A stretch of DNA of 64,000 nucleotides. Source: Dehalococcoidia bacterium (GTDB taxonomy: Bacteria; Chloroflexota; Dehalococcoidia; Lucifugimonadales; UBA3495). Below are positions 1 to 64,000 of this stretch, in pieces. Below the pieces are notes generated by a model, which saw only the letters and a program-made list of their open reading frames with translations, was not told the origin of the DNA and searched no databases. The DNA is taken from assembly GCA_965237775.1 (NCBI GenBank), contig OZ250155.1, forward strand, positions 17,084 through 81,083, in the 5' to 3' direction. Position 1 is the first letter of the stretch, and every line of letters starts with the position of its first letter. Both the position numbers and the translations under genes were made by a program.

Positions 1-1096
1 TGGTCTCCTCGGTGAGAAGCCGCTCCCGAACCTTCTCGATGACCAGGTCCTCCACCTTGGTTGCGTCCAGGTAGCGGGCGGTGCAGGCCCCGGCTCCCTC
101 GCGAAACAGGCTCGCGCAGACGTAGTAGGCGAACTGGCCGCTCTTGGCTCCCTGGGCCGAGTAGGGCATGCCGCACACCCCACAGCGGAGCAGGCCGCTT
201 AGCAGGTACTGGCTGCCCACCCGCGCGGTCCGCTGCACCGTGGGAGCCCGCTCATGGAGTCCCTGCTGCACCAGGTCGAAAGTCTCCCTGGACACCAGCG
301 CGGGCCAGGCGTTCTCCACCCTCACCGGCTCTCCCGCCTTCTCGTCCTTGCTCTTGACCCCCCAGACGGATGTTCCGGTGTACGCTTCGTTGGTCAGCAG
401 GTAGTGGACGATGTTCTTTTGCCAGCGCCGTCCCCGGTTGGTGATGCCCCTACCGTTCAGCTCCTTGCAGATTTCCTTCAGCCCGTTGCCCAGGCGGGAA
501 CTCTCGAATATCTCCTTCACGATGGGAGCGGCTACCGGGTCAACCTCGAGCGTGGGGCGGTCCTTCATTCCGTCGCTGACCTTGATGCGGTTGTAGCCGA
601 AGGGGGCCTTGGAACCCAGGAAGAAGCCCCTTGACGCCGCCTCCCGCATTCCCCGGACAATTTCTTGGGAAAAATTTCCCGAGTAAAATTCGTCCACGGA
701 CTCGATGATGGCCTCCATCAGCTTGCCGGTGGGGGAGTCGTCGGCGTGCTCGGTGATGGAGACGACGCGGATGCCCTTGCGCCTAAGCATGGACTTGAAG
801 GCCACGGCGTGCTCCCGCTTGCGGGTGAAGCGCGAGAATTTCCAGACCAGAATCACCTGGAAAGGGGCCGTCGCCTTGCCGCCCTCGTCGATCATGTTGC
901 GGAACTGGGGCCGGTCGGCGATACGGCCGCTCTCGGCCTCGTCCACGTACTCGCGGGCCACGGTGTAGCCGTTGTTCTTCGCGTAGTCTCTCAAGGCCCG
1001 CATCTGAGCGGCCACGGACAGGTCCACGTCCTGGCGGTCGCTGGAGACCCGGGCGTAGAGGGCTGCCGGGGTCAGTGGTTGAAACTGTTTCTGCAT
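1..1096 (-). CDS. Large serine recombinase (resolvase-type catalytic domain, recombinase domain and zinc ribbon); the 3' end runs off the window start
   Basis: The ORF is open to nt 1, so it is absent from the ORF track. My reverse-strand translation from the ATG at 1096-1094 reads MQKQFQPLTPAALYARVSSDRQDVDLSVAAQMRALRDYAKNNGYTV, which contains the catalytic-Ser motif YARVSSDRQ. Further on it reads GRRWQKNIVHYLLTNEAYTG and a CGVCG...YYVC zinc ribbon, with no stop down to nt 1. Confidence 0.85.
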   Translation of the reverse strand, partial: MQKQFQPLTPAALYARVSSDRQDVDLSVAAQMRALRDYAKNNGYTVAREYVDEAESGRIADRPQFRNMIDEGGKATAPFQVILVWKFSRFTRKREHAVAFKSMLRRKGIRVVSITEHADDSPTGKLMEAIIESVDEFYSGNFSQEIVRGMREAASRGFFLGSKAPFGYNRIKVSDGMKDRPTLEVDPVAAPIVKEIFESSRLGNGLKEICKELNGRGITNRGRRWQKNIVHYLLTNEAYTGTSVWGVKSKDEKAGEPVRVENAWPALVSRETFDLVQQGLHERAPTVQRTARVGSQYLLSGLLRCGVCGMPYSAQGAKSGQFAYYVCASLFREGAGACTARYLDATKVEDLVIEKVRERLLTEET

Positions 1097-1134
1097 ATGC
1101 GCTCCTTTTTTGTTTGGTCGTGGCAGCGGTTGCT

Positions 1135-1461
1135 TTACTCGTCGGCTGGGTCGGCGGTGGGGATGACCTGGAGGCTGAAGCCCTGGGCTTGCAGCACCTT
1201 GAGCACTGTGTTGAACTCAGGGCTGGCCCCGGCCCGCATGGACTTGTACAGACTTTTCTCGCCCAGGCCGGTCTCCCGGGCCACCCGCCGCATCCGGTGG
1301 GCGCGGGTCATTTCCCCCAGGGTGCCCATTATGCGGTCCAGGTCTCCCGCTTCCAGCGCGGCGTTCAGGGCAGCCGTCATCTCGTCCGACCTGGCTGGGT
1401 ACTCCGCCCGCGTCTCGGTGCTGCCCATCGCCGTTCGCTCGCCGTCGTGAGTTTGACCCAT
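1135..1461 (-). CDS. HigA-family antitoxin-like HTH protein (probable addiction-module antidote type), with no adjacent toxin
   Basis: The 108-aa ORF contains AALNAALEAGDLDRIMGTLGEMTRAHRMRRVARETGLGEKSLYKSMRAGASPEFNTVLKVLQAQGFSLQVIP. This fits my recollection of the addiction-module antidote HTH family. Confidence 0.7.
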   Translation of the reverse strand: MGQTHDGERTAMGSTETRAEYPARSDEMTAALNAALEAGDLDRIMGTLGEMTRAHRMRRVARETGLGEKSLYKSMRAGASPEFNTVLKVLQAQGFSLQVIPTADPADE

Positions 1462-1492
1462 GTCCCACTATGTTATCCCACCGGATACCTAG

Positions 1493-2944
1493 TACTACAA
1501 CGACGGGTTATTTGGTAGGATAGGTGACCAGATGGTGATGGGTGGTTTGGGTGATGGATGCGGCGAACTTCGAGCGGGTCTACGACGGCTTTCAGCAATT
1601 TCATGCCTTCTTCGCCCAGGCCTTTGGCCGCAAGCAATGGCGGGAACGCAGCCGGAACTATCTTCAGGCCCTGCTGGTGCAGTCTGGGGAGCGGCGCAAC
1701 GCTGAGAATCTTTCCGAATCGGTGGGCGTCTCGGCACGGGCGCTGCAGCGCTTTCTCACCGAGGCTCGCTGGGACGATGACGCAGTGATGGGACGCTTGC
1801 AGGAGTATCTGGCCCCCAGGCTGGCTCACCCTGAGGCGGTGTGGGTGTTCGACGGCAGCGACTTCCCCAAGCAGGGCGGGAAGTCGGCGGGAGTGGCCCG
1901 GCAGTACTGTGGGAGACTGGGCAAGGTGGCAAACTGCCAGGCCGGGATGTTTCTGGCCTACGTCAGCCCCCTGGGCCGGGCGTTGGTGGACAAACGGCTG
2001 TATCTGCCCGAGAGTTGGACTTCGGACCCGGGCCGCTGTGCGGCGGCGGGTGTGCCGAAGGAGCGGGGGAGCTACCGTTCGAAGACGGAGTTGGCCCTGG
2101 TGATGCTGGAGCGGGCCAGGGAACTGGGTCATCTCAGGGCCAAGTGGGTTGCCGGAGACGACGCCTTCGGGATGTCGCCGTCCTTCCGGGAGGGACTGGC
2201 GGCTCAGGGGATGTGGTACGTGCTGGACGTCCCCGGCGGCAGCACGGTGTGGCCTTTGGAGCCTTCGTGGACCAATCCGGAATATCAGGGGTTCGGGCGT
2301 CCCCGCAAACCCAAGCTCAGGGATGGGCAGCGCCGGACCATGGAGCAACGCAGTGATGAATTGCCGGAGGAGGCCTGGCGGGAGATAACGGTGGCGGAGG
2401 GATCCCAGGGGCCCCGCACCTACCGTTTCAGCGCCCAGCGGGTGCGGGTAACCGAGAGGCGCAAGCCCGGTGAGGTGGTCTGGGCCATCTGGCGATGTAA
2501 CCTGGACGGCAGCGAGCCTCGCTACTACCTGTCCAACGCCCCAGAAGGCACTCCCCTGGAGACCCTGGCGTACGTGGGCGGTTCCAGGTGGCGCATTGAA
2601 ACGGAGTTCGAGACTGAGAAGGGCGACGTGGGGCTGGACGAATACGAGACCCGGAGCTGGGCGGGCTGGCATCACCATATCGCAATGTGCCTGCTGGGCG
2701 GGGCATTCCTGCTGGACTTGCAGCAGGAATGGGGGGGAAAAGATGACCCGGATCACCCGATCCCAAGTGTACCGGGTGGTGCGGGAGATGCTGCCCAGGG
2801 AACAGTTCGGGCCGGATGAGTTGCTGCTATGGCTGGCGGATACGCAGTTACGCAACGAACGGGCGCGCCGCTCCCACGAGAAACGCCGCGCCGCCCGCCG
2901 TGAAGGCAGGATGGAGCCGCCACCCTAAAGTCGTCGTTGTAGTA
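1493..2944 (+). mobile_element. IS701-family insertion sequence, 1452 bp
   Basis: It has perfect 13-bp terminal inverted repeats: tactacaacgacg at 1493-1505 and cgtcgttgtagta at 2932-2944. These are flanked by a direct CTAG repeat at 1489-1492 and 2945-2948. The element encodes an IS701-like DDE transposase. Confidence 0.85.
1542..2928 (+). CDS. IS701-family DDE transposase; the reading frame changes (+1) at a G7A4 run at 2731-2741
   Basis: The 425-aa ORF 1542..2819 contains GVARQYCGRLGKVANCQ, WVAGDDAFG and SRWRIETEFETEKGDVGLDEYETRSWAGWHHH. The expected C-terminus (MTRITRSQVYRVVREMLPREQF...) continues in ORF 2470..2928 after the homopolymer. Confidence 0.8.
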
Positions 2945-3038
2945 CTAGTACGCAAGCGGGAAATGTCATTCGGCGCCGCCGGTTTCGGAGATTGCCTGCT
3001 CCCCTTCACCATCCGGCGGCAACCCGGCGCATGGGTCC

Positions 3039-3503
3039 CTACCTCAACACAAACCACCACAGGAGAACGCTGCCGACCAGCAGCACGAGCAGCACGACGG
3101 CGGTTACGCGGGCTGCGATGAACAGCTCCTTCGTCTCCTTGTGCTCAGCGACCTCCTTCTGGTACGCTCTCTCAAGCTCATGGTAAGGCCGGTTGGCGGT
3201 GGCTGCGGACTCCCTGGCCTCGTCCCGCTCCCGCTCCAACTCGGACGCTCTGAGCTTCCACTCGGATACGCTTTGCTCCAACTCCCGCACAGTTCGCTGA
3301 AGCTCGTCCTCCCTGGCGACGGCCCGGCGCAGCAGTTCCTCGTCGGGGACGTACTCCGGCCCCTGCATCCGCACGTACACCCGGCGGCCCTCCCGGCGAA
3401 CCTCGACCTCCCCCCGCCGGATCGTCCGGTCCAGGGTGGACAGGGAGATCTCCAGCTCCTCCGCCGCCTCCGCCTTGGACACCCAGCGGACTGACTCTTC
3501 CAT
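3039..3503 (-). CDS. Excisionase/MerR-type HTH DNA-binding protein with a coiled coil and a C-terminal TM anchor
   Basis: The protein has an HTH segment (WVSKAEAAEELEISLSTLDRTIRRGEVEVRREGRRVYV), a charged coiled coil, and a hydrophobic tail (ARVTAVVLLVLLVGSVLLWWFVL). I prefer the ATG at 3503 because GAGGAAAG lies just upstream; the track ORF starts at a TTG at 3545. Confidence 0.6.
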   Translation of the reverse strand: MEESVRWVSKAEAAEELEISLSTLDRTIRRGEVEVRREGRRVYVRMQGPEYVPDEELLRRAVAREDELQRTVRELEQSVSEWKLRASELERERDEARESAATANRPYHELERAYQKEVAEHKETKELFIAARVTAVVLLVLLVGSVLLWWFVLR

Positions 3504-3775
3504 CGCTCTTTCCTCGCTATAGGCTGACACGTCGGAGGGTTGCAAGTTGTCGAAACCCAGTACATTTTAATCCCAGTATTTTAGGCCCGCTATTCACTGC
3601 CGACCCTGACCGGTCAGGCGATGCTTCAACTCACTTTCGTACCTGAAACCGGCCCATGTCGGGCCTTTTTCAGCCTCCCCGGGCCACGGGATCGGGGCCT
3701 GCCGGGACAGTTTTGGACACCCAGCGGGCGTTGTGGAGAGATGGGGCTGCGTCAGTAGCTGCGTCAGTAGCTCCA

Positions 3776-5516
3776 TCACGTAACCCCCTCTATAGGACGC
3801 ATCCGGTGCCGCAGCGAGTCCCAGCCGTAGGCCGACAGCCCCCGCAGCGCCAGCCGCGGGGAGCGCGATTCCCACAGGGGACGCCAGGACCGGCCCAGCA
3901 GTCCCCGCCGGGTCAGCGCCGGCGGGGACGACACCAGGATGGGCAGCGTCATCAGGTTCATCCGGGTCGCCGTCCTCACGTATGTCTCCTCCACCTCCTC
4001 GTTGTCCACCACGAATAGCGTAACGGGAAACGGGGCCATGTCTGCTTCGGGAGCGTTGGACCAGTAGTAGCGGGTGTAGGGTCTCAGCCGGGCCAGCACT
4101 CCCCTGGGGTGGCGAGCGCGGAGCTCGTGCTCGAAGTAGAAGGGGATATGGAGTCCATCGACAACCAGCTGCCCCACGGCGTCCGGGGCGATGGCCGACT
4201 CCCCCCAGTTGAAGGCCCGGTCGGTCTTGGCCGTGGGGATGGACCACGTTAGCTCGGAGTCTGTTGCCGTCTGGGCCTCCGCCGCCAGCTCCGACAGGAA
4301 CCAGGTCACCCCGTCGGCGTGCCTGGTCTGCCGCGCCCAGGTCTCGATGCGGTGGCCCACGTGCCGCCTGCGGCCCCTGTTGTCCGCGGTTAGCTCCGTA
4401 CTCCAGATGCCCCGCGTCGTCGGCAGTTGCGCCCGGTCCCGGTGGGTGACGTAGCGGATGCCCTCCTCCGACAGGGTGTAGCGGACGTCGCCGCGCTTGC
4501 CCCGGCGCTCCAGCAGGTCCCAGGCATTCACGAGATTGTGCAGCATCTGGCTGACCCTCCCCTCGGAGACGCCCAGCCAGCGGGCCAGGTGCTCTCGGGG
4601 TATCATCGGGTGGTCGGTGACCAGGTCCAGCGTCCTCTTCTCCGACGGCGTTAGACCGAAGGCCGGCGCCGACGACACCATCTGCTCCGGGTCGGGAAGC
4701 GAGGCCCGCTTGCGCTCCGGCGGCTCGTTGAACCGTCCCCGGTTCGGGCTGCCGCGAGTGCTGATGAACTCCAGCGAGTAGGGCAGGCTGCCGAACACCC
4801 ACGAGGCATAGCGCCAGGCATTGCTGTTCCAGTCTTCCAGCGCCTCCCGGGACTCCACGGCGACGTAGGCTTCCTCCAGGTTGGCGGTCTCGCAGAACTG
4901 GGTCGTCAACCGCTGTTCCCAGACGCTGGGGGTCAGTACCAGGACCGTGCCGGGGCGGAGCCGGTACCCGTACTCCGCGATGGCCCGCAGCCGGTCGTAG
5001 AGGGACCGCCGCCGCAGGCCCGGACCCTGGCGCACCACGCCGAAGCTGCGCCCGTCGTGGCGGGTGATAGGCGTCGAACCGGCCCCGGCGGTGAAAGTCC
5101 ACCTGCGTCCGCAATCCATCGGTTCCGGGAGAAAGAGACGCTGCCAGGCGGTAGATGGTTGCCACCGCGTCCATCCGGCGGATGAGCAAGGTGAGCCACT
5201 CCCGGGACACCGGGTAGGCCCTAACGAAATCCGAGGGTGTCTCGAAGCCGAGAATACCGGCGGCCTCGCCGACGCCCTTCCTCGTCAGGTAGTACCGCCT
5301 ACTCGAAGGCAGGTGCGCCGTGCCGTGGCTGACCCGCCCCACGATGCCGTCGTCCAGCAGACCCGCCAGGCCCCGGTGCATGGCAACGTGTGCCTCCCCG
5401 GTGATCATAGCCAGTTCCGCCGTCTCTACCAAGGGCATCCGGCTCAGGTCGTGCAGCAGTTCCTGGTCGGAGACGCTAATGTATCGAGCGTAGCAGACCG
5501 AAGTCCCGACGGTCAT
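3776..5516 (-). pseudogene. Replication-relaxation (Replic_Relax)-like protein with two wHTH regions, interrupted by a 1-nt frame change near 5064-5072
   Basis: The N-terminal wHTH part (from the ATG at 5516) lies in the frame of ORF 3594..5597. The rest lies in ORF 3776..5119 and contains APDAVGQLVVDGLHIPFYFEHELRARHPRGVLARLRPY. Joining the frames at GRFDA|ITRHDGRSFGVV gives a continuous protein that is paralogous to 27814..30303. Confidence 0.6.
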
Positions 5517-5626
5517 CAGGCAAGTGTCAGTGACGGTGCGTGAGATTGGCGATTCTGTTGGTCCGAGCATTGCCGGGCGGTGTAGAATGAGAATCACCGA
5601 AGTAGGCCAGCACGGGGGTCATCACG

Positions 5627-5899
5627 ATGAATGCGCCAACCCGCCCGACAGCGGAGATCGCCCGCCTGGGCAAGGAGATATACGAGCGAGACATTCGCGG
5701 GCAGGTCGAAGATGCCCACCACGGTGAGGTCGTCGCCATTGACGTGGATACCGGCAATTGGGCGGTTGGGGACAATGTGATTGACGCGACGGAACGCTTG
5801 CGGGTGAAGCTCCCGGGCGCGGTCAACGTCTTGAGCGAAAGGGTGGGATATCCTGCGCTGCGGCACTTCGGTGGGCGCCCCCTGGGGAGAGACCGGTGA
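5627..5899 (+). CDS. Small conserved-looking protein, upstream partner of the retropepsin-like protease
   Basis: This 90-aa ORF overlaps the next gene by 4 nt (GTGA). Its content (GKEIYERDIRGQVEDAHHGEVVAIDVDTGNWAVGDN) resembles small partner proteins I recall next to such proteases. Confidence 0.5.
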   Translation: MNAPTRPTAEIARLGKEIYERDIRGQVEDAHHGEVVAIDVDTGNWAVGDNVIDATERLRVKLPGAVNVLSERVGYPALRHFGGRPLGRDR

Positions 5900-6267
5900 T
5901 CGAGGGCGTGGTGAACGCCGCATACGAGCCGGTGATAGCCCTCGCCGTGCAAGGCCAATCGGGGCAGTCTCGGGATATTGAGGCCGTCGTCGATACAGGC
6001 TTCAACGGGTTTCTCACCCTGCCGACCACATTGGTGTCAGAACTGGGACTTCCCTTCGTCAGCATCGGCCGGGCGACTCTCGCCGACGGTAGTGAGATAG
6101 CCTACGATGTTTACGGCGCAACCGTGCTGTGGGACGGCCAGGCCTTATACGTCGAAGCCGACGCCGCTAACAGCACTCCGCTGGTGGGCATGATGCTCCT
6201 GGACGGACAGGACCTGAACATCCAGGTCCGGGACGGCGGGCGCGTCGTCATCCAGGCCGGAGAGTAG
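5896..6267 (+). CDS. Clan AA (retropepsin-like) aspartic protease, small single-domain type
   Basis: The 123-aa ORF has the catalytic signature AVVDTGFNGFLTLP and ends in LVGMMLLDGQDLNIQVRDGGRVVI, as expected for this type. Confidence 0.75.
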   Translation: MIEGVVNAAYEPVIALAVQGQSGQSRDIEAVVDTGFNGFLTLPTTLVSELGLPFVSIGRATLADGSEIAYDVYGATVLWDGQALYVEADAANSTPLVGMMLLDGQDLNIQVRDGGRVVIQAGE

Positions 6268-6330
6268 CCGGGGCATCTTCTGCCAGAACACGCCGGGACA
6301 GGTTCCAGCAGTCTGTAAGTCTGTCTCGCA

Positions 6331-6530
6331 TTGAAATCGAAGCACTGCCGGACGGGCGCTTGCAGGGGTAAAGCCCTGCGTTGGACCTGTGCCTGCGGTA
6401 GGAGTCGGGCGAGCTGGTGTTCTATGCTTCGGCCACAGGGCGGCGCATCGCCTCCCTGGAAGATGAACGGGAGGCCCGCGCAGCCGCCGAAGCCCGTGTC
6501 CGCGAGTTGGAAGAGCAACTCTGCCGGTAA
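6331..6530 (+). pseudogene. 3' relic of a Uma2/DUF820-type endonuclease gene
   Basis: A single frame reads ...G*SPALDLCLR*ESGELVFYASATGRRIASLEDEREARAAAEARVRELEEQLCR*. This matches my recollection of the C-terminal pattern of Uma2 proteins, but it has two in-frame stops and no upstream body. Confidence 0.3.
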
Positions 6531-7012
6531 GGCCCGTGAAGTTGCGCAAGTTGGCTCATAGGGGAAAGTAGGGCCCTTGGCGTATCTCGGACGCTTAGGC
6601 TGGAACCAGACGGAGCAGCCTGTAGCAAAGGCTTGGTCAGGGTAGTGATGACAATCCCCCCGCAAACTCTAAGCGCCAGAAAACGCCTTTACCCAGAAAA
6701 ATATGGCACCTTCTTTCCCCGTAGCGATGCGAGGATTGTGACAGATTTCTACTAAACCAATACCAAGGTGGGATGTGCATTTCGGGATCTTGAAGACGAC
6801 CGAAAGGACTCCACGGCTCCCCATATCACGTTCGGCCCCAACTGGGTCGCCACCGACAGTGTGGTCTAGCAATATGTACATTTCACCTTGGCTTTAGTTT
6901 AGGGTCTGCTTTTTATTCCTACCAAGAAACTCCAGTAGCGCAGCAATCGGCAGCAAGTCCGTTGCTTAAGGGGATCTTATCCCTAAAGTCGGTTAGGTGG
7001 ACAGTGCGAAGG

Positions 7013-8644
7013 CTATTCCAGGCTCAGGAAGCGACGCTCGCCTTCGAAACTGTAAAACGGTTCGTGAATCAGGACGAAATTACCGTCACTTGCTTCGATC
7101 TGAAAACAGACATTGCCTTCGGTCTGTCCCCCGGGAAATAGCTCGGCGTCCAGTTCGCCCGGTATGACTCCGCAGGAATGATCGAATGGCGTGTAAACGA
7201 CCCGCTTGCCTCCAATCAGGCTGTAGTCGGATTCTGCCACGTTCAAGGAATCGGCACCGGAGGCGTAGGAAACTGCGACCGTCACCATGTAGAAGCGGTT
7301 TCCGGGTTCCGGCGGCTCGTTGAACTGATTGGCTTCCATCACCAAGTCGGCGGCGTCCTCCAAGATGCGGGTAACGACGATTTCCGTGCCGTCCGAACCC
7401 TGCAAAACATCGCCCGCCGCTACCGGATTGTCCAGCGTCATCCCTGGCGGCAAAGCTAGATTTTCCGGGGAAGGAGTTGTGAGTGGCACCGGAGAGAAAT
7501 TTGCCTCAGAGCCAATGCTCTGAGGGTTAATGCTCAGGAAGCGGCGCTCGCTTTCGAAACTGTAAAACGATTCGTGAATCAGGACGAAATTACCATCACT
7601 TGCTTCGATCTGGAAACAGACATTGCCTTCGGTCTTTCCCCCGGGAAATAGCTCGGCGTTCAGTTCGCCCGGTATGACTCCGCAGGAATGATCGAATGGC
7701 GTGTAAATGACTCTCTTGCTTCCGATCAGGCTGAAGTCGGATTCTGCCACGTTCAAGGAATCGGCACCGGACGCATAGGAAACTGCGACCGTCACCATGT
7801 AGAAGCGGTTTCCGGGTTCCGGCGGGTCGTTGAACTGATTGGCTTCCATCACCAAGTCGGCGGCGTCCTCCAAGATGCGGGTAACGACGATTTCCGTGCC
7901 GTCCGAACCCTGCAAGACATCGCCCGCTGCTACCGGATTGTCCAGTGTCATCCCTGGCGGAATAGAAGTTGGCGTTGGTGCTGGAGCCGGTGGGACGGTA
8001 GGCGGTGGAGTTTGCGTAGCAACCGTCGGGGTCATGGTTGCGGGTATTCCAATCGAAGCGGGAGTAGCAGTAGGCGCAAGCGTTGAAGTCCGCAAAGCGG
8101 TAGCCATTGCAGTTGCCACCGCCGGTATTGATGCCTCGGCTGTCTCTGTCGGTTTGGCGACCTGCCCTTCTGCAGAGATCTGCGGTGCCCCGCGGGACAA
8201 CGCTATGCTGCAGTCTTTAACAACGATGTCAAGAATACCGTCGTCTGTGACCTGCCCCAGCACGCTTACGGTTTGCCCCTGTTGCAGGGATAAAACAGCA
8301 GATTCGTCAGTCTTGTCTACCTTGCAGACAACGTCAACCGTGAAATTACCCGTTTCCAGTTTGACATCATACTTGTTCCCTGCCTCGGTGACTGATCTAA
8401 TAATACCTGCAATCAAGGCAATTCTGTCGTTGTATTTGTTAGTCCACGCGACCTCGTTTAGTTCTTTTTCATTTTGTAGCACCTCAGCTGACACGGAGAA
8501 GGGAGTCGGGCCTGGTATTGGAGTTGGAGAGGCGACCGGACCGCCGTTAGGGACGCCATTGGCAGGTGGAGGCTCGCTGCCGCAGGCAACGAAAGTCAAA
8601 GACACGAGGATAAGGAAGGCGAAGCCAGTACACATCCTGGACAT
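7013..8644 (-). CDS. Secreted lipoprotein: OB-fold (tRNA_anti-like) domain, Pro/Thr-rich linker, and two tandem DUF4352-like domains
   Basis: The signal peptide and lipobox read MSRMCTGFAFLILVSLTFVAC|GS, starting from the ATG at 8644, which is preceded by AAGGGGG. The OB-like segment reads KYNDRIALIAGIIRSV...VVCKVD...LQQGQTVSVLGQV. Two nearly identical copies of about 170 aa follow (PPGMTLDNPVAAGDVLQGSDGTEIVVTRILED...PGNRFYMVTVAVSY...GNVCFQIEASDGNFVLIHE). Confidence 0.8.
   Translation of the reverse strand: MSRMCTGFAFLILVSLTFVACGSEPPPANGVPNGGPVASPTPIPGPTPFSVSAEVLQNEKELNEVAWTNKYNDRIALIAGIIRSVTEAGNKYDVKLETGNFTVDVVCKVDKTDESAVLSLQQGQTVSVLGQVTDDGILDIVVKDCSIALSRGAPQISAEGQVAKPTETAEASIPAVATAMATALRTSTLAPTATPASIGIPATMTPTVATQTPPPTVPPAPAPTPTSIPPGMTLDNPVAAGDVLQGSDGTEIVVTRILEDAADLVMEANQFNDPPEPGNRFYMVTVAVSYASGADSLNVAESDFSLIGSKRVIYTPFDHSCGVIPGELNAELFPGGKTEGNVCFQIEASDGNFVLIHESFYSFESERRFLSINPQSIGSEANFSPVPLTTPSPENLALPPGMTLDNPVAAGDVLQGSDGTEIVVTRILEDAADLVMEANQFNEPPEPGNRFYMVTVAVSYASGADSLNVAESDYSLIGGKRVVYTPFDHSCGVIPGELDAELFPGGQTEGNVCFQIEASDGNFVLIHEPFYSFEGERRFLSLE
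7022..7959. repeat. Tandem duplication inside the lipoprotein gene: two units of about 430 bp with a 510-bp period
   Basis: Segment 7022-7449 closely matches 7532-7959, with only scattered substitutions by eye. The antisense ORFs 7178..7459 and 7688..8086 give near-identical translations. Confidence 0.85.
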
Positions 8645-9071
8645 AGGGAACCCCCTTGCCGGCGTTGGGACAGGGACCACCGCCACAGCGATCCTGCCCT
8701 TGCATGAACCTTCAAAGGGGCAAAGATGCCCCTGGCCAAGAGCTCGGCCTGGTCCATGCTCTGAGAAAGGGGTCCAAGATCGCTGTAGCGGGCGGAATTA
8801 TACTAGCAATGAGCCAAGGAGGCCCGCACTTAATGCATCAGCATAGACCCCAATCCACCGAATAACTGAGTGTGGCAGTGGGTTGGAGAGGCGAACTGGA
8901 CCAAGTTAATTTCTAGAGAATTCGTGCAGAGTCTAGTGATAGTCCCGTAGCTTCTGCATATGGGCCCAACATCGGTCCCCACGAACGCTTCCTAATCGTT
9001 GGACTCCCACCGGATCATTAATCTAGCTGGGTCAACCTCGGGCAAATGCAAGTCTACGCCGGCGTATCTGG

Positions 9072-9720
9072 CTACTCGGCGTCTCGGTGCTGAAGCCAGG
9101 GATAGCGTTGGTCGATGTATTGCCACCAAGTGGCAAGCTCCGGATGGGTGTCAATGGGGAAATTACCAAATAAGGCTTCAGTGGACGTACTGATAAATCG
9201 GTCAGGTAGTCTCACCAGACTTTTCCAGACCTCGATACTGGAGTCCCCCAGTTGCTGCAACCCTGGCGAAGTAACCCGATGGAAGTCGCGATTCTTGGCA
9301 GGGGCCACGTGTAACACTTTTACAAGATCAGTTTCAGATTCGCGCGCCGCCTCCATTTCTTGGGCGAGCAATTGTTGTCTCAGAAACTGGTAGAAGGGCT
9401 CATAGAACAAGTCACCGAAGTCTGTAATGTAGTTCTTGTCCAAAAGGCAGCCTGGGCTATGGTACAAGTCCCGGTAGATGTCCATCCTATTGGTTCCGCT
9501 CGGGGCAATTCCCTTCCAAGAGGGACTATATGACTCAGTGTATTTCCACTCAATCAATATTATCTGGCGGGTTCCGTCCACCAGACGGAACATAACAGCG
9601 GCGTCGGCACTCGTGAAATTGGCTCCCCTCGTGCGGCGTCCGCTCCGAGAAACCTTCTCTCCGAGATAGTTTTCGAGGCCAATCCATTCGAACGATACGA
9701 GTTGGCCTTCAACTTCCATC
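9072..9720 (-). pseudogene. 3' part of a PD-(D/E)xK nuclease-like gene split by IS66
   Basis: The part contains SADAAVMFRLVDGTRQIILIEWKYTE, which has a D...ExK motif. It joins in frame to 11153..11513 once the IS and one copy of the 8-bp duplication are removed (EPME|VEGQLVSFEW). Confidence 0.7.
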
Positions 9721-11152
9721 GTAACTGTTCAGAGTTGAGGGGATGGATTAGTTAAAACTTGCTTGGGAAGTTCGGTGCGTCGGGTCGTCGGTTATGTTAA
9801 ATCAGGAGGATGGAGAACAAGGTAGACCTGAGGACGGCCAGCCGGGAGGCGCTGTTGGCGGTGATTGCGCGGCAGCAGGCGGTCATCGACGAGTTGCAGC
9901 GGCGGATAGCGGCGTTGGAAGGGGGTCTCAAGGGCAAAGGGCGGCCCGGAATGCCGGGCAACAAACCGGGTGCAAAGTCAGAGCCGGCCGAGAAGAAGGA
10001 GCCAAGAAAGCCCCGGCCCCACGGCTTTAGCCGTCGGCGCACGGTGGCGGCTCACCAGGTGGAACATGTCTTGGACTCCTGTCCGGAGTGTGGCACCGGG
10101 TTGGTTGGGGGTTGGCCGCAGCGGACTCGGGAAGTCATCGATATCCCAGTGGCTCCGGTGGAGGTCACGGAGCACGTTTTCGTGACCCGGGTCTGCCCAG
10201 TATGTGAACGGCGCCGGACCCCCAAGACGGACTTGGGCGGTGGGGTAATCGGTCGGGGACGGTTGGGAGCCAACTTGGTCTCATTGATCGCTGGCCTGCG
10301 GGAAGAGGGCCGGTTGCCCCTTCGGACCATCCAATGGTATCTGGAGACCGTCCACCAGTTGCGCTTGAGCGTTGGGGGAATCACCCAGGTCCTCCACGGC
10401 GTGGCCCGGCAAGCCCAACCGGCGGTGGCCGAGGTGCTGGAACTAGTCCGGACCAGCCAGGTGGTGCACGCCGACGAGACCGGCTGGCGCCAGGAGGGGG
10501 CCAATGGCTATGTCTGGACCTTCTCCACTCCCACTGAGCGGTACTTCCTGCGCCGAGGCCGGAATAAGGAGGTGGTGGACGAGGCGCTGGGGGAGTCCTT
10601 CAGCGGGGTGTTGGTCAGCGATTTCTACGCTGCCTATAACCACTACCCTGGCCTGAAGCAGCGGTGTTGGGCTCATCTGCTCCGGGACATCCATGACCTG
10701 AAGGCCCTCTACCCAGCAGACGCCAAGCTGGCCGGATGGGCGGCGGCAGTGCATGACCTCTACGCCCAGGCCAAGCGGTTCTCCCATCCTCAGGCAAGGA
10801 AACGCCGTCAGGCCCAACTGGAGTTGGAGCGGAAATTGTTGGCCTGCTGCCGACCCTTCCTTGATGACCCAGGGGCAGTCCAGGCCAAGCTCTGCCGGCG
10901 CATCCAGCGCTTCATCAAGGAGTTGTTCGTATTCGTAGCCGAACCGGCCGTCCCCTCGGAGAACAACGCCGCCGAGAGGAGCCTTCGTCACCTGGTGACC
11001 AGCCGCAAGATCAGCGGCGGCACCCGCTCAACCCAGGGCACCAACACCAAGATGGCTCTCGCTTCCCTCTTCGGTACCTGGCGCGCCCGAGGATTGAATC
11101 CCCTCACCGCATGCCGCCAGTTGCTCACTTCCCCTCAACTCTGAACACTTAC
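9721..11152 (+). mobile_element. IS66-family insertion sequence (single-ORF, ISBst12-like), 1432 bp
   Basis: The 23-bp terminal inverted repeats are GTAACTGTTCAGAGTTGAGGGGA (9721-9743) and tcccctcaactctgaacacttac (11130-11152), matching at 22 of 23 positions. They are flanked by an 8-bp direct repeat CTTCCATC at 9713-9720 and 11153-11160. Confidence 0.9.
9810..11144 (+). CDS. IS66-family transposase
   Basis: The 444-aa ORF has an N-terminal coiled coil, a zinc finger (CPECGTGL...CPVCERR), a DDE core (VVHADETGWRQEG) and the C-terminal motif NNAAERSLRHLVTSRKISGGTRS. Confidence 0.9.
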   Translation: MENKVDLRTASREALLAVIARQQAVIDELQRRIAALEGGLKGKGRPGMPGNKPGAKSEPAEKKEPRKPRPHGFSRRRTVAAHQVEHVLDSCPECGTGLVGGWPQRTREVIDIPVAPVEVTEHVFVTRVCPVCERRRTPKTDLGGGVIGRGRLGANLVSLIAGLREEGRLPLRTIQWYLETVHQLRLSVGGITQVLHGVARQAQPAVAEVLELVRTSQVVHADETGWRQEGANGYVWTFSTPTERYFLRRGRNKEVVDEALGESFSGVLVSDFYAAYNHYPGLKQRCWAHLLRDIHDLKALYPADAKLAGWAAAVHDLYAQAKRFSHPQARKRRQAQLELERKLLACCRPFLDDPGAVQAKLCRRIQRFIKELFVFVAEPAVPSENNAAERSLRHLVTSRKISGGTRSTQGTNTKMALASLFGTWRARGLNPLTACRQLLTSPQL

Positions 11153-11513
11153 CTTCCATCGGCTCAATCGACTGGATGTCAGGAAAGAACGGACGTAGCA
11201 ATGTACAAAGAGCTTCTGGTTTATCTGCGAATGGGAATAGGAAGTTGACGCATTGTACCTGTGAACTGCAAAGATGATTGCTCGGCTTGGCGGCTATTCC
11301 GTCGTGCCATTTGATTTTATTCTGCTCGAAATAGACTAACGCCTCAGCACGAATTTCGCTGAATAAGTTTTCCTCGGCACAGTCAACGGGTAAGCAGAAT
11401 GGGCGGAACTTGCCTCGGTATAGTCCTTCCGCCCTCGCGGCTTCTGCGAAGTAATCCGAAGCTTCCCTAAACAGGGATTGATGTCGTTTTTCTTGCTCTA
11501 AGTATCTTCCCAT
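11153..11513 (-). pseudogene. 5' part of the PD-(D/E)xK nuclease-like gene split by IS66
   Basis: The first 120 codons of ORF 11028..11513 (MGRYLEQEKRH...HLCSSQVQCVNFLFPFADKPE...IQSIEPME) belong to the native gene. The remainder of that ORF reads into the IS66 terminus. Confidence 0.7.
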
Positions 11514-12036
11514 TCCTTCTGCAGCCTCCTCGAAATAGCTCCTGCCTCAATCTCTGTATCAAGCTCAAAAGGAGTTTTGCCGTTCAATCCGCTGGTTCTG
11601 CCAATGCAGCATTCTTGCTGGGGCTGGGTTCTCCAAGGCGATGGTGTCTTTCTCCATTATGACATGTCCGCCAGGACTCAACCCTATCCACTCCATTCTC
11701 CAACCACAGAAATCAGTTCTTGTTCAGGCATTCCTGGAGAAACCTGCCGGCGAAAACCTCGGTGAAGGCGTTGATCCTGGGGGTCCCATGCCGACTGAAG
11801 TCCAGCTCCACGAAATGCTCAAGCCTACCTGGGCAAGCGGCTGACCGGGTTTATTCCCTATACTTGAAAAGGGAGCCGGATTCGTTGGCTGTATGGACCG
11901 GCTAGCTTTTTCCAGCAACCTCAGTTTCAGAGTTGAAGCCTCTCAAAAAAGAACCTTGACACCGCTCCAGGCAAAACTCAGAATCGCAAGGCATGAGTTA
12001 TCGCCTCGCCAATGGGGATATAGCCGATCTCCCAGT

Positions 12037-13983
12037 ATGAATAGCAGGAGCATCATGGACAACGTTGTTTCCTTAGACGACCTGTTCCACAAGAGGCTGT
12101 TCCGGGTACCCGACTATCAGCGTGGCTACTCTTGGGAACAACGGCAAGTCCGAGAGTTCCTTGAAGACCTGGAGCTGCTTACATTTGGTCGTTACCATTA
12201 CACAGGCACGGTTGTTCTCCACGAATCGCGTCCAGAAGACCAACGAATGGATAAAGATGGGAACGTTTATCTCCCCGTTGACATCGTTGATGGACAGCAG
12301 CGACTGACAACCATCGTCTTACTACTGGATGGGGTCCGCAGGTCGTTGGCTTCATTATCCGATTCGGCTCAAGGTCTCTCTCAAGGGATCTTAAGAAACT
12401 TCATCTCCACTGATGAGATGAACGGACAACGCCTGTTTAAGCTGTCTCTCAATGCGGACACAGACCATTTCTTTAAGGAGAGCATCCTCGCTGAACAGCC
12501 GGGCGTGGAGGGGCCACAGATCACTTCTGAGCGTAGACTAGCAGAGGCGAAGCAACAGATAGCCGACTATCTTTCGACGAACGTCCATCCACAGGAATGC
12601 GCCGGAGAAGAGTGGCTGCGGACTCTGTATGCGAAGCTCGCCACTCAACTCCGTTTCACTCTGTATCAGGTAGGAGATGAGGCCGAGGTTGGGGTCATTT
12701 TCGAAGTAATGAACGACCGAGGCAAGCCATTGACTGACTTGGAGAAGGTCAAGAATTATCTCCTTCACGTCTCCACATCGCTCGCCATTCCCAACGATCT
12801 CGCCAAGTCAGTCAATGGGGCTTGGGCAGAGATTCTCCGCCAGCTGATGTCTGCCCATCTCGTTTCAAGTGATGACGAAGACCAACTGCTACGGGCGCAT
12901 TGGCTGACGCACTACAACCCTCAGTCCAGGCAATGGGAGCGTAGCAGGAGCATAAAACGGAAGTTCGACCTTCGCGAGTTCAAAGACCGGCATGAAGAAC
13001 TCCTAAGCCACTTGCACACTTACGCCGAAGGTCTCAGGGCCTCATGCATTAGTTTCTGCGACGCTTATCAGCCAAACAGACCCGACGCTTTTGCATCGTT
13101 CAAGGCGAATCCCAAGGTCAGGTCACAGGTAGTTGATTGGAGCGCCAAACTGAGAAGAACTGGATTCGTTGCCACGTTTCTTCCCTTGCTTATGGCGGTG
13201 AGGCTGGGTTGGCCAAACGACCCTACTAAATACCTCGAAGTCCTGAAACTGTGTGAGGCTTTTGCTTTCCGGGTGTATCGATGGAATGAATATAGGTCCA
13301 ACGCTGGACAAGCACGACTGTTCCGCCTTGGCTATGACTTGGCGACGAAAAACCAGACGTTTGGCGATACGGTTGAGGCATTGAAGGCTGAGCTTGCTTA
13401 CTGGTGCAGCGTCGATGACTTCGAAGACGAAACTACTCCGGACAGCACCTTCAATTGGTATCGTTGGGCCGGACTGCGCTACTTCTTATATGAGTATGAA
13501 GTCGCCCTAGCGTCAGAACAAGGCGCTTCCCCTATTGCGACATGGGATGAAATTTGGAATCGAGACCTTCAGGACACCATCGAACATGTTCTACCTCAAA
13601 CGATTAGCGATCGGCCATATTGGGAAGGCAGGTTCACGACACAAGAACACCAACGATACGTTCACGACCTGGGGAATCTATCCCTTACAAAGCACAACTC
13701 GACCTACCAGAATAAACCGTTTCCTGAAAAGAAAGGCGCAGTCGACGCCGCCGGCCACTGCTATGCAAAGTCTCCCCTGTATTTGGAGAGGGAGTTGACA
13801 CAATGGTATGACTGGGATGCCGACACGATCGACGAACGCCGGCTTAAACTGTTGGAATGGGGGAAGAAAAGGTGGGCAGTCGATGCGAGTGACCCGCAAT
13901 ATGAAGGCCGTGCACAAGATTTGATAGACAACGAGCTTGACGAAGATGATGGACTTTTCGGCGATCACGACATCGTGGAATAG
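12037..13983 (+). CDS. GmrSD-like type IV restriction endonuclease (DUF262 N-terminal plus DUF1524 His-Me C-terminal domain)
   Basis: The DUF262 motifs are RVPDYQRGYSWEQRQV and IVDGQQRLTTIVLLL. The DUF1524-type motifs are TIEHVLPQT and VHDLGNLSLTKHNSTYQNKPF. I prefer the ATG at 12037 (or 12055) over the track start at 11893. Confidence 0.85.
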   Translation: MNSRSIMDNVVSLDDLFHKRLFRVPDYQRGYSWEQRQVREFLEDLELLTFGRYHYTGTVVLHESRPEDQRMDKDGNVYLPVDIVDGQQRLTTIVLLLDGVRRSLASLSDSAQGLSQGILRNFISTDEMNGQRLFKLSLNADTDHFFKESILAEQPGVEGPQITSERRLAEAKQQIADYLSTNVHPQECAGEEWLRTLYAKLATQLRFTLYQVGDEAEVGVIFEVMNDRGKPLTDLEKVKNYLLHVSTSLAIPNDLAKSVNGAWAEILRQLMSAHLVSSDDEDQLLRAHWLTHYNPQSRQWERSRSIKRKFDLREFKDRHEELLSHLHTYAEGLRASCISFCDAYQPNRPDAFASFKANPKVRSQVVDWSAKLRRTGFVATFLPLLMAVRLGWPNDPTKYLEVLKLCEAFAFRVYRWNEYRSNAGQARLFRLGYDLATKNQTFGDTVEALKAELAYWCSVDDFEDETTPDSTFNWYRWAGLRYFLYEYEVALASEQGASPIATWDEIWNRDLQDTIEHVLPQTISDRPYWEGRFTTQEHQRYVHDLGNLSLTKHNSTYQNKPFPEKKGAVDAAGHCYAKSPLYLERELTQWYDWDADTIDERRLKLLEWGKKRWAVDASDPQYEGRAQDLIDNELDEDDGLFGDHDIVE

Positions 13984-14329
13984 TGAACAAAGCCCGGCGC
14001 GATGCTATTGTCTCCGCACACCTAATAATTGACCATCATTGTAAGCTGGCCCGAGGCGAACTAAGGTAGGAACAAAACGTAGGAGAGGAGCGCGATGACC
14101 ATAGGACAACGGCTGCAGATGCAGACCCGGTCGATTCCCTCAGCTATAGCGTCTCCTAGTTACCACCATAGGGTAGCCGCCCTCGCTTCAAACCCACGCG
14201 CACGCAACCAGCGTTGCCATACGGTGGCCAGCGCATTGGACACCATCGAGCTTAGCTATCCATCACAGGCGCGCAAACTTCCCGTCAATTCAACTGCCGG
14301 TTAATCAAAGTCATCCACGAAGGACAATT

Positions 14330-15325
14330 ATGAGCATGCGTGCCCCACGAAATAGGACTTTGAGATGCACAATAGAGGAAGCCACTGCGCTGTCCACCCA
14401 TCTCCTCCAATTATCGCAGCCGGCGACAATTGGGTTGCTCAAAGGCCGCGTCATCAATCAAGACTTTCAGCTTGCCCGTCCCTTTCTCCCAGACGCTTTC
14501 GTGGACCTGTTGATTCTTGATCCACCCTACAATCTGACAAAAGATTTCAATGGAAATGTGTTTCGAGCCCAAGACGCAGAAGCTTATGCCTCCTGGTTTG
14601 ACGAACTCCTGTCATTTACAGTTCCGCTACTGCGTCACACGGCGACAGTTTACGTTTGCAGCGATTGGCAATCTTCGACGCTGATTTATCCCATTCTAAA
14701 CAGACATTTGCGAGTTAGGAACCGAATCACATGGGAGCGGGAAAAAGGACGAGGAGCGAAGGCCAATTGGAAAAACAACACCGAGGATATTTGGTTTTGT
14801 ACCGTCGGGGAGGAGTATACCTTCAACGTTGATTCTGTGAAGCTAAAGAGGCGGGTCCTTGCGCCATATCGTCGAGAGGACGGGAAACCAAAGGATTGGA
14901 ATGAGACCAACTTCGGGAAGTACAGACTCACACACCCATCTAACCTGTGGTCCGACATAACAATTCCCTTCTGGTCCATGCCTGAAAATACCGATCACCC
15001 CACGCAAAAGCCAGAAAAACTATTCGCCAAGTTAGTTCTTGCAAGTTCCAATCGTGAAGATTTCGTATTTGATCCATTTTTGGGGAGCGGAACAACAGCC
15101 GTGGTTGCTAAGAAGCTCCAACGAAATTACTGTGGCGTAGAACTAAACCGGGAGTATTCCTGCTGGGCCCTGAAGCGCCTAGAAAAAGCGGAGACTGACC
15201 CAAGCATTCAAGGATATCGGGATGGTGTATTTTGGGAGAGAAATAGCCTGAAGGACCAAAGGCCCTCTAGAGCAGAAATGTCGATGGAACCCATGATGGA
15301 GTTCTTTGATGGCCGATCCTCTTGA
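14330..15325 (+). CDS. Beta-class N6-adenine (or N4-cytosine) DNA methyltransferase
   Basis: Motif IV (LLILDPPYNL) precedes motif I (VFDPFLGSGTTAVVAKKLQRNYCGVELNREY), which is the beta-class order. Confidence 0.9.
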   Translation: MSMRAPRNRTLRCTIEEATALSTHLLQLSQPATIGLLKGRVINQDFQLARPFLPDAFVDLLILDPPYNLTKDFNGNVFRAQDAEAYASWFDELLSFTVPLLRHTATVYVCSDWQSSTLIYPILNRHLRVRNRITWEREKGRGAKANWKNNTEDIWFCTVGEEYTFNVDSVKLKRRVLAPYRREDGKPKDWNETNFGKYRLTHPSNLWSDITIPFWSMPENTDHPTQKPEKLFAKLVLASSNREDFVFDPFLGSGTTAVVAKKLQRNYCGVELNREYSCWALKRLEKAETDPSIQGYRDGVFWERNSLKDQRPSRAEMSMEPMMEFFDGRSS

Positions 15326-16466
15326 GTCTCTCCTCGAAGTCATCCATAGGAACGATGGGATAAATGATAAGGATCTTTTGACACAACTCGTTTCTGAGGA
15401 GTTTCGCCTGATCAGAGATCGGTCTGTCTTTTATTGTCGTGAATACGCGATTCGCTTCAGTTCGTCAGTTCGTCCTAATTTCGGGAATACCGTTCTCTCG
15501 TTATCTAATCTGCGTAAGTATGACGATCGTCCTTTTATCGTCTGTCTCGTCACTCCCGACAGAAACTTCTGTTTCATTGCGAACACGATCTTCTTGAAAA
15601 AAATAAGCCACAGCTCACATGAGCTCAGAGAGAACAATATCAGGGGAAGTTTCAATGGCTCCGATATCGTCAGAGCTTTTGAAGGAACCCCGAATTCCAG
15701 AGAGAACATCAGGCGACTGTATGACATCCATGCTGAAATCGGTTTCGAAGGCAACTTAGCGCGACTCGTGGAGGCGACGAACAACATCTCTCCATCTGGG
15801 AGCAAGTTCTTCGTGGGCGATGGCGCACGTCGGACTATACTTGAGGCTCCGGACAGAGCCATTCGTTTCGTCGCGTCTTCCGAAGCGTACACATTAAAAT
15901 CGGAACTCGACGACAAAGTCGAGAAATTCAAAAATGAGATTCTTTTGGCAGCCCTCATTGACAACGTTAATGTTCGTGGACGTGTAATAGAGTACCTGAT
16001 TGCTGGAGAAGACGAGGCGCTTCGTCAAAGTCTTATTTCCGCTCTGACATCAGACATTCCTGGCCTCCCTCAGTTCAGAACGGATAACAGCTTGGGGGAC
16101 TACCGAAGAGATTTCAACCTCTTTGACACGGAAACTGACGTCAAAACGAAGATAATGATCCTGAGCTCCAACCCCAAGGCATACAACTTGGACAAAATGC
16201 TGGAATTTCTTGCAAATTCCAGGTCCGTATTTATGCTCTATTTTGTTGGCATCCACCCTGGCAAGATCGTAAACACTGTCCTGGTATCCATGTTCCAGAG
16301 AGATCTGCTCAAGGCGACGATCCTCTTGAGACACTGGGCTGGACGAAACTCGCGAGGTGTATCCCAATTTGAAGGGAAAGCGATAAACGAGCTTATCGAG
16401 AATCCTGATTCACAAATTGACGATCAGGTTGCTCAAGAGTTTCTGGGCCGAGTTATCGCTCTGTGA
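15306..16466 (+). CDS. Putative cognate type II restriction endonuclease
   Basis: This 386-aa ORF overlaps the methyltransferase gene by 17-20 nt (an ATG lies at 15309) and has the same AT-richer composition. A possible PD-(D/E)xK-like stretch is NLFDTETDVKTKIMIL. I recognised no family. Confidence 0.5.
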   Translation: MMADPLESLLEVIHRNDGINDKDLLTQLVSEEFRLIRDRSVFYCREYAIRFSSSVRPNFGNTVLSLSNLRKYDDRPFIVCLVTPDRNFCFIANTIFLKKISHSSHELRENNIRGSFNGSDIVRAFEGTPNSRENIRRLYDIHAEIGFEGNLARLVEATNNISPSGSKFFVGDGARRTILEAPDRAIRFVASSEAYTLKSELDDKVEKFKNEILLAALIDNVNVRGRVIEYLIAGEDEALRQSLISALTSDIPGLPQFRTDNSLGDYRRDFNLFDTETDVKTKIMILSSNPKAYNLDKMLEFLANSRSVFMLYFVGIHPGKIVNTVLVSMFQRDLLKATILLRHWAGRNSRGVSQFEGKAINELIENPDSQIDDQVAQEFLGRVIAL

Positions 16467-17475
16467 GACATTGGAAGGCTGCCAGGGAACAGCAACAGAC
16501 CACCGAGCAAGTATTGATCCCGTTGAGTCGTCTAAAGCTCTGCTCCTCGCCCCACCGAAAAAATTGGCCTGTGGCCTTCGCCACTAGCTGTCCCTATTCG
16601 GTCCTAGCTACATCGGAATCGACCGCCCACGAGAGAGGTGCTCTTTGCGTAGACTGGGGGACTAGAGACCCGGGTGGAGTGTACGTGTCGTTGCATACAA
16701 CTTACGCTGCATCAAGGCCCACCAGAGTACCAGATATCCCAAACGAAAAGCCCCTGCTCGCAAGGCAGAGGCTCGGGAACCTCATCAATCGGGTGTAGCC
16801 GTAAAGACGGCCGCTTACACCGCCACCGGGAACCTGATGAGAAAAGTTCTTGATTTTATCCAGTTTGGTGGGCCTGACTGGACGGTAGGTGGTACCATCT
16901 TCGAGATGTGGCTGGGCCGCCTTTGAGCCCACCGAGGCCCTCTATCCAAAATTATGAGGGTGCGATGTTGGCCTCTGCAATATCACTGCGCCCCGGCCGA
17001 GTTCTTGGTCCTCCAATCGACAGAAAGAGGTACGGTTGTCATGGGCAGTAGATTTGGATGCAACTGGATAAAAGATTCTAGCTGACCGACAAATGGCTGT
17101 GCCACCACAGCTTTAATCATCGGTTCGAACTCCGAGACTCTACCAGCCGACACAAGCTCATTATCAGGAAGGGTCGGCTTGGTCATACCTTGGCAGACGA
17201 AGCGTCCAAACCACCTTCTAAGCTTAAACCCGAATCCACCGATGGGAGGCGTGAAGGCAGGGCAAATTGGGATGAGGGAGCCTACAAGGGAGAAAGCCTG
17301 GGCTCCATTGGGACCGATGTGACACCGCAGAGGGTTTTCAGTAGCCGCACCGGGCCTCGAGAGCGGTCTATGGAGGCTGGGAATCGCGTGATAGTGAGAC
17401 CGGACGCAACAGGATGCACTCGCGGACCGGGCGGACGCGAGTTTGGATGCGGTGGGTCGGTTGCGGATAGCGCCG

Positions 17476-18367
17476 TCAGGCTGGGAGTGGGATGGCTCGC
17501 AGTCGGGCCAGGGCGAGAGTGGCCTGCTCAGCCCAGGGCCAGCCCCGGGGAAGATGCAAAGTGAGTCTGCGCGCCGAGCGGGTAAGCCGTCCGGCCAGGG
17601 AGAAGAAGCGTCGCCGCAGGGTCTTGGTGGTCACCAGTTGCTCGCCCAGACCGATGCGTGCCGCCCAACGGGCCAGATTATGCGCCAGCGCCTGGACGGC
17701 CAGCCAGGCGGCGTTGGCGGCGAAACGGCCTGACGGGAGATGATTGAGTCCCACGCCGTACTTGAGGTCTCGGATGGCATTTTCGACCTCGGCGTGGCGG
17801 CGATGGTCGGCCTCCAGCTCCAGGGTATCCCCGTCCCGGTCGGTGATGAAGCCGTGATAGCTGTAGCTGGCGAAGAGGGCCAGCTGGGAACCGGGCGTGG
17901 GCTTCACCCGCCGGACGATGAGCCGCACCGGCGCGGCATCGGGCTTGCTCCTGAAGGGAGTGTAAGCGGTCTCGGCCACGTCGGCGGCGCCGTCCATCCA
18001 ATAAGGGATGGGCCTCCAGTCCGCCTCGGGTATGGCTTCAATAAGATTCAATGAGATTGCGCAGGCTATTGTGCTGGCGGATGGTGATGGAGAAGCGGAC
18101 CTTCGTCTTGCGACAGACGGCGACCACGGCGTGGGTGTAGAAGCCGCTGTCGGTCCGCACCGTGAGTTGCCCCTTGGCCCCAGCATGGCGCACCCGCCCC
18201 ACGGTCTCCCGCAGGAAGTGGGCGGCGCCCCGAGCGGTGTTGGCGCGGCCCTCGCGCAGCCGAGACATCAGCACGTCGCCGGTTCCGGCGGCCACGGCCA
18301 GCAGCGGGTGATAGCCTCGCTTGCCAGTGTAGCCATGGTGTCGCGCCCCCTCCTTGGCCAGCCCGTA
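17476..18367 (-). pseudogene. IS1380-family transposase, 3' portion (decayed)
   Basis: The portion contains YGLAKEGARHHGYTGKRGYHPLL, DSGFY and ADHRRHAEVENAIRDLKYGVGLNHLPSGRFAANAAWLAVQALAHNL. Its frame is broken by a 10-bp tandem duplication at 18039-18058. It is separated from its 5' part by an IS110 element. Confidence 0.75.
18039..18058. repeat. 10-bp imperfect tandem duplication (caataagatt / caatgagatt) that frameshifts the IS1380 transposase
   Basis: On the coding strand, AATCTCATTG|AATCTTATTG encodes NLIE twice. Removing one unit restores RNLIEAIPEADW. Confidence 0.8.
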
Positions 18368-20042
18368 GCAAAATTATGCCCTTGTCCGGCCTGTGCAGAG
18401 GCGACTAACCGGTGAGCCGGCTCAAGGATGTATGCTCGTGGCGAGGCGTGCCGTCCGGACGAAGACCGAGCAGACACTGGTGCGTATTGCCCGACCCGTA
18501 GCATGGTCTGGGAGCCTTACGACTGCATCATTGGTGACGCCCGGACCCGGGCGATCCCGTTGGGGAGAGTGGCTACGGTCCGTGGCTCCCTCCGGCGACA
18601 CGCCTACGCTGCAATGGTAGAGTCGATGATGAACAGACGCAAGAGCAACGCAGAACCGGAGGGGCTGTCCCAGCTGAACCTGAACGCGGCGGGCATTGAC
18701 GTGGGGGCCACCAGCCAGTTCGTGGCAGTTCCCTCCGACCGGGCGGAAGCGCCGGTGCGAGAGTTTGCCGCCTTCACGGCGGACCTGTACCGCTTGGCCG
18801 ACTGGCTGCTGGATTGCCGCGTGGACACCGTGGTCATGGAGTCCACCGGTGTGTACTGGATACCGCTGTTCGGGGTGCTGGAGGAGCGGGGATTCCAGGT
18901 GATGCTGGTAGATCCCAGACGCATCAAGAACGTGCCTGGCCGCAAGACCGACGTGCTGGATTGCCAGTGGCTGCAGCAGTTGCACACCTACGGCCTGCTG
19001 TCGGGAGCCTTCCGTCCCGGCGGGGACATCCGGCGCCTGCGCAGCTACCTGCGGCAGCGGGCCATGCTGGTGGAATACGCGTCCCAACATATCCAGCATA
19101 TGCAGAAGGCGCTGACCCAGATGAACGTGAAGCTGCAGCACGTGATCAGCGACATCGCCGGCAGGACCGGCACGGAAATCATCGAGGCCATCGTGGGTGG
19201 CCAACGGGATCCGGTGAAACTGGCGCAACTGCGCGACCCCAGGATCAAGGCCGACGAGGCCACCATCGCAAAGTCGTTGCGGGGCCATTGGCGGGCGGAG
19301 CACATCTTCGAGCTGACCCAAGCTCTGGAGCTGTACCGGGCGTACCAAGGCAAGATTGCCGAGTGCGACCGGGAGATTGAAGCCCAGCTGGAGCGGTTTG
19401 AGGACCGCAGTACCGGCGAACCTCCAGCGGCGAAGTCCGGCCGGAGGCGCATTAAAGGAAACGCACCCCGCTTCGATGTTTGGACGCACTTATATCGGAT
19501 GACGGGAGTGGACCTGACCCGGATCGACGGGGTGGAGGCGTACACGGCCCTGAAGGTCATTAGCGAGATTGGCGCCGACATGACGAAATGGCCCAGCGCC
19601 AAGCATTTCGCGTCCTGGCTGGGGCTGAGCCCCAACAACCGCATCACCGGTGGGCGGGTGATCAGCTCCAAGACCAAGCCCAGCGCCAACCGTGCCGCGG
19701 CGGCATTGCGTCTGGCAGCCAACGCGCTGCACCGCTCCGACAGTGCCCTGGGCGCCTTCCTGCGCCGGAAGAAAGCCCAACTGGGCGCGCCTAAAGCCAT
19801 CACCGCCACCGCCCACAAGCTGGCCAGGCTCATCTATTCCATGCTGCGGTACGGACAGGAGTACGTGGATGTTGGCGCGGAATACTACGAACGGCAGTAT
19901 CAGCAGCGGGCGTTGCGCTCGGCGAAGCAGCGGGCGGCACAACTGGGCTACCAGCTGGTGCCAATGTCCGACGCCGGGGAACGCACCACGGACGCACCTC
20001 CCGGCGCGCCAATCGCCGCGTGACGACGTGGGTTAGTGGGGA
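18368..20042 (+). mobile_element. IS110-family element nested in the IS1380 transposase gene (boundaries approximate)
   Basis: The IS1380 reading frame ...DLDSTICET (ending at 20043) resumes as YGLAKEG... at 18367. The intervening 1675 bp carries an IS110-type transposase, and I see no terminal inverted repeats, as expected for IS110. Confidence 0.75.
18614..20023 (+). CDS. IS110-family (DEDD) transposase
   Basis: The ORF contains AAGIDVGATSQFVAV, VVMESTGVYWIPL, RKTDVLDCQWLQQLH and the C-terminal segment GVDLTRIDGVEAYTALKVISEIGADMTKWPSAKHFASWLGLSPNNRITGG. I chose the internal ATG at 18614; the track ORF starts at 18428. Confidence 0.85.
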   Translation: MVESMMNRRKSNAEPEGLSQLNLNAAGIDVGATSQFVAVPSDRAEAPVREFAAFTADLYRLADWLLDCRVDTVVMESTGVYWIPLFGVLEERGFQVMLVDPRRIKNVPGRKTDVLDCQWLQQLHTYGLLSGAFRPGGDIRRLRSYLRQRAMLVEYASQHIQHMQKALTQMNVKLQHVISDIAGRTGTEIIEAIVGGQRDPVKLAQLRDPRIKADEATIAKSLRGHWRAEHIFELTQALELYRAYQGKIAECDREIEAQLERFEDRSTGEPPAAKSGRRRIKGNAPRFDVWTHLYRMTGVDLTRIDGVEAYTALKVISEIGADMTKWPSAKHFASWLGLSPNNRITGGRVISSKTKPSANRAAAALRLAANALHRSDSALGAFLRRKKAQLGAPKAITATAHKLARLIYSMLRYGQEYVDVGAEYYERQYQQRALRSAKQRAAQLGYQLVPMSDAGERTTDAPPGAPIAA

Positions 20043-20529
20043 GGTCTCGCAGATGGTGGAGTCCAGGTCGATGGTCAGCGGCCCGTCGCCGGGTCCGGCG
20101 CCGGCGGCCCGGGTCCGGCGCCGGCGGCCCAGGCCCGGGCCAGCAGTTCCCGGCTCACCCGGTCCAGCTGGCGGACATGGCCCCACCGGAAGCTGCGCAG
20201 GAACGTCCCCAGAGCCTGCCCTCGCGAAAGCGGGGGGTGGAGGGCGCTTTGACCATGCACCCCAGCACCGAGGAGGTCCGCCCCGCACGCAGCGCATCGG
20301 CGTCGTCAATGCAATCGCCGCCCGCCAGCGCCGAGGCCACCAGCGTCAGCATCTTGTCTCCCGCGTTCGCCCGCCCCGGCGCATACCCGAGGTCAAGGTG
20401 ACGGTCAACGAGTTCACGCAGGCCCACGTGCTGGGCCAGGGTGGCCGGAAGAAGCAGCCCGGCATTGTTGACCAGGCGGTGGTCGTCGAAGGCGATTTGG
20501 ATGCGGTCGGGGTGCTCAAGTGGTAGCAT
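20043..20529 (-). pseudogene. IS1380-family transposase, 5' portion (decayed)
   Basis: From the ATG at 20529 it reads MLPLEHPDRIQIAFDDHRLVNNAGLLLPATLAQHVGLRELVD. The frame is lost at a G6 run (20232-20237) and again at a perfect 20-bp tandem duplication (20091-20130). Beyond that it reads GDGPLTIDLDSTICET. Confidence 0.75.
20091..20130. repeat. Perfect 20-bp tandem duplication (gggtccggcgccggcggccc, two copies)
   Basis: The duplication is visible directly in the sequence. A single copy would restore AWAAGAGPGDGPLTIDLDSTICET in the IS1380 transposase. Confidence 0.9.
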
Positions 20530-20585
20530 CTGTTGGGTGCTCCTTGTTTCTGGTCGGTTCCCTCTCTCGAAAACCATTATCCCAG

Positions 20586-20833
20586 ATGCAAAGGAGCACT
20601 TTCTTACCCATTCACCACGCCGCGACCCTCATCTCTTCGGTGGATTGGGGCTTAGGCATCCTGCTACTTGGGTTAATTCTGGGAATAACGGCGATCTGGT
20701 TGCAAGCGCAGGCAGAGACCAGGGTCAAAAGCCGAATACCAAGGCAAGGAGCGATCATACTATTGGACCTCATCCTTGGGCTCGGCATACTGTTTGTCCC
20801 ACTCATGCTTAGCGTTCCGGTCGTGCAGCTGAG
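20586..20833 (+). pseudogene. 5' part of a multi-TM membrane protein gene split by IS copy A
   Basis: It reads MQRSTFLPIHHAATLISSVDWGLGILLLGLILGITAIWL...LFVPLMLSVPVVQLS and continues in frame at 22690 once the IS is removed. Confidence 0.55.
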
Positions 20834-22689
20834 CCTAGAAATGCGGATGAAAAGCCTTGGTTGAGAAGAGGGCTTTAGGCAGAAAGGCCGGCGTCAGCAA
20901 CGCCAGCGGCCAAATCAGACCGAGCCGGATTGCACCAAATGTTGCTGTAGCACTGTCGGCGCCGGCCCAGGCGTCACGGTAGCCGATGGCAGCGCCACCA
21001 ATATCGCCTGTCAAACCGGTTTTGCCCGCCAGCAGGGTCAGGTTGGCCACCGTGGCTGCCAGGTACAGCTGGAACCGGGTTTTGGTCCGACCGAAGTAGC
21101 GGGCCTGGCGAATCCCCAGCTGCACCAGCCGGGCCAGCCGGTGCTCCACCACCACCCGGCGTTGACAATACCCGGCAAAGGCTTCGCTCTGCTGCAGGGC
21201 CCGGGCCTGCTGCAACAAAGCCTCCTGCGGGTGCAGTTGGACCGTTCGCCCCAATCCCGATGACCCGGCCACGCATTGAGAGCGCAGCGGGCAGGCTCCG
21301 CACACCGCCGCATCGAACCGGAAGGCTTGCAGCCGGTGAGTCCGTCCCGTGGAACCGGTCCGCTTCCCCGCCGGCAGCAGCTTCCGGGTGACCTGACCCG
21401 CCGGACAGGTGCAGGTTCCCGCCGCCAGGTCAATCCGGAAGTCATCCTTCGGGAAGTGTTTCCGGTTCGGACGGCCCGGCACCCGGGCAATCAGGGTCCG
21501 TCCCGCGTCGGCGAAGGCCTGCCTGGTATCGCCGTCGCCATAAGCGGCATCGCCCAGCGCCTCCTCCACCGGCACACCGGTATTGGCCTCGCTCCGTTCC
21601 ACCAGTTCCAAGGCCCCCAGGTTGTCCGGAGCGTTGCCGGGCAATACTTCCACAGCAGTAATGAGCTGGGTATCGGTGTCCACCACAATCGCCGCCTTGT
21701 GCCCGTCGAAGCGACGGCTGCTGCTCTTGTGGCCGTGGCGCATCTCCGGGTCATGCACCGACACCATCCGGTCCTTGCTCACCCCGTCCTTGAGACCAAT
21801 ACCGTCGCCGGTGCGCTCCACATCCTGGAGCAGCAACTGCCCCAGCAACTCCGCCGCCGCGACGATGCCCTGCCGCTCAGGGCTGCCCTCCGGCAGAGCC
21901 TCCTGCGCCTGCCGCCCTGCTTCCAACAGACGGTCGGCGTCAGCCACAATCGTGGCCAGCAACCCCGCCCGTGCCCCCTTGTCGGACCAGTCGATGGCCG
22001 ACTCTCCCTTGATGCTGGATGCAAGGTACCGCCCGTACCCCTGGGCCTCGGCCCATCCTTTGACATTGGACCTCTCCACGGCTGCCAGCGCCCGCAGCAG
22101 CTTCACAATCCCGTCCGCCAGCAGGTTGAAGGTGTCCCTCACGGCGCCCCGCCCCAGGATGTTCGTGGTGTCCAGCGCCACCCGCATGCCGCGCTTTTTT
22201 AGGTAGCCCGACTCCCGGGCCAGCCGCAGGCTGGACTCGAACACCGCCCGCACCTTGTCGTGGAGAATCAACTGGGCGCGGAACACCTGGAGCGTGCTCT
22301 TGGCGAAGGGCCTGTCCTCCACCTCAATTCCCAACGCCACTTTCCAGCGGATGTCGAAGTCGGCTCTGGCCTTGGCCTCGGCGTCGCTCACCTTGTCGTG
22401 GGTCTGCAGCAGCAGCGCCGTGGCCAGCAGGCTGGGCGGCACGCTGTCCCGGCCGTTGTCGGCGCAGTAGAACTCGGCGAAGTCGGAGTCCCGGAATAGT
22501 TGGCCTCTCAACGATGCCAACAGGCCGTAGAAAGTGTCCTTACCCACGTGGTCCAGATACAGCCGGTCCGCCTCCCAGAAGCCCCTCTGATCCGATCGCT
22601 CTCCCAGCATTCCCTTGCTCCGCTATCTTTGATACCCCGGAGTATAACCCCTGGCATCAAAATGGACAGTTTCCGGCCAGACTTCTAGG
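20834..22689 (-). mobile_element. IS1182/IS5-superfamily insertion sequence, copy A, 1856 bp
   Basis: The ends are CCTAGAAGTCTGG... and ...CCGCATTTCTAGG (an inverted repeat matching at 10 of 13 positions). The element appears identical to the copies at 23433-25288 and 60085-61940. Confidence 0.9.
20835..22610 (-). CDS. IS1182/IS5-like DDE transposase (591 aa)
   Basis: The N-terminal InsH/DUF772-like region reads GRDSVPPSLLATALLLQTHDKVSDAEAKARADFDIRWKVALG. The DDE region contains FDGHKAAIVVD and LGDAAYGDGD. The C-terminus reads RRVVVEHRLARLVQLGIRQARYFGRTKTRFQLYLAATVANL. Confidence 0.9.
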   Translation of the reverse strand: MLGERSDQRGFWEADRLYLDHVGKDTFYGLLASLRGQLFRDSDFAEFYCADNGRDSVPPSLLATALLLQTHDKVSDAEAKARADFDIRWKVALGIEVEDRPFAKSTLQVFRAQLILHDKVRAVFESSLRLARESGYLKKRGMRVALDTTNILGRGAVRDTFNLLADGIVKLLRALAAVERSNVKGWAEAQGYGRYLASSIKGESAIDWSDKGARAGLLATIVADADRLLEAGRQAQEALPEGSPERQGIVAAAELLGQLLLQDVERTGDGIGLKDGVSKDRMVSVHDPEMRHGHKSSSRRFDGHKAAIVVDTDTQLITAVEVLPGNAPDNLGALELVERSEANTGVPVEEALGDAAYGDGDTRQAFADAGRTLIARVPGRPNRKHFPKDDFRIDLAAGTCTCPAGQVTRKLLPAGKRTGSTGRTHRLQAFRFDAAVCGACPLRSQCVAGSSGLGRTVQLHPQEALLQQARALQQSEAFAGYCQRRVVVEHRLARLVQLGIRQARYFGRTKTRFQLYLAATVANLTLLAGKTGLTGDIGGAAIGYRDAWAGADSATATFGAIRLGLIWPLALLTPAFLPKALFSTKAFHPHF

Positions 22690-22807
22690 CCAGGCTTTGA
22701 TAGCACCAAGCCACGTGTCGTATGTTCACATGTTAATCTTGTCCGCCGATGCAGGACTGATATTCGGGATACTGTCAACATGGACCGGGGGGAGATTGGG
22801 AAACTAA
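22690..22807 (+). pseudogene. 3' part of the membrane protein gene split by IS copy A
   Basis: The in-frame continuation reads ...QALIAPSHVSYVHMLILSADAGLIFGILSTWTGGRLGN*, which appears as the C-terminus of track ORF 22514..22807. Confidence 0.5.
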
Positions 22808-23256
22808 GGTGGTCCGCGTCTGCTTGGCACGGGGCGAGGGTCTTCATAGAGACGGCCACCCTGGCGTTTGCTGGCCGATGGCTGATCAGGGATGGGTTCC
22901 AGTTGATTGCCGAGCAGCATAAGTCGATCCAAGAAGCGCAAGGGGAAATCCTCAACATCTGGCCACTCGTGTTAATGCGGTTTTTCGGTACGATGCTGGT
23001 CTTCGCGGGTAGCGTGTCATTGATGGCTAGACAGGCCAGGTCCTGGCCTCAGCAGGAGGAAGTAGTAGGACAGGTGTCTCTCTCCGAACGTATCAGGTAT
23101 GGGGTTAGACGCGCTAAGGAGATAGTGAAATCTATACGGTTTCCCATCTCAGGCGATCGACCACCAGGGCACGGTCCGGTAGATCGAAAGGGAGAGATTT
23201 GCCAAGTCGAACGGGGACCTTCAGGCGATCTGCCGAGACGTCGGATGGATGCGTAG
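22780..23256 (+). CDS. Hypothetical protein with two hydrophobic segments, located between the inverted IS copies
   Basis: This 158-aa ORF is the only sizeable ORF in the 743-bp spacer. I recognised no motif. Confidence 0.3.
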   Translation: MDRGEIGKLRWSASAWHGARVFIETATLAFAGRWLIRDGFQLIAEQHKSIQEAQGEILNIWPLVLMRFFGTMLVFAGSVSLMARQARSWPQQEEVVGQVSLSERIRYGVRRAKEIVKSIRFPISGDRPPGHGPVDRKGEICQVERGPSGDLPRRRMDA

Positions 23257-23432
23257 CCAATGCCGCCCGGCTCGGTGCCCAGCGTTCCCCTCAAAGGTTG
23301 GGGGGAGCTGTGATGACTAACCGCGCACCGGTGTCGGGTTACACAAGCGTGATAGTACGCCTACGGACACAGGGGCTCTGCCAATAGGATTCGACAAGAA
23401 ATCCGGGTGCATTCTCGAACCCCTGGGCAGGT

Positions 23433-25288
23433 CCTAGAAGTCTGGCCGGAAACTGTCCATTTTGATGCCAGGGGTTATACTCCGGGGTATCAAAGATAGC
23501 GGAGCAAGGGAATGCTGGGAGAGCGATCGGATCAGAGGGGCTTCTGGGAGGCGGACCGGCTGTATCTGGACCACGTGGGTAAGGACACTTTCTACGGCCT
23601 GTTGGCATCGTTGAGAGGCCAACTATTCCGGGACTCCGACTTCGCCGAGTTCTACTGCGCCGACAACGGCCGGGACAGCGTGCCGCCCAGCCTGCTGGCC
23701 ACGGCGCTGCTGCTGCAGACCCACGACAAGGTGAGCGACGCCGAGGCCAAGGCCAGAGCCGACTTCGACATCCGCTGGAAAGTGGCGTTGGGAATTGAGG
23801 TGGAGGACAGGCCCTTCGCCAAGAGCACGCTCCAGGTGTTCCGCGCCCAGTTGATTCTCCACGACAAGGTGCGGGCGGTGTTCGAGTCCAGCCTGCGGCT
23901 GGCCCGGGAGTCGGGCTACCTAAAAAAGCGCGGCATGCGGGTGGCGCTGGACACCACGAACATCCTGGGGCGGGGCGCCGTGAGGGACACCTTCAACCTG
24001 CTGGCGGACGGGATTGTGAAGCTGCTGCGGGCGCTGGCAGCCGTGGAGAGGTCCAATGTCAAAGGATGGGCCGAGGCCCAGGGGTACGGGCGGTACCTTG
24101 CATCCAGCATCAAGGGAGAGTCGGCCATCGACTGGTCCGACAAGGGGGCACGGGCGGGGTTGCTGGCCACGATTGTGGCTGACGCCGACCGTCTGTTGGA
24201 AGCAGGGCGGCAGGCGCAGGAGGCTCTGCCGGAGGGCAGCCCTGAGCGGCAGGGCATCGTCGCGGCGGCGGAGTTGCTGGGGCAGTTGCTGCTCCAGGAT
24301 GTGGAGCGCACCGGCGACGGTATTGGTCTCAAGGACGGGGTGAGCAAGGACCGGATGGTGTCGGTGCATGACCCGGAGATGCGCCACGGCCACAAGAGCA
24401 GCAGCCGTCGCTTCGACGGGCACAAGGCGGCGATTGTGGTGGACACCGATACCCAGCTCATTACTGCTGTGGAAGTATTGCCCGGCAACGCTCCGGACAA
24501 CCTGGGGGCCTTGGAACTGGTGGAACGGAGCGAGGCCAATACCGGTGTGCCGGTGGAGGAGGCGCTGGGCGATGCCGCTTATGGCGACGGCGATACCAGG
24601 CAGGCCTTCGCCGACGCGGGACGGACCCTGATTGCCCGGGTGCCGGGCCGTCCGAACCGGAAACACTTCCCGAAGGATGACTTCCGGATTGACCTGGCGG
24701 CGGGAACCTGCACCTGTCCGGCGGGTCAGGTCACCCGGAAGCTGCTGCCGGCGGGGAAGCGGACCGGTTCCACGGGACGGACTCACCGGCTGCAAGCCTT
24801 CCGGTTCGATGCGGCGGTGTGCGGAGCCTGCCCGCTGCGCTCTCAATGCGTGGCCGGGTCATCGGGATTGGGGCGAACGGTCCAACTGCACCCGCAGGAG
24901 GCTTTGTTGCAGCAGGCCCGGGCCCTGCAGCAGAGCGAAGCCTTTGCCGGGTATTGTCAACGCCGGGTGGTGGTGGAGCACCGGCTGGCCCGGCTGGTGC
25001 AGCTGGGGATTCGCCAGGCCCGCTACTTCGGTCGGACCAAAACCCGGTTCCAGCTGTACCTGGCAGCCACGGTGGCCAACCTGACCCTGCTGGCGGGCAA
25101 AACCGGTTTGACAGGCGATATTGGTGGCGCTGCCATCGGCTACCGTGACGCCTGGGCCGGCGCCGACAGTGCTACAGCAACATTTGGTGCAATCCGGCTC
25201 GGTCTGATTTGGCCGCTGGCGTTGCTGACGCCGGCCTTTCTGCCTAAAGCCCTCTTCTCAACCAAGGCTTTTCATCCGCATTTCTAGG
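23433..25288 (+). mobile_element. IS1182/IS5-superfamily insertion sequence, copy B, 1856 bp
   Basis: It has the same ends and the same internal ORF set as copy A, in the opposite orientation. Confidence 0.9.
23512..25287 (+). CDS. IS1182/IS5-like DDE transposase (591 aa)
   Basis: Its translation is identical to those of 20835..22610 and 60164..61939. Confidence 0.9.
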   Translation: MLGERSDQRGFWEADRLYLDHVGKDTFYGLLASLRGQLFRDSDFAEFYCADNGRDSVPPSLLATALLLQTHDKVSDAEAKARADFDIRWKVALGIEVEDRPFAKSTLQVFRAQLILHDKVRAVFESSLRLARESGYLKKRGMRVALDTTNILGRGAVRDTFNLLADGIVKLLRALAAVERSNVKGWAEAQGYGRYLASSIKGESAIDWSDKGARAGLLATIVADADRLLEAGRQAQEALPEGSPERQGIVAAAELLGQLLLQDVERTGDGIGLKDGVSKDRMVSVHDPEMRHGHKSSSRRFDGHKAAIVVDTDTQLITAVEVLPGNAPDNLGALELVERSEANTGVPVEEALGDAAYGDGDTRQAFADAGRTLIARVPGRPNRKHFPKDDFRIDLAAGTCTCPAGQVTRKLLPAGKRTGSTGRTHRLQAFRFDAAVCGACPLRSQCVAGSSGLGRTVQLHPQEALLQQARALQQSEAFAGYCQRRVVVEHRLARLVQLGIRQARYFGRTKTRFQLYLAATVANLTLLAGKTGLTGDIGGAAIGYRDAWAGADSATATFGAIRLGLIWPLALLTPAFLPKALFSTKAFHPHF

Positions 25289-25317
25289 GAACCAATATTA
25301 TTACCTGGAGGTGGACC

Positions 25318-26097
25318 ATGGCACTCATAGACCTCAATCGCCCGCCGGGCGAATATCTCCCGGAGCAGCGTGACCACGGTTGTGTCAGCGGAGACGTGGA
25401 GGCGGTGTTCCGCAACCATCAGGAACGGGTGATACACCTCTTCAAGGAGGCCCGCGAGCGCAACCTGGCGTGCGTGGGCGCGGTCGCCTGGCTCACCGCC
25501 CCCCGGGTCCTCGCCGCGATGGCCACTATCCCCACGTCGCTAATAGTCCAGAAGGAAGACTTCCTGCGCTCGGACATCTCCGCCGGCGGAAACCTCGACG
25601 CGTGGAAGGCACGCCTGCGGCGGCAGTACGAGGCCATCGCCGACTCGGACCGCCGGCGAGACCCGGGCATTGCGTTCCAGCGCCAGAACATGCCCGATCC
25701 CCTTGGAAGCATGTCATACGGCGGCGACCCGCAGATTTCCGGCGTCTATGCTTTCGGCATCAGGAATGACCGGAGCAAGGAGGGAGGGCGGAGACAGCCC
25801 CTGATGCACAACAAGTTCTTGGCGTTCATCAGGGGTGTCGTGCAGGCTGGTACTGCCTGTGAGGGAGAGGGGGACGGGGCCTCAACCCTCGACTTCCACT
25901 GGCTTGTCGAGGCCGTTTGGACGGGCTCCTGCAACCTGAGCCTGTTGGCCCCGCGGTCCCGGGAGAATACGGTCATCATCAGGGACCCTGCCATCGGCAA
26001 CGCCTACCTGCACGAGTGGGCGGACATGATGGCCCTATCGGAGCCCCCGGACTGGAACTCGGCTTGGATCGACCCCCAATGGCGCACCGGCACCTGA
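25318..26097 (+). CDS. Phospholipase D-family (single HKD motif, Nuc-like) protein
   Basis: The HKD signature is LMHNKFLAF, followed by VWTGSCNLSLLAPRSRENTVII (an HxK...GSxN arrangement). GGAGGTGG lies upstream of the ATG. Confidence 0.7.
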   Translation: MALIDLNRPPGEYLPEQRDHGCVSGDVEAVFRNHQERVIHLFKEARERNLACVGAVAWLTAPRVLAAMATIPTSLIVQKEDFLRSDISAGGNLDAWKARLRRQYEAIADSDRRRDPGIAFQRQNMPDPLGSMSYGGDPQISGVYAFGIRNDRSKEGGRRQPLMHNKFLAFIRGVVQAGTACEGEGDGASTLDFHWLVEAVWTGSCNLSLLAPRSRENTVIIRDPAIGNAYLHEWADMMALSEPPDWNSAWIDPQWRTGT

Positions 26098-26194
26098 CGC
26101 TGCCGCCGCCAGCGGCTGTGAAAACCCGGATTATTGACATAATTATCGGGGAGGTGAGGCATGGCGAAACCGCAGGGACGGCTCCTATTTCTGG

Positions 26195-26713
26195 GTGACC
26201 TGGCTCACCAAACTCCTGAGCGGAGAGAACTCGTGCGAATGGGCGACCTGGTTCAGGGCCCGCCACGAGAGCGGCAGCTGGGAGCAGGTCCCCGGGGATT
26301 TCGACCGGGCCGGGAGGCAGAACCACTTTGCCCTGAGGGGCGGCGCGGGCACGCTGGGAGGCCAGCCGGACCTGGTCGCCAGGATGGGCGAGACGGGCGC
26401 CATCATCGACGCCAAGACCGGGAAACCGAGCCCGTCCCACCTGGCCCAGGTCATTCTCTACATGTACGCCGTGCCCAGGGCAATCGGGCGGCGCCAGGGC
26501 GTGGTCTTCGACGGCCAGGTGGCCTGTGCGGACTACGTCGTCGACATACCGGCCTCCGACGTCGATGACCGGTTCGTGGAACGGCTCTCACAGTTGATCG
26601 GCCGGTTGGCGTCGGACGCCCCGGTGAGGAAGATTCCCAGAACCGGCGCTCGCCGGTTCTGCCCCATCACGGCGGGGGGAACCGTTCGCTATTGGGGTAT
26701 GAGGGTATTGTAG
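26195..26713 (+). CDS. PD-(D/E)xK nuclease, Cas4/RecB-like
   Basis: The core reads QPDLVARMGETGAIIDAKTGKPSPSHLAQVILYMYA (D...D-x-K...Q..Y), with an N-terminal Cys (ENSCEW) and a C-terminal RRFCPI. The start is uncertain: the track uses a GTG and the frame is open from 26138. Confidence 0.6.
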   Translation: MTWLTKLLSGENSCEWATWFRARHESGSWEQVPGDFDRAGRQNHFALRGGAGTLGGQPDLVARMGETGAIIDAKTGKPSPSHLAQVILYMYAVPRAIGRRQGVVFDGQVACADYVVDIPASDVDDRFVERLSQLIGRLASDAPVRKIPRTGARRFCPITAGGTVRYWGMRVL

Positions 26714-27494
26714 CCAGCCCTATATGCCCCACGAGCAAACGATACAGGCCAGGCCGCCGCCGAATGGGCCCGCCACCGGGACATCGTCTCCCTCGGGACC
26801 CTGACCGTCGCAACCGCCGTGACCGGCACAGCCGTCGTGATCGCAACCGGCTCGGCGATGTCCCGGGACATCGCCGCCGGCAACCCGGCAACCCGGCAAC
26901 CCCGGTTATCATCTGGGGCTACTTGGGCATCATCATCCTGGGACTCTACCTGGCCATCACACTGGCGACCGACGCCGCTGAGCCGGAGACCAGGGAGACC
27001 CCGCACAGGCATGGCGCCGCGGTATCCCCGCCGTAAGCCATCATGGCCAACTCGGCCGCCGGAAACGGCGACTGGCGCCTGGCGATCATCTGGTCCGTGG
27101 CCGCAGCGGTCTTCGTCTCAGCACCGACGGTTTTCCTGTTCAGGTTCGAGAGACGGAGATGAGCCCGTGAGTCCGGAAGCAAGGCCAGGCGAGAGGCCGG
27201 AGACCAAGAGAAGGCGCGACCGCCTTGCTGGTATCCCGAAGGCCACGACGATGGAAGCCGCCACCGACCCGGGCTGGCTGACTACGATTACGATCAATAG
27301 TCGGGACGACTTCCCTGGGGATTCCGGGGTGAACCCCAGGCGGGCAACTCCTGAGCGCCCTGCTTCCGGGCGGGCAGTATCACCCGGTACATCAAGGCCG
27401 AAGGTTTCAGGGGATAGATGACCGCCTTCGCCGACAACCAGAGAGGACCCACGGAAGAAATCCCGGATGTGCCGGCCTTCATCAACAGGTCGAC

Positions 27495-27672
27495 TCACCC
27501 GTAATTGACACTGAAGGACGGAGACATCCTGAAAGCGCCATCCCGGGCAACCCATTGCGCCCGCAGATTACCCCCCGCCAAAGCCCGCTCCAGCATCTCC
27601 AAGGCCAATCGGCCCTGTGTCAGTCGGCCGGCTAACGGCTCAGTGGCCGCCGCCAAGCCGGAAACGAAGTGT
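27495..27672 (-). pseudogene. Relic fragment of an IS701-family transposase
   Basis: The reverse-strand translation GRLALEMLERALAGGNLRAQWVARDGAFRMSPSFSVNYG* parallels TELALVMLERARELGHLRAKWVAGDDAFGMSPSFREGL in the intact copy at 1542..2819. Confidence 0.45.
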
Positions 27673-27813
27673 CCCGTACTCCTAGGGGATTTCCCTACGG
27701 TTTCACCCCTTTTCTATGACATCCCCCCTGCATCGGCACCTACAGGAATCGCAGGACGCTCCCCCACCGAACTGTCCGGTGGTTGTAGCTGATGGTGGGG
27801 TATTTCAACGGGC

Positions 27814-30303
27814 CTAGGGTGCAGAGCTGTGGGGTGGATCACCCGACTCAAGTGTCCGGGCCCTCCGGGCCCTCCGGGCTGTCCGAACCGCACGGTCCAC
27901 CATCTTGGCCCACTGGTCGAACTTCTTGCAGGCGTCCCGCCTGATATTCGGGTATTCTTTCAAGATGTCCCTAAACGCTTGACGAGGATCTGTCTTGGTC
28001 TGGGACGTTGTTAACCACCGCAGGAGATTTGCTGGACGGACCTCGTTTTGGTACTGTTCCTCCAGCCTGAGACAATACTGAGCCATCTTCTCTAAGGGGC
28101 CCGCGGGAACCGCGTGTTGCCGCGCCGCGCCATAGTCGATAATGGCCCTGACACGGTGCAGGCACAGGCGCTCCGCATTAGTGAGACCGGTCTGCGTCAA
28201 GCGCCTTACAACGGTCCGGTCGGCCTCGGCTACCAGATCGTTTATCTTTCTCAACGCTTCCCATCGTCGCCGAGCTCGGTCCTGGGCGGTGGCATGTGTC
28301 CTAACTGGCTCCGGTGACGGAGCCGGCGGCGCCGGCGCCGGCGCCTCTTGCAGCACACGGTCCTGGGCAGCAGCCGCTTTTCTAACCGGCGCTGGGGACG
28401 GAGTTGGTGGCATCGGGGTGGAAACCGGCTTGTTCGTGGAAGCTCCTGCCTTGCCCTCATTCGGCACGCGGTCCATCTCTGCCTGGTCGATGGGCGGTGG
28501 TTCCCAATCTAGTTCCTCCGTCACGGGGTCCGACCAGATGCGTTGCTCTTCGAGCAATCTTACCCAAACCTCGAGCGAAGGTTTACTGTAGTCCAGCCGC
28601 CGTCCCGTCCGCTGCTGGAGGTGACCCCGGTACTCCCTGGCAATATCACTCAACCCCACCGGGCGGCCCTTGCATCGCCATACACTCTCCGGCCCCTCCC
28701 ATACGCCTTTGGAGAATTCCTTCAAGGTGGCGGTGAGAATCATCAAATCCCCCGCCAGGTCATCAAAGCGCTTCGCAGGCAACTCCTCACCGGTAATGAC
28801 CAGGATGGGGAAAGACTTTCCCAGCCGGATCGGGGCCAGGCGGTATGAGCGGAGCTTTTCTTCCTCTATCCGTTTCTTCGCCTTCGCCGAAAACTCCACC
28901 TCCAGGGGAACCCACATGCCTTCCTCCCGGCCGGGTACCGGCACCCGAACCCAGAGGTCGGGGACCAACTGGCCATCGTGCCAGGACACCACCCATCTCC
29001 ACCCGGCGGCCACCGGCATCCCAGCCCCCAGGAACGCTGCCGCCACCTCCGCCACCGCCGAGTCATGGCGCCTTTCCCTTATCGCATCCGCTCCCTCCGG
29101 GTCCAGATGCGTGACCTCCACCAGCCGGTCGGCATCCACCCTGTCCCGAGCAGCCAACATTTCGCGACCCCTCTGGGTAACATAGATGTTTTTTTCGATG
29201 CTTGTGATCAGCCCACGGTCTGCCAAGGGATCGACTGCAGCATTGACCGCGCCGCCGGACATATGAAAGGCTCTCACCAGGTTCGCCCTGGTGGCTGCCC
29301 GAAACTCCGACACAAAGGCCAGGAGCCGATATACCCGTGTACCCCCCAGATTCACCAGGTCGGGACCCTCTCCGATGGCCGCAGCCTCGGGGTGGCCGAT
29401 CGACCTGGCCTGCGGAGGCTTCTCCCTCAGAGTCCACTCGCTGTGACTGGCCTCTGCAGACCAGACCAGGGCGCCGGCTGTGTCCACGGACCCCACCTCC
29501 ACGTCGTCACCATAGGCGGTCTTTGATCGAAACGCCGCAAATTCGTCCAGTCCAATGGCGGCAACGGGCGGATCTATATCCCACCAGATACGGTCTTCCG
29601 GACCGCGGGGAGAGCGAATGAACTTGGAGCCAAGCCGGAGACTGCGGGACTGGTAGTCCTCCTGGGGCAGCAGTCCGGCCCAGAAGAAGGGGATGGAGTA
29701 GAACCCGGGGCGCTTGGTATACAGGTCAAAACGCCAGGTGGCTACGGCGTGCAGGCGGCCACTGGGCAACCACCGGACCTCGGTCAGGGTGGGCACGCCC
29801 AGCCAGACAAGACTGCTGCAGGCCGGATCCGGATAGCTGGACTGCCACTGGAATGGTCTGGCAAGCCCACAGGTCCAGAACGTGGGGAGGATCTCATAGA
29901 GGGATTCGATCATGGGCAGCCATAGCAGCATCCTTGTGACACCTTCTTCCGTCATCTGCCAGGTAAGGGGCAGCGCTGCCCGAAGCAGGCCCCTGTACTG
30001 GAAGGGCTTGATCACGTGATTCACACCCTCTCGCGCCAGCACATACCGCCGTTGAATCCGGCGGGTCACGCCCAGTCCGCGGCCGGCGATGAGTTTCTTC
30101 TTCTCCAACTCGTGACACGCCTTGTGAATTTCGGAATCTGACATATCGAGCCTTTTGGCGAGATCCGAGGCGGAGGCCCAGGGCTGATGCGCCAGCGCCA
30201 ACAGAATCCGCTCCTCCGGGGGGAACTCTGCCAGTAATGTTGCATCCTCTGCCCGCCCCCCTGCAGGGTGAAGACGCGGCGGGAATGCTGCTCGGTGCTG
30301 CAT
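27814..30303 (-). CDS. Replication-relaxation (Replic_Relax)-like protein with two wHTH regions and a long C-terminal extension (829 aa)
   Basis: The first wHTH reads ASASDLAKRLDMSDSEIHKACHELEKKKLIAGRG. The second reads ATRANLVRAFHMSGGAVNAAVDPLADRGLITS. The core reads RHDSAVAEVAAAF...LVPDLWVRVPV...WVPLEVEFSAKAKKRIEEEKLRSYRL. It is paralogous to 3776..5516. Confidence 0.65.
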   Translation of the reverse strand: MQHRAAFPPRLHPAGGRAEDATLLAEFPPEERILLALAHQPWASASDLAKRLDMSDSEIHKACHELEKKKLIAGRGLGVTRRIQRRYVLAREGVNHVIKPFQYRGLLRAALPLTWQMTEEGVTRMLLWLPMIESLYEILPTFWTCGLARPFQWQSSYPDPACSSLVWLGVPTLTEVRWLPSGRLHAVATWRFDLYTKRPGFYSIPFFWAGLLPQEDYQSRSLRLGSKFIRSPRGPEDRIWWDIDPPVAAIGLDEFAAFRSKTAYGDDVEVGSVDTAGALVWSAEASHSEWTLREKPPQARSIGHPEAAAIGEGPDLVNLGGTRVYRLLAFVSEFRAATRANLVRAFHMSGGAVNAAVDPLADRGLITSIEKNIYVTQRGREMLAARDRVDADRLVEVTHLDPEGADAIRERRHDSAVAEVAAAFLGAGMPVAAGWRWVVSWHDGQLVPDLWVRVPVPGREEGMWVPLEVEFSAKAKKRIEEEKLRSYRLAPIRLGKSFPILVITGEELPAKRFDDLAGDLMILTATLKEFSKGVWEGPESVWRCKGRPVGLSDIAREYRGHLQQRTGRRLDYSKPSLEVWVRLLEEQRIWSDPVTEELDWEPPPIDQAEMDRVPNEGKAGASTNKPVSTPMPPTPSPAPVRKAAAAQDRVLQEAPAPAPPAPSPEPVRTHATAQDRARRRWEALRKINDLVAEADRTVVRRLTQTGLTNAERLCLHRVRAIIDYGAARQHAVPAGPLEKMAQYCLRLEEQYQNEVRPANLLRWLTTSQTKTDPRQAFRDILKEYPNIRRDACKKFDQWAKMVDRAVRTARRARRARTLESGDPPHSSAP

Positions 30304-30864
30304 ATTCTCAACCTCTTGTCCAACTCATACATCCAGTATGACGGAGAAATTTGGCTCCACTTGGGTTGTTAAGAGCGGAGGTGTCAATAGCAAGCCGGAT
30401 GGCTTGTTGAAAAAGTCAGACGCCGGGTGACCGCCTGAATTCGCACTACGAATATCGGCTTTCTTTTCGGTTATGTGTTATCGGCCCTCACTCGATATAA
30501 CTTTATCGCCCGACTTTCGGCAATGCAGACGCCGAGAATTTCTCCTGTACTCACTAGAGCGGACTTTTTCAACAAGCCCTCTATCTTCCTATTGACAGAC
30601 GGCGCAGGCGCAGGTCCGCGATGGCGCCCTCGGTGGCCCGAACACCGGCCAGTTGCGTGGGGTCTAGCGGGTAGGGGTGCTGGTGCAATGCGGTCATGGG
30701 TGGACTCCTGCGCCAATACTCTTGGGGATCATCCGGACACAATCCGGGGAACAGCAATAACCTTCAGGAGGTATCCGGGCCAAAGTTCACGAAAGGTCGG
30801 GAGTGTTACCTGGGATTGCGCTGGCGTGTGAGGGCGGCCCGGGCCTGAGTCTACGCGCAGTACA

Positions 30865-31083
30865 TCATCGCCATTCTGTCTCTGATGCCCGCGGCCTGGA
30901 CTCTACCCACGCGATGACTTCCCGGGCTCTCCAGGCGACGGCCCTGCGCCCAATGCGCAGGGGAGCCGGGAAGTCCCCGCGGGCGACCATGGCAAGAAGT
31001 GTGGAACGAGAGAAGCCGGTGGTCCTGAGGACCTCGGGGAGCCTCATCAGACGGAGGCTTTCGATACTGGTGGCAAGGCTCAT
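30865..31083 (-). CDS. AlpA-family phage regulatory/excisionase-like HTH protein
   Basis: The 72-aa ORF contains LMRLPEVLRTTGFSRSTLLAMVARGDFPAPLRIGRRAVAWRAREVIAWVESR. Confidence 0.8.
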   Translation of the reverse strand: MSLATSIESLRLMRLPEVLRTTGFSRSTLLAMVARGDFPAPLRIGRRAVAWRAREVIAWVESRPRASETEWR

Positions 31084-31668
31084 AGTACGCTCCTCACAAA
31101 AATCCCCGCGCAGCCAACCTCAGAGAGCCGGTCTCTAAGCGTTATCTTGCACGGGGTCTGTGAGAACCGTGCCGTTGAGTAGGGCTTGTAATTAAGCCCT
31201 TAACCACAGTGGGATCTCGATGTGGCGCCCACTGTGCTGGGTCCGGGGGCCCTGAGCCTGCCGTGATTCTTTACGAGGGGCTCAACCCCCACTCTGTGCG
31301 GCGTGGCTGAAGCCACCCGCGTTCTCTATGCGGACATGGAGTCCGCCCTGTTTTTTACTGCGGGCCTGATGCCTGCAGGTGATTTAGCGAACCAGTGGCC
31401 CGCCCTCATTCTCTCGGCGGATCTGGAACTCGCCGTAGTCCTTACGGCGAACCTGGAGCCCCCGGGTAGGTCAGCTCGCTGCGCTAACGGAGACAATATA
31501 ACCTACCCCTCAATCGTAGCAATGATATTCGGGTTGGTCAAGACCAGATTCCCGCAGCAGAAAATTGCGAAACTCCCTTGCGGGTCTTGCGCGTGTTGGA
31601 TGCCTTTGGCTTTCTCCGGGTCTCGTTGCCCTGCCGGTGATGGAAGGGGGTGAATTGGGCAGTTTGAC

Positions 31669-31878
31669 TTAACCTTGGCCGAAATCTGATCTGGAGATTC
31701 CCAGGTTTCTCCTGATCCGGTGGAGGGTTCCTGTGGCCAGGTCACGGTTGCCATGCCTGGGGATAGGCGTCTGCCGCCCGTTTGCGGGGTTCTCCCATAT
31801 TTCGTGGGACCCGTCGGCCTGGCGCTGGAATTTACAACCCAGGCTCTCCAACTTTCTGCGTAGTTCCCTGTAGGTCAT
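31669..31878 (-). CDS. hicA: HicA-family mRNA interferase toxin
   Basis: The 69-aa ORF reads MTYRELRRKLESLGCKFQRQADGSHEIWENPANGRQTPIPRHGNRDLATGTLHRIRRNLGI. It overlaps the upstream hicB by 4 nt (ATGA). Confidence 0.85.
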   Translation of the reverse strand: MTYRELRRKLESLGCKFQRQADGSHEIWENPANGRQTPIPRHGNRDLATGTLHRIRRNLGISRSDFGQG

Positions 31879-32120
31879 GCGGTTACTGTCAGGGTGCCTT
31901 CGAAGCTGCGCAGGGGAGTCATCTCCGGGGGCAGTGCTTGCCCATTTTCCTTGCGCAGTTGGATGATGGTCTGTGCTACTGCCAGAAGGCTTTTAAGTGT
32001 TTCTTCCGGGGTCTCCCCCCAGGCCATGCAACCCTGTAGCGCCGGAATTTCGGCCAGGTACATCCAGCCCTCGCTTTCCTCGGGTTCGTGGAGCACGTAG
32101 TCCAGCTGGTATAGGTCCAT
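31875..32120 (-). CDS. hicB: HicB-family antitoxin (short form without a DNA-binding domain)
   Basis: The 81-aa ORF contains GWMYLAEIPALQGCMAWGETPEETLKSLLAVAQTIIQLRKENGQALP, which is UPF0150/HicB-like. Confidence 0.75.
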   Translation of the reverse strand: MDLYQLDYVLHEPEESEGWMYLAEIPALQGCMAWGETPEETLKSLLAVAQTIIQLRKENGQALPPEMTPLRSFEGTLTVTA

Positions 32121-32414
32121 CTTTTTCCTCCGGTCTGGACGTTCGCTGCCGTGGAATCTTTTCCATTTTGCCCTGCTGAATTGTTCTGGTCAAAGGGCTG
32201 TCTTTCAGCGGGGTTTTCACTTCATTGGTTTCGCAATTTTCTCCCCGCAGGGACCCCAACACCTGTCAGTATTGGATCAGAGCTAGGAGGAGCCAACCAA
32301 GTCCATCATCAGGGCGCGATTGCCCTGGCCAGAATCCCCAGGCCAATCGCATCTTAGTCAAGTTCTAAGAAATTGGTTAAATCAGGGTACAAGTTCTTGG
32401 TGTGAGGGAGGAAG

Positions 32415-33654
32415 ATGATGGGTGGATTGAAGAATGGGTCGATCTTAGATTGTTTCGCGGGGTTGGAAGACCCACGAATTGAGCGTAGCAAGCGGCATAA
32501 GCTGCTGGACACCATAGCGATTGCCATCTGCGGAGCGAACTCCTGGGTCCACGTGGAGCTATTCGGCTGGAGCAAGGAGGAGTGGTTAAAGAGCTTCTTG
32601 GAACTGCCCAACGGAATCCCATCCCATGACACTTTCGGGGAGGTCTTCTCGCGGATAAACCCGGACCTGTTCCAAAGCTTTTTAATGGCATGGACCCAAG
32701 AGATAGCCCAACTGGCCCTGGGAGAAGTGGTGGCCATCGACGGGAAGACGGTGCGCCGCTCCCACGATGGATTCCGGCGCAAGGGGGCAATCCACCTGCT
32801 AAGCGCCTGGGCGTCGGCCAACAGCATGACTTTGGGACAGGTGAAGGTGGATGAGGAGTCCAACGAAATCACCTCCATTCCCAGGTTGCTGGAACTATTG
32901 ACCCTACATGGCTGTATCGTGACCATCGACGCCATGGGCTGTCAAAAGGAGATTGCCCAACAGATCGTCGACGCCGGGGCGGACTACGTGCTGGCGGTGA
33001 AGCAGAACCAGGGCCAGTTGTTTGAAGACGTACGTGACCTCTTCCAGGGTGCGGAAGAGTTTGGCTTTGAAGGAGTACCCCATGATTTCGCCCGGACTGT
33101 AGAGAAGGGCCACAGGCGCATCGAATCTCGAGAATGTTGGGTGGTCGCCGACCCGGGCTGTCTAGTATTACAACGACGGTTCAAGGCGGGATGTCGCGGG
33201 ATGCACGAAGGGCGGCGCGCCGCCCGCCGTGAAGACAGGATGGAGCCGCCACCCTAAAGCCGTCGTTGAAGTACTAGAGTACCTGGAGAACGGGAAGCAA
33301 TGGGCCGGGCTTGAGGCGGTGGTGAAAGTAACGGCCCGGCGGGAGACGGACCGGGGCGTGAGCATCCAGTCCCGTTACTACATCAGCAGCCTGAGGGCTC
33401 CCGCTGCCCGGATGCTGCAGGCCATTCGCCGCCACTGGGGCGTCGAGAATTCTCTGCATTGGACCTTGGACGTAACCTACCGAGAGGACCAATGCCGGGT
33501 GCGCAGAGACCATGCTCCCCAGAACATGGCGGCCCTGCGCAACATCTCCCATAACCTGCTCAAGCCCGAGTCCAGCCTCAAAACCGGTATCCAAGGCAAA
33601 CGGCTCCAAGCCGGCTGGCGTGAGCACTACCTGATCAAAGTCCTCTCCTCCTAA
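32415..33654 (+). pseudogene. ISAs1-family transposase interrupted by a 108-bp MITE
   Basis: The N-terminal part reads FAGLEDPRIERSKRHKLLDTIAIAICGANSWVHVELFG...IDAMGCQKEIAQQIV. The C-terminal part reads RYYISSLRAPAARMLQAIRRHWGVENSLHWTLDVTYREDQCR. Removing 33166-33277 restores ...ADPGCLEYLENGKQWAG in frame. Confidence 0.85.
33166..33273. mobile_element. 108-bp MITE related to the IS701-family element at 1493-2944
   Basis: Its ends, tattacaacgacgg and ccgtcgttgaagta, form an inverted repeat matching at 12 of 14 positions. A CTAG direct repeat flanks it at 33162-33165 and 33274-33277. The last 59 bp or so match the right end of the IS at 2886-2944 at about 55 of 59 positions. Confidence 0.85.
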
Positions 33655-34070
33655 GACGCGATCGCCCTGCCGTCATCTTGAAGAATTGGACGCAGCTACA
33701 AGCCATTGCGTATACGATGCCGGATCGGCCGCTTTCTTCAGGCACCAAGACCTGCCTGAACGGATGGCCGCAATTTCCTGGCCGCTGTGGGAATAGTCCC
33801 AAGTAGTCCGGTAAGTTCCAGCCCTACGTGTGGGAATAAATGTGGGAATAACCAGAGTTGCAGGCCGTAATCGCCGTGATTTAGCTTCGGTTTTTGGATT
33901 ATAATACTGCCACTCCCTCCGCCAGTCATATCCTCTATATCAGATACAACACCCCTTCCTCAGCTACGAGATTAGCTTCAAATCACCCGATTGCCACTGT
34001 CCATTGCGGGTTGTTGCGTCCATAGAAATTCATTACAATCCAGGTCAAAAATGTACACGAAAGTGTACAC

Positions 34071-35285
34071 GTGAACATGGGGGAAATGGCAGTGGCCGCA
34101 GGGTTGACCGACAGGCGAGCAAGGACGATTAAGAAACCTGGGGAGTACTCCGACGGCAGCGGCTTGTATCTCCGGATCGACACCAAAGGGGGTAAGCGGT
34201 GGGTCCAGCGGATTAAAGTCAAGAACGGGCCCTTGCGTCACCTCGGCTTGGGGGCGTTTCCGGTGATCACGCTCGCGGAGGCCCGAGAGACTGCCTTGGC
34301 CAACCGGAAGATGGCCCGCCTCGGCATCGACCCGTTGGAGACTCAGAAGCAGGCTCGCGAGGAACAGGAGCGGGCCGAGTCCGTTGTCAACTTTTCCGAG
34401 GCCGCCGAACGGGTGATAGCGTTGCGGCGGCCAAGCTGGAAGAACACCAAACATGCCGCGCAATGGGCATCTACTCTTCGGACCTATGCGTTTCCGGCAA
34501 TCGGGGATCTGCCGGTCGGAGAGGTTACGAACGCGGATGTCCTGAAGCTCTTGGAGCCGATCTGGACTGCCAAGCCCGAGACGGCCCGGCGCGTGCGCCA
34601 GCGCACAAAGACAGTCTTGGACTGGGCGATTGCCCAGGGTTATCGCAACGACAACCCGGCAGGAGAGTCACTGAACGCAGTGCTCCCCAGGTTGCCGCGT
34701 ACGAAATCACATCACCCGGCCCTCCACTACTCCCAGGTGGCGGGCGCCATAAGCCGGGTCTACGAATCTGATGCCGAGCTTGTCACCAAGTTGTCGTTCG
34801 AGTTCTTGGTGCTGACGGTCACGCGGTCCAACAATGTCCGGGGAGCTGAATGGAGGGAAGTGGATATGGACTCCCGGACCTGGACCATACCTGCGGCGCG
34901 GATGAAGGGGACGGAGATGACGGCCGGGGAACACCGGGTCCCGCTGTCCGATAGGGCTATGGGAGTGCTGGCAGAAGCGCAGGCCCTCTGGTCCGATTCG
35001 GAGTGGATTTTCCCGGGTCCCCGTTCTGGACGCCCATTGTCGGACTCGACCCATAGCACCTTGCTACGAGACTTGGGCGTACCGGCGGTTCCCCACGGGT
35101 TTCGCTCTAGCTTTAAGGACTGGTGCATCGAACAGACGGATACACCCTGGGCGGTGGGTGAAGCGGCGCTTGCCCACACTCTTGGCAACTCCACCGAAGT
35201 GGCCTACGCAAGGAGCGACCTGTTCGACCGGCGGCGCCAACTGATGGACGAGTGGGCGGCCTACTTGGTGGCCCGCCGCGCCTAG
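34071..35285 (+). CDS. int: Tyrosine integrase with an N-terminal Arm-type (DUF4102-like) DNA-binding domain
   Basis: The N-terminus reads LTDRRARTIKKPGEYSDGSGLYLRIDTKGGKRWVQRI. The catalytic region contains TRSNNVRGAEWREV, HGFRSSFKDW and LAHTLGNSTEVAYARSD (R...HxxR...Y). The true start may be the ATG at 34077 or 34086. A direct repeat of TGTACAC at 34052-34058 and 34064-34070 abuts the start. Confidence 0.9.
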   Translation: MNMGEMAVAAGLTDRRARTIKKPGEYSDGSGLYLRIDTKGGKRWVQRIKVKNGPLRHLGLGAFPVITLAEARETALANRKMARLGIDPLETQKQAREEQERAESVVNFSEAAERVIALRRPSWKNTKHAAQWASTLRTYAFPAIGDLPVGEVTNADVLKLLEPIWTAKPETARRVRQRTKTVLDWAIAQGYRNDNPAGESLNAVLPRLPRTKSHHPALHYSQVAGAISRVYESDAELVTKLSFEFLVLTVTRSNNVRGAEWREVDMDSRTWTIPAARMKGTEMTAGEHRVPLSDRAMGVLAEAQALWSDSEWIFPGPRSGRPLSDSTHSTLLRDLGVPAVPHGFRSSFKDWCIEQTDTPWAVGEAALAHTLGNSTEVAYARSDLFDRRRQLMDEWAAYLVARRA

Positions 35286-35549
35286 ATGCTGGACCACTAT
35301 ACGGCGACGATGGACACCCAGGAAGGAGCGATCGAGGCGTTCCGGGGGGGTCAAGTCGTTTGGGGGTTAGATTCTCGGCACACCTTCGCGGTCAGCGTAA
35401 TCGAGGCCGACGTGGCGCTGCCCGCGCTCCAGGGCATGGGCGGATGGAAGCACTTGCCCTGGACCTATCTGGCCACCCTGGGGGATAGGGCAGCGAAGGC
35501 AGCCCACCAGAGGGTGTCGCCCGCGGACGGGCTGGCGGGGAAGAGATAA
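35286..35549 (+). CDS. Hypothetical ORF directly abutting the integrase stop; possibly a relic
   Basis: This 87-aa ORF starts at TAGATG. It contains one copy of the 42-bp repeat. I recognised no family with confidence. Confidence 0.25.
   Translation: MLDHYTATMDTQEGAIEAFRGGQVVWGLDSRHTFAVSVIEADVALPALQGMGGWKHLPWTYLATLGDRAAKAAHQRVSPADGLAGKR
35328..35369. repeat. Copy 1 of a 42-bp direct repeat
   Basis: The sequence gcgatcgaggcgttccgggggggtcaagtcgtttgggggtta resembles 36351-36392 (gcgatggaggcgttccgggggtccaagccgtttggggggtga) at roughly 85 percent, with one or two small indels. Confidence 0.7.
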
Positions 35550-35932
35550 CTGACCGGCTACGAAAGGCTCGGGGTATCGTCCAACGGCCAGCAGGCACTA
35601 TTCGAGGGAGAATTGGATGTAGATGTCGAACGAACAGATAGGAAATGTAAAATGATAGACCAAAACCAAGAAAAACCGAAGCCTGAAAAGCCGCCCGCCA
35701 GACCGCCGATTCCCCCGCTGCCAACTCCGGAGCCGAGACGCTATTCTGAGCCGAAGAGGCCGGAAACCAAGAGCTGAAACAGAGCTACCCAGTCGAACTT
35801 CGGTCCGAATACAACCACCGCCAGCATGACGGCTTCGACGGTCAGAAATCGTACTGCCCACTGAAGCATGTTGGCCTTGTGAGTTAGCTGCCTTTCGTTC
35901 CGCGCGTTAGCATCGCCCGTTGCCTGCCCAGC

Positions 35933-36256
35933 CTAAGACATGAGGCTATCTTCCTCGTAGTTGGGGAGTTGTTCGTAGAGGGTGGCAAGGGGCGGTGATG
36001 TCTGAAAGTCCTGAACCTGAAGAACGCGGAGTGCATGGGCAGCGGAAAGAAGAAAAGCGAATCCCATCAGGATAACGGGAAGCAGTAGCCACCCGCTCCA
36101 TTCATCACCGTTCCAACCAGCTAGACCTGCAAATCCAATCAGGGCTGCACTGAGTCCCAGCGATGCACTTCCCTTGATTTCTAACTGCGACTTTCTCGTC
36201 TCTTGCTCTACCGCATAGGACCTGGCCAACTGAAAGTAAAGTTCGTACTTCGTCAT
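35933..36256 (-). CDS. Small membrane protein (two TM helices after an amphipathic N-terminus)
   Basis: The 107-aa ORF reads MTKYELYFQLARSYAVEQETRKSQLEIKGSASLGLSAALIGFAGLAGW...WLLLPVILMGFAFLLSAAHAL. It lies in an AT-richer segment between the two 42-bp repeats. Confidence 0.5.
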   Translation of the reverse strand: MTKYELYFQLARSYAVEQETRKSQLEIKGSASLGLSAALIGFAGLAGWNGDEWSGWLLLPVILMGFAFLLSAAHALRVLQVQDFQTSPPLATLYEQLPNYEEDSLMS

Positions 36257-36350
36257 CGCTCACCTCTATCTAAATTTTACAATCCTGGGTTGGAAAGGTC
36301 GATGGGAGGCGGACCGTTCTAATCAATCCCAAGGGAGAAGGTTAACGGCT

Positions 36351-36392
36351 GCGATGGAGGCGTTCCGGGGGTCCAAGCCGTTTGGGGGGTGA
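36351..36392. repeat. Copy 2 of the 42-bp direct repeat
   Basis: See copy 1 at 35328-35369. Here the homologous reading frame (AMEAFRGSKPFGG*) is shifted and truncated relative to copy 1 (AIEAFRGGQVVWGLD). Confidence 0.7.
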
Positions 36393-36623
36393 GACAATTT
36401 AGGGTGAAAGAGTCTCAGGCGGTTTCCCAAAGTCGACTGCTACCAGTGCCGTAGCCCATCTTTGTCTCTCTATTGGGTAACGAGCCTGTGATTCTTTTGT
36501 GCCAAATAGCAGACGAGCAGAAGATTGGTGTCATCCATGGGGGTACGAGTTCTGATTCACGTGAACGACCATATGCTTGGGTTGGATCGTTTGACTGTTG
36601 GTCTCCTCGTGAATCGAGGTCGC

Positions 36624-37115
36624 TTATGGCATAAGAAGGGGTTCGATCGTCCTAGGATGCTCAACCGTCAACCCGACTAACGCACCAGCACGTAACAGCC
36701 GATCGTCGTAAGTGTGAACCGCTTCCAGTTCGAGACCCCGTTGGGTCAGCCATTCTGCCGTAGCCAGATGGGTGGCGTCATAAGGCCTAATACTTCTACC
36801 ACCCGCCATGGCGCGTCTCATCAGCGATCTGGCCATATTTCCGATTCCGTCGTGAAACTCGACGACCGTAATCCCCGGTTCACTCCATAGGCCATCAATC
36901 AGTTCTTCAATCTCAGAGCTAAGGGTTTGCGACTCCCTTTCGGAAGCGGCAAAAGCCACCTCAACTTTAGCAAGGGAAGACGTGTATATCCTAGTCCGAC
37001 CTCTTGACATAGATTGAAGGATGGCTTCCAAAACAGGCAGCCGCTCCGGGTTTTCCTCGACATACGAGAGAAAGACGCAGGAGTCCCAATACAGGAGCCG
37101 ATTTTCCCTAGGCAT
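36624..37115 (-). CDS. PIN-domain ribonuclease (VapC-like)
   Basis: The acidic residues follow the PIN pattern: LLYWDSCVF, LAKVEVA, RPYDATHLATA and HTYDDRLL. The gene overlaps the upstream gene by 8 nt. Confidence 0.8.
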   Translation of the reverse strand: MPRENRLLYWDSCVFLSYVEENPERLPVLEAILQSMSRGRTRIYTSSLAKVEVAFAASERESQTLSSEIEELIDGLWSEPGITVVEFHDGIGNMARSLMRRAMAGGRSIRPYDATHLATAEWLTQRGLELEAVHTYDDRLLRAGALVGLTVEHPRTIEPLLMP

Positions 37116-37845
37116 CGCGCAAACGCCGGATCACGTCCTCGGGCAATGTGTCTCCAGGTTGCCGGTGAATGGCTCCCCTAGCCTTTCGGTACGACCCAGG
37201 AGCAACGTCCTCAAGGACCTCCACGTCTAAAAGGTGTCTGACAGCGACAGGGCGAAACGAATGGGGGTCCCGACTAACGGTTCCACTTACTCTTGCCCTT
37301 CGGTCCCATGCTTCGAACATCAGGTCTTCCTGACCCGGCTGAAGGTAGCAAGGGACCGCTTGGTCGTGGATAGAGTCGAATATTACGAAACGAAGACTCC
37401 CTCTGTTGCTCAGGGTTTGAACACGCCCTGTCACGGCGCCGATGCTAACCGAGAGTCGAAGACGTGCTGGGGTTACCCCGTTGGACGAGACGGTGTAATC
37501 ACGCTCCGCAACTTGAAGCATAACGTATTCGATTGAACCCGCTAACCTCCTGATCTCTTGGGCAGACCTATTGACATCCGGGCTAAAGTCCAAGGGGCGT
37601 TGCTGTTCGAGGGCTTCACCAACGGCGCCATAGTTGGCGACCACGGCGTCCACATCGCCTATGTCTTCGGCTTCGCCTCTGAGCGTGGCCGTCGCGCTTC
37701 CGACTTGAAGGTCTTGGACAACCCACTTCACCTGCTTGTCACTACTAAGGTCACGGACCAAATTGCGAAACAACCGAATCCCTCGGAGGAATTCGGAGAC
37801 TTCTAATTCACCACCTAGCACGATTGTGACAGTGTCGTCGGCCAT
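37108..37845 (-). CDS. 245-aa protein of unknown family, translationally coupled upstream partner of the PIN gene
   Basis: The overlap ATGCCTAG spans 37108-37115. The protein has an OB-like segment (GAVTGRVQTLSNRGSLRFVIFDS...ARVSGTVSRD) and a C-terminal tail (TLPEDVIRRLRDA). I recognised no HTH, RHH or AbrB motif. Confidence 0.6.
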   Translation of the reverse strand: MADDTVTIVLGGELEVSEFLRGIRLFRNLVRDLSSDKQVKWVVQDLQVGSATATLRGEAEDIGDVDAVVANYGAVGEALEQQRPLDFSPDVNRSAQEIRRLAGSIEYVMLQVAERDYTVSSNGVTPARLRLSVSIGAVTGRVQTLSNRGSLRFVIFDSIHDQAVPCYLQPGQEDLMFEAWDRRARVSGTVSRDPHSFRPVAVRHLLDVEVLEDVAPGSYRKARGAIHRQPGDTLPEDVIRRLRDA

Positions 37846-38048
37846 TATGCTAACCTGAAATCAGCAGCTTCCAGCAGCTTGTTGGACTATAAGAGCGCTC
37901 GGAATGCCTGTCAACGCAGACACATCTAGGTAGATTTCATTATCCCATCACACCGAGGGCGACATAATGCAGCTCGACCTTCGGTGCGACAAAGTGGAGT
38001 TTGTCAGGGAGACCGTTGGTTTCGCTAGCCGAATGGGAATCACCCCAT

Positions 38049-38357
38049 CTACCGGTTGTTCCCCGCCTTCTTGTTCCCGGGCGACTTCCCCTTCTTAGGC
38101 GGCTTCGTGACTAGTGGCTCCGTCTGCACCGGCGGCTCCCAGTCATCGGTCTGGGCTTCAACTGATTCCTCCTCTTCCTCTCCACCGGGCAGCAGGTCCT
38201 GGAACTCATCGCTACAGAAGTCGCAGTCGGCGGAGCTCAAAAGGCGGTCCTGGGGGTCCTCGGGGCTGTCGCAGGGGATTTCGCCGCCGCAGGAGATGCA
38301 CTGGTGAGCGTGGGTGGTTTCGCTCCGGTACAGCAAGGCTCTCTGAACTGGTTCCAT
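38049..38357 (-). CDS. Small zinc-ribbon protein with an acidic middle and a lysine-rich tail
   Basis: From the ATG at 38357 it reads MEPVQRALLYRSETTHAHQCISCGG...CDFCSD (two CxxC pairs), then GGEEEEES and KPPKKGKSPGNKKAGNNR. Confidence 0.5.
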   Translation of the reverse strand: MEPVQRALLYRSETTHAHQCISCGGEIPCDSPEDPQDRLLSSADCDFCSDEFQDLLPGGEEEEESVEAQTDDWEPPVQTEPLVTKPPKKGKSPGNKKAGNNR

Positions 38358-38532
38358 TGACCAACTCTGTTTAACCCTAGTGTATTCGCGGAGGTAGGGA
38401 AACGAAATCGGCAAGTGTCAGTGGGGGAGCCTAAAACGGAAAGGCCCAGGCCGAAACCCGGGCGAAATACCGTGCCGGTGCGACCACACCGGCGACCCTC
38501 ACCGACAAATGTCTCACTTCACAGTTTAAGGC

Positions 38533-38643
38533 AAAAATGACGGGAAATTAACAATCGAAACGTTGTCAATTTTATTGTCATTTTTTGCATACCAATGTTT
38601 TTGTCATTTTGTGCACCCTTTTGTTACCTATGCCTGTTATAAT
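38533..38643 (+). promoter_or_regulatory. AT-rich promoter/operator region with repeated TTGTCA(T/A)TTT boxes upstream of 38670..40363
   Basis: Boxes lie at 38563-38573 (ttgtcaatttt), 38575-38586 (ttgtcatttttt) and 38601-10 (ttgtcatttt). An inverted aaaaatgac lies at 38533-38541. TATAAT lies at 38638-38643, and GAGGTG precedes the ATG at 38670. Confidence 0.45.
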
Positions 38644-38669
38644 GCCATAACCAACTGAAGAGGTGCATC

Positions 38670-39254
38670 ATGGAAGAGCATCTTATAACTTTGCCAAGGG
38701 CCCAGAACCTTCTTGCCTCGAAAATCCCCTCCTTTGTGAGTGCTTTGGGGATGACCATGAAGACTTGGACTGCTAGCCCTCCTGTGTTCCACCAACTTTT
38801 GGATGAGTCTGCCAGGGCGACAGTCATGCACCGATTTTGGTATGGTTTCGTAGAACAAAATCTGCGGCAGGACTCAGATGTCGAGTTTAAGTCCTCCCTC
38901 GGTCAGCGATTTTTGGTGGTCTCCGGAAAGGTTGTGGTGAGGTTTAAACTCGTTGACCGGTATTATCTGTCCAAGAATTATCCGACCAAACGATCGTTGG
39001 CATGGAAGCGCCAGGACCACCTGCGGGGTATTCCCCCGGCGAGTAGGGTGGAGTTCGGTTACATTCCTGATATAACCGGCACGGTCCTTGTTCGGGCTTG
39101 TATGCTCTTGCGTTTGGGCAACGATATCCTCTGGGTCTGGCAGGTGTTGGGTGAGAGAGACAATTCTTTCTTCTCGGCCACCCCTGTGGAGGGCACTGAT
39201 CTGTTTGACCGACAAGTTTTCGCTTACGACGATTATTCGGCGTCCTTGGTGTAA
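38670..39254 (+). CDS. Hypothetical 194-aa protein, first gene of a two-gene unit with the XRE-ImmA fusion
   Basis: The ORF has a good RBS. Its stop lies 2 nt before the next start. I recognised no motif. Confidence 0.55.
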   Translation: MEEHLITLPRAQNLLASKIPSFVSALGMTMKTWTASPPVFHQLLDESARATVMHRFWYGFVEQNLRQDSDVEFKSSLGQRFLVVSGKVVVRFKLVDRYYLSKNYPTKRSLAWKRQDHLRGIPPASRVEFGYIPDITGTVLVRACMLLRLGNDILWVWQVLGERDNSFFSATPVEGTDLFDRQVFAYDDYSASLV

Positions 39255-39256
39255 AC

Positions 39257-40363
39257 GTGATGACGAGCCGTAATGCTGTGAATCCTGAAATGATTCGGTT
39301 GGCCCGATTGTCTCGCGGCAAGTCCCAAGCTCAACTTGCCTCGTTGATTGGTGTTCCTTCATCTGAGGTATCCCGGTTCGAATCCGGGATTAGGGCCGTT
39401 ACCGATTCCTTGATGTTGAGGATTGTGGGCGCTTTGGGATATCCCATCAGTTTCTTTACGAGATATCCTCGTTTGGAAGGGCCTGGAGCGGACGTGACAT
39501 TCCACAGGAAACGAAAGAGCGTTAGCAATACCAGGTTGAATCAAATTTACGCTTTGGCGGACATCCGCCGTCTGGAGTTGGAGAAACTCTTAGAATTTTG
39601 CCCTCAAGAGGTGACAGTTCCTGATTATCCAGTTGATCTATTTGATGACGATCCTACGAAGATTGCCCGCTCTGTCCGAGCGGCAATGAGGGTTCCGCCT
39701 GGTCCTATCTTCAATGTGACCAAGATTCTTGAGCAAGTTGGCTGTGTGGTTGTGACTCACGATTTTGGCACACGTCAGGTTGATGGTTTCAGCCGGCGGC
39801 CCTTGATGGGTCCGCCCTTTTTTCACATGAATGCTGGGCTTCCGCCGGACCGATGGCGTTGGACTCTGGCTCACGAGTTGGGTCATGTGGTGATGCACCC
39901 GGACCCTTTGGTGTCTCCAAAGGTAGTTGAGCAGCAGGCAGACCAGTTTGCCGGGGAATTCTTAGCGCCGGCGGCAGAGTTGCAGCCCGTGCTGTTTAAC
40001 CTGAGTTTCCAACGGTTGGCTGGTTTGAAACTTGAGTGGAAGATTTCCATGCAGGCGTTGGTAATGCGGGCATACCAGTTGGGGACAATCACTGACCGTC
40101 AACGTGTCAGTATGTTCTCTCGGTTATCGAAAGCAGGATACAGAGTTCGGGAACCTTCGACTTTGGACCCTCCCCTGGAGCCACCGGAGCGCCTTTTTCA
40201 ATTGTCCAAGTTGTATATGTCGCGGCTTGGGTATAGCCGTTCGGAACTCATGGATTTCCTTGCTATCGGTGATCTGGACTTCCAAGTTTACTACCATGAT
40301 CCGAGGGATGTTCTCCCAGGGTTGGAAAGCGACGATGAGTGGTCTATTCCCGGAGTCGGCTAG
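39257..40363 (+). CDS. Fused XRE-family HTH and ImmA/IrrE-family (DUF955) zinc metallopeptidase
   Basis: The N-terminal HTH reads IRLARLSRGKSQAQLASLIGVPSSEVSRFESG. The HEXXH site reads RWTLAHELGHVVMH, followed by ADQFAGEFLAP. Confidence 0.85.
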   Translation: MMTSRNAVNPEMIRLARLSRGKSQAQLASLIGVPSSEVSRFESGIRAVTDSLMLRIVGALGYPISFFTRYPRLEGPGADVTFHRKRKSVSNTRLNQIYALADIRRLELEKLLEFCPQEVTVPDYPVDLFDDDPTKIARSVRAAMRVPPGPIFNVTKILEQVGCVVVTHDFGTRQVDGFSRRPLMGPPFFHMNAGLPPDRWRWTLAHELGHVVMHPDPLVSPKVVEQQADQFAGEFLAPAAELQPVLFNLSFQRLAGLKLEWKISMQALVMRAYQLGTITDRQRVSMFSRLSKAGYRVREPSTLDPPLEPPERLFQLSKLYMSRLGYSRSELMDFLAIGDLDFQVYYHDPRDVLPGLESDDEWSIPGVG

Positions 40364-40623
40364 GCCGTTGTCTGGACCAAAATAATTGGACGACATCATC
40401 TAGGGAAAGTGGACTACAAGAAACCCAACTCCCCCGGCAGCGGGAGCATCGCCCCGGCGCCAATGAACGCCCCGGCGATGAACTCGCCCCACTGGATGAA
40501 ACTCCAGTCCTGAATCCGGGACGCCGTGTACCAAGGCGCTGAGAACGGACCCGGGGGCTCAGTCGGTGCTCCAGCCGTCCGTGAGCGTCAGAGAGTGTGT
40601 AGGTTTGCAAGGGTTCCTCCTCC

Positions 40624-40899
40624 CTACCAGGCCCCGAACAGCCGCCCCAGGCTCCAGCTACCCCCGCTGGCCGCGCTGAGGATGCCGACGAGCCAGGGAA
40701 GCGACAAGAACCCGGCGAACTTAACGCGCTTGTTCCGCACCGAGACGGTGATCCCGCCGTTGGCGTTCTCCAAGTAGACTTCCAACTTGGCCACCTGGAC
40801 CGTTAGCTTCTGCAGCGTCTCCGCGATCTCCTTGCGCTCCTCCCGTTCCTGCTGGGAAAGCTGCTCCAGGGCTGCTACCCGTTCATCTAGTGTGGTCAT
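40624..40899 (-). CDS. Small coiled-coil protein with a C-terminal TM helix (holin-like or lysis-associated candidate)
   Basis: The 91-aa ORF reads LDERVAALEQLSQQEREERKEIAETLQKLTVQVAKLEVYLE, then FAGFLSLPWLVGILSAA. It is the last gene of the tail operon. Confidence 0.45.
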   Translation of the reverse strand: MTTLDERVAALEQLSQQEREERKEIAETLQKLTVQVAKLEVYLENANGGITVSVRNKRVKFAGFLSLPWLVGILSAASGGSWSLGRLFGAW

Positions 40900-40903
40900 T
40901 GGC

Positions 40904-41425
40904 CTAGACTTGCCAGCCTTCGAATTTGAACGTGCCCAGAGCTAGGGTTTGTTCTGCATCGCTGTGGTTCCAGGCGGCAAATCGAACCAGCACGACGGTG
41001 AGGCCATCTTTGTCAAAGTCAAGGTCGGAAACACCTCCTCTCACAGCCGATGTTTCGTGATTTGCATTTGATACCCAACTGGCGTCAGACATTTGAAATG
41101 CGACTTCGCACACCACATCGTTCTGTTTCGCTGGCAGCTCCCACGACGTTGGGATGATGGAGTGGTAGCCATTAGCAAGGGAGAAATCTGCAAGCAAGTG
41201 CCAGCCCGATGCGTAGGTAATGGAGGCCGGTGTAAGCTCCTTGTGGAAGTTGGCTGCCAAGCCTTGAGTGGCCGTCACTAAGTAACCGCCGCTGGACTGC
41301 ACTCCGTCTGCCAGGAGCGATGCCATCTTCCGGTTGCGCGTGCCCCACTGGTCCTGCCAGCGTTCTATGCGTTTCACCCGGGCCGCCAGTTCAGCGAATT
41401 GGTCCACGAAGTCTCTTTCACGCAT
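40904..41425 (-). CDS. Phage tail-module protein of unknown function (173 aa)
   Basis: The call rests on position downstream of the distal-tail-like gene, with a 1-nt start/stop overlap at 41425. I recognised no motif. Confidence 0.4.
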   Translation of the reverse strand: MRERDFVDQFAELAARVKRIERWQDQWGTRNRKMASLLADGVQSSGGYLVTATQGLAANFHKELTPASITYASGWHLLADFSLANGYHSIIPTSWELPAKQNDVVCEVAFQMSDASWVSNANHETSAVRGGVSDLDFDKDGLTVVLVRFAAWNHSDAEQTLALGTFKFEGWQV

Positions 41426-42363
41426 TAGGTCACTCTGAAGTAAGCGGCATCGTTGTGCTCAACAAAATTCCCATATCGTTGGGCTACCCCCTGGCTCACC
41501 AGTTCCTCGACCTCCATCAAGACCCAGGGGACTCCGGCATCCCCGTTGTTGACCCCAATCGTAGGCAGGTAAATCGAAACCTTGTCTCCAGGTTCAATGA
41601 CCCAATCAACTATGCGGAACCGTCCTTCCCAGAGGTCGAACTTTCGTTGCTCCAGGATCGACACTCCTACCGTCCCGAGCGCCACGAGGTCAATAACATC
41701 ATTCTCCTTGGTTACTAAATCCCTCACACCATAGGCAGACTGGGAATTCGAGTCTTCAGAGGTGACGCGGACCGGCCAATTCGCGCTAACCGATGGGTTG
41801 TCATCTCCAACAACGGTGATCCTGTTTCTGGGGTCAACCTTCGGCTGGATCCCGAAGGGAATGCCGATGTCGTTCTCGGTAATGGTCACTGCCGCAGTGC
41901 GGTCGGTGTGGCCTCGCGGTTGTACGAATAGTTTTTTCTGAATGCCGTTGTTATTAGCGCCGTTGTGCCCGACCCACCAGGTCCAGTCTGGCAAGAAGCG
42001 GTGGACGATTTCATTGGTCAAGTTCGCTAGTGTGTCGAAACCGGGGCTGAACCTCTCTGGGTGGGTCAAATCATGGTCGACTACTCCACCGCTGTCAGTG
42101 TCTACCTCGCCCCAATGGATGAACCAATAGCCCTTGAGGGCATCGGTGTATTTTGTGCCCTCGGTCGAATAGAAGGGGAGAGTCCCTTTCCATGATGCTC
42201 CGTGAGATAGGTCAACTACTCTCGGGTATATGTTGAAACTGCCCGGAGCTTCAACCTGTATTCTGGGGCGGTCTATGAATCCACCAAAAACCTTCCTGAT
42301 TCCGTCAACCGTGATGATAAGTTCGCATTCACGTCCTGTACGGATGAGATTGCGAAGAGACAC
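41425..42363 (-). CDS. Phage distal tail / baseplate-like protein (312-aa ORF; the true 5' end is probably at 42493 in another frame)
   Basis: The gene lies immediately after the tape measure gene. A 22-codon ORF (MAVTTLVRVHNGAAWQTVENNQ*) starts in a TAATG overlap with the tape measure stop at 42493 and is out of frame (+1) with the 312-aa ORF. Confidence 0.45.
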   Translation of the reverse strand: MSLRNLIRTGRECELIITVDGIRKVFGGFIDRPRIQVEAPGSFNIYPRVVDLSHGASWKGTLPFYSTEGTKYTDALKGYWFIHWGEVDTDSGGVVDHDLTHPERFSPGFDTLANLTNEIVHRFLPDWTWWVGHNGANNNGIQKKLFVQPRGHTDRTAAVTITENDIGIPFGIQPKVDPRNRITVVGDDNPSVSANWPVRVTSEDSNSQSAYGVRDLVTKENDVIDLVALGTVGVSILEQRKFDLWEGRFRIVDWVIEPGDKVSIYLPTIGVNNGDAGVPWVLMEVEELVSQGVAQRYGNFVEHNDAAYFRVT

Positions 42364-42492
42364 GGAAGCATCATTTACCCTGAAGCTGGCCTCGCCAGAC
42401 CCGAGCCTTCGGCGAAGACGTATATCACTGGTTGTTCTCCACCGTCTGCCAGGCGGCGCCGTTGTGGACCCTCACCAACGTCGTCACAGCCA

Positions 42493-44172
42493 TTAGCGCA
42501 CCCCGTCCATCGAGCTACGGACTCGGTTGGCGATGGAGTCTATGTCTGACTCGTCACGAATCACCAGGCCGTGGAAGTGGTTGACCACAGTAATGCTTCT
42601 CCCTCCGGTGAGTGGGTTGCTCCCTGCCCCCAGCGGGATGATGGCCTCGTTGGGCATCACCGACACCAACCCGGCGCCCCGGGTAATCGCCCCCTGGTGG
42701 GCCGTGGGGATCTGGGTGGTCTGAGCGGCCCTTACCGGCTCGCCGGAGGCGATGGTTGGTATCTCCCCGATGTTCACGCCGGGTATCGCATTCATCGCGC
42801 CAATCAGTTTGTTAATCAACCCGATGATGGGGTTGATGAAAAAGGCGGCTGTGTCCTTCACCTTGCCCCACAGTTCGCCCCAACCCCCGGCCATGTTCTT
42901 CAGGGCCAGCAGTATCCAACCGGCGGGGCCGAGGAACAGCAGCAACTTATCGAAGTTGGCCGCGATGAAGCCCACCACCGCGCTGAAGACCGTGCTGATG
43001 ACGTTCCACACCGTCTCCCAATTGGTGAGCAACAGCCCGAGGACCACGATCAGGATGCCAATACCAGAAGCCACCAAGACACCGCGTAGACTCACGGCCA
43101 GAAGCCGTGACGTAATCGCGGCTACCCTCTGTGACTTCGCAAGGGCCGTCAGACCCTGGACCGCGAGGCCCGCCCCCTGGACCAAGGCCCCAAGGCCGCT
43201 GGCGACAGGACCTGCGGCTAGGGCAAGGCCGAGCATTAGGATGGTTGCGGTCTTGAGCGGTCCGGGCAGGGCGTTGAACGCGCCCAGCATGGTCTCCAGG
43301 GCCGGTATCAGCGTCCTCAGCAAGTTGTCGGTGGTGTTGGATAGCTCCGCCTGCATCTGCTGAAGCCTCTCCGCCTCGTTCAGAGTCGCCAGGTCTGCCT
43401 CCGCCAACTTCTGACTACCTTCTTCCAGCACGGCGTTCAACACGATCTGAGACCGGGTGGCCTGGTCCATTTCTGCCGTGGCGACCCCCATCGTCTCGGC
43501 GTACTTGGCGAACAACTGCTCACTACGGATGGTGAAACCAGAACTAATCAGCGTCTCGGCGGAACCTTGGGCAATCGCTTGCGTCATCCTCTGGAAAGAC
43601 TCGTCCACGGCGCCGCCCAACTCCCGGGCTTGGAGCCGGGCCAACTGCCACAACTGCGTCATCTGGCCCATGTCCTTGCCAACACCCAGCGCCAACGACC
43701 GCGTGGTAGCGGCTTGGAGCGCGGTGTCGTCGATAATGCCGCCGGTAGCGTCGCGGATGGCCTTCATCATCTGGTCGGCGCTCAAGCCCACGTTGTCCGC
43801 GGTGCGGCGGAACTGGCTTTCCACCTGCAAGCTGGTGGCGATGTCGTTGAACTTGGCGAACGCCAACCCAGCCGCAGCCAGGGGAATCGTGACGCCGGTG
43901 GTGAGGGACTGGCCCGCCTGGGACATGGAACGGCCCGCAGTCCTCATGGACTGGCCCGCACTCTTCATCCCATCGGTGAGGGACCGCCGTATTCTCTGGC
44001 CCGCGGTCTCGGCGGCGCGGCCAGTGTCCTCGACCTGCCGCTCCGTCGATTCCAGGTCCCGGTTGAGCTGCTGTGTGGCGCGCTGGACCAACCGCTGCGC
44101 CTGCTGGAAGGCGCGGCTGATCTCATCCTTCCCCTCGATGGGGATTTCGAGTGCGAATTGGCGGCTGGTCAT
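42493..44172 (-). CDS. Phage tail tape measure protein
   Basis: The 559-aa ORF has an N-terminal coiled coil (RAFQQAQRLVQRATQQLNRDLESTERQVEDTGRAAE), Ala/Gly-rich hydrophobic segments (TATILMLGLALAAGPVASGLGALVQGAGLAVQGL), and the expected position after a chaperone-like gene. Confidence 0.85.
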   Translation of the reverse strand: MTSRQFALEIPIEGKDEISRAFQQAQRLVQRATQQLNRDLESTERQVEDTGRAAETAGQRIRRSLTDGMKSAGQSMRTAGRSMSQAGQSLTTGVTIPLAAAGLAFAKFNDIATSLQVESQFRRTADNVGLSADQMMKAIRDATGGIIDDTALQAATTRSLALGVGKDMGQMTQLWQLARLQARELGGAVDESFQRMTQAIAQGSAETLISSGFTIRSEQLFAKYAETMGVATAEMDQATRSQIVLNAVLEEGSQKLAEADLATLNEAERLQQMQAELSNTTDNLLRTLIPALETMLGAFNALPGPLKTATILMLGLALAAGPVASGLGALVQGAGLAVQGLTALAKSQRVAAITSRLLAVSLRGVLVASGIGILIVVLGLLLTNWETVWNVISTVFSAVVGFIAANFDKLLLFLGPAGWILLALKNMAGGWGELWGKVKDTAAFFINPIIGLINKLIGAMNAIPGVNIGEIPTIASGEPVRAAQTTQIPTAHQGAITRGAGLVSVMPNEAIIPLGAGSNPLTGGRSITVVNHFHGLVIRDESDIDSIANRVRSSMDGVR

Positions 44173-44474
44173 CGGTTACGCCTTAGCCTCTGGTACTGGC
44201 GCTCCGTCTCCTCGTGCTGGTACTCCAGTGCGTCCAGCAGAGCTTTACGCTGGAGCGGTGTCATCTCCGCCTGCGTCCTCGCGGGCGGTATCCCGGCCTG
44301 AGACATCAGAAGCATCCTCATGCCCGCCGTTCTGACCAACTCGCCCCATTCCCGCACCGTCTCGAAACGTGTCCTCTTGGTCCAGGATGCCGCTGATCCG
44401 TTGCACCACCCGGGCCAGGGCTTCCACCCAGGCGGCGGGCATCTGTCCCGCTTGCTCGTAGGTGCATTCCTCAC
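44169..44474 (-). CDS. Alternative-frame ORF overlapping the chaperone gene 3' end (possible frameshift extension, or a short separate gene)
   Basis: The C-terminal half (REWGELVRTAGMRMLLMSQAGIPPARTQAEMTPLQRKALLDALEYQHEETERQYQRL) looks protein-like. Its stop overlaps the tape measure ATG (ATGA at 44169-44172). It lies in the +1 frame relative to 44245..44748. Confidence 0.4.
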   Translation of the reverse strand: MRNAPTSKRDRCPPPGWKPWPGWCNGSAASWTKRTRFETVREWGELVRTAGMRMLLMSQAGIPPARTQAEMTPLQRKALLDALEYQHEETERQYQRLRRNR

Positions 44475-44748
44475 CTGAGTGGGAAAGGCCGAATTGGACC
44501 GTAATCACACGGGCCTGGTGCTGCTTCTCCAGCAACAGTGATATGTCCTCAACCACGGGCGTCGCATTGACCGCCGCGCCCTCGACCTGCAAGTCGGCGC
44601 GGATGCCCTGAAGTTTCATCTGCTCCACCCGGCCAGCTTCGGCGCTGCTGAGCGGCCTGACCAACACGTCCTTCGGACCGTTGTGGGCCGAAAGGTCAAC
44701 GGGCTCCAGGTGGTTAATGCCGTTCAACAGCGCTTCCAGTTGTCCCAT
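44245..44748 (-). CDS. Putative tail assembly chaperone
   Basis: This 167-aa ORF lies between the gp10-like gene (TAATG overlap at 44748) and the tape measure gene. Its last 50 residues or so are low-complexity and probably not native. Confidence 0.5.
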   Translation of the reverse strand: MGQLEALLNGINHLEPVDLSAHNGPKDVLVRPLSSAEAGRVEQMKLQGIRADLQVEGAAVNATPVVEDISLLLEKQHQARVITVQFGLSHSGEECTYEQAGQMPAAWVEALARVVQRISGILDQEDTFRDGAGMGRVGQNGGHEDASDVSGRDTAREDAGGDDTAPA

Positions 44749-45206
44749 TAGATTCGCACTCCTGCGTTTCTGATTGAGCGGACCAGTATCTCCCTGGAGC
44801 GTTGCATCGCTTTCTCCGCGCCCCGGCGGTGGAACCCTATGTTGCGCCGCTCTTTTGCCGTCGAGGGGACCCGGCGGGCGGGTATATTTGCTTTCTTGGC
44901 GAACACCGTCTTACCGCCCACCTGGAACCGGAGGGCCTTGGCGCGGCGGGGACGGATGGTGTGGGCGCGGATCGTACCGCCCTCTGCCACCATGCGGATG
45001 TACCGGACGTTGTTCCCCACCACGCCTTTGAGAGTCGAGGGAGTGAATTTAGCGGTCCACGCGGCCCTGGAGCGGCCTGTGTCCACCGGGTTCTCTTTCT
45101 GGACCTGCCGCTTGATCTCCAGGGTCAGGTCACGCAGGCCCCGCTCTGCACCCCGGCGGATCCGCCGCTCCAGGTATTTAAGGTTGCCTCGTTGTTTGAC
45201 CGGCAT
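44748..45206 (-). CDS. HK97 gp10-family phage neck/tail-completion protein
   Basis: The 152-aa ORF contains LEIKRQVQKENPVDTGRSRAAWTAKF...GNNVRYIRMVAEGG, which fits the gp10-family pattern (aPvdTG.lr.s...v.Ya..vE.G). Confidence 0.7.
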   Translation of the reverse strand: MPVKQRGNLKYLERRIRRGAERGLRDLTLEIKRQVQKENPVDTGRSRAAWTAKFTPSTLKGVVGNNVRYIRMVAEGGTIRAHTIRPRRAKALRFQVGGKTVFAKKANIPARRVPSTAKERRNIGFHRRGAEKAMQRSREILVRSIRNAGVRI

Positions 45207-45261
45207 CTAGCCATCCTCGGGGGTATTGGAGGATCGGGCTCTAGGGGGAACGGCGTCACCG

Positions 45262-45930
45262 TCAGGGAACCGTGATCGTCTCGGTGACATACTCGCTTAT
45301 GCGCTCGTTCCCCTCGGAGTCCGTAATCCTCGTGGCGGCTTTCACCGTGAACGGACCGCTTTTGAAGGCCGGAGCGCTACCAGACACCCTCCCATCAACA
45401 ACGGATGAGGTGGTATGGGAGTAGACTCGCTGGGAGCCTTCCCGCATTTCATACCTGTACTCTGCGCCGTCTGGCGCGCCGGGCGGTACGTTGAAGGACC
45501 AATGTACTCTCTTAGAGCTCAGTAGACGGAGAGATAGATTCACTGGAGCAGGCAGAAGGGTCGAAAAGGCTTCGGACAGCATGTTGCTCGTGCGTTCCGA
45601 GTGATCCTCATCGACCGAAATTTGGGCCCCCCCCCCCGATCCATCTCCCGAATGCTCCTCTACCGTCACGCCAGACTTCACGGATACCGACGCCACGTAG
45701 CTCAGGCCGGGTTTTAATCCCTCAACCACCACAGGAGACACCACAGAGTACGTGGTGTTCACCGGAGACCCGTCGAGGGCCACCTGGACCTGGTAGCCAT
45801 AGCCTTCCGGTAGGGTTTCTGGACCCTTCCACCCGACGCTAACGGAGTCTTGTCCAGGTGCCAGACCCAAGTCAGATATCTGTACCGGCTGGCCGGTGAA
45901 ACTCTCACTGGTTAGCAATATCGTGTTCAT
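45262..45930 (-). CDS. Protein with two FN3/Ig-like domains (virion-associated candidate)
   Basis: The 222-aa ORF has two beta-sandwich-like halves (VSVGWKGPETLPEGYGYQVQV...GLKPGLSYVASVSV and VHWSFNVPPGAPDGAEYRYEM) joined by a linker encoded across a G11 run. Confidence 0.55.
   Translation of the reverse strand: MNTILLTSESFTGQPVQISDLGLAPGQDSVSVGWKGPETLPEGYGYQVQVALDGSPVNTTYSVVSPVVVEGLKPGLSYVASVSVKSGVTVEEHSGDGSGGGAQISVDEDHSERTSNMLSEAFSTLLPAPVNLSLRLLSSKRVHWSFNVPPGAPDGAEYRYEMREGSQRVYSHTTSSVVDGRVSGSAPAFKSGPFTVKAATRITDSEGNERISEYVTETITVP
45627..45637. repeat. C11 homopolymer (G11 on the coding strand) inside 45262..45930
   Basis: The sequence tttgggCCCCCCCCCCCgatcc is visible directly. It encodes the GSGGGA linker between the two FN3-like halves. 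Confidence 0.95.
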
Positions 45931-45999
45931 CTCTTCTCCCGGTCACGCTCCAGGTAGTTGGAGTCGCTGACCCGCATCTATGCTAGGACCACGGCTGCG

Positions 46000-48804
46000 T
46001 TATGATCCGTAGTCCTCTTCCTCGTCGTCAGACCCCATGTCGTAGTCACCGTCATCGTCGTCACCACCGCCGCCGCTGCCACCGTTGTCCTCTTCCTCGT
46101 CGTCACCACCGCCGGACTCCTCATCCTCAAGGTCGTCGTCGTTCCCACTCCCGCCGGAGCCGGAGTCATCATCATCGTCTGCTCCTCCGCTAGCATCGCC
46201 TCCGGTGTCCTCCTCTTCGTCGTCACCACCACCACCGCCTCCGGCGTCCTCTTCCTCATCGTCCCCTCCGCCAGCATCGCCTCCGGTGTCCTCCTCTTCG
46301 TCATCCCCGCCGCCGGAGTCGTCATCGCCGGAGTCGTCGTCATCGTCGTCGTCGTACCCGTGACCGCCTCCCGAGCCAAAACTGGAGGAATCGCTGCTGG
46401 AGGAACTGCTGCTGGAAGAGCCTCCTCCGGCATCTTCCTCATCTTCGGTCTGGCCTCCAATGGTGCCCTCACCGGCTCCCCCGGAGCTGTCACCCGGAGG
46501 GTCAGCGGGGGTGGATCCGAACTCTCCCATCTCCTCCTGTAGCTGTTCCTCCATGCTGACTTGGGGGATGGCTTCCGGTTCCGGTTCCGGTTCGGGTTCG
46601 GGTTCGGGTTCGGGCGGTGGCGGGGGGTCATCATCACCGTTACCAGAGGGGGTCGCGGTGGTTCCTTCTCCAGGGGGGGTCGCGGTGGGTATATCGGGCG
46701 TCTCGGGGCCATTCGGTGGCTGGCCTTGCCCATCATCGTCGTCATCGTGAAACCCAGGGGTCTGTGGTGTCACCACCACGGCTCCCTGCGGTTGCTGCGC
46801 CACGGCTGCCGGAGGTAAAACTGGGGGCGTCACGACCGCCGGCTTAACCCCTACGTCCCCTTGAATGGACGCGAGAACCTCGACTTGTACATCAAGCTCC
46901 GCCGCAGTTTTGACCACTTCCTCGGTGTCGTCTTCAGCCTGCTCCAGCGCTTGCTCTGCTACTTGAGACAACTGCTGCGCCTGCTCGGCGTAATCGTCGG
47001 CTCGTTCCTGGGCCGCCTGCGCTACGGCTACATCACCCGAATCCTGGGCGGCCAGCGCCTCGTTCAAAGCGTCTTGAGCAAGAGTGCTGAGGTCTTGCGC
47101 CTGAGCCGACGCATCCACCGCGATCTGATGGGATTCGGCCACCTGATTGGTCAGCGCCTCGATACGCTCCGCCAGGTCCGAAATCTGAGTGGATACATGG
47201 GCTGCCTGGTCCGATAACGCCGCCAGTTCCCGAGCTTCATCCGCAGCCTGAATCGCATCCAGCGTGTCGTCTCCTGCCAGGGACTCGGCCCTCGCCGCCT
47301 CAGCCGCCTGTGTTGCAAGGTCAGAAATCGCTCGGGAATTGATTGCCGCTGCTGACGCCGCAATAGTGCTATCAACCACGATGCGAGCGGACTGGCTTAC
47401 CAACTGCGATGCTGCTTGGGCGTCATCACGAGTGGATTGGGCTGCTTCAGTGACGGTCTTAAAAGCCGCCTTCGCTTCGTCCGCAGACGCTTCCGCCGCG
47501 GTCTTCTTTTTGTCCTTTGGTTTCTCGGGGACCGGCACTACCCCCTTCTTCTTCTCTTTCGGTTTGACCATCGCAGGGGCGCTAGGCGTCCCGGTAGCGG
47601 CGACCCAACCACTCGCAGCCTCAAAGACTCCTGCTGGGTTGTAATACACCGCCCTCACCCGGACCTGGTAGGGGTCCGGCACCAAACCGGTAAGATTGTA
47701 AGCCTCGGTGTACACGTAAATCGGGGTTGCGGGAGTCCACTCCGTCCAGTCGGTGTCTCCGGTATCCGGGTTTTCTACGAGGAATTTGTACTGCATCTGG
47801 TAGACGTCGGTTGACGGGTTGAACGAGGCTGGCCGCACCCAGCCAATGAGTAGTTGTCCAGGGTTCAGGCCCGGGTACACCGCCAAGCTACCGGGCGCTT
47901 CGTAGGTCCTCGGCACTCCTGACGTGGGTGTGCCGTAGGCGTAGGCGTACAGGATGGGCGCGTCCACGTCCGGGTCTGCGTCGCCACAGACGGTCTTGGC
48001 TCTCACCTGGTGCCGCTCCGATCCCAATCCCTCCAGGATCAAACCGTTGCCGGTCACGGAGTATGGCGGCACGGGAAGCCAGCCGCTCCAGTGGTGTTCG
48101 CCGGTCTCGGGTATCTCGTGCTCGACCCGGTACTCCAGCTCGAAGTGGTCCTTGGCCGGGTCGAACCCCTCAGGGTCTGTCCATGTGGCCGAGAGTTGGC
48201 CGACGGTGCCAGTGGGCCTGGCCTGCATAGCGACGGGCGCCGGGCATGGCGCCACGGTCACGACCGGGGGCCGCGGGGTTACTCTTCCCGTAACCCACGG
48301 ACTCACCATCTCCACATTACCGTCTGCGTCGAAGCAGACTGTCCGCACTTGGATTTGGTGCTCTACGGTGGGAAGTCCGCGCACCGTGAAGCTCGTGCTG
48401 GTTGTCCGGGCTGCGGGATCGGGAGTCCAAGGGTCCCAATTCAGATCCCCGGTCTCCTGGTCTTCGGTGGCGCCCCGGTGCTGATACTCGAAGCTGTGTG
48501 TGTTCGGGTCGAAGCTCGGCGCCACCACCCAGGAAGACGTGAATCCGAACACCAATGCGGCCAGGCTGAGGTTTTCGGGAGGGTCGCATTGTGTGATAAC
48601 CGGCGCGCCAAGGGTCGCTCGTGCGTATACCTCCTCGCTCATGCCTTCTATATTGCCGTTGGAGTCGTAGCAAACGGTCCAAACCTTGAACAGGTAGGTG
48701 CCAGGGTCCATGCCAGTAAGGTGTTGGTCCGTGTCTCCAATGACCAGGGGAGTTTGGGGAATCCACTCGGTCCAATCCCCCGTTTCAGGGTCCCCTATTG
48801 CCAT
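46000..48804 (-). CDS. Giant-gene segment 3: FN3-like repeats, a coiled coil of about 250 aa, a Pro-rich region and a polyacidic Asp/Glu/Gly tail of about 190 aa
   Basis: The 934-aa ORF has recurrent FN3 signatures (FDPNTHSFEYQHR...ETGDLNWDPWTP; FDPAKDHFELEYR...ETGEHHWSGWLP; FNPSTDVYQMQYK...DTGDTDWTEWTP). An Ala/Gln/Glu-rich helix follows, then (PE)7, then a tail such as GGDDEEEDTGGDAGGGDDEEEDAGGG. Confidence 0.75.
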   Translation of the reverse strand: MAIGDPETGDWTEWIPQTPLVIGDTDQHLTGMDPGTYLFKVWTVCYDSNGNIEGMSEEVYARATLGAPVITQCDPPENLSLAALVFGFTSSWVVAPSFDPNTHSFEYQHRGATEDQETGDLNWDPWTPDPAARTTSTSFTVRGLPTVEHQIQVRTVCFDADGNVEMVSPWVTGRVTPRPPVVTVAPCPAPVAMQARPTGTVGQLSATWTDPEGFDPAKDHFELEYRVEHEIPETGEHHWSGWLPVPPYSVTGNGLILEGLGSERHQVRAKTVCGDADPDVDAPILYAYAYGTPTSGVPRTYEAPGSLAVYPGLNPGQLLIGWVRPASFNPSTDVYQMQYKFLVENPDTGDTDWTEWTPATPIYVYTEAYNLTGLVPDPYQVRVRAVYYNPAGVFEAASGWVAATGTPSAPAMVKPKEKKKGVVPVPEKPKDKKKTAAEASADEAKAAFKTVTEAAQSTRDDAQAASQLVSQSARIVVDSTIAASAAAINSRAISDLATQAAEAARAESLAGDDTLDAIQAADEARELAALSDQAAHVSTQISDLAERIEALTNQVAESHQIAVDASAQAQDLSTLAQDALNEALAAQDSGDVAVAQAAQERADDYAEQAQQLSQVAEQALEQAEDDTEEVVKTAAELDVQVEVLASIQGDVGVKPAVVTPPVLPPAAVAQQPQGAVVVTPQTPGFHDDDDDGQGQPPNGPETPDIPTATPPGEGTTATPSGNGDDDPPPPPEPEPEPEPEPEPEAIPQVSMEEQLQEEMGEFGSTPADPPGDSSGGAGEGTIGGQTEDEEDAGGGSSSSSSSSSDSSSFGSGGGHGYDDDDDDDSGDDDSGGGDDEEEDTGGDAGGGDDEEEDAGGGGGGDDEEEDTGGDASGGADDDDDSGSGGSGNDDDLEDEESGGGDDEEEDNGGSGGGGDDDDGDYDMGSDDEEEDYGS
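46573..46614. repeat. Hexanucleotide tandem repeat (ttccgg three times, ttcggg four times) encoding (PE)7
   Basis: The repeat is visible directly and lies within the giant-gene segment 46000..48804. Confidence 0.9.
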
Positions 48805-49451
48805 TGCGTACTCGAACAGGAACTGTGCTTGGAAGGGTCGAAGCCTTCAGGTTCATTGAAGGTGAGGACCAGCGTGCTGGGAGGCGAAACGGTGACCCCA
48901 AGGTTCTCGGGCGCGGGACAGGCATCGACAGTTGCAGGAGTTGCTGAGGCATCGACGGGAACGCTTCGGCAGACCTCAACACCCGCCTCATCGTGATAGA
49001 CCACCGCAACTCGAAACTCGTGGAGCACCGGGTCGAGCCCGTTGATGATGAGACCCTTACTGGTGACCACCCAGGATTCGACGGGCCACCAGGGCACTTC
49101 GTTCATCTCCTCGGCGACTGCATCCCATTCGATCTTCCTGGCCTGGACCTCGTAGTGGTGGCGTGCGGGGTCATGGTCTTCCGCATGGGTCCAGGCCAAT
49201 TGCAGTTGCCTAGCTTTCTTGGCGGGAAACGCCCGGAAGAACAGGGGTGCATGGAGCCTGGCCGTAAACTCTCCGGTGATGACACCGCTGTACAAGGGGT
49301 CGGTTCTCCAGGAGACATGCGACCTGGTGGCGACGCTGAACGTATAGGGAACGCAGGGGTCGAGGCCGTAGACCACTCCCGGAGGCACGGCGATAGTCTC
49401 TTCCTCTTGGGTATCGTCGTCCTGGTCTCGGTTGGTCTCCCAGAAAATCAC
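48795..49451 (-). CDS. Giant-gene segment 2: two FN3-like domains
   Basis: The 218-aa ORF ends with FDPSKHSSCSSTQWQ*. In the -1 frame the same DNA reads ...FLFEYAMAIGDPETGDWTEWIP, which completes the FN3 signature and runs into 46000..48804. Confidence 0.65.
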   Translation of the reverse strand: MIFWETNRDQDDDTQEEETIAVPPGVVYGLDPCVPYTFSVATRSHVSWRTDPLYSGVITGEFTARLHAPLFFRAFPAKKARQLQLAWTHAEDHDPARHHYEVQARKIEWDAVAEEMNEVPWWPVESWVVTSKGLIINGLDPVLHEFRVAVVYHDEAGVEVCRSVPVDASATPATVDACPAPENLGVTVSPPSTLVLTFNEPEGFDPSKHSSCSSTQWQ

Positions 49452-50401
49452 CCGGTAAGCCGAACCACTGGGCCGTTCGGAGGGGTGTCGAAGTCCACTA
49501 CGGCGGTGCCAGCGGCTCTGCCGGGCTTCAGGGTCAAGTTGCTGGGGTCGGGGATAAGACCCGTTAGGGTCAGGGTGAAATCGCCAGTCTCCTGTTCAAA
49601 CGTCGTCGCTTCGACTGTGTACATGCCCGGGTTCAGGTCGATGACCAGCCGGGAGTCGGTGAGTGAGCCACTGTCATCGTCGGACGCGATTATTGTTCCA
49701 GATTTACCGCGGCCTTCCAGAATGAAGACGTAGGGATTCTCTGCCGATTCCAGGTCCAGCCTAATCCGCGTCGGGTAGCTGAGCGAGAAGGCGAAATACC
49801 TGGCGTACATGCCAGAGCGGTTAACGGATAATAGGTCGGCACCATAGCTCCCTTCGCGGATCACCCGGTCACCCGCGTTCAGGACTCCAAGCCACTCGAT
49901 CTCATGGACGGGAGGCGCGTCGCCCGCGCCCGACACGTCCACCAGCACCGTTATCTCTTCGCCGGATTTCTCCGCGTTGGCCAGGGAGCGGCCGATGATG
50001 GGCTCATCGGCGGAGGTCGCTTTCTTGACCAGAGCAACGGGATGCCCCTTGAGAAACTTGGTCTCCATCGCGGGGGTCAAGGGGTCACCGATGGATACTG
50101 CTCCCGTTGCGCTGGCCTGCGCCAGACCCCGGACCACCAGTTGCACCGGGTCGTCTTTCCCGGTGCTCCGGTCGCCCAACGACTCGTCAGACTTGGTATG
50201 GACGATGCCGATGACGCGCCGAACGTCTACGCCCTCCTTCATTTTGAACAGCCGTGGCAAATTCAAAGAATTCGGGGCCTGCTGGATACCCAATACGTCT
50301 CCAGCAGCCAGAATCTCCCCTGCGCGGAAGTACTCGTCGATGATGATCCGGCGACCCTCAAACCCTTCACTTGTCAATACTGGTACTGGCACTTCTATCA
50401 C
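49448..50401 (-). CDS. Giant-gene segment 1: DUF2190-like beta-barrel, PPC (pre-peptidase C-terminal)-like domain, and the start of an FN3 domain
   Basis: The 317-aa ORF has a GTG start preceded by GAAGAAGAGG. Its N-terminal domain is paralogous to the C-terminal domains of the four protease genes (VPVLTSEGFEGRRIIIDEYFRAGEILAAGDVLGI...VIGIVHT...LVVRGLAQA...IGDPLTP...IIGRSL...ITVLVDV). The PPC-like part reads YFAFSLSYPTRIRLDLES...ASDDDSG...GMYTVEATTF...GDFTLTLTG. Confidence 0.7.
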   Translation of the reverse strand: MIEVPVPVLTSEGFEGRRIIIDEYFRAGEILAAGDVLGIQQAPNSLNLPRLFKMKEGVDVRRVIGIVHTKSDESLGDRSTGKDDPVQLVVRGLAQASATGAVSIGDPLTPAMETKFLKGHPVALVKKATSADEPIIGRSLANAEKSGEEITVLVDVSGAGDAPPVHEIEWLGVLNAGDRVIREGSYGADLLSVNRSGMYARYFAFSLSYPTRIRLDLESAENPYVFILEGRGKSGTIIASDDDSGSLTDSRLVIDLNPGMYTVEATTFEQETGDFTLTLTGLIPDPSNLTLKPGRAAGTAVVDFDTPPNGPVVRLTG

Positions 50402-50466
50402 CTCTTCTTCACCTGCCGGTCATAGAACCGGCTACCGAATCCGCTCCTTGGTATCTACAGTCTCAG

Positions 50467-51639
50467 CTATTGATTCCCTAGGCTTAGCGGGGTACCTGCT
50501 GCGTCTATTAGCAATTCGATATCCTGTCCAGGGCCCGTCGCGTTGGTGACGCTCCTTCCTAAGATCGGCTCATCTGTCCGAGTAGCTTTCTTGACTCTTG
50601 CGACGGGTTCTTTGTCCGGGTGTGCTTGAAGACTGCTATCCGGGGTCACTGGGTCTCCAACTCCTATGGGAGAGGCGGACATGCTCTTCGCCAGCCCGTG
50701 AACAACCACGGGTACCAAATGTGCCTTAGAGGCAATGAGGTCCCCTATAGCTTTATGGGCCGGAGTGTGGACGACCCCAATAACGCTATGAGACGCCGTT
50801 TTCCCGATGACCTTGAACACGGAGGGCTTGTTGGGCATGGATGGGTCCTCTCTGACGCCCACAACGTCCCCCGCGCTCAAGGGCTCTCCCGCGACGAAGT
50901 AGTCATTAACTATCACCCGCCGAGCACTAAGTGTGTCAGTGTGCCCTCGATAGCCGAACGTGATATCGAGTTCATGCTCAGCAACAGAAGCTGGCATTGC
51001 CCAGATTTCTCCTTTTTCGGGTATCCCGGCGAACGCAATGGCTGCTAATTGGTATACACCAGGAGCAGAAGCGTACAAGATTGGGGCTCCAGAATCGGTT
51101 TCTACCATTGGAGTTCCTAAGTCATCAACAACGACTACTCCCGTGTAAGCGACTTCTGCCGACTTTCCGGCGCCCCCAAACTGTGTATGAACGATCTCAC
51201 GTGATCCGGTTCGGAGGACTCGAACTGGTCTGACTCCAGTACCAACTCCCACCATGATCAAGGGCGTGTCTATTCCAGGTTCTTCTACCCCAGCGAGTAA
51301 CACTCCCAAGTCGTGGCCCTCGTTATGGATTTCATAGGAAGCGGTGATGCCCTCGTCCAGGGTGGCTATCCCGAAGTCCCCGATGTTGTCCTCCGTGGTT
51401 GACGCTGGAATCCAGTCGAAAATCATCCCCACACGGTTAGGGGATGACCCTACTGGCTGGAATAGCGGAGCAAGGTCATCCACATCCCACATCCCTGGGA
51501 CGCTCACCATTACATGAAGATTCGTGGTCAGAACCGGAGTTTGGTCTGAGTTCAGTGTTGCAATGGCGGTCAGAGTGCCACCATTGATGTTTGTGCCGGC
51601 CATTAGTGGCCTATGCGGCGTGTTTGGCTTAGCCATCAT
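50467..51639 (-). CDS. Cassette 1 protease: leaderless chymotrypsin-fold serine protease fused to a DUF2190-like C-terminal domain (390 aa)
   Basis: The N-terminus reads PHRPLMAG...GGTLTAIATL. The triad candidates are LTTNLHV (His), NIGDFGIATL (Asp) and ETDSGAPIL (Ser). The C-terminal domain reads AGDVVGV...VIGVVHTPA...LVPVVVHGLAKS...IGVGDPVTP...ILGRSV...IELLID. Confidence 0.75.
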   Translation of the reverse strand: MMAKPNTPHRPLMAGTNINGGTLTAIATLNSDQTPVLTTNLHVMVSVPGMWDVDDLAPLFQPVGSSPNRVGMIFDWIPASTTEDNIGDFGIATLDEGITASYEIHNEGHDLGVLLAGVEEPGIDTPLIMVGVGTGVRPVRVLRTGSREIVHTQFGGAGKSAEVAYTGVVVVDDLGTPMVETDSGAPILYASAPGVYQLAAIAFAGIPEKGEIWAMPASVAEHELDITFGYRGHTDTLSARRVIVNDYFVAGEPLSAGDVVGVREDPSMPNKPSVFKVIGKTASHSVIGVVHTPAHKAIGDLIASKAHLVPVVVHGLAKSMSASPIGVGDPVTPDSSLQAHPDKEPVARVKKATRTDEPILGRSVTNATGPGQDIELLIDAAGTPLSLGNQ

Positions 51640-51689
51640 CCAACTGCTCCTGACTCATGAGTTCGTCTAAGGAAACACATGTCGTCTCT

Positions 51690-52205
51690 TTAATAGTAGC
51701 GACCCATCGGTCTCTGGTGGATCTGTACCCTTACCCCGTCCAAGGTAGCAGGTACTCGTTGCTGCTCGGGTATCGAGCCATTGGAGACTTTCTCGGTGAC
51801 GGACAAAAGGATGCCGACTTCGTCCGAAAACTGCCCATCTCGGTCGTACAAGAACCAAACCGACAGCCCACTGGCATTAGGGTGGCTCAATAATCGAACT
51901 GCGTGCTTGTCCACGATAGGTTGAATTCTCTTTACATCTCTTCGGAAACGAAGCAGCTGGTCCGGGCTGAGTCTGTCCAGCTTGCTTGACATCGTTTCGA
52001 CCTGACTCGCATCATCGAAGAATTGGGCGTAAGAGGGGTCTCCACTTCCCTGGTCGAACTGATCCCGCTGACAGGCCAAAGTTACCGTCAGAACTGCTAG
52101 TGTCATCAACATAAACATGGTCCAGAGAACGGGCGGTAACCTCCTTCCTCGCACGATAGTCTGGATACCTTCAAACCCTTCGCTGGTCAGAACTGGGACC
52201 GTCAC
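51690..52205 (-). CDS. Cassette 1 lipoprotein with a pro-domain-like C-terminal block
   Basis: The signal and lipobox read MFMLMTLAVLTVTLAC|QRD. The C-terminal block reads HPNASGLSVWFLYDRDGQFSDEVGILLSVTEKV...RVPATLDGVRVQIHQRP. The first 12 codons (VPVLTSEGFEG) copy the DUF2190-domain junction motif. Confidence 0.65.
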   Translation of the reverse strand: MTVPVLTSEGFEGIQTIVRGRRLPPVLWTMFMLMTLAVLTVTLACQRDQFDQGSGDPSYAQFFDDASQVETMSSKLDRLSPDQLLRFRRDVKRIQPIVDKHAVRLLSHPNASGLSVWFLYDRDGQFSDEVGILLSVTEKVSNGSIPEQQRVPATLDGVRVQIHQRPMGRYY

Positions 52206-52272
52206 TTCTCTAACCTCTTCAGCCGCCGGTCATTAGCCGGCTTTGTTTCTAGGATTGAGTCTTGTTTTGGCT

Positions 52273-53496
52273 CTACCCTGCCGGCGGTGCGAATGTGGGC
52301 CCGGCGATGTCTACTATTACTTCGATTACCCGGCTGTCAGCGTCTTCTCCAGTTACCCCAGAAGAAACGCAACGGCCTACGATGGGCTCGCTTATGGAAG
52401 TAGCCGTCTTCACTCTGAACGGGGTATCGGTGTCTAGGTCCTTGCTGGGCATATCAGGGGTGACGGCATCCCCGGGTTCAACGTCGTTCGAGGCCCTCGT
52501 CTTGGCGATGCCCTGGACCACCACCGGAACGAGGGCCGTCGCCTTGGCAACCAAGTCCCCAACGCTTTTGGTCCGGGGCGTGTGGTCTATACCGATGAGC
52601 ATGTGCGGCGCGGTCTCCGAGTCCATCCTGAATAAAGCTGGGTCATCGTCCGACTCCGAGACGGGATTGATGCCTACGACGTCACCGGCCATCAGGTCCT
52701 CACCAGCTTTGAAGTAATCGTCGATGATGAACCTGCGCCCCAGAAATCCTTCTTGGTTGAGAAGTGGAAGACCCAGGTTCCGGGGGTTCCTCTCCAGAAG
52801 GATGGAGTTATCACCGAAGAAGAACTCCAGCTCGGATTCTGCAATATGAGCGGAAAGGCCAAAGCCGATGCCCAGGGCAAGATTGGAGGCAAATACAACT
52901 CCGCACATACGGAATATGCCGGGGCTGTCCTCATATAAGATCGGAGCACCGGAATCCCCACGCACCAATGGACGGTCGTGCGGCAGAACAATCATTACTG
53001 GATACCAGTCGTAACCCTGAAAAGAAAAACCTTGGTTGATGAAGAAAACAGTACCCCGTTGAACACCTGATATTGCTCCCAATATGTGAACGGTCATGCC
53101 CACTCGCGGTGGTATGGACGCGGAGACGATCATCCCTAGATCGTGGGCAGGATTGTGAGCCTCAAATTCAGCGTCTACTCCAGATTCCAGTTCCAACACC
53201 GCCAGGTCCACCGAGTTGGTTACGCCGACAGACACCGGAGCCGAATCGTACATCCGGGCCACTAGATGGTCCGCGATGTCCCGGTCATTTTGGTACATCT
53301 CTTCTGTACGAGTGCGGGCGAACGTAGCCACGGTCACTACGTGAAGGCAGGTGGCCAAGAGTGGGTTGTTGGTTCGCCTGCTGGTCCCTAGCCCGGACAA
53401 GGTTCCAAACGCATTCCTGGTACGAATGCCCGGCGTCTTGACCTCGACGTAGAGACCCGCCATGAGAGGACGGTGCCAAGATTGTCTTTCAGTCAT
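52273..53496 (-). CDS. Cassette 2 protease: leaderless chymotrypsin-fold serine protease fused to a DUF2190-like domain (407 aa)
   Basis: The N-terminus reads WHRPLMAG...FGTLSGL. The triad candidates are LATCLHVV, SVDLAVLEL and RGDSGAPIL. The junction motif reads LPLLNQEGFLGRRFIIDDYFKAGEDLMAGDVVGI, followed by LIGIDHTP, LVPVVVQGIAK and IVGRCV. Confidence 0.8.
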   Translation of the reverse strand: MTERQSWHRPLMAGLYVEVKTPGIRTRNAFGTLSGLGTSRRTNNPLLATCLHVVTVATFARTRTEEMYQNDRDIADHLVARMYDSAPVSVGVTNSVDLAVLELESGVDAEFEAHNPAHDLGMIVSASIPPRVGMTVHILGAISGVQRGTVFFINQGFSFQGYDWYPVMIVLPHDRPLVRGDSGAPILYEDSPGIFRMCGVVFASNLALGIGFGLSAHIAESELEFFFGDNSILLERNPRNLGLPLLNQEGFLGRRFIIDDYFKAGEDLMAGDVVGINPVSESDDDPALFRMDSETAPHMLIGIDHTPRTKSVGDLVAKATALVPVVVQGIAKTRASNDVEPGDAVTPDMPSKDLDTDTPFRVKTATSISEPIVGRCVSSGVTGEDADSRVIEVIVDIAGPTFAPPAG

Positions 53497-53525
53497 TGTG
53501 TGTCTGAATCCTCCTAAGGAACGGG

Positions 53526-54080
53526 TTATCCTGGAGAGTTCGCTGTGACGTTGAATTCAACGTCGTTCGGTACTTCGAGAATCTGGATTCTCACACCATC
53601 GATTGACTCAGGAATCCGGTCGATCTCAGGGAGGTCTTCCTGGAGGACCAATTGAGTGACCCAAATCACGATACCGATTTGTTCAGTGTATTCACCGTTT
53701 TGATCTTGCAGGAACCCTACGCCAACTGACCACATATTGGGTTGGCGTCGGAACAGGCCGGAATGCTTCTTGCGCACGGCGCTAGCCTTATCGGCCGCTG
53801 GCTGGTACTTGAGCCAACTGGGTTCTGATTCCGTCATCGAACTCCTCTCCGGTCGCTGATTCTTGGTGGAGGTAATCCGTTCGGTGGGGTCTTGGTCCTG
53901 GATAGCAGGCGCCAAGGGGACTTCGGCAGGTGCCTGGCCGCTCTCGGGCGATTCGGTACTACACGCCAGTAGCAGTAAGCACACCGAGGCCAGAACGATC
54001 AGTAGCCACCACCTTCCGATACTCAGTGTGGAATCCATCCTCTCCTCCTCCATTTGGGTCCCCGTCTTGTCTGGATACAC
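53526..54080 (-). CDS. Cassette 2 lipoprotein with a pro-domain-like C-terminal block
   Basis: The signal and lipobox read RWWLLIVLASVCLLLLAC|STE. The C-terminal block reads QPNMWSVGVGFLQDQNGEYTEQIGIVIWVTQLV...RIPESIDGVRIQILEVP. The start is probably an internal ATG such as 54038. Confidence 0.7.
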   Translation of the reverse strand: MYPDKTGTQMEEERMDSTLSIGRWWLLIVLASVCLLLLACSTESPESGQAPAEVPLAPAIQDQDPTERITSTKNQRPERSSMTESEPSWLKYQPAADKASAVRKKHSGLFRRQPNMWSVGVGFLQDQNGEYTEQIGIVIWVTQLVLQEDLPEIDRIPESIDGVRIQILEVPNDVEFNVTANSPG

Positions 54081-54139
54081 CGGAGTCAGCTAGGTCCGTC
54101 AGGGCAGCGCCTGTTTGAAACCTGGGCCGGCCTGTCGCC

Positions 54140-55387
54140 CTACGATTGGGATGGCGCGTGACCCGCGCCGGAGATGTCCACCAGCACGTCAATCACGCGG
54201 TTTTCCTTCTCCTCGTCTGCGCCACGAGCCGACACACAGCGGCCGATGATGGGGTCGTTGGCGGATCTGGCGGTCTTCACCCTGGACGGAGCGTCGGCAG
54301 CCAGTGGTTCCGTGGGCATCTCAGGGGTGACCGAGTCCCCAACTCCGATGTCGTCAGAGGCTCGCGCCTTGGCGATTCCGTGTACCACTACCGGCACAAG
54401 GTCGGGAGAGGAGGCAACGCGGTCCCCCACTTGCTTTCCTGCCGGAGTGTGGACTATGCCGATGAGCATGTGCGGCTCCATGTCCGAGTCCATCTTGAAT
54501 AGTGCGGGGTCATCGTCCGACTCTGAGACGGGATTGATGCCTACGACGTCACCGGCCATCAGGTCTTCACCTGCCTTGAAATGGTCGTCGATGATCAACT
54601 TTCTCCCGGCGAACCCTTCGCTGGTTAAGATTGGAATTCCTTCGTTGCCCACCCCGACCGTCGGGTCTCCGAAGGTGATGTCAAGCTCTTGTTCGATGAT
54701 GGAGGCTTTAACTGCGGCGCCGGTGGGCAATAGGGGGTGTTCAGTTACATGGAGTCCCACCATGTGGAATTCGCCGGGGGAGGACTCGAGAAGCAGAGGG
54801 GCTCCAGAATCACCCGGTTCAGATTCAGGGCTCCCATCAACCGGCCTTGTTATAAACACGTTATAAAAGATTTGGAGCCCCGGTGCTGTAACAAAGTGTG
54901 TTGCAACCACGACTACATTGGACGGCCCTGTGACGGCTCCCAGGCGTAAGAGCCGCATACGAGAAGTGGGTTCTCGAACGCCTGCCAATATCCTTCCAGG
55001 AGTGTGGTCATCCGGATTTCCTCCCAGGTGACGGTGCGGCACAAGACTTGGGGTTACCGAGTCCGACAGCGTTATCGCAGCAGCTTCAGCCTCATGAAGT
55101 GATACTGGCACCGGGCCGAGGTCTGCCGGAGTCCACCGGACAGGATTTCCGATTCTCTGGTTGGACCTCCGAGGTGTCCCTTGATGGACTTCTGCCTCCT
55201 TCGTAACGTCGAAGGAACCCGACTTAGCTACAACATGGGCAGCGGTCACAGCGACGCGTTCTCCACCAGGATGAAGAGTGGCAATTCCGGTGAGAGTCCC
55301 CGATTGAATAACCTCGGAATCTGGGTACTTGGAGTAGATCGCCAATCCTGCCATCAACTCCTCGTGCTCAAGACTTCTCCAGGGCAT
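54140..55387 (-). CDS. Cassette 3 protease: leaderless chymotrypsin-fold serine protease fused to a DUF2190-like domain (415 aa)
   Basis: I chose the ATG at 55387 (MPWRSLEHEELMAG...SGTLTGIATL). The motifs are VTAAHVV (His) and PGDSGAPLL (Ser); the Asp position is unclear (EAAAITL). The junction motif reads IPILTSEGFAGRKLIIDDHFKAGEDLMAGDVVGI. The N-terminal 78 codons of the 493-aa track ORF are an Arg/Trp-rich overprint of the upstream gene. Confidence 0.75.
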   Translation of the reverse strand: MPWRSLEHEELMAGLAIYSKYPDSEVIQSGTLTGIATLHPGGERVAVTAAHVVAKSGSFDVTKEAEVHQGTPRRSNQRIGNPVRWTPADLGPVPVSLHEAEAAAITLSDSVTPSLVPHRHLGGNPDDHTPGRILAGVREPTSRMRLLRLGAVTGPSNVVVVATHFVTAPGLQIFYNVFITRPVDGSPESEPGDSGAPLLLESSPGEFHMVGLHVTEHPLLPTGAAVKASIIEQELDITFGDPTVGVGNEGIPILTSEGFAGRKLIIDDHFKAGEDLMAGDVVGINPVSESDDDPALFKMDSDMEPHMLIGIVHTPAGKQVGDRVASSPDLVPVVVHGIAKARASDDIGVGDSVTPEMPTEPLAADAPSRVKTARSANDPIIGRCVSARGADEEKENRVIDVLVDISGAGHAPSQS

Positions 55388-55389
55388 GG

Positions 55390-55607
55390 CTACCTCCAGG
55401 GGTCGTGTTCGATGATCTGGACCTTGACCCCATCCAAGACTGCCGGGATTCGGTCTTCCGTCGGCAAAGTTTCTTGATCGACCTTCTCGGTGACGAATAT
55501 CAGAATTCCAACCTCTCCAACGTAGTTGCCGTTCTCGTCGACCAGCAACCCAACGGCACCACCGTTGAAGTTCGGCTGCCGACCAAAGAGTTGGAGGTGC
55601 CGCTCTA
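55390..55607 (-). pseudogene. Cassette 3 lipoprotein, 3' part (split by an IS427-group element)
   Basis: The reverse-strand translation reads ERHLQLFGRQPNFNGGAVGLLVDENGNYVGEVGILIFVTEKVDQETLPTEDRIPAVLDGVKVQIIEHDPWR*. It joins in frame to 56451..56690 when the IS and one TA are removed. Confidence 0.75.
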
Positions 55608-56450
55608 GGGCGTGTCGTCAAAACAGGAACAAGATGGTAGATTATTTCGGAGAGTGTGAGTGTGTGGAGTTGAAGTATGGCGGCAGCGCATCGGCGTCAC
55701 GACCTTTCGGACAAGGTTTGGGAACAATTGAGACCTTACTTGCCTGGTGGAGCAGGCAAAAGGGGGCGTCCAGCCCGGGATAACCGGCTTTTCTTGAACG
55801 CGGTGTTTTGGATCCTGCGTACTGGGGCGCCCTGGCGGGACCTGCCGCCGGATTACGGGGACTGGAAGAACACCCATAGACGCTTTTGCCGGTGGCGAGA
55901 CCGCGGTGTCTGGGACCAACTGCTGGAGCGGGTCATCGAAGATCCGGACTTTGAGTGGTTGATGGTCGACGCAAGCCACATCAAGGTTCACCCTCATGGC
56001 ACTGGGGCCCGGGGAGGCAATCAAGCCATAGGCCGCACAAAAGGGGGCTAAACAGCAAACTGCACCTGGCGGTGGACTCCCACGGCATGCCGGTACGTAT
56101 GATCTTGACCGAGGGTACGGTGGCGGATTGCACGCAGGCTCATTCGCTGATCGCCGACATCCCAGCTGAATATCTGCTGGCAGACCGAGGCTACCACACC
56201 AACGGCATCGTGGCCGAAGCCGAGGGCCAGGGGATGGAACCGGTGATACCACCCAGGAGCCATCGCAAGGAACAACGGTACTACGACCGGGCACTGTACA
56301 AACTGCGGCACTTGGTCGAGAACTCATTCCTGGACTTCAAGCAATGGCGGGGGGTTGCCACCCGATATGCCAAAAACGCAGCGTCTTTCCTGGCAATTTG
56401 CCAAATCCGAGCGCTGGTCATCTGGACCAAGTTATTTTGACGACACCCCC
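55608..56450 (+). mobile_element. IS5-family (IS427-group) insertion sequence, 843 bp
   Basis: The terminal inverted repeats are GGGCGTGTCGTCAAAA (55608-) and ttttgacgacaccccc (-56450). A TA direct repeat flanks the element at 55606-55607 and 56451-56452. It carries two overlapping transposase ORFs. Confidence 0.85.
55677..56440 (+). CDS. IS427-group transposase, orfA (55677..56051) and orfB (to 56440), joined by a -1 frameshift at A4G5 (56039-56047)
   Basis: OrfA reads HDLSDKVWEQLRPYLPG...RDNRLFLNAVFWILRTGAPWRDLP. Slipping -1 on A-AAA-GGG-G gives ...AIGRTKGGLNSKLHLAVDSHG, then LLADRGY and LRHLVENSFLDFKQWRGVATRYAK. Confidence 0.85.
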
Positions 56451-56690
56451 TAATACTGCTACCGCGCGTTCCTCTGTTTTCTTGTGATACCCAGGGTATG
56501 GCTCGGTAGGGATGGGAGAGTTAGGGTTGATGCCCATTTTGGAACCTCCTGTCTCTGCTGTTGGCTCAACATTTTCCAGGGTTGAATCTGGCTTGCTAGA
56601 GTCGTTGGGCTCCTTCGAGCAACCCAAAGCCGGTAAGAGCAGAAGTATCACCACGACGAACGCGAGAGGTATCCCCCGAATCTTCAACAT
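56451..56690 (-). pseudogene. Cassette 3 lipoprotein, 5' part
   Basis: It reads MLKIRGIPLAFVVVILLLLPALGC|SKEPNDSS...YHKKTEERAVAVL. The track ORF 56418..56690 then reads into the IS end. Confidence 0.75.
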
Positions 56691-56795
56691 TGTTCCCTCT
56701 CTTTCTGATTTGAACCCTCCCCTCTTGGTTCGGACCCGCTTGCAAAGGCCGGTCGGTCAACATCACCTTACCTTGAAATCAGGAGTATGTTGTTG

Positions 56796-57365
56796 CTACT
56801 GCCGGGATGGGGTATGGCCTGCATCCGCGATGTCCACCAGCACTTCAATGTCTTGGTCGGCGCCGGGGGTCACCGTAAGGCACCGGCCCACAATCAGGTC
56901 AGTGCTGGCAGTAGCGGTCTCCACCCGAGAAACGGTCGCGGAATCGTTGTGCTCGTAGGGGGTCACGCTGTCACCCACGCCGATGGCCGCGGCGGACTTG
57001 GCTTTCGCTACCCCCTGGATCACGATGGGGACCAGTTGACCATCCGACGCAATATCATCCCCGACCGACTTCGCCGACGGGGTATGGACTATGCCGATGA
57101 CCCGCCAGTCGTCCATCGTTGAGGTCATCTTGTAGACCTTCGGATCGCTGCCATCCGCCTTGATGCCTACCACGTCGCCAGCCAGGAGCTCTTCCCCGGC
57201 GGTGAAGTAGTCATCGACGATCAACCGTTGTCCTACGAAACCTTCGCTGGTTAGAATCGGAATTCCCATCTCTGCTTCACTCCTTGCAAAACTGACATTG
57301 AGAGCCTTTTCGATTACCGTTGCGGTGGAGACGCAAGCGGTCTCGCCCGAGTCTCCCCACACCAT
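56796..57365 (-). CDS. Cassette 4 remnant: intact DUF2190-like domain preceded by only the tail of a protease domain
   Basis: The 189-aa ORF starts MVWGDSGETACVSTATVIEKALNVSFA, which parallels GDSGAP...ELDITFG of the full copies. It continues MGIPILTSEGFVGQRLIVDDYF...VIGIVHTPS...LVPIVIQGVAKA...IVGRCL...IEVLVDI. No His or Asp region is present. Confidence 0.55.
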   Translation of the reverse strand: MVWGDSGETACVSTATVIEKALNVSFARSEAEMGIPILTSEGFVGQRLIVDDYFTAGEELLAGDVVGIKADGSDPKVYKMTSTMDDWRVIGIVHTPSAKSVGDDIASDGQLVPIVIQGVAKAKSAAAIGVGDSVTPYEHNDSATVSRVETATASTDLIVGRCLTVTPGADQDIEVLVDIADAGHTPSRQ

Positions 57366-57637
57366 CCCAGTTCCGCCGCCTCCATGACCGTCAACCCTGG
57401 GGTCATTCGCCGGTGTGCCTGGCCCATCGCAGACAGGAGCCGGGGGACACTACCTTCCTGGACATCGACGCGGATACCGTCGATGGTGCGCGGCACTAAA
57501 CCAAAGCCAAGGTGGAATCTACATTTGTGGGGCGATGAAGATTGACTTGGGTGCCCAGGGAAGCTCTTGCTCCTGTGTCTGGAGAGCGATCCGGTGCCGC
57601 CGATTGACTTCCTCCATACGCGTATTTCACCTTGGTA

Positions 57638-57874
57638 TTAGTTTAGGTCCTCGGTGGCCAGGCCGGACTCAGGGACCTCTTGGCTAACGAGGACTTGCAG
57701 GCCGGTCTCGCCGGTCTTGTGACCGGCCTCGTAGACTAAGCCCACGCCGACGCCAACGACGTCCTCCCTGGAAAGGAGATCGGCGGCGTGCCGGGCCTTG
57801 AAGCCGCGGACTTCAGAGATATGTGGAGAAACTGCGGCCAAGTCGATTACTCCTCCATTCTTGCTTGTAACCAC
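57638..57874 (-). pseudogene. Cassette 4 pro-domain-like fragment without a signal peptide
   Basis: The 78-aa ORF reads ...LLSREDVVGVGVGLVYEAGHKTGETGLQVLVSQEVPE and ends prematurely. The expected continuation (PRTIDGIRVDVQEGS) lies downstream in ORF 57314..57496. Confidence 0.5.
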
Positions 57875-57875
57875 C

Positions 57876-59648
57876 CTAGCCGACTAACTGGGATCGACTC
57901 TGGAATATGGTCTGCTCATACAGGAGGAGAGCGTGATACCATTCCAGGCTGGCCTCTGGGTGTTCAGTCAAATACCATTGGTCAACGTGCTGCTCGTCCG
58001 GGCCGGTTGACAAGGCGAGAATCCCATCGATGAGTTGGTTACACCAAGTATTTTCTTGAGCCACGTACGGGTCGCCGTTATCGTCTAACCGGAATCGGCC
58101 TGGCATACCACCGGCACACCAAGGCGAATAGTAGTCCCGGATATCCCCATGCCCGTCGCCCCTAGTTCGGCCGTTCCAATCGAACTGGAGAGCCAGTAAT
58201 TTGTCCATCCAGTAATCGATCCTGGGCCTCACCCAGTCCATGCCTTCTTGATTGCCGATGAATTTGCAATATTGCCAATACATGCAGCCAACTTCGACCA
58301 CTCGGACTACCCAGTCTGAATACCAAGGAGACGATTGAGGGCACACTACTGGCGGATTACGCCATACGAGATTCGCGGAGTCGAAAACGGGGGAAGTCAC
58401 GTTTATTGAGCCAGCCGCAATGTTGTTCTGGATCGTGAGCGAGTCCTTCCCTTCAAAGCACTCCTCAAGAAAAAGCCGACAAATCTCGATGCCGGAACCA
58501 GTATTAGGACCCGCCCACCATGGCTTCTCGTCTCCATATGCGATCAAGGCCGTTGCTGCCGCCTGAGTCTTTGAGTTTACGGACCAAGGGAATCCGACTT
58601 GGGAATATCGTTGCCGATTACCCTCGCCAGCAGCTCTCGAGATATGCGGAGTCCATGCAAAAATGTTAGCGTTCGCCGAGTTGCGGATCGTGTCTGGCCA
58701 TAAGTCATTCTCAAGGAACATCTCAGGTGTTATCGGCCACCAGGTCTCCCAAGAGAACTCAGCGCCCTCAAAAAACTCTCGGCGCAACAAACCGAATGTT
58801 TGCTCGTATAAGTCGTGCTTACTCTTCAGAAATTCCTTAGCAGCATTCATGACCTTGACGCCGTTGGTGATGTCTTCTCCAGTGCCGAGTTCGCGGAGTA
58901 CGTACCCTGCGATCCAGTTCAGATCAAGCATCGCGAACTCGTTCCAGGACCAAAACTCACCAGGTCCCATATCTTGCTCGCGGCAACGAATTCTCCAAAG
59001 AAGGGTCTTGGGATTACCTGCAACGAGGAGGCGGTCCGGGAGCCAAAGGAGATTCATTTCACCTGCAGAGTCAAGACTCTCGTACCAGATGAAAGCCTCA
59101 CTTTCCCCATCCGAGTAGTCGCTCCCACCCCATCGGACTTCATTTATGAATTTCACGGTGTGATAGGTCTCGTATGTCACCGATTCACGGCCGGAGATCG
59201 GGAACGGCCAACCCGAAGGCAGGGTGGGGAAATCGGTAACCACCTTCGAATTTGGGTCCCGGAAACTGACCGCTGTCTCGTAACGCTGCCAACTATAATT
59301 CGGAAGGCTGTCTCCGAACTCTATTTCCGATGAACCAAGGTGTGCATGGGCCATCCGATTAAAGTGGAAGATTCGATAATCTCCCTTCAGGAGCACCTGG
59401 TCATACTCCACTCCCTCAGAGTCGAGTCGACTTTGAGAACTGGGACGTTCGCCAGTATTCGGTATTAGGCCAACAACAGGCGGATACTTCCCAGTGGTGA
59501 ACATCCGCCAACGGTCTTCACCATTCGGAGCGTAGGCGATGGGAGGAGATAGCTCCTCCTGATTAGCGGCCAAGGGTTTACTTACGCAGCGGCGAATGAA
59601 CGCGGCGGACAGTTTCTTAGCCTTGTCCAGTTGCTCTCGGGTTGGCAT
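57876..59648 (-). CDS. Trp-rich 590-aa protein of unknown function (AT-richer patch)
   Basis: This long ORF has no competing frame and no signal peptide. I recognised no motif. An alpha/alpha-toroid-type enzyme is only a guess, based on W/Y/F-rich composition. Confidence 0.55.
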   Translation of the reverse strand: MPTREQLDKAKKLSAAFIRRCVSKPLAANQEELSPPIAYAPNGEDRWRMFTTGKYPPVVGLIPNTGERPSSQSRLDSEGVEYDQVLLKGDYRIFHFNRMAHAHLGSSEIEFGDSLPNYSWQRYETAVSFRDPNSKVVTDFPTLPSGWPFPISGRESVTYETYHTVKFINEVRWGGSDYSDGESEAFIWYESLDSAGEMNLLWLPDRLLVAGNPKTLLWRIRCREQDMGPGEFWSWNEFAMLDLNWIAGYVLRELGTGEDITNGVKVMNAAKEFLKSKHDLYEQTFGLLRREFFEGAEFSWETWWPITPEMFLENDLWPDTIRNSANANIFAWTPHISRAAGEGNRQRYSQVGFPWSVNSKTQAAATALIAYGDEKPWWAGPNTGSGIEICRLFLEECFEGKDSLTIQNNIAAGSINVTSPVFDSANLVWRNPPVVCPQSSPWYSDWVVRVVEVGCMYWQYCKFIGNQEGMDWVRPRIDYWMDKLLALQFDWNGRTRGDGHGDIRDYYSPWCAGGMPGRFRLDDNGDPYVAQENTWCNQLIDGILALSTGPDEQHVDQWYLTEHPEASLEWYHALLLYEQTIFQSRSQLVG

Positions 59649-59676
59649 AATCCGTCCGTCCTTATATTGTTAGGAT

Positions 59677-60084
59677 TTGAGGTTCGAAATGGGGTCGGAT
59701 GCAGAGGAAGCGGGCCCAATTCCAGTGATTCCGTTCGCGATTATGCTGATCGCGCCGATTCTGGTCGGATTCGTGATGGCAGCCATTTTCATGGTGGACG
59801 CGGGATTCTCCTTGAGGGTGACCTCGGAAGGCGCATTCTCTCTCCTGCTGTTCTCCCTGTATTCTCTATTGGGGATATTCACCCTCTACCTGTTTATGGG
59901 CCTTTTGTCTTTCTTCATGGTGAGCGTAGCGTTTGCCCTTATGAATCCAGCGCCAATGCCGGCGTTCAATGCCGCATTGTGGGTCGTGGCGTTTTTCGCC
60001 GTCGTCTTTTGGTTGTTCGTTCTCTTCCTCATTCTTCTTGGGTCGTCAGGACATTCCTCAATGCCTTACGGGGCCGGAGGGTAG
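59677..60084 (+). CDS. Small integral membrane protein (four predicted TM helices)
   Basis: The 135-aa ORF has hydrophobic stretches IPFAIMLIAPILVGFVMAAIFMV, FSLLLFSLYSLLGIFTLYLFMGLLSFFMV and AALWVVAFFAVVFWLFVLFLILL. It is the only plus-strand native gene in the structural region, and its stop abuts IS copy C. Confidence 0.55.
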   Translation: MRFEMGSDAEEAGPIPVIPFAIMLIAPILVGFVMAAIFMVDAGFSLRVTSEGAFSLLLFSLYSLLGIFTLYLFMGLLSFFMVSVAFALMNPAPMPAFNAALWVVAFFAVVFWLFVLFLILLGSSGHSSMPYGAGG

Positions 60085-61940
60085 CCTAGAAGTCTGGCCG
60101 GAAACTGTCCATTTTGATGCCAGGGGTTATACTCCGGGGTATCAAAGATAGCGGAGCAAGGGAATGCTGGGAGAGCGATCGGATCAGAGGGGCTTCTGGG
60201 AGGCGGACCGGCTGTATCTGGACCACGTGGGTAAGGACACTTTCTACGGCCTGTTGGCATCGTTGAGAGGCCAACTATTCCGGGACTCCGACTTCGCCGA
60301 GTTCTACTGCGCCGACAACGGCCGGGACAGCGTGCCGCCCAGCCTGCTGGCCACGGCGCTGCTGCTGCAGACCCACGACAAGGTGAGCGACGCCGAGGCC
60401 AAGGCCAGAGCCGACTTCGACATCCGCTGGAAAGTGGCGTTGGGAATTGAGGTGGAGGACAGGCCCTTCGCCAAGAGCACGCTCCAGGTGTTCCGCGCCC
60501 AGTTGATTCTCCACGACAAGGTGCGGGCGGTGTTCGAGTCCAGCCTGCGGCTGGCCCGGGAGTCGGGCTACCTAAAAAAGCGCGGCATGCGGGTGGCGCT
60601 GGACACCACGAACATCCTGGGGCGGGGCGCCGTGAGGGACACCTTCAACCTGCTGGCGGACGGGATTGTGAAGCTGCTGCGGGCGCTGGCAGCCGTGGAG
60701 AGGTCCAATGTCAAAGGATGGGCCGAGGCCCAGGGGTACGGGCGGTACCTTGCATCCAGCATCAAGGGAGAGTCGGCCATCGACTGGTCCGACAAGGGGG
60801 CACGGGCGGGGTTGCTGGCCACGATTGTGGCTGACGCCGACCGTCTGTTGGAAGCAGGGCGGCAGGCGCAGGAGGCTCTGCCGGAGGGCAGCCCTGAGCG
60901 GCAGGGCATCGTCGCGGCGGCGGAGTTGCTGGGGCAGTTGCTGCTCCAGGATGTGGAGCGCACCGGCGACGGTATTGGTCTCAAGGACGGGGTGAGCAAG
61001 GACCGGATGGTGTCGGTGCATGACCCGGAGATGCGCCACGGCCACAAGAGCAGCAGCCGTCGCTTCGACGGGCACAAGGCGGCGATTGTGGTGGACACCG
61101 ATACCCAGCTCATTACTGCTGTGGAAGTATTGCCCGGCAACGCTCCGGACAACCTGGGGGCCTTGGAACTGGTGGAACGGAGCGAGGCCAATACCGGTGT
61201 GCCGGTGGAGGAGGCGCTGGGCGATGCCGCTTATGGCGACGGCGATACCAGGCAGGCCTTCGCCGACGCGGGACGGACCCTGATTGCCCGGGTGCCGGGC
61301 CGTCCGAACCGGAAACACTTCCCGAAGGATGACTTCCGGATTGACCTGGCGGCGGGAACCTGCACCTGTCCGGCGGGTCAGGTCACCCGGAAGCTGCTGC
61401 CGGCGGGGAAGCGGACCGGTTCCACGGGACGGACTCACCGGCTGCAAGCCTTCCGGTTCGATGCGGCGGTGTGCGGAGCCTGCCCGCTGCGCTCTCAATG
61501 CGTGGCCGGGTCATCGGGATTGGGGCGAACGGTCCAACTGCACCCGCAGGAGGCTTTGTTGCAGCAGGCCCGGGCCCTGCAGCAGAGCGAAGCCTTTGCC
61601 GGGTATTGTCAACGCCGGGTGGTGGTGGAGCACCGGCTGGCCCGGCTGGTGCAGCTGGGGATTCGCCAGGCCCGCTACTTCGGTCGGACCAAAACCCGGT
61701 TCCAGCTGTACCTGGCAGCCACGGTGGCCAACCTGACCCTGCTGGCGGGCAAAACCGGTTTGACAGGCGATATTGGTGGCGCTGCCATCGGCTACCGTGA
61801 CGCCTGGGCCGGCGCCGACAGTGCTACAGCAACATTTGGTGCAATCCGGCTCGGTCTGATTTGGCCGCTGGCGTTGCTGACGCCGGCCTTTCTGCCTAAA
61901 GCCCTCTTCTCAACCAAGGCTTTTCATCCGCATTTCTAGG
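60085..61940 (+). mobile_element. IS1182/IS5-superfamily insertion sequence, copy C, 1856 bp
   Basis: It has the same ends and internal ORFs as copies A and B. It is inserted between the convergent genes 59677..60084 and 61936..63165. Confidence 0.9.
60164..61939 (+). CDS. IS1182/IS5-like DDE transposase (591 aa)
   Basis: Its translation is identical to those of the other two copies. Confidence 0.9.
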   Translation: MLGERSDQRGFWEADRLYLDHVGKDTFYGLLASLRGQLFRDSDFAEFYCADNGRDSVPPSLLATALLLQTHDKVSDAEAKARADFDIRWKVALGIEVEDRPFAKSTLQVFRAQLILHDKVRAVFESSLRLARESGYLKKRGMRVALDTTNILGRGAVRDTFNLLADGIVKLLRALAAVERSNVKGWAEAQGYGRYLASSIKGESAIDWSDKGARAGLLATIVADADRLLEAGRQAQEALPEGSPERQGIVAAAELLGQLLLQDVERTGDGIGLKDGVSKDRMVSVHDPEMRHGHKSSSRRFDGHKAAIVVDTDTQLITAVEVLPGNAPDNLGALELVERSEANTGVPVEEALGDAAYGDGDTRQAFADAGRTLIARVPGRPNRKHFPKDDFRIDLAAGTCTCPAGQVTRKLLPAGKRTGSTGRTHRLQAFRFDAAVCGACPLRSQCVAGSSGLGRTVQLHPQEALLQQARALQQSEAFAGYCQRRVVVEHRLARLVQLGIRQARYFGRTKTRFQLYLAATVANLTLLAGKTGLTGDIGGAAIGYRDAWAGADSATATFGAIRLGLIWPLALLTPAFLPKALFSTKAFHPHF

Positions 61941-63165
61941 AGTAACGGAATTCTTCGGAGTTCTGGATTCTTATGGCCCCCATCACGCCACGAGCACCCA
62001 CCGGGTCACGTTGAATCGTTTGATATTCAAGAGTCTGAACAAGCATGTCCCTACCCGAGACCTCGAAGACGGGTGTCGTCAGGTAACTGTTGAAGGTATA
62101 GACCTCGAACAGGTCAGTGCCCTGAGAGAGTTTGATTTCGATGTTCCGGGGCTTGGGATTACTGGTACCAGGGCTGTCCGCCCCCCAGAAATCTTTGTAC
62201 TGATCACGGGTCTTGAATTCGAGGGTCAGACTGGCCGTGAGTTCCAGACCTTGGGCTTCCAGCTTGACCGGAAACCTTGAACCCATCCGCATCCCGTCCT
62301 CGGCCTGCACGTTGTTGTTGAACGTGAACGATGCGGAACGGATGTAATTGATGATGTCCTTGTCGTCGGTGCCGGGGCTGGCGGTGTCGATCAGCCTGGC
62401 CGAGCTTACATGGAGCCCCGCAAACGGCACCGAGTCGAATGCGGACCCAGGGGGATTGAAGACGTCCTCGCTGGCGTCCTTCTGGGCGATGATGCTGGCC
62501 GTGAGGTCGGCCATCGTGTTGTAGGCGATGGACAGGGTAATCTGGCTTACGGCACAACCGTAGAACGCGTGAGTGTCGAAGTCCTTGCCAACCCGGACTG
62601 TCATGGAGTCCAAATCAGTGATGTCACCCCCAAAGTCCATGATGTGCAGGACTCCCGGAGACGCATCCAGTTTGGTCACCGTCGCGTCCTCAGCATGGGA
62701 ACGGGTCAAGCCGTCGGCGATGGTCAGTTCTCCGGTACCTACGGCAGTAACCTTATGGATTTCTGAGCCACCGAAATCGCCACCGACCTGAACCAGATCG
62801 TTCTCCGCGAAACCAGCCTCAGTGTCCACCGATAGTGTGGTTGAACCCGCAGCGTGATCGACGTCCAACTCGGTATCAGTGCTGGATTTATTGACTGATA
62901 GCTGCTGGTAGTTCAGCTCGGGGACGGCCGCCCGGAAGAAAGCGCCTGCCCGCCACGTATCAACTACCGTCTCGATGTCACCCTGCGGGACATAGCTGGT
63001 CGGCACAATGGTTCGCTGGCCCCTGCCACTGGCGCCTGAGTAGATCAAGAAGGGGTTGCTAGGCGAATCAAGGGAGACTCGGTTTGGATCAAAGTAATAT
63101 TTGGGGGCCGCGGAGGCCCCGTAGCTGGACTCGAACCCTATACTCAACGCGCGTCTGATTGCCAT
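61936..63165 (-). CDS. Phage major structural protein, most likely a tail tube-type protein with an inserted domain
   Basis: The 409-aa ORF opens MAIRRALSIGFESSYGASAAPKYYFDP...SGASGRGQRTIVPTSYVPQGDIETVVD and later reads SASFTFNNNVQAEDGMRMGSRFPVKLEAQGLELTASLTLEFK. This fits my recollection of tail-tube families. It follows adaptor and neck genes. Its stop codon lies in the CCTAGG at the IS junction. Confidence 0.45.
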   Translation of the reverse strand: MAIRRALSIGFESSYGASAAPKYYFDPNRVSLDSPSNPFLIYSGASGRGQRTIVPTSYVPQGDIETVVDTWRAGAFFRAAVPELNYQQLSVNKSSTDTELDVDHAAGSTTLSVDTEAGFAENDLVQVGGDFGGSEIHKVTAVGTGELTIADGLTRSHAEDATVTKLDASPGVLHIMDFGGDITDLDSMTVRVGKDFDTHAFYGCAVSQITLSIAYNTMADLTASIIAQKDASEDVFNPPGSAFDSVPFAGLHVSSARLIDTASPGTDDKDIINYIRSASFTFNNNVQAEDGMRMGSRFPVKLEAQGLELTASLTLEFKTRDQYKDFWGADSPGTSNPKPRNIEIKLSQGTDLFEVYTFNSYLTTPVFEVSGRDMLVQTLEYQTIQRDPVGARGVMGAIRIQNSEEFRYS

Positions 63166-63177
63166 CTGGTGGTCTCC

Positions 63178-63621
63178 TTACGGTCTAGAAAAGCGGATGT
63201 CCCACGCTGCGGTAACCACTACCCATTCGGCGGGGTCTTCTTCACCGGCAACATCTGCGTCAAACTCGATGCTCTCTACTCTGGCGTCTGTAGACACACC
63301 GCCTAGAAATGGGTCCGCCATCAACAAGTCGGCCAGCCAGTAGGACAAGTCCTCCGCATTGTGCTTTCCCTGCGGACGGTCTCCGCTCCTCACCATGCAG
63401 CCGAACTGAACGGTCATCGTTGCTTGAAGCTGATGAACGGCGGTACGAGCAAACGCGACTGTTCGCGCTAATGACACCACTGCCTTGTTGGTTCGATGCG
63501 GGTCCTGATCGGTCGATCCAAAAAACTCGACGCCGGGCTGCTGCGAGACCAAACCCTCTTGAACGATTGAAACTACAGTCGCCCAAAGTGCGGGAACTGG
63601 GTTCTGGACTACGCTGCTCAT
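63178..63621 (-). CDS. Phage neck / tail-terminator-like protein (148 aa)
   Basis: I chose the ATG at 63621 (MSSVVQNPVPALWATVV...), which lies directly after the upstream stop at 63623. The call rests on position between the adaptor and the tube-like gene. The 58 extra N-terminal codons of the track ORF overlap the adaptor gene. Confidence 0.4.
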   Translation of the reverse strand: MSSVVQNPVPALWATVVSIVQEGLVSQQPGVEFFGSTDQDPHRTNKAVVSLARTVAFARTAVHQLQATMTVQFGCMVRSGDRPQGKHNAEDLSYWLADLLMADPFLGGVSTDARVESIEFDADVAGEEDPAEWVVVTAAWDIRFSRP

Positions 63622-63622
63622 G

Positions 63623-63982
63623 CTAGGGAAACAAGACCTTGATTCGTCCCGTCGTCCGACGACGGTATGGCGCCAACATCGCCACCACATCTGAGTCCAA
63701 AAGGCCAGACTCACCAGAGTAGGCATCGCCGTATCCGGTATCCCGGCGCTTGAACCACCTGGACGCAGTGAGCAGGACCGACTCCCTAACCACATCAGGA
63801 ACGGCCGGCCAACCCCATCTCGCCACGACCTCTACCGACCTCCCGAATGGTGGGAACGAGGACAACTGCCCCTTTTTTCGGAGCTTGACCGAAAATTTCG
63901 GAACGCTGTTCAAGGGGTAGAGGTCGAAGTCGACTCCCTCGATTAAAGCTACACCGAAATCCCCGTCTCCACTCGTGTCCAC
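63623..63982 (-). CDS. Phage head-to-tail adaptor (gp6-like connector); the 5' end may extend beyond the window
   Basis: It contains SVEVVARWGWPAVPDVVRESVLLTASRWFKRRDTGYG...LLDSDVVAMLAPYRRR, which matches my recollection of the adaptor signature. The frame stays open upstream of the GTG at 63982 to the window end. Confidence 0.6.
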   Translation of the reverse strand: MDTSGDGDFGVALIEGVDFDLYPLNSVPKFSVKLRKKGQLSSFPPFGRSVEVVARWGWPAVPDVVRESVLLTASRWFKRRDTGYGDAYSGESGLLDSDVVAMLAPYRRRTTGRIKVLFP

Positions 63983-64000
63983 TTTGAACGACGAGACCGA

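Follow-up and report, generated by a model that had tools for sequence, protein, structure and literature searches.

VapBC loci are the most numerous of the toxin-antitoxin modules, and how the toxin is released is still debated. VapB antitoxins are proteins of 70-100 amino acids (aa) with an RHH, AbrB, Phd/YefM, or HTH DNA-binding domain. Type II antitoxins engage the toxin through a C-terminal segment that occludes the toxin active site. The text of the NetFlax paper also describes PIN toxins paired with PanA, RHH_6, DUF2080, ImmA-like D25, and other antitoxins (PMC10440598). The principle of those pairs, a conserved PIN fold neutralized by unrelated and sometimes large antitoxins, often in phage-defense contexts, is one that the locus described here would share; our search of that text turned up no OB-fold or ferredoxin-like antitoxin (PMC10440598).

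We analyzed a 64,000-nt stretch of Dehalococcoidia DNA (the window), in which a prophage carries two overlapping minus-strand genes: one for a 245-aa protein, here called A, and one for a PIN nuclease (Table 1). The two ORFs share positions 37108-37115, an 8-nt overlap of the GATGCCTAG type. This is the overlap that a preliminary description of the locus had reported, and the pair lies, as also reported there, between the integrase and the prophage regulator region, beyond which phage tail genes begin at 40.9 kb. As judged from the sequence, translation of PIN is coupled to that of A through the overlap. The layout is that of a type II bicistronic operon, in which the antitoxin gene comes first and the genes overlap or abut; VapBC operons, too, have the partner gene upstream of the toxin gene and overlapping it.

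Table 1. Features of the A-PIN locus and of the flanking prophage genes, in window coordinates.
Feature	Position	Strand	Description
Gene A (putative antitoxin)	37108..37845	minus	245-aa ORF, ATG start
PIN gene (putative toxin)	36624..37115	minus	163-aa VapC-type nuclease ORF, ATG start
A residues 1-120	37486..37845	minus	Acidic alpha/beta module, ferredoxin-like with additional helices (AlphaFold)
A residues 130-210	37216..37458	minus	OB-like five-stranded barrel, mildly basic
A residues 211-245	37111..37215	minus	Linker and conserved PGSYRxARGA, then tail LPEDVIRRLRDA; predicted PIN-binding segment
Promoter-like site	37886..37914	minus	TTGACA-17 nt-TATAGT; 11 of 12 consensus positions, ~40 nt 5' of the A start
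Tandem direct repeat	37862..37880	minus	AAGCTGCTG-G-AAGCTGCTG (coding strand); 9-nt units between the -10 box and the start codon
Prophage integrase	34071-35285	+	One side of the A-PIN pair
HTH_3 + Peptidase_M78 regulator	39257-40363	+	Other side of the A-PIN pair

The downstream protein has the sequence, catalytic residues, and predicted fold of a VapC-type PIN toxin. It matches Pfam PF01850 over residues 9-144 with 40.8 bits (cut-off 23.6; E = 4e-10). The conserved acidic residues picked out in the preliminary description hold up on alignment: D11 (YWD), E52 (VEV), and D113 (DATHL) are invariant in 32 aligned cognate PINs. D137 (TYD) is present in most of the 32, giving way to N, S, or E in a small number of distant members, and is invariant in a closer second set of 36. 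The AlphaFold model (mean pLDDT 91.5, pTM 0.87) has 42 PDB matches at E <= 1e-3, which are mostly VapC toxins and otherwise other PIN-domain proteins. Each of the top matches is a VapC toxin taken from a solved VapBC complex (9h6a, 3tnd, 4chg, 3h87, and 6a7v), with target-normalized TM-scores of 0.81 for both 9h6a_A (rmsd 2.8 A) and 3tnd_A. The protein is thus a putative toxin, which would act as a ribonuclease. VapBC systems with Phd/YefM-type VapBs, such as M. tuberculosis VapBC5 (PDB 3dbo) and VapB46 (PDB 6jqy), have a PIN toxin that shares its catalytic acids and fold with the one described here, and classical VapCs recovered in our genome scan share ~50% identity with residues 107-155 of the A-linked PIN. 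Unlike the solved VapCs, the A-linked PIN is ~30 aa longer and has no significant sequence match in the PDB (none with phmmer; only 7by2, at E = 0.68, in a profile search).

A and PIN are conserved together. Across 185,579 species genomes, the A family matched only 100 stretches. The scan gave 80 loci, each on a contig of its own and without indication of multiple copies per genome. PIN lies 3' of A in 74 of these 80 loci, and every strong PIN match with room upstream is preceded by an A gene; the co-conservation thus holds in both directions. More distant PINs of ~170 aa have partners of 275-300 aa with the same build as A, and classical 133-aa VapCs in the same scan have Phd/YefM-type VapBs as partners. 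Of 76 pairs, 53 overlap by 8 nt and a further 12 by 11 nt. Pairwise identities of A and PIN are correlated (r = 0.84), with none of 999 Mantel permutations as high. The two genes are co-inherited, and the pair, like VapBC loci, is mobile and patchy in its distribution. Gene order and overlap are alike in ~100 loci from several phyla, and this recurrence in independent loci places the arrangement far beyond chance. That A and PIN are accidental neighbors, or that the 245-aa ORF is spurious, is also contradicted by hundreds of full-length homologs of constant length with invariant residues and by a confident structure model of A. We regard such an accident as extremely improbable and reject chance adjacency on the grounds of recurrence, homologs, and co-inheritance.

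The pair decays asymmetrically. Both genes are intact and adjacent in 60 of the 80 loci, and A is intact with PIN broken or absent in 14; the other 6 either have damage in both genes or have lost PIN and carry a broken A. A broken A beside an intact PIN occurs in none of the 80. Since A is the longer target, the probability that neutral decay would strike PIN alone 14 times is ~0.4^14. Some of the “broken” PINs may be long-read assembly errors, although such errors should strike A at least as often. The asymmetry is the pattern expected if PIN is not tolerated without A and lends indirect support to PIN as a toxic ribonuclease, and preferential decay of the toxin gene is likewise a feature of VapBC. 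The likeness to an antitoxin-toxin pair, previously drawn from gene arrangement, is thereby extended to decay (14 loci against 0); that A neutralizes PIN is what we infer.

We think it reasonably probable that A-PIN is a type II-like toxin-antitoxin cassette, mobile and self-contained, that travels as prophage cargo and in which A binds and neutralizes the VapC-type PIN through its tail. Most likely, A would bind the nuclease directly and hold it inactive. The likely contact would be the C-terminal 35 residues of A, acting like the tails of VapB proteins, while the acidic ferredoxin-like domain and the mildly basic OB-like barrel would stand in for the VapB DNA-binding domain.

A matches no named family in the resources searched. 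The preliminary description had seen no recognizable antitoxin domain in this protein, and this is borne out by Pfam, NCBIfam, PADLOC, PHROGs, and the PDB sequences, none of which yields a match to A, whether to a known antitoxin family or to any other named one. PADLOC-DB v2 matched neither A nor PIN at E <= 1. No match to A was found by tblastn in phage and plasmid collections, and the exact protein has no record in the contig index. PanA (DUF4065) was considered as an identity for A and ruled out, as A matches no Pfam family. Nevertheless, A has 299 close homologs of nearly constant length and belongs to a family of 1616 cluster representatives at 50% identity. These are mostly from Dehalococcoidia, with a range that takes in Chloroflexota, Alphaproteobacteria, and other phyla, and they are labeled “hypothetical” in every source. 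Small type II antitoxins carry an N-terminal RHH, AbrB, Phd/YefM, or HTH domain. Unlike the 70-100-aa VapBs, A is 245 aa long and has no match to any of these domains, with a predicted ferredoxin-like domain and OB-like barrel instead. A is probably an unusually large antitoxin.

The AlphaFold model of A (mean pLDDT 82) agrees with the multi-domain build and OB-like barrel proposed earlier, with modules at residues 5-119 and 132-210 followed by a tail. The N-terminal module is predicted to have the order b-a-b-b-a...b (E5-11, H16-33, E40-47, E52-58, H62-80, H89-104, E107-111, and E116-119) and has a family mean net charge of -5. Its Foldseek matches are weak and comprise dimeric alpha+beta-barrel proteins and the ferredoxin-like and OB region of TiaS. 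The second module is modeled as a barrel of five strands in which a helix separates strands 3 and 4. It has a family mean net charge of +3.6 and carries most of the invariant residues of the protein (G136, G140, Q143, L151, F153, C166, L168, W180, G188, and R192). Its Foldseek matches are PriB, the N-terminal domain of lysyl-tRNA synthetase, the cold-shock domain, and the OB domains of ExoVII and PolC, with probabilities of 0.9-0.99 but E-values of only 0.01-0.07.

The ferredoxin-like and OB domains of TiaS (tRNA-Ile2 agmatidine synthetase) contact tRNA. TiaS (PDB 4rvz and 3amu) is the best whole-chain PDB fold match of A (E = 3.4e-3), in an alignment that covers the ferredoxin-like domain and then the OB domain. 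The TM-score is only 0.21, with an rmsd of ~15 A and 13% identity, and unlike TiaS, A has neither a kinase domain nor a zinc ribbon. The resemblance is one of domain order only and supports neither homology nor tRNA binding. Full-length structural matches of A come from uncharacterized phage proteins in BFVD: A0A8S5T657, A0A8S5QA00 (“DUF6575 domain-containing protein”), and Q6NE06 of Leptospira phage LE1, with E = 3e-8 to 2e-7, a probability of 1.00, and sequence identities of 8-10%. One anti-phage system of E. coli, obtained by experimental selection, contains DUF6575 (PMC9519451). We rejected DUF6575 as an identity for A: neither A nor ten divergent partners match the Pfam DUF6575 profile at E <= 1, A has no PADLOC match, and the link consists of the structural match to the one BFVD protein so named.

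This architecture could also suit a different kind of partner. A might be a substrate-recognition or adaptor subunit whose ferredoxin-like/OB module binds a specific RNA, such as a tRNA, and presents it to PIN, making the pair a constitutive RNA-processing or surveillance enzyme. A is well folded, and its conservation is on a par with that of PIN (mean pairwise identities of 45% for A and 48% for PIN). This equal conservation, with a folded and conserved OB core, is as compatible with a working subunit as with a disposable antitoxin. The mildly basic OB domain has invariant arginine and aromatic residues, and the best domain matches are nucleic-acid-binding OB folds, including the anticodon-binding domains of aminoacyl-tRNA synthetases and the TiaS region. 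The lack of a DNA-binding domain and the absence of any evident multi-copy genome are in keeping with such an enzyme as well. However, all of these OB and ferredoxin-like fold matches are weak (E >= 0.003), the family is found in just the 100 stretches of the scan with varying neighborhoods, and its presence on prophages, phage contigs, and a plasmid argues against housekeeping. Furthermore, an obligate two-subunit enzyme should decay symmetrically, and PIN was lost or broken beside an intact A in 14 loci with no case of the reverse. A housekeeping role is unlikely for a pair that is mobile, patchily distributed, and subject to asymmetric decay, and we regard the adaptor role as doubtful.

For the toxin-antitoxin cassette that we favor, the C-terminal tail of A is the predicted PIN-binding, neutralizing segment. 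Residues 211-245 are modeled with lower confidence (pLDDT 61-74) and end in a helix at 235-244. A222, G224, E236, and R243 are invariant, and a divergent sister group of A ends in a similar motif, P-x-[ED]-h-h-x-x-[LF]-[RW]-[DE]-[GA]. VapB proteins also end in a short, conserved, arginine-containing tail, and the Phd-type VapB tails that accompany the classical VapCs of our scan (...LSDALAALRDEERW) resemble the A tail (...LPEDVIRRLRDA), a resemblance that is statistically unsupported. An HMM built from the C-terminal 24 residues of A and run against 3270 ORFs of PIN-containing loci gave no significant match to Phd-type VapB tails; the best of these (locus L160) ranked fifth with E = 1.0. Thus, the likeness is anecdotal and visual only. 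Mutual information with APC correction over 77 A-PIN pairs did not single out the tail. Phylogeny and indels dominate this signal, which is strongest at the PIN indel loop 122-128 and at the overlapping codons (A245-P2), and the PIN start codon, which overlaps the end of gene A, partly dictates the last two residues of the tail.

The region upstream of A contains a near-consensus candidate promoter. This promoter-like site is the sole match in positions 36300-38500, where shuffled sequences average 0.7. In the window leader, the 9-nt tandem direct repeat is the sole operator-like feature; 3' of it, a weak 7-bp hairpin with 3 G-U pairs masks an AGG Shine-Dalgarno-like triplet (fold z = -1.2, not significant). 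An operator or regulatory role for the repeat and hairpin is speculative. About one-third of related loci have a conserved sense-strand leader hairpin, specified by hand, that adjoins or overlaps the ribosome-binding site. RNAalifold on the raw MAFFT alignment of the leaders gave no consensus structure, and neither the leader nor the window region has a match in Rfam. We sought a conserved operator and a DNA-binding domain in A and found neither. Classic type II autoregulation is thus unsupported, and without a DNA-binding domain in A, the cassette might instead be autoregulated at the RNA level.

The ferredoxin-like/OB module of A could bind nucleic acid or another ligand and in this way control the release of PIN. 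In a more specific form, A would represent a class of sensor antitoxins in which nucleic-acid binding displaces the tail and the freed PIN aborts the infection or lets the prophage exclude other phages. Candidate ligands would be phage single-stranded DNA or RNA, tRNA, or the mRNA leader of the cassette itself. Autoregulation at the RNA level, with the hairpins at the ribosome-binding site in about one-third of loci, would make this a VapC system that is regulated post-transcriptionally by its own antitoxin. We put this sensor class forward tentatively and consider it unlikely as it stands.

A-PIN occurs in mobile and defense-linked contexts, which are compatible with the ideas of a sensor and of abortive infection and would suit a putative phage-defense role. 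In a related prophage (L167), the cassette again adjoins an integrase. On a viral contig (L164), the large terminase gene stands on one side of the cassette and the portal gene on the other, and DNA methylases also flank it. A sister pair sits beside an IS element on a Methylobacterium plasmid (L168), where NCBI names the nuclease a VapC toxin and its partner “hypothetical.” A type IIG restriction-modification gene, encoding an N6_Mtase/Eco57I protein of ~1050-1170 aa convergent with PIN, lies directly 3' of PIN in 18 of the 80 loci, and the remaining neighbors vary. A gene for an N6_N4_Mtase+Mrr_cat protein recurs in 5 further loci.

These restriction-modification genes raise the question of whether A-PIN is an accessory of a larger defense island, forming a three-gene system with the adjacent type IIG (Eco57I-like) enzyme. 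The 18 loci, the 5 with the Mrr_cat gene, and the methylases on the viral contig would agree with such a system. Against this, the window, the related prophage, the Methylobacterium plasmid, and most genome loci have no restriction-modification gene. Where present, it runs on the strand opposite to that of the pair; it is retained in two loci (L021 and L026) despite the loss of PIN; and the 18 linked loci may share the ancestry of one island. We consider a three-gene system improbable.

The A family is named by none of the resources searched, and annotation pipelines thus call the nuclease an orphan VapC and its partner hypothetical. If the proposed reading is true, A would be a natural case in which neutralization is tied to ligand or nucleic-acid sensing and not to transcriptional control. 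The sister group of A-PIN includes cultured Alphaproteobacteria (Citromicrobium, Aurantimonas, and the Methylobacterium that carries the plasmid), which makes toxicity-rescue and phage-challenge tests practical. To our knowledge, the phage biology of Dehalococcoidia/SAR202 is almost unknown, and A-PIN adds a candidate defense or exclusion gene pair to the prophages of these bacteria.

The upstream partner of the PIN nuclease, here called A, belongs to a real, deep protein family. The preliminary description placed a PIN gene and an overlapping 245-aa ORF between an integrase and a regulator, and held that the large partner has no recognisable antitoxin domain. ORF coordinates and prophage annotation confirm this arrangement: the PIN ATG lies 8 nt ahead of the end of A, and tape-measure and tail-tube genes beyond the regulator mark the surroundings as prophage. 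A has no match in Pfam, NCBIfam, PADLOC, or PHROGs, in line with the second claim, nor does it match any PDB sequence, profile search included. Its close relatives number 299, almost all of 245-247 aa, and the family comprises 1616 representatives (50% clustering, E <= 1e-3), 463 of them at E <= 1e-30. Twenty-one columns are invariant across 36 diverse members, and all sources searched name members solely "hypothetical".

Further genes lie elsewhere in the window. The 194-aa ORF directly 5' of the regulator, on the same strand, has only a weak PHROG match; the two may form a second two-gene module next to the PIN cassette, regulatory or defence-like in nature. Copies one and three of a 591-aa transposase encode identical proteins (100%). 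The third copy sits amid phage structural genes and adjoins a tail-tube gene, and thus the prophage may be disrupted. The split transposase right before the integrase could be an IS with a frameshift, sitting at the edge of the prophage.

Coordinates of the features described in the text (window positions unless a locus, protein, or accession is named)
Feature	Position	Strand	Details
DDE transposase (DDE_Tnp_1_6 / DUF772), copy one	20835-22610	minus	591 aa
DDE transposase, copy two	23512-25287	plus	591 aa
DDE_Tnp_1 transposase, split	32415-33654	plus	two overlapping ORFs (280 aa, 141 aa)
Tyrosine integrase	34071-35285		prophage gene flanking pair
PIN ORF	36624-37115	minus	163 aa, 492 nt; downstream of A
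A ORF	37108-37845	minus	245 aa, 738 nt
9-nt tandem direct repeat	37862-37880	minus	between -10 box and A start
Promoter-like site	37914-37886	minus	TTGACA-17-TATAGT
194-aa ORF	38670-39254	plus
HTH_3 + Peptidase_M78 (ImmA/IrrE-like) regulator	39257-40363	plus	prophage gene flanking pair
DDE transposase, copy three	60164-61939	plus	591 aa
Tail-tube gene	61936-63165
A, part 1	residues 5-119		b-a-b-b-a(-a)-b-b module (AlphaFold)
A, part 2	residues 132-210		five-stranded barrel, helix between strands 3 and 4 (AlphaFold)
A, part 3	residues 211-245		lower confidence; terminal helix 235-244 (AlphaFold)
A-PIN pair, viral locus L164	8001-9231		IMG/VR UViG_3300042876_001168
Sister pair, plasmid locus L168	153420-154821		pMOC1, NZ_JX627580.1
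Eco57I-like RM gene, L012, L013, L021, L023, L026, L030, L035, L041, L043, L052, L068 and others	~7200-11800	minus
Leader hairpin, genome loci L011-L014, L016, L017, L020-L026, L028-L031, L033, L034	~5946-6003
Leader hairpin, remaining genome loci L038, L041, L042, L045, L047, L049, L050, L052, L056, L061, L064, L068, L079	~5946-6003
Leader hairpin, L084	3205-3262

The 163-aa protein is a PIN nuclease, as had been proposed, and is VapC-like. It scores above the Pfam PIN threshold. Among 32 cognate PINs from other loci, D11, E52, and D113 never vary and most keep D137, which is also invariant in a second alignment of 36 closer relatives. AlphaFold models it with confidence (pLDDT 91.5), and the best PDB structural hits are VapC toxins in VapBC complexes of solved structure, among them F-plasmid and Shigella VapC (TM 0.81, normalised to the target) and, from M. 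tuberculosis, VapC21, VapC15, VapC11, and more. In sequence it is distant from every solved protein. PIN is acidic (mean net charge -8), and typical VapCs are ~30 residues shorter.

A is predicted to be a three-part protein (AlphaFold, pLDDT 82), and the model contains the multi-domain build and OB-like barrel previously suggested. Foldseek against the PDB gave weak, domain-level matches only. The barrel resembles nucleic-acid-binding OB folds (PriB, the lysyl-tRNA synthetase N-domain, a cold-shock domain, and ExoVII and PolC OB domains) at probabilities of 0.9-0.99, yet with E of 0.01-0.07; the N-terminal part weakly resembles dimeric alpha+beta-barrel proteins. TiaS, a ferredoxin-like then an OB domain, is the best whole-chain match (E = 3e-3, TM just 0.21). 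Predicted viral structures gave four matches over the full length, all to uncharacterised phage proteins (top three E = 3e-8 to 2e-7). One bears the name DUF6575, a domain present in one E. coli defence system that was selected experimentally (PMC9519451); Pfam and PADLOC gave no sequence link between A and that family. Family mean net charges make the N-terminal domain acidic (-5) and the barrel mildly basic (+3.6).

A and PIN are co-conserved, and their decay is one-sided. A scan for A in one genome per species yielded 80 loci, almost all in Dehalococcoidia or SAR202, with a few in Anaerolineae, Thermomicrobiales, Actinomycetota, Binatia, Gemmatimonadota, and Acidobacteriota. Both genes are intact and adjacent at 60/80 loci, while 14 retain an intact A with PIN frameshifted, truncated, or absent. 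At the other six, A is broken and PIN likewise broken or absent; a broken A with an intact PIN occurs at none (gene states of L071 and L081 were assigned by hand). A presents the larger target for mutation (738 versus 492 nt), and the probability that neutral decay would direct all 14 one-sided losses at PIN is ~0.4^14. The pattern is that expected if PIN is harmful without A. In the reverse test, with the PIN profile in metagenomes, an A gene precedes every strong match having room upstream, so that the suggested pairing holds from both sides. The overlap is 8 nt in 53/76 pairs and 11 nt in 12, and A and PIN show correlated pairwise identities (r = 0.84; 0/999 Mantel permutations as high).

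A-PIN is distributed as a small mobile cassette would be, with a certain leaning towards defence loci. The 97%-identical homologue occupies the same place, adjoining the integrase, in a related prophage end. In phage contig L164 the pair forms a moron that separates the large terminase gene from the portal gene, and the terminase genes are themselves preceded by two N6_N4 DNA methylase genes. A convergent type IIG restriction-modification gene (~1050-1170 aa, N6_Mtase/Eco57I-like) lies just downstream of PIN in 18/80 genome loci, and an N6_N4_Mtase+Mrr_cat gene recurs in five more; this linkage may stem from a single inherited island or from repeated association. Other neighbours are varied metabolic genes. 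A housekeeping operon was set aside on this distribution.

We favour, as the probable reading, a type II-like toxin-antitoxin pair in which A would bind a VapC-type RNase directly and so neutralise it. The most plausible neutralising contact would be the last 35 residues of A, which are conserved and flexible, and the ferredoxin-like plus OB module would stand in for the ordinary VapB DNA-binding domain. PIN toxicity, A-PIN binding, neutralisation by the tail, and any trigger are what we infer; A-PIN covariation analysis gave no informative signal. The main rival, that A recruits RNA to a constitutive nuclease, draws on A being strongly conserved and having an OB fold, but sits poorly with the asymmetric decay of PIN and the mobile contexts of the pair, and we consider it unlikely. 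The toxin-antitoxin reading likens A-PIN to VapBC in manner of working: toxin and operon organisation agree, whereas A is not small and lacks the RHH, AbrB, Phd, or HTH domain that defines such antitoxins.

Control of the cassette may include a post-transcriptional step. The only promoter-like match in the 2.2-kb region scanned, a consensus match, lies ~40 nt upstream of A. It is followed by the repeat AAGCTGCTG-G-AAGCTGCTG (plus strand CAGCAGCTT twice, period 10), which was not found in 22 other related leaders inspected, including that of the 71%-identical L004, and could be an operator or fortuitous. Roughly one in three family loci has a conserved sense-strand hairpin (CATTTC-YGCRAG...CTYGCRGG-RG) in the 45 nt preceding A, where it abuts or overlaps the Shine-Dalgarno sequence. 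It has compensatory changes, and 77% of cells are paired versus 30-54% with partners slid; its many G-U pairs argue for an RNA rather than a DNA palindrome. A covariance model seeded with 28 leaders and run on 1.16 Mb gave 33 matches, all at A leaders and six outside the seed; it found none in the window, and the hairpin has no Rfam match. The hairpin may be a translational control element and, taken with the absence of a DNA-binding domain from A, hints at post-transcriptional control.

A-PIN belongs to a wider superfamily. Distant ~170-aa PINs from the metagenome scan are preceded by 275-300-aa proteins, which the A profile missed. These sister partners are visibly colinear with A (profile-profile E = 0.025 across 170 columns), and intermediates between the groups were detected directly (L118, L124-126, L151). 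The C-terminal motifs are similar: G-D-x-L-P-E-D-V-I-R-R-L-R-D-A in the A group and G-G-L-S-P-x-E-Y-L-x-x-L-R-E-G in the sister group. Also in that scan, classical 133-aa VapCs are coupled to Phd/YefM-type VapBs of ~97 aa, one representative of which matches PDB 6jqy and 3dbo. Their tails (...LSDALAALRDEERW) resemble that of A by eye, although an A-tail profile gave no significant recovery of them; we treat this likeness as a lead only.

That PIN toxins can be paired with swapped antitoxin domains is already well established (NetFlax, PMC10440598), and thus A-PIN is not a new category. An OB-containing antitoxin lacking a DNA-binding domain was not found in the profile libraries or literature searched. 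The interest lies in a partner family that is large and unnamed, with testable relatives in cultured bacteria. The sister group is present in cultured Alphaproteobacteria (Citromicrobium, Aurantimonas, and Marinicauda). On the mobilizable Methylobacterium oryzae plasmid pMOC1, a sister pair adjoins an IS1595 transposase and comprises a 288-aa "hypothetical protein" and a 183-aa nuclease that NCBI names "type II toxin-antitoxin system VapC family toxin". This pair offers a culturable handle for experiments.

Follow-up and report, generated by a model that had tools for sequence, protein, structure and literature searches.

Organization of an interrupted giant prophage gene

The 64,000-nucleotide stretch of Dehalococcoidia DNA analyzed here (the window) carries prophage genes for an integrase (34071..35285), a repressor-like HTH/M78 protein (39257..40363), and a tape measure protein (42493..44172), with an IS copy located within the prophage at 60164..61939. 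Between a Phage_tube_2 gene and the tape measure gene lies an interrupted gene on the minus strand (46000..50401), which comprises ~1,464 to 1,467 codons when two missing bases are restored. Reading of ORFs and frames confirmed the preliminary description, according to which this region is divided among ORF A (49448..50401; 317 aa), ORF B (48795..49451; 218 aa), and ORF C (46000..48804; 934 aa), all on the minus strand in three different frames and connected by two −1 steps. The frames of ORF B and ORF C are open upstream to 49595 and 48846, respectively. For the 590-aa neighbor, we obtained no Pfam or PHROG match, and a major capsid protein of the prophage was not found.

The preliminary description let the gene start at 50401. 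Based on sequence features, the true start is likely the GTG at 50392 instead because this codon is preceded by an SD-like GAGGTGA motif, the orthologues and gene call P0009 start at MPVPVLTSEGF, and all copies of the module that are N-terminal begin at residue 3.

The relatives of the gene are six loci (L001 to L006) on long-read metagenome contigs, which represent four independent lineages. L002 contains a single uninterrupted 1,604-codon orthologue (11245..16059) that has 92.5% nucleotide identity to the window and spans ORFs A, B, and C in order. At junction 1 (49469..49474, minus strand), the aligned window sequence has one base fewer than L001, L002, L003, L004, and L005 (window, CCGAACG-GCCCAG; L003, CCGAACGCGCCCAG; L001/L002, CCGAACGCCCCCCG); the L006 sequence stops short of this junction, and the comparison there comprises five relatives. 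Frame A ends with ...DTPPNGPVVRLTG* at the TGA at 49450..49448, while the −1 frame reads ...SGSAYRVIFWETNRD. Junction 2 had been placed at 48815 to 48822, which is close; the alignment puts the lesion at 48824..48825 (minus strand), where the window has one base fewer than all six relatives (window, AAGCAC-AGTTC; L003, AAGCACAAGTTC; L001/L002, AAGCATGGGTTC). Here, frame B ends with ...FDPSKHSSCSSTQWQ* at the TAG at 48797..48795, and the next −1 frame reads QFLFEYAMAIGDPETGDWTEWIP.

Each frame change thus corresponds to a discrete 1-nt gap relative to the relatives, with a length that is not a multiple of three, and in the seven-sequence alignment, the two 1-nt deletions are the sole uncompensated indels of the window in the structured 1,220 codons. 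A single frame is read across junction 1 in 5/5 and across junction 2 in 6/6 relatives, from four independent lineages. Because the orthologue of 1,604 aa is intact and the single-base gaps are located exactly at both junctions, ORFs A, B, and C are one gene, as had been proposed. It should be annotated as one frameshifted locus rather than as three hypothetical proteins or a recoding event. In the repaired frame, segments A, B, and C each gave dN/dS values of 0.11 to 0.5 (about 0.2), and all three are under purifying selection.

Domain architecture and distribution of the N-terminal module

The first ~155 aa (49910..50392, minus strand, as are all features in this section) form an all-beta module and putative capsid-binding base, for which an AF2 model based on a 30-sequence alignment had a pLDDT of 88.1 and a pTM of 0.82. 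Using Foldseek, we found that the module matches the N-terminal base of the phi29 head fiber (6qyy; E 4e-5, TM 0.48 to 0.62, 14 to 15% identity) as well as chains from the capsid structures of Pam3 (8hdt_G), Sf11 (9OCB), T1 (9KZJ), FCWL1 (9KMG), HFTV1 (8QSY), and TW1 (5WK1). Overall, these structural matches are moderate (TM 0.5 to 0.67, 14 to 20% identity). Matches in BFVD include DUF2190 and head fiber proteins, while Pfam HMMs, including DUF2190 (PF09956), gave nothing at E<=10 for the ORF A module or two paralogues. By fold only, the module belongs with the decoration-protein/phi29 gp8.5-N/DUF2190-like proteins.

The window encodes five paralogues of the module, and the copy in the giant protein, which the preliminary description had counted as the fifth, is 40 to 48% identical to the other four. 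The cargoes of the paralogues are trypsin-like domains (three paralogues), none in a bare module, and the giant fiber. PHROG 673 ("head scaffolding protein") matches three of the paralogues with E values of 1e-5 to 9e-3 and does not match the giant protein. The module is rare, with 79 cluster representatives among 1.84 billion, and in the genome collection, it occurs in Dehalococcoidia MAGs only. Proteins in which the same module is followed by PPC, fn3, PKD, or Big arrays reach up to 2,579 aa.

Downstream of the module, a beta-sandwich of the PPC-like (pre-peptidase C-terminal) type at 49559..49924 was assigned from its identity to PF04151 repeats, i.e., 38 to 42% over 100 to 127 aa to the four tandem PF04151-annotated repeats of P0002 (BLASTP, E 4e-25). 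All sequence matches of this domain are PPC-repeat proteins; the PF04151 Pfam HMM itself did not match it at E<=10. The following FN3 domain 1 (49257..49549) is split by junction 1, with its N-terminal part in frame A and the remainder in frame B. In the L002 orthologue, PF00041 matches this domain at aa 282 to 362 with 31.2 bits (cut-off, 25). The joined A+B fragment of the window covers profile positions 2 to 74 with 23 bits, i.e., below the cut-off of 25, and neither the A fragment nor the B fragment alone was matched by PF00041.

The subsequent FN3-like repeats were defined by repeat alignment. Repeat 2 (48921..49256), with the signature HDPARHHYEVQ..., is in frame B. Repeat 3 (48589..48920) is split by junction 2, with FDPSKH in frame B and QFLFEYAMAIGDPETGD... 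in frame C. When joined, repeat 3 aligns with the other repeats across the junction with gaps only in two variable loops and the C-terminal end, and the orthologues here read ...EGFDPSKHGFKFQYAMAIGDPETGD... without a break. Repeats 4, 5, and 6 (47587..48588, starting at 48588, 48246, and 47898) are in frame C. A profile of repeats 2 to 6 gave weak matches to PDB sequences (E 9e-4 to 0.7), which are almost only FN3 domains, including FN3con, IL-6R, Tencon, and neogenin. Thus, protein domains run on across both junctions (FN3-1 at junction 1, repeat 3 at junction 2).

The C-terminal part begins with an Ala/Gln/Asp/Glu-rich segment of ~225 aa (46849..47523; A 25%, Q 11%), which we presume from its composition to form an alpha-helical or coiled-coil stalk and which had no sequence match in the PDB. 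It is followed by a Gly/Asp/Glu/Ser/Pro-rich tail of ~250 aa (46003..46752; G 24%, D 22%, E 14%), which is presumably disordered and varies in length among strains by indels of 123 nt and other sizes. In sum, the architecture proposed earlier holds for the most part; the module is DUF2190-like in fold and not by Pfam HMMs, and repeats 2 to 6 match FN3 weakly.

Origin of the frame interruptions

The broken gene is probably explained by recent decay of a resident prophage. According to this explanation, one structural gene of the prophage is broken in the present genome by two single-base deletions at ~49469 to 49474 and ~48824 to 48825. Translation would end at the TGA at 49448 after ~314 residues, and the product would contain the module and the PPC domain but just a stub of FN3-1, with the remaining ~1,150 codons out of frame. 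The lesions would be recent, and the cryptic prophage would also be decaying in related strains. Decay in the lineage is supported by nonsense and indel lesions in four of the relatives. In L003 (20x), the gene is stopped by TGG>TGA at VIF*ETNRD; L005 and L006, which are identical sequences from two samples, have CGA>TGA at WVNG*VTP; and L004 carries two other 1-nt insertions. Decay is also supported by the IS copy and by a third 1-nt indel in the window, an extra base at ~42432 in the gene that follows the one for the tape measure. With the exception of this gene, the other compared prophage genes with a window homologue gave full-length, one-frame alignments. The truncation points of the window and L003 products are only a few residues apart (<=8 nt on aligned DNA). 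The phi29 prohead can assemble without head fibers, which would fit a tolerated loss of the giant gene.

A possible but on balance unlikely explanation is that the organism has an intact gene and that consensus errors in a long-read MAG account for the two missing bases as well as the extra base at ~42432. The related contigs are from long-read assemblies, and L001 (3.17x) is 100% identical to L002 except for two insertions in C homopolymers, which disrupt this gene too and are clearly assembly errors. Moreover, three single-base indels in ~7 kb is a high density; the module family occurs only in Dehalococcoidia MAGs, many of which are long-read chromosome-level assemblies; and the 5.12-Mb contig of the window may also be a long-read MAG. 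We observed no dN/dS relaxation specific to the window lineage, which fits a very recent mutation and a consensus error equally. However, 0/3 of the window indels are in a homopolymer of >=3 nt (GCGCCC>GGCCC, CACAAG>CACAG, and GAACACC>GAACAACC), and such non-homopolymer contexts differ from those of typical consensus errors in long-read assemblies. No indel separates three IS copies, which are 100% identical across 1,856 bp, and the single 5.12-Mb contig suggests good coverage. Finally, the substitution-type nonsense mutations in relatives, one of which was seen in two samples, indicate that real decay of this gene occurs. We consider the two deletions most likely biological. For the proteins of the window, an independent assembly is not on record.

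That two programmed −1 ribosomal frameshifts or transcriptional slippage generate a full-length fiber is very improbable. Both junctions are −1 steps, and a weak terminator-like hairpin (49465..49450) is located just before the frame A stop, although the total hits in the scan were below the shuffle expectation. The overlap windows (49595..49448 and 48846..48795) contain neither an X_XXY_YYZ slippery heptamer in the zero frame, in agreement with the preliminary description, nor an A or T run, and the longest homopolymer in them is CCCC. Furthermore, the shifts fall within domains, the frame change is not conserved in that every relative covering a junction reads one frame, and the gene is disrupted in the relatives at clearly different sites and by other lesion types. 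Based on the single-frame orthologues and the lack of slippery sites, we rejected programmed frameshifting; the earlier estimate, which gave indels or decay at least the same odds as a programmed shift, is borne out by the same observations. It is hardly credible that ORFs A, B, and C are independent genes, each translated separately. The GTG start of ORF B overlaps the ORF A stop (GTGA, 49451/49448), which would allow termination-reinitiation, ORF C has an ATG at 48804, and gene call P0008 lists ORF B as a separate protein. Nevertheless, both boundaries cut FN3-type domains, and upstream of both starts, the frames continue to be open and retain homology. The preliminary description had named three independent genes in orthologues as the finding that would refute a single gene; we looked for such a structure among the six loci and found none, i.e., no relative has genes at such boundaries.

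Proposed role and comparison with known systems

Under the preferred explanation of prophage decay, the intact gene would encode a giant head-fiber or decoration protein. Its N-terminal beta module would sit on the capsid surface and would probably be trimeric at quasi-threefold positions. The PPC-like domain, the six FN3-type domains, the long helical stalk, and the acidic disordered tail would project from it, presumably so that the protein can adhere to surfaces or cells. The modeled fold and the architecture support a putative capsid-anchored head-fiber role, as had been suggested from the sequence. The position between the tube-like gene and the tape measure gene makes a tail location possible, and the giant protein may be on the tail instead of the head. 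We also considered that the module might be a portable capsid anchor specific to Dehalococcoidia prophages, with which one virion displays several cargoes (proteases, the bare module, and an adhesin-like fiber of 1.5 to 2.6 kaa), that the fiber is repeatedly lost or truncated, and that the frameshifts mark selection for a short decoration form (module plus PPC) rather than neutral decay; we consider this improbable.

The protein family is rare and uncharacterized, while the frameshift itself is ordinary. The biological interest is in the protein, in which a rare decoration-type anchor is fused to very long PPC/Ig-like arrays or protease-like domains, and not in the frameshift. If capsid display is true, it would broaden what is known of how phage heads are decorated, in hosts that have received little study.

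The gene resembles phage structural genes with programmed −1 frameshifts (the tail chaperone G/GT and appended Ig-like domains) in its −1 frames, structural module, and downstream Ig-like domains. Unlike those systems, it lacks a slippery site, and its shifts are inside domains and unconserved in orthologues. We note as a caution that a phage structural gene with Ig-like domains can mimic programmed frameshifting when it contains a pair of −1 junctions and that one intact orthologue removes the idea. The likeness to T4 Hoc and Ig-like capsid adhesins is the string of Ig-superfamily domains. Hoc displays such a string on the capsid, is thought to give weak adhesion, and is dispensable for infectivity. 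However, Hoc has an unrelated, C-terminal capsid-binding domain, whereas the anchor of the giant protein is N-terminal, and Hoc is only ~40 kDa without a PPC domain, a coiled coil, or an acidic tail.

The phi29 head fiber gp8.5 consists of an N-terminal base and a fibrous C-terminal part at quasi-threefold positions (PMC6542822). Like gp8.5 (PDB 6QYY, 6QVK), the giant protein would have an all-beta N-terminal base from which an elongated part with a helical stalk projects. The two differ in size (280 aa versus ~1,465 to 1,604 aa), share just 14 to 15% identity, and the giant protein adds the PPC-like domain, six FN3-type domains, and the ~250-aa acidic tail. DUF2190-type decoration or cement proteins (reviewed in PMC7602432) are small beta modules in phage capsid structures, and some phages encode several copies. 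These proteins (8HDT, 9KZJ, 9OCB, 9KMG, 8QSY, and 5WK1) have a fold in common with the window module as modeled, while sequence HMMs do not match. In contrast to them, the module is joined either to long arrays on its C-terminal side or to trypsin-like domains on its N-terminal side, with five paralogues in a single prophage.

Three reading frames in one gene

The giant gene on the minus strand (46000..50401) is read as three ORFs, i.e., A (49448..50401, 317 aa), B (48795..49451, 218 aa), and C (46000..48804, 934 aa). In stop-to-stop translations, the open stretch starts at 49595 in frame B and at 48846 in frame C, and neighboring frames therefore overlap pairwise. Frame A terminates with ...VVDFDTPPNGPVVRLTG, where the −1 frame reads ...SGSAYRVIFWETNRD; frame B terminates with ...EGFDPSKHSSCSSTQWQ, where the following −1 frame reads QFLFEYAMAIGDPETGDWTEWIP. 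Translation of the three minus-strand ORFs thus bore out the −1 step that the preliminary description had placed at both junctions. It had also seen no slippery heptamer, and our scan of the two overlap windows likewise detected no X_XXY_YYZ heptamer in either of them, the longest homopolymer there being CCCC.

Using an exact-sequence look-up, we found that ORF B shares a 90%-identity cluster with P0010, a 915-aa metagenome protein that is uninterrupted across both junctions (...DTPPNAPRGSAYRVIFWETNRD... and ...EGFDPSKHGFKFQYAMAIGDPETGD...). For comparison, we used six related loci (L001 to L006), all of which are ENA long-read metagenome contigs from two samples. L002 (7x coverage, 274-kb contig) contains a single 1,604-codon ORF that spans A, B, and C in order with 92.5% nucleotide identity. 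Multiple alignments revealed just two uncompensated window indels within the 1,220 structured codons at the start of the gene, each of them a single-base gap. At junction 1 (~49469-49474), the window has CCGAACG-GCCCAG, while L003 has CCGAACGCGCCCAG and L001/L002 have CCGAACGCCCCCCG; at junction 2 (~48824-48825), the window has AAGCAC-AGTTC, while L003 has AAGCACAAGTTC and L001/L002 have AAGCATGGGTTC. An additional indel in the alignment to the relatives, a 6-nt deletion at ~48775, is in frame. The relatives, representing four independent lineages, are in frame at both sites (five of the five covering junction 1 and all six at junction 2).

Domains also cross the junctions. The Pfam fn3 (fibronectin type III, FN3) match in the L002 protein (residues 282-362, 31.2 bits with a cut-off of 25) crosses junction 1, and the window sequence matches this profile (positions 2-74) only when A and B are joined, neither piece doing so alone. 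After joining, the repeat interrupted by junction 2 aligns through the break with the four others of the FDP..H.FEY...ETGD..W..W.P type. In the repaired frame, dN/dS (Nei-Gojobori) was 0.11-0.16 for A, 0.13-0.5 for B, and, within C, ~0.25 (FN3 part) and mostly 0.26-0.42 (helical part); A, B, and C therefore all evolved in a single continuous coding frame. The intact L002 orthologue, the single-base gaps at both junctions, and the domains crossing them show that, as proposed earlier, the three ORFs are one gene, of ~1,464-1,467 codons. Its probable start codon is the GTG at 50392, which is preceded by GAGGTGA and agrees with the MPVPVLTSEGF of the orthologues. A scan of the genomes of species representatives with the L002 protein gave no matches, and that set therefore contains neither the window genome nor any close relative of it; in a blastn search of the region against a phage collection, the sole match (190 bp, to a Dickeya phage) was irrelevant.

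Lesions in related strains and the cause of the frame changes

The giant gene is intact only in the L001/L002 strain, while it is broken in every other sampled strain, each at a different place. L003 (20x) carries TGG>TGA at position 12244 (VIF*ETNRD), L005 (15x) and L006 (6.8x) carry CGA>TGA at 5747 and 1283, respectively (WVNG*VTP), and L004 (9x) has two 1-nt insertions at ~11360 and ~11780, in codons 454 and 593. The L005 and L006 sequences are 100% identical and come from two different samples. L001 (3.17x) has two C-run insertions, which are clearly assembly errors because the rest of the locus is identical to intact L002. Thus, real nonsense mutations and long-read indel errors are both present in this data set. 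Protease paralogues are also fragmented in L003 and L004. The window protein is truncated close to where the L003 protein is (stop after aa 317 and at ~aa 318, respectively); we did not use this as evidence, as the chance that two of four independent first lesions in 1,220 codons fall within 11 codons of each other is ~10%.

On sequence grounds, programmed frameshifting can for practical purposes be excluded, because slippery sites are absent and the shifts interrupt domains and are not conserved in the relatives. This is in agreement with the cautious view of the preliminary description that indels or decay are at least as likely as recoding. We consider it likely that the lesions are real and reflect recent decay of a resident prophage. 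None of the three window indels lies within a homopolymer of three or more bases, and the third of these single-base changes is in another gene, the one directly after the tape measure. That gene encodes 353-355 aa in L002, L005, and L006, and its start (ATG at 42493) overlaps the tape-measure stop; the window copy (minus strand) has an extra A at ~42432 (GAGAAC-ACCAG changed to GAGAACAACCAG), reads MAVTTLVRVHNGAAWQTVENNQ*, and continues in another frame as ORF 41425..42363. With this exception, the compared prophage genes align with their window homologues over the full length in one frame. We also counted toward real mutation that the window carries three copies of an insertion sequence (IS) with a 591-aa DDE transposase (20835..22610 on the minus strand, 23512..25287 and 60164..61939 on the plus strand) that are 100% identical over 1,856 bp, and that the last of these is inside the prophage, directly behind the stop codon of the Phage_tube_2 gene (61936..63165). 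L003 and L004 have IS630-type (DDE_3) insertions near the matching site.

That the frame changes are instead consensus errors seems to us less likely. This explanation is kept in play by the absence of a dN/dS relaxation specific to the window lineage, from which it follows that the lesions are either very recent or not real, and by the possibility that the window contig is a long-read MAG; the positions of the indels outside homopolymers and the otherwise full-length genes speak for real mutation. Under either explanation, the frame changes are ordinary, being either consensus errors or a pair of single-base deletions in a prophage gene that is dispensable.

The prophage and its flank

The prophage has an integrase gene (34071..35285) at one end with a repressor-like HTH_3/Peptidase_M78 gene (39257..40363) nearby, and extends through the minus-strand structural genes past the end of the window. 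The same two genes, integrase and repressor, are found at the end of L005 and L006. Compared with L003, the window has a synonymous divergence of 0.93 in segment A and 0.02 in segment B; compared with L005, the values are 0.97 in B and 0.37 in C. This mosaic relatedness indicates recombination between these prophages within the giant gene.

Immediately downstream of the giant gene, a 222-aa minus-strand gene (45262..45930) has an FN3 match above the Pfam threshold (26.8 bits); L005 and L006 have fragments in its place. Just upstream of the tape measure, where the G/GT frameshifting of tail-assembly chaperones usually occurs, we noticed two overlapping minus-strand ORFs (44245..44748, 167 aa, and 44169..44474, 101 aa). 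The offset of the second relative to the first is +1, not −1, and it may be spurious, the DNA being GC-rich. The prophage flank (1..34000) is an island of mobile and defense genes, including GmrSD (11893..13983), an N6/N4 DNA methylase (14330..15325), and DDE transposases (IS66, IS110, and others), some in truncated form. A scan of the whole window identified no tRNA genes.

The N-terminal module and the putative role of the protein

The first ~155 residues of the giant protein are, as had been proposed, one of five paralogous modules; these have 40-48% mutual identity and are all encoded on the minus strand of one prophage (49910-50392, 50494-50955, 52282-52770, 54155-54637, and 56817-57263). 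Among the other four, one is free-standing (189-aa ORF, 56796..57365), while three are C-terminal in proteins of 493, 407, and 390 aa. The N-terminal parts of two of these three have sub-threshold Trypsin_2 matches (E of 3e-4 and 0.013), and the same two have a GDSGAP-like motif. An ordinary homologue search with the module alone gave no matches and missed even its own window protein; an exhaustive HMMER search with a module profile was needed, and among 1.84 billion proteins it identified no more than 79 cluster representatives. In the genome scan, the module was found in Dehalococcoidia MAGs only, and the host of the prophage is therefore probably also a Dehalococcoidia bacterium.

The module is followed by a PPC-like (pre-peptidase C-terminal) domain with 38-42% identity to PF04151 repeats, one canonical FN3 domain, five divergent FN3-type repeats, an Ala/Gln/Asp/Glu-rich segment of ~225 aa that is presumed to be helical, and a Gly/Asp/Glu/Ser-rich C-terminal tail of ~250 aa. 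The presumed helical segment gave no match to PDB sequences, and a coiled coil is suggested here by composition. The acidic tail (46003..46752; ~15000..16056 in L002) varies in length among strains by 123-nt (41-aa) units and shorter indels; in L002, a short stretch within a GDDS repeat of the tail (DDFRGRLWGRLWGRLWGMIPGD) looks out of frame, probably owing to slippage or to a local effect of the assembly. A homologue search with the joined N-terminal 943 aa returned PPC-repeat proteins only, the candidate words being saturated by PPC repeats, and one with the FN3 region returned a single fragment, P0040. Other family members are built similarly, with either the module and then fn3 and PPC arrays (reaching 2,579 aa) or a protease-like domain, the module, and then PKD, Big, or cadherin-like arrays.

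Structure prediction for ORF A without an alignment was unusable (pLDDT 36.5), while AlphaFold2 with a 30-sequence alignment gave a confident all-beta model of the module (pLDDT 88.1, pTM 0.82). Among predicted viral structures, Foldseek matched this model to proteins named DUF2190, head fiber protein, and scaffolding protein; a literature search on DUF2190 in phage decoration returned no papers. Fold matches, PF04151 identity, repeats, and composition agree for the most part with the domain order initially described (DUF2190-like module, PPC-like domain, at least six FN3-like repeats, and acidic tail). The model also matched chain G of the cyanophage Pam3 capsid asymmetric unit (8hdt_G), chains of the Sf11, T1, FCWL1, HFTV1, and TW1 capsid structures, and the N-terminal base of the phi29 head-fibre protein gp8.5 (6qyy, E of 4e-5).

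Because of this fold and the architecture, the suggestion that the giant protein is a putative head-fibre or decoration protein is well supported. The gene is located between the Phage_tube_2 gene and the tape measure, so that a tail location of the protein, although less probable, is conceivable. As a head-fibre-type decoration protein, it would be mildly new in being very large and in having a rare, Dehalococcoidia-restricted anchor module that is also fused to protease-like domains. A capsid-decoration anchor carrying a protease would be unusual. In phi29 gp8.5, the N-terminal ~110 residues are a trimeric base at quasi-threefold capsid positions, and the remainder is the projecting fibre (PMC6542822).

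Follow-up and report, generated by a model that had tools for sequence, protein, structure and literature searches.

The window analysed here, a 64,000-nucleotide stretch of Dehalococcoidia DNA, carries on its minus strand between 49.4 and 57.9 kb an array of genes built from three domain types: a protease domain (P, n=3), a cement-like domain (C, n=5) and a NAL1_N domain (S, n=4). The prophage holds three paralogous gene pairs, each consisting of an S lipoprotein gene and a gene for a serine protease joined to a decoration domain (P-C). An earlier note had placed the array inside a phage neck/tail operon, and it is indeed bounded upstream by a tail-tube protein gene (Phage_tube_2, 61936–63165) and downstream by a tape-measure protein gene (TMP, 42493–44172), both on the minus strand. 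All array ORFs were present at the coordinates and strand claimed there, and the quoted motifs (LTTNLHV, LATCLHVV, VTAAHVV, TDSGAP, GDSGAP, HRPLMAG, VIGIVHT and the conserved block of the small ORFs) were all found.

In unit 1 (U1) the small ORF (S1, 51690–52205) encodes a lipoprotein-type leader ending in LTVTLAC and then a NAL1_N-type domain. Its codons 1–13 duplicate the beginning of a C-domain, a recombination scar. The U1 large ORF (50467–51639) is leaderless and encodes the protease (approximately 50935–51639) followed by the cement-like C-domain (50467–50934). U2 has the same plan, with a small ORF (S2, 53526–54080) encoding a lipoprotein leader ending in LLLAC and a NAL1_N-type domain, and a large ORF (52273–53496) encoding a leaderless protease and C-domain. 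The database gene call for the U2 small ORF begins 14 codons further downstream (170 aa, P0009). In U3 the small ORF lies in two parts, a 5′ part (56451–56690) with a leader ending in PALGC and a linker, and a 3′ part (55390–55605) with the NAL1_N-type domain. As the earlier note had recognized, it is split by an IS, here an IS5-like insertion of 845 bp (55606–56450) with inverted ends and a TA duplication. When the element was removed in silico together with one TA copy, the small ORF became an uninterrupted ORF of 150 aa; the insertion is recent and precise. The U3 large ORF (54140–55387) again encodes a leaderless protease and C-domain and was the protein used for the structure model. All of these ORFs are on the minus strand. 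The large ORFs of U1–U3 could be aligned with one another end to end, and their final ~165 aa also with 56796–57365; domain HMMs built in this analysis matched these large ORFs at E values of 1e-57 to 1e-91, which excludes chance similarity. S and P genes are paired 1:1 in the window. Joining of S to P by programmed frameshifting or read-through was considered and rejected, the spacers being 2, 29 and 50 nt, and in U2 the frame of the large ORF is closed just 5′ of its ATG.

The plan of four units proposed earlier held for three full paralogous units, but the C copies number five. The S region of U4 (57314–57874, minus strand) comprises a leaderless S remnant (57638–57874), a frameshifted continuation and the stub of a deleted protease. 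The U4 large ORF (56796–57365, minus strand) encodes C as a stand-alone protein of 189 aa, whose first residues are a GDSG remnant left by the deleted protease. Decay had been proposed for this unit, and the S part is frameshifted here; however, the S′+C pair is also present in three related loci (L002, L003 and L024) and C proteins of 189–192 aa recur (P0013, P0015), so U4 is an old deletion derivative and not purely local decay. The additional C-domain is N-terminal in a 317-aa protein (49448–50401, minus strand) with a further C-terminal domain, a head-fibre-like layout. Downstream of the array, the same strand encodes three FN3-rich proteins (218, 934 and 222 aa; 45262–49451) that are putative components of fibres or of the virion surface; the one at 45262–45930 starts with the N-arm-like motif ILLTSESFTGQ. 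At the other end U4 is adjoined by a 590-aa ORF with no family match (57876–59648, minus strand); a large unannotated ORF of 547 aa is found at this position in L024, the likeness being positional. Two IS insertions lie within the module, and the IS-damaged prophage may be defective. A promoter and terminator scan of the locus gave no signal above the shuffled background.

Beyond the window, the cassette was present in about 14 of the related loci retrieved, at 1–3 copies in prophage-like loci; 12 of these 14 or so belonged to Dehalococcoidia MAGs. All matches in a scan of species-representative genomes were Dehalococcoidia MAGs, and when 50,697 phage records were searched with U1 by tblastn, none matched. 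Many related loci have more S genes than P genes, and a single lipoprotein can carry 2–4 S repeats in tandem. Leaderless S-P fusions, which already have their own S, sit amid S-lipoprotein genes; N-terminal protease stubs are present as orphan-like modules; and BsuPI inhibitor-domain genes are located nearby in one locus (L027).

The AlphaFold model of the U3 large ORF (pLDDT 78) matched the L5, SGPB and alpha-lytic proteases and rice NARROW LEAF 1 (NAL1) with E values of 2e-8 to 1e-7 and target TM scores of up to 0.79, and a fold search of BFVD with the full model gave results dominated by viral proteases. The catalytic motifs containing His (TAAHV-like), Asp (D-hydrophobic) and Ser (GDSG) were aligned across 22 family members. 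Judged from the model, P is a chymotrypsin-fold (clan PA) serine protease with a double beta-barrel, supporting the fold and the His and Ser motifs attributed earlier to the large ORFs. Only U3 matched Pfam Trypsin_2, with 15.4 bits and thus under the gathering cut-off of 27.6, and phmmer of U3 against PDB sequences gave no match. Two departures from the canonical catalytic motifs were seen, a Glu where the catalytic Asp is expected in U3, and TDSG in U1, in which Thr replaces the first Gly of GDSG. The three P paralogues are probably active serine proteases of NAL1- or alpha-lytic-like type. Identity among the paralogues is 41–64 % in C and about 28–32 % in P, and this higher conservation of C is what is typically seen when the anchor is conserved and the head diversifies.

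A model of C alone was predicted with a pLDDT of 83 and a pTM of 0.81. Among its best 36 PDB matches, 35 came from phage capsid or head-fibre entries. The best match was Pam3 gp6 (E 4e-5, TM 0.59), and others were the phi29 gp8.5 base, FCWL1, T1, HFTV1, BB1, XM1, E217 gp24 and TW1; the sole structural neighbour from outside the capsid and head-fibre proteins was gp12, the tail appendage of phi29 (ranks 34 and 37). The predicted fold of C is that of capsid cement and head-fibre-base proteins. At the sequence level the matches were weak: PF22758 (Phage_cement) matched 3 of 51 C family members near or under threshold (best E 2e-4), PF09956 (Phage_cement_2 in the Pfam copy used), which we take to be the accession of the former DUF2190, matched one of the 51 (E 0.015 to 0.12), and a profile of C against the PDB reached phi29 gp8.5 at an E value of 0.2. 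The DUF2190-like assignment made earlier for the C-terminus of the large ORFs is upheld by the predicted fold. Precomputed Pfam annotation of the C-family database matches covered tail domains alone, or none. A weak sequence match to phrog_673, labelled 'head scaffolding protein', brought a prohead protease or scaffold into consideration; this was rejected, as a separate Peptidase_S78_2 adjoins the capsid gene in relatives and the C model has the cement-protein fold. C also occurs as a stand-alone protein (154–196 aa) or N-terminal to collagen, PKD or FN3 tails. This last layout parallels the anchor with an outward passenger seen in phi29 gp8.5, SPP1 gp12 and Hoc. In contrast to the cement proteins whose fold is shared (Pam3 gp6, E217 gp24 (PF22758), PF09956, phi29 gp8.5, TW1, T1 and XM1), the passenger in the window is an enzyme attached N-terminally, there are five paralogues in one phage with genes in the tail module, and matches to the Pfam models of the known proteins are under or near threshold.

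The small ORFs of U1–U3 have a hydrophobic N-terminal segment ending in a lipobox-like LAC or LGC, consistent with the putative signal peptide and lipobox Cys reported earlier; the U4 S has no leader. By regular expression, a lipobox leader was recognized in 16 of the 36 ORFs with an S domain at related loci, and also in roughly a third of representatives. Alone, the S ORFs of the window were sub-threshold for NAL1_N (E about 0.1), and a profile of S against the PDB reached NAL1 at just E about 1; NAL1_N was, however, matched by 106 of 147 S-family representatives, at best with an E value of 6e-18 and 64.7 bits against a cut-off of 27. The folded part of S is thus assigned by profile to the NAL1_N domain. 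Related loci encode proteins in which S is joined to P immediately ahead of the HRPLMAG start, exactly the point at which the window genes are split. Since S immediately precedes the protease in these fusions, it occupies the position of a pro-region, and the earlier description of the small ORFs as pro-domain-like is apt in that a NAL1_N domain follows a lipoprotein-type leader and the same domain is immediately N-terminal of the protease in relatives. Two loci (L014 and L015) encode a single signal-anchored polypeptide, S-P-C, in pre-pro-mature order. The alpha-lytic prodomain family of Pfam gave no match in the window S ORFs and was absent from the best 25 of the 73 Pfam families matched by the 147 S representatives.

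The cassette combines features of rice NAL1 and of the secreted alpha-lytic/SGPB pre-pro-proteases (MEROPS S1E). With NAL1 it shares the S family, a structurally close P and the order S then P, but the window encodes S and P separately, S is a lipoprotein, a cement domain takes the place of the NAL1 C-terminal region, and the setting is a prokaryotic virus. NAL1 itself has a Nal1_C domain, ATP binding and a trimer-of-dimers (hexameric) cage; no window protein had a Pfam match to Nal1_C, and one S representative matched it at an E value of 7e-4. The NAL1 region corresponding to S, called the ATP-binding domain, has interfaces with the protease domain (PMC12012508). The alpha-lytic type supplied the best structural matches of P, and its pre-pro-mature order is that of the L014/L015 fusions. 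The window departs from it, as S is analogous in position alone, the mature enzyme is leaderless and solely the 'pro' part is exported.

The reading we favour, tentatively and as somewhat less than an even chance, is that the cassette encodes proteases displayed on the virion surface, every one of them bound outside the cytoplasm by its own S lipoprotein acting as inhibitor or decoy. The module would be a virion decoration of a temperate siphovirus-like prophage in a Dehalococcoidia host. P would be made without a leader and joined by a flexible linker to the C-terminal C, which may dock its passenger (protease, FN3/PKD, collagen or His-rich tail) outside the virion, most likely on the capsid. 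S would be Sec-exported and lipid-anchored and would bind its cognate P outside the cell; as S is exported and P-C leaderless, they could meet only after lysis or at infection. Displayed proteases may help particles cut a proteinaceous barrier, and S, as a surface-anchored specific inhibitor or decoy, may shield the producer or lysogen and its kin, or exclude superinfecting particles. We infer virion display, S-P binding, the inhibitory direction and the substrate alike from these features. The data are consistent with display plus a cognate foldase, inhibitor or immunity protein, leaning to the last two because S genes outnumber P genes, S is found in tandem, S-P fusions sit amid S genes, and protease stubs and BsuPI neighbours are present. 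On the other hand, the signal-anchored S-P-C of L014/L015 would expose P and C extracellularly before a capsid exists, and it resembles a conventional secreted pre-pro-protease. The S genes belong to a late operon with no promoter signal above background, and their expression in lysogens is putative. The Glu of U3, the TDSG of U1 and the IS damage to the prophage also weigh against this reading.

Pro-regions are required in the alpha-lytic/SGPB family and can act in trans. By analogy, S could be a trans-acting foldase or activator, with P unfolded or inactive in the cytoplasm during virion assembly and maturing only when lysis brings it into contact with S on the outward-facing side of the membrane. 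The position of S before the PLMAG (IVGG-like) start of P, the splitting of the genes exactly there, the tight 1:1 pairing (gaps 2–50 nt), the structural neighbours of P and the pre-pro-enzyme layout of L014/L015 all speak for such activation, which we regard as possible but doubtful. It is weakened by the lack of an alpha-lytic prodomain match for S in Pfam scans, by the excess of S copies, many of them lipoproteins beside leaderless S-P fusions and needless for a foldase, by the resemblance of the tandem S proteins to multi-headed binders, and by NAL1, an enzyme that retains the homologous domain permanently (PMC12012508). S is more likely an inhibitor or immunity decoy than a trans foldase. 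Where the proteases would dock is a related question, as the array lies in the tail module and not beside the major capsid gene, so that the docking site could be the tail. C would then bind the tube or neck and carry tail-side depolymerase-like enzymes, in line with the array's place between the tail-tube and chaperone/TMP genes, the FN3 proteins after it and the N-arm-like start of 45262–45930; with the structural neighbours of C capsid-bound or head-fibre bases, bar phi29 gp12, this seems unlikely.

Dehalococcoidia are described as peptidoglycan-poor, and cultured members lack peptidoglycan and have S-layers. For such hosts P-C and S might form a two-part protease that degrades the S-layer from within during egress, C being merely an oligomerization module; the leaderless and signal-anchored versions recall holin-dependent and SAR endolysins, and no Pfam or PHROG endolysin was found in the part of each prophage examined. 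This role in lysis is distinctly unlikely, given that the array is flanked by the tube and TMP genes and accompanied by fibre-like C proteins, outside any lysis cassette, that the C fold specifically matches virion-surface proteins, and that three diversified paralogues are unexpected for a lysis enzyme. The two IS insertions, the frameshifted U4 S, the disrupted U3 S gene and the scar in U1 S could also mark the array as non-functional debris of a decaying prophage. That is very improbable in view of the three intact long P-C ORFs, the catalytic residues kept across 22 relatives, the conservation of the cassette in many MAGs and the recent, precise nature of the IS insertion.

The favoured display of inhibited proteases has partial parallels. 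Phage lipoproteins paired with virion proteins include T5 Llp (with the receptor-binding protein pb5) and TP-J34 Ltp, for which a protective or exclusion role has been proposed. In both, a small lipoprotein gene adjoins that of its partner virion protein, but they have no homology to S. Their targets are the host receptor or the tape measure, whereas S would be directed at the virion enzyme, of whose own N-domain it is a paralogue. Known virion-associated lysins and depolymerases form part of the tail or are internal capsid proteins, and they act on polysaccharide or peptidoglycan. Such particle-borne enzymes breach host barriers (PMC6116005), and the word 'protease' is absent from that review. 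Polymorphic toxin-immunity arrays resemble the cassette in tandem diversification, excess partner genes, enzyme stubs and recombination scars, but here the partner gene precedes the enzyme, and the enzyme is on a virion anchor rather than a secretion-system carrier. A more speculative and rather doubtful extension is a polymorphic 'key-and-shield' system, in which capsid-displayed proteases of varied specificity would cut host or environmental protein barriers such as the S-layer and matching lipoproteins would shield the producer and kin or exclude rivals, with recombination turnover as in toxin-immunity modules.

The earlier note knew of no described protease-DUF2190 fusion, nor of a tandem array of them paired with lipoproteins, and the cassette was likewise not described in Pfam, NCBIfam (which gave no meaningful match), PADLOC, PHROGs function or the literature searched; the words 'protease' and 'catalytic' are absent from a 2020 review of decoration proteins. 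A known anti-phage defence system was rejected, PADLOC models matching 0 of 8 proteins. Capsid decoration proteins are known for stabilizing capsids or bearing adhesion domains. If the favoured display is correct, fusion of a decoration anchor to an enzyme, present as several diversified paralogues, would extend the functions of the phage head surface to catalysis and provide a natural scaffold on which enzymes could be displayed. The paired lipoproteins, as a protease N- or pro-domain re-used as a separate exported protein, would illustrate how a cognate inhibitor or activator can evolve by a simple route. The system could bear on how phages handle protein-walled hosts such as Dehalococcoidia, a hardly explored subject. 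With the 1092 matches of the S profile search, the plant protease NAL1 gains many relatives in prokaryotes and viruses.

The open reading frames listed in the earlier note were all found on the minus strand. The large ORFs of units U1 (50467-51639, 390 aa), U2 (52273-53496, 407 aa) and U3 (54140-55387, 415 aa) could be aligned end to end, and the stand-alone protein of the remnant unit U4 (56796-57365, 189 aa) aligned with their last ~165 residues. Three domains were named: S, the C-terminal block of the small ORFs; P, the protease; and C, the C-terminal domain of the large ORFs. Six-frame searches of the window with our own HMMs found four S, three P and five C copies, with E-values (1e-25 to 1e-91) that exclude chance as the source of the matches. 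The earlier note had overlooked the fifth C copy, which makes up the first 165 residues of a 317-aa C-fibre protein (49448-50401, minus strand). Among the paralogues C was far more conserved than P (41-64 % versus about 28-32 % identity). The U3 small ORF is split by an 845-bp IS5-like element (55606-56450), and an intact ORF of 150 aa was regained on deleting this element and one TA. The U1 small ORF starts with a 22-residue C fragment. Its opening VPVLTSEGFEG, within 13 copied codons, repeats the first strand of the C domain of the 317-aa gene (52155-52220 versus 50342-50407, 77 % identity over 66 nt); cassette U1 was probably inserted by a duplication that has its junction here.

Sequence searches were almost blind to P. 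A sub-threshold Trypsin_2 match was obtained in the Pfam scan for U3 alone among the large ORFs, and phmmer with U3 returned no match among PDB sequences. The AlphaFold2 model of U3, built from an alignment of 51 relatives (pLDDT 78, with a low-confidence linker at residues 245-264), was matched by Foldseek in the PDB to the Lysobacter L5 and L1, S. griseus and S. fradiae proteases, NAPase and alpha-lytic protease, and to rice NAL1 (E 2e-8 to 1e-7). The catalytic His (TAAHV-like), Asp (followed by hydrophobics) and Ser (GDSG) were kept in a 22-member HMM alignment, except for Glu in place of Asp in U3, TDSG in U1 and its L024 orthologue, and GDSD in L008; at the sequence level the catalytic triad is conserved. 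The large ORFs of U1-U3 start only 6-8 residues ahead of the conserved HRPLMAG motif, leaving no room for a leader.

The C domain was modeled separately (pLDDT 83, pTM 0.81). All but one of its best 36 PDB matches came from phage capsid or head-fibre entries, the exception being a fragment of the phi29 tail appendage gp12 at rank 34. The top match was Pam3 (8hdt_G; E 4e-5, TM 0.59), and others included the N base of the phi29 head fibre gp8.5, FCWL1, T1, HFTV1, Borrelia BB1, XM1, E217 and TW1; lambda gpD and YSD1 ranked far lower (E about 1). The matched chains were mostly of 119-171 aa, a length by which those from capsid entries fit decoration rather than coat proteins. Every C copy matched phrog_673, a few family members matched Pfam Phage_cement (PF22758, E 2e-4), and the match to PF09956 (E 0.015) and that of the C profile to gp8.5 (E 0.2) were weaker. 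PF09956, formerly called DUF2190, is Phage_cement_2 in the Pfam copy used. The proposed DUF2190-type head-decoration domain was therefore right at the level of fold; matches to the Pfam models were few and weak, and make formal membership tentative. A profile search found 47 relatives of C, most of them stand-alone proteins of 154-196 aa. Others have C at the N-terminus, ahead of collagen repeats, PKD/Ig domains, His-rich segments or, in some, 680-1600 further residues, a layout shared with head fibres and Ig-bearing decoration proteins. His-rich HNHS/HSHS segments, which may bind metal, replace or trail the last strand of C in many relatives, among them P0007, P0025, P0029, P0031 and P0036, and are sometimes followed by collagen repeats.

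At the N-terminus of the U1-U3 S proteins a hydrophobic segment runs up to LAC or LGC; the U4 copy lacks such a segment. The C-terminal block of the window copies weakly matched the N-terminal part of a PHROG 'protease' and, at E about 0.1, Pfam NAL1_N. When 1.84 billion representatives were searched with the S profile, 1092 relatives were found (E <= 1e-3), and 106 of the top 147 matched NAL1_N (best 64.7 bits, cut-off 27), which establishes homology of S to NAL1_N by sequence transitivity. The S profile aligned with NAL1 residues ~113-157, within the ATP-binding domain (residues 89-172) that crystallographers place N-terminal to, and in contact with, the protease domain (PMC12012508). P0103, P0109, P0182, P0205 and P0125 are leaderless S-P(-PKD) fusions, and blastp shows homology of their P parts with U1-U3 (E 1e-27 to 1e-8); the S domain of P0205 continues into '...HRPILPAL', the exact split point of the window genes. 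The description of the small ORFs as pro-domain-like thus holds for position, S standing directly before P in fusions. The alpha-lytic prodomain family was absent among the Pfam matches listed for the window S copies and the 147 representatives.

Every one of the 17 loci that turned up in species-representative genomes was from a Dehalococcoidia MAG. The S, P and C HMMs were used to annotate 27 loci. The cassette of S lipoprotein and P-C genes occurs once in L001, twice in L024/L025 and three times in the window. L017 encodes P without C, then a stand-alone C, and L027 encodes leaderless S-P-PKD proteins, two 188-aa BsuPI (intracellular proteinase inhibitor) domain proteins among its S and S-P genes (12692-14059) and a protein with S domains and a weak BsuPI match (P0079, 3741-5558). 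U4 had been considered decayed. Its arrangement, in which a short S without a leader precedes a stand-alone C, recurs in L002/L003/L024, so U4 is an old deletion derivative. In many of the 27 loci S-lipoprotein genes outnumber protease genes, and some single lipoproteins carry 2-4 tandem S domains. L012 and L027 contain protease stubs of about 70 aa that end just past the His motif (e.g. L027:7095-7310, 12397-12609), each after an S-lipoprotein gene, and look like displaced orphan modules; L021 showed such stubs only as tblastn matches. Signal-anchored single chains with the order N-terminal signal-anchor, S, P, C were found in L014 (8798-10516, 572 aa) and L015 (8798-11305, 835 aa), a pre-pro-enzyme layout in which the cement-like domain would be exported.

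The data show the domain identities, the conserved triad, S and P both as separate genes and as fusions, and the location in the tail operon. In the proposed model, C would anchor passengers on the virion surface, and as many as three different proteases would sit on a particle together with FN3 or fibre proteins. The modeled fold favors the capsid as anchor site, and docking of C on the tail instead is considered unlikely. As a detached copy of the protease's usual neighbor domain, S would be expected to bind P. Export and a lipid anchor are features of S and not of P-C, so the two could meet only outside the cell.

A role of S as inhibitor or decoy, for producer or kin protection or for exclusion, is favored over a foldase acting in trans because S genes outnumber P genes, multi-headed S lipoproteins exist, S lipoproteins coexist with proteases already having S in cis, and the orphan-like stubs recall immunity arrays. 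Folding or activation of P by S in trans, the less probable alternative, has real support in the pro position of S, the alpha-lytic-like structural neighbors of P and the pre-pro layout in L014/L015. Of all observations, the preferred model of display and inhibition accounts least well for these signal-anchored S-P-C proteins. That P-C and S are instead lysis enzymes is judged unlikely.

The cassette proteins had no match in NCBIfam or PADLOC, tblastn with U1 against 50,697 phage records found no close record, and a literature search found no paper on the cassette. The words 'protease' and 'catalytic' are absent from a review of decoration proteins, and a review of virion-associated enzymes, from which 'protease' is also absent, locates them on tails or inside capsids (PMC6116005). 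The building blocks are all of known kinds but their combination is not: a protease on a cement-type anchor, present in tandem copies that have diversified and are each accompanied by their N/pro-domain as an exported protein.

The array lies in the tail operon. On the minus strand the upstream tail tube gene (61936-63165) is followed by a ~1.86-kb IS, a Trp-rich 590-aa orphan ORF (57876-59648), U4, U3, U2, U1, the C-fibre protein, three FN3-rich proteins, small ORFs and the tape measure gene (42493-44172), with an ImmA/IrrE-HTH regulator and an integrase further downstream. The 590-aa ORF had no match in Pfam, PHROG, NCBIfam or PADLOC; L024/L025 have a large unannotated ORF (547 aa) at the equivalent position. 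The IS encodes a 591-aa DDE transposase (DDE_Tnp_1_6/DUF772) and is present in three 100 % identical copies, one inserted right after the tail tube stop (60084-61940, plus) and two mutually inverted, about 740 bp apart (20834-22690, minus; 23433-25288, plus). The lysogeny end (34071-40363) comprises the integrase (34071-35285), a 163-aa ORF that looks PIN/VapC-like by eye (36624-37115) and the HTH-ImmA/IrrE fusion (39257-40363), with no endolysin recognized there; 40624-40899 encodes a coiled-coil protein of 91 aa that has a TM segment at its C-terminus. The first residues of a 222-aa FN3 protein (45262-45930, minus), ILLTSESFTGQ, are similar to the PILTSEGFxGQ N-arm found in the C family, but the remaining C domain is absent; the segment may serve for docking in both proteins or mark a site of recombination. 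A 934-aa protein without family match (46000-48804, minus) combines FN3-like modules in repeats with a coiled-coil-like stretch rich in Ala/Gln, a PE repeat and a tail of about 200 aa that is extremely acidic and rich in Asp/Glu/Gly.
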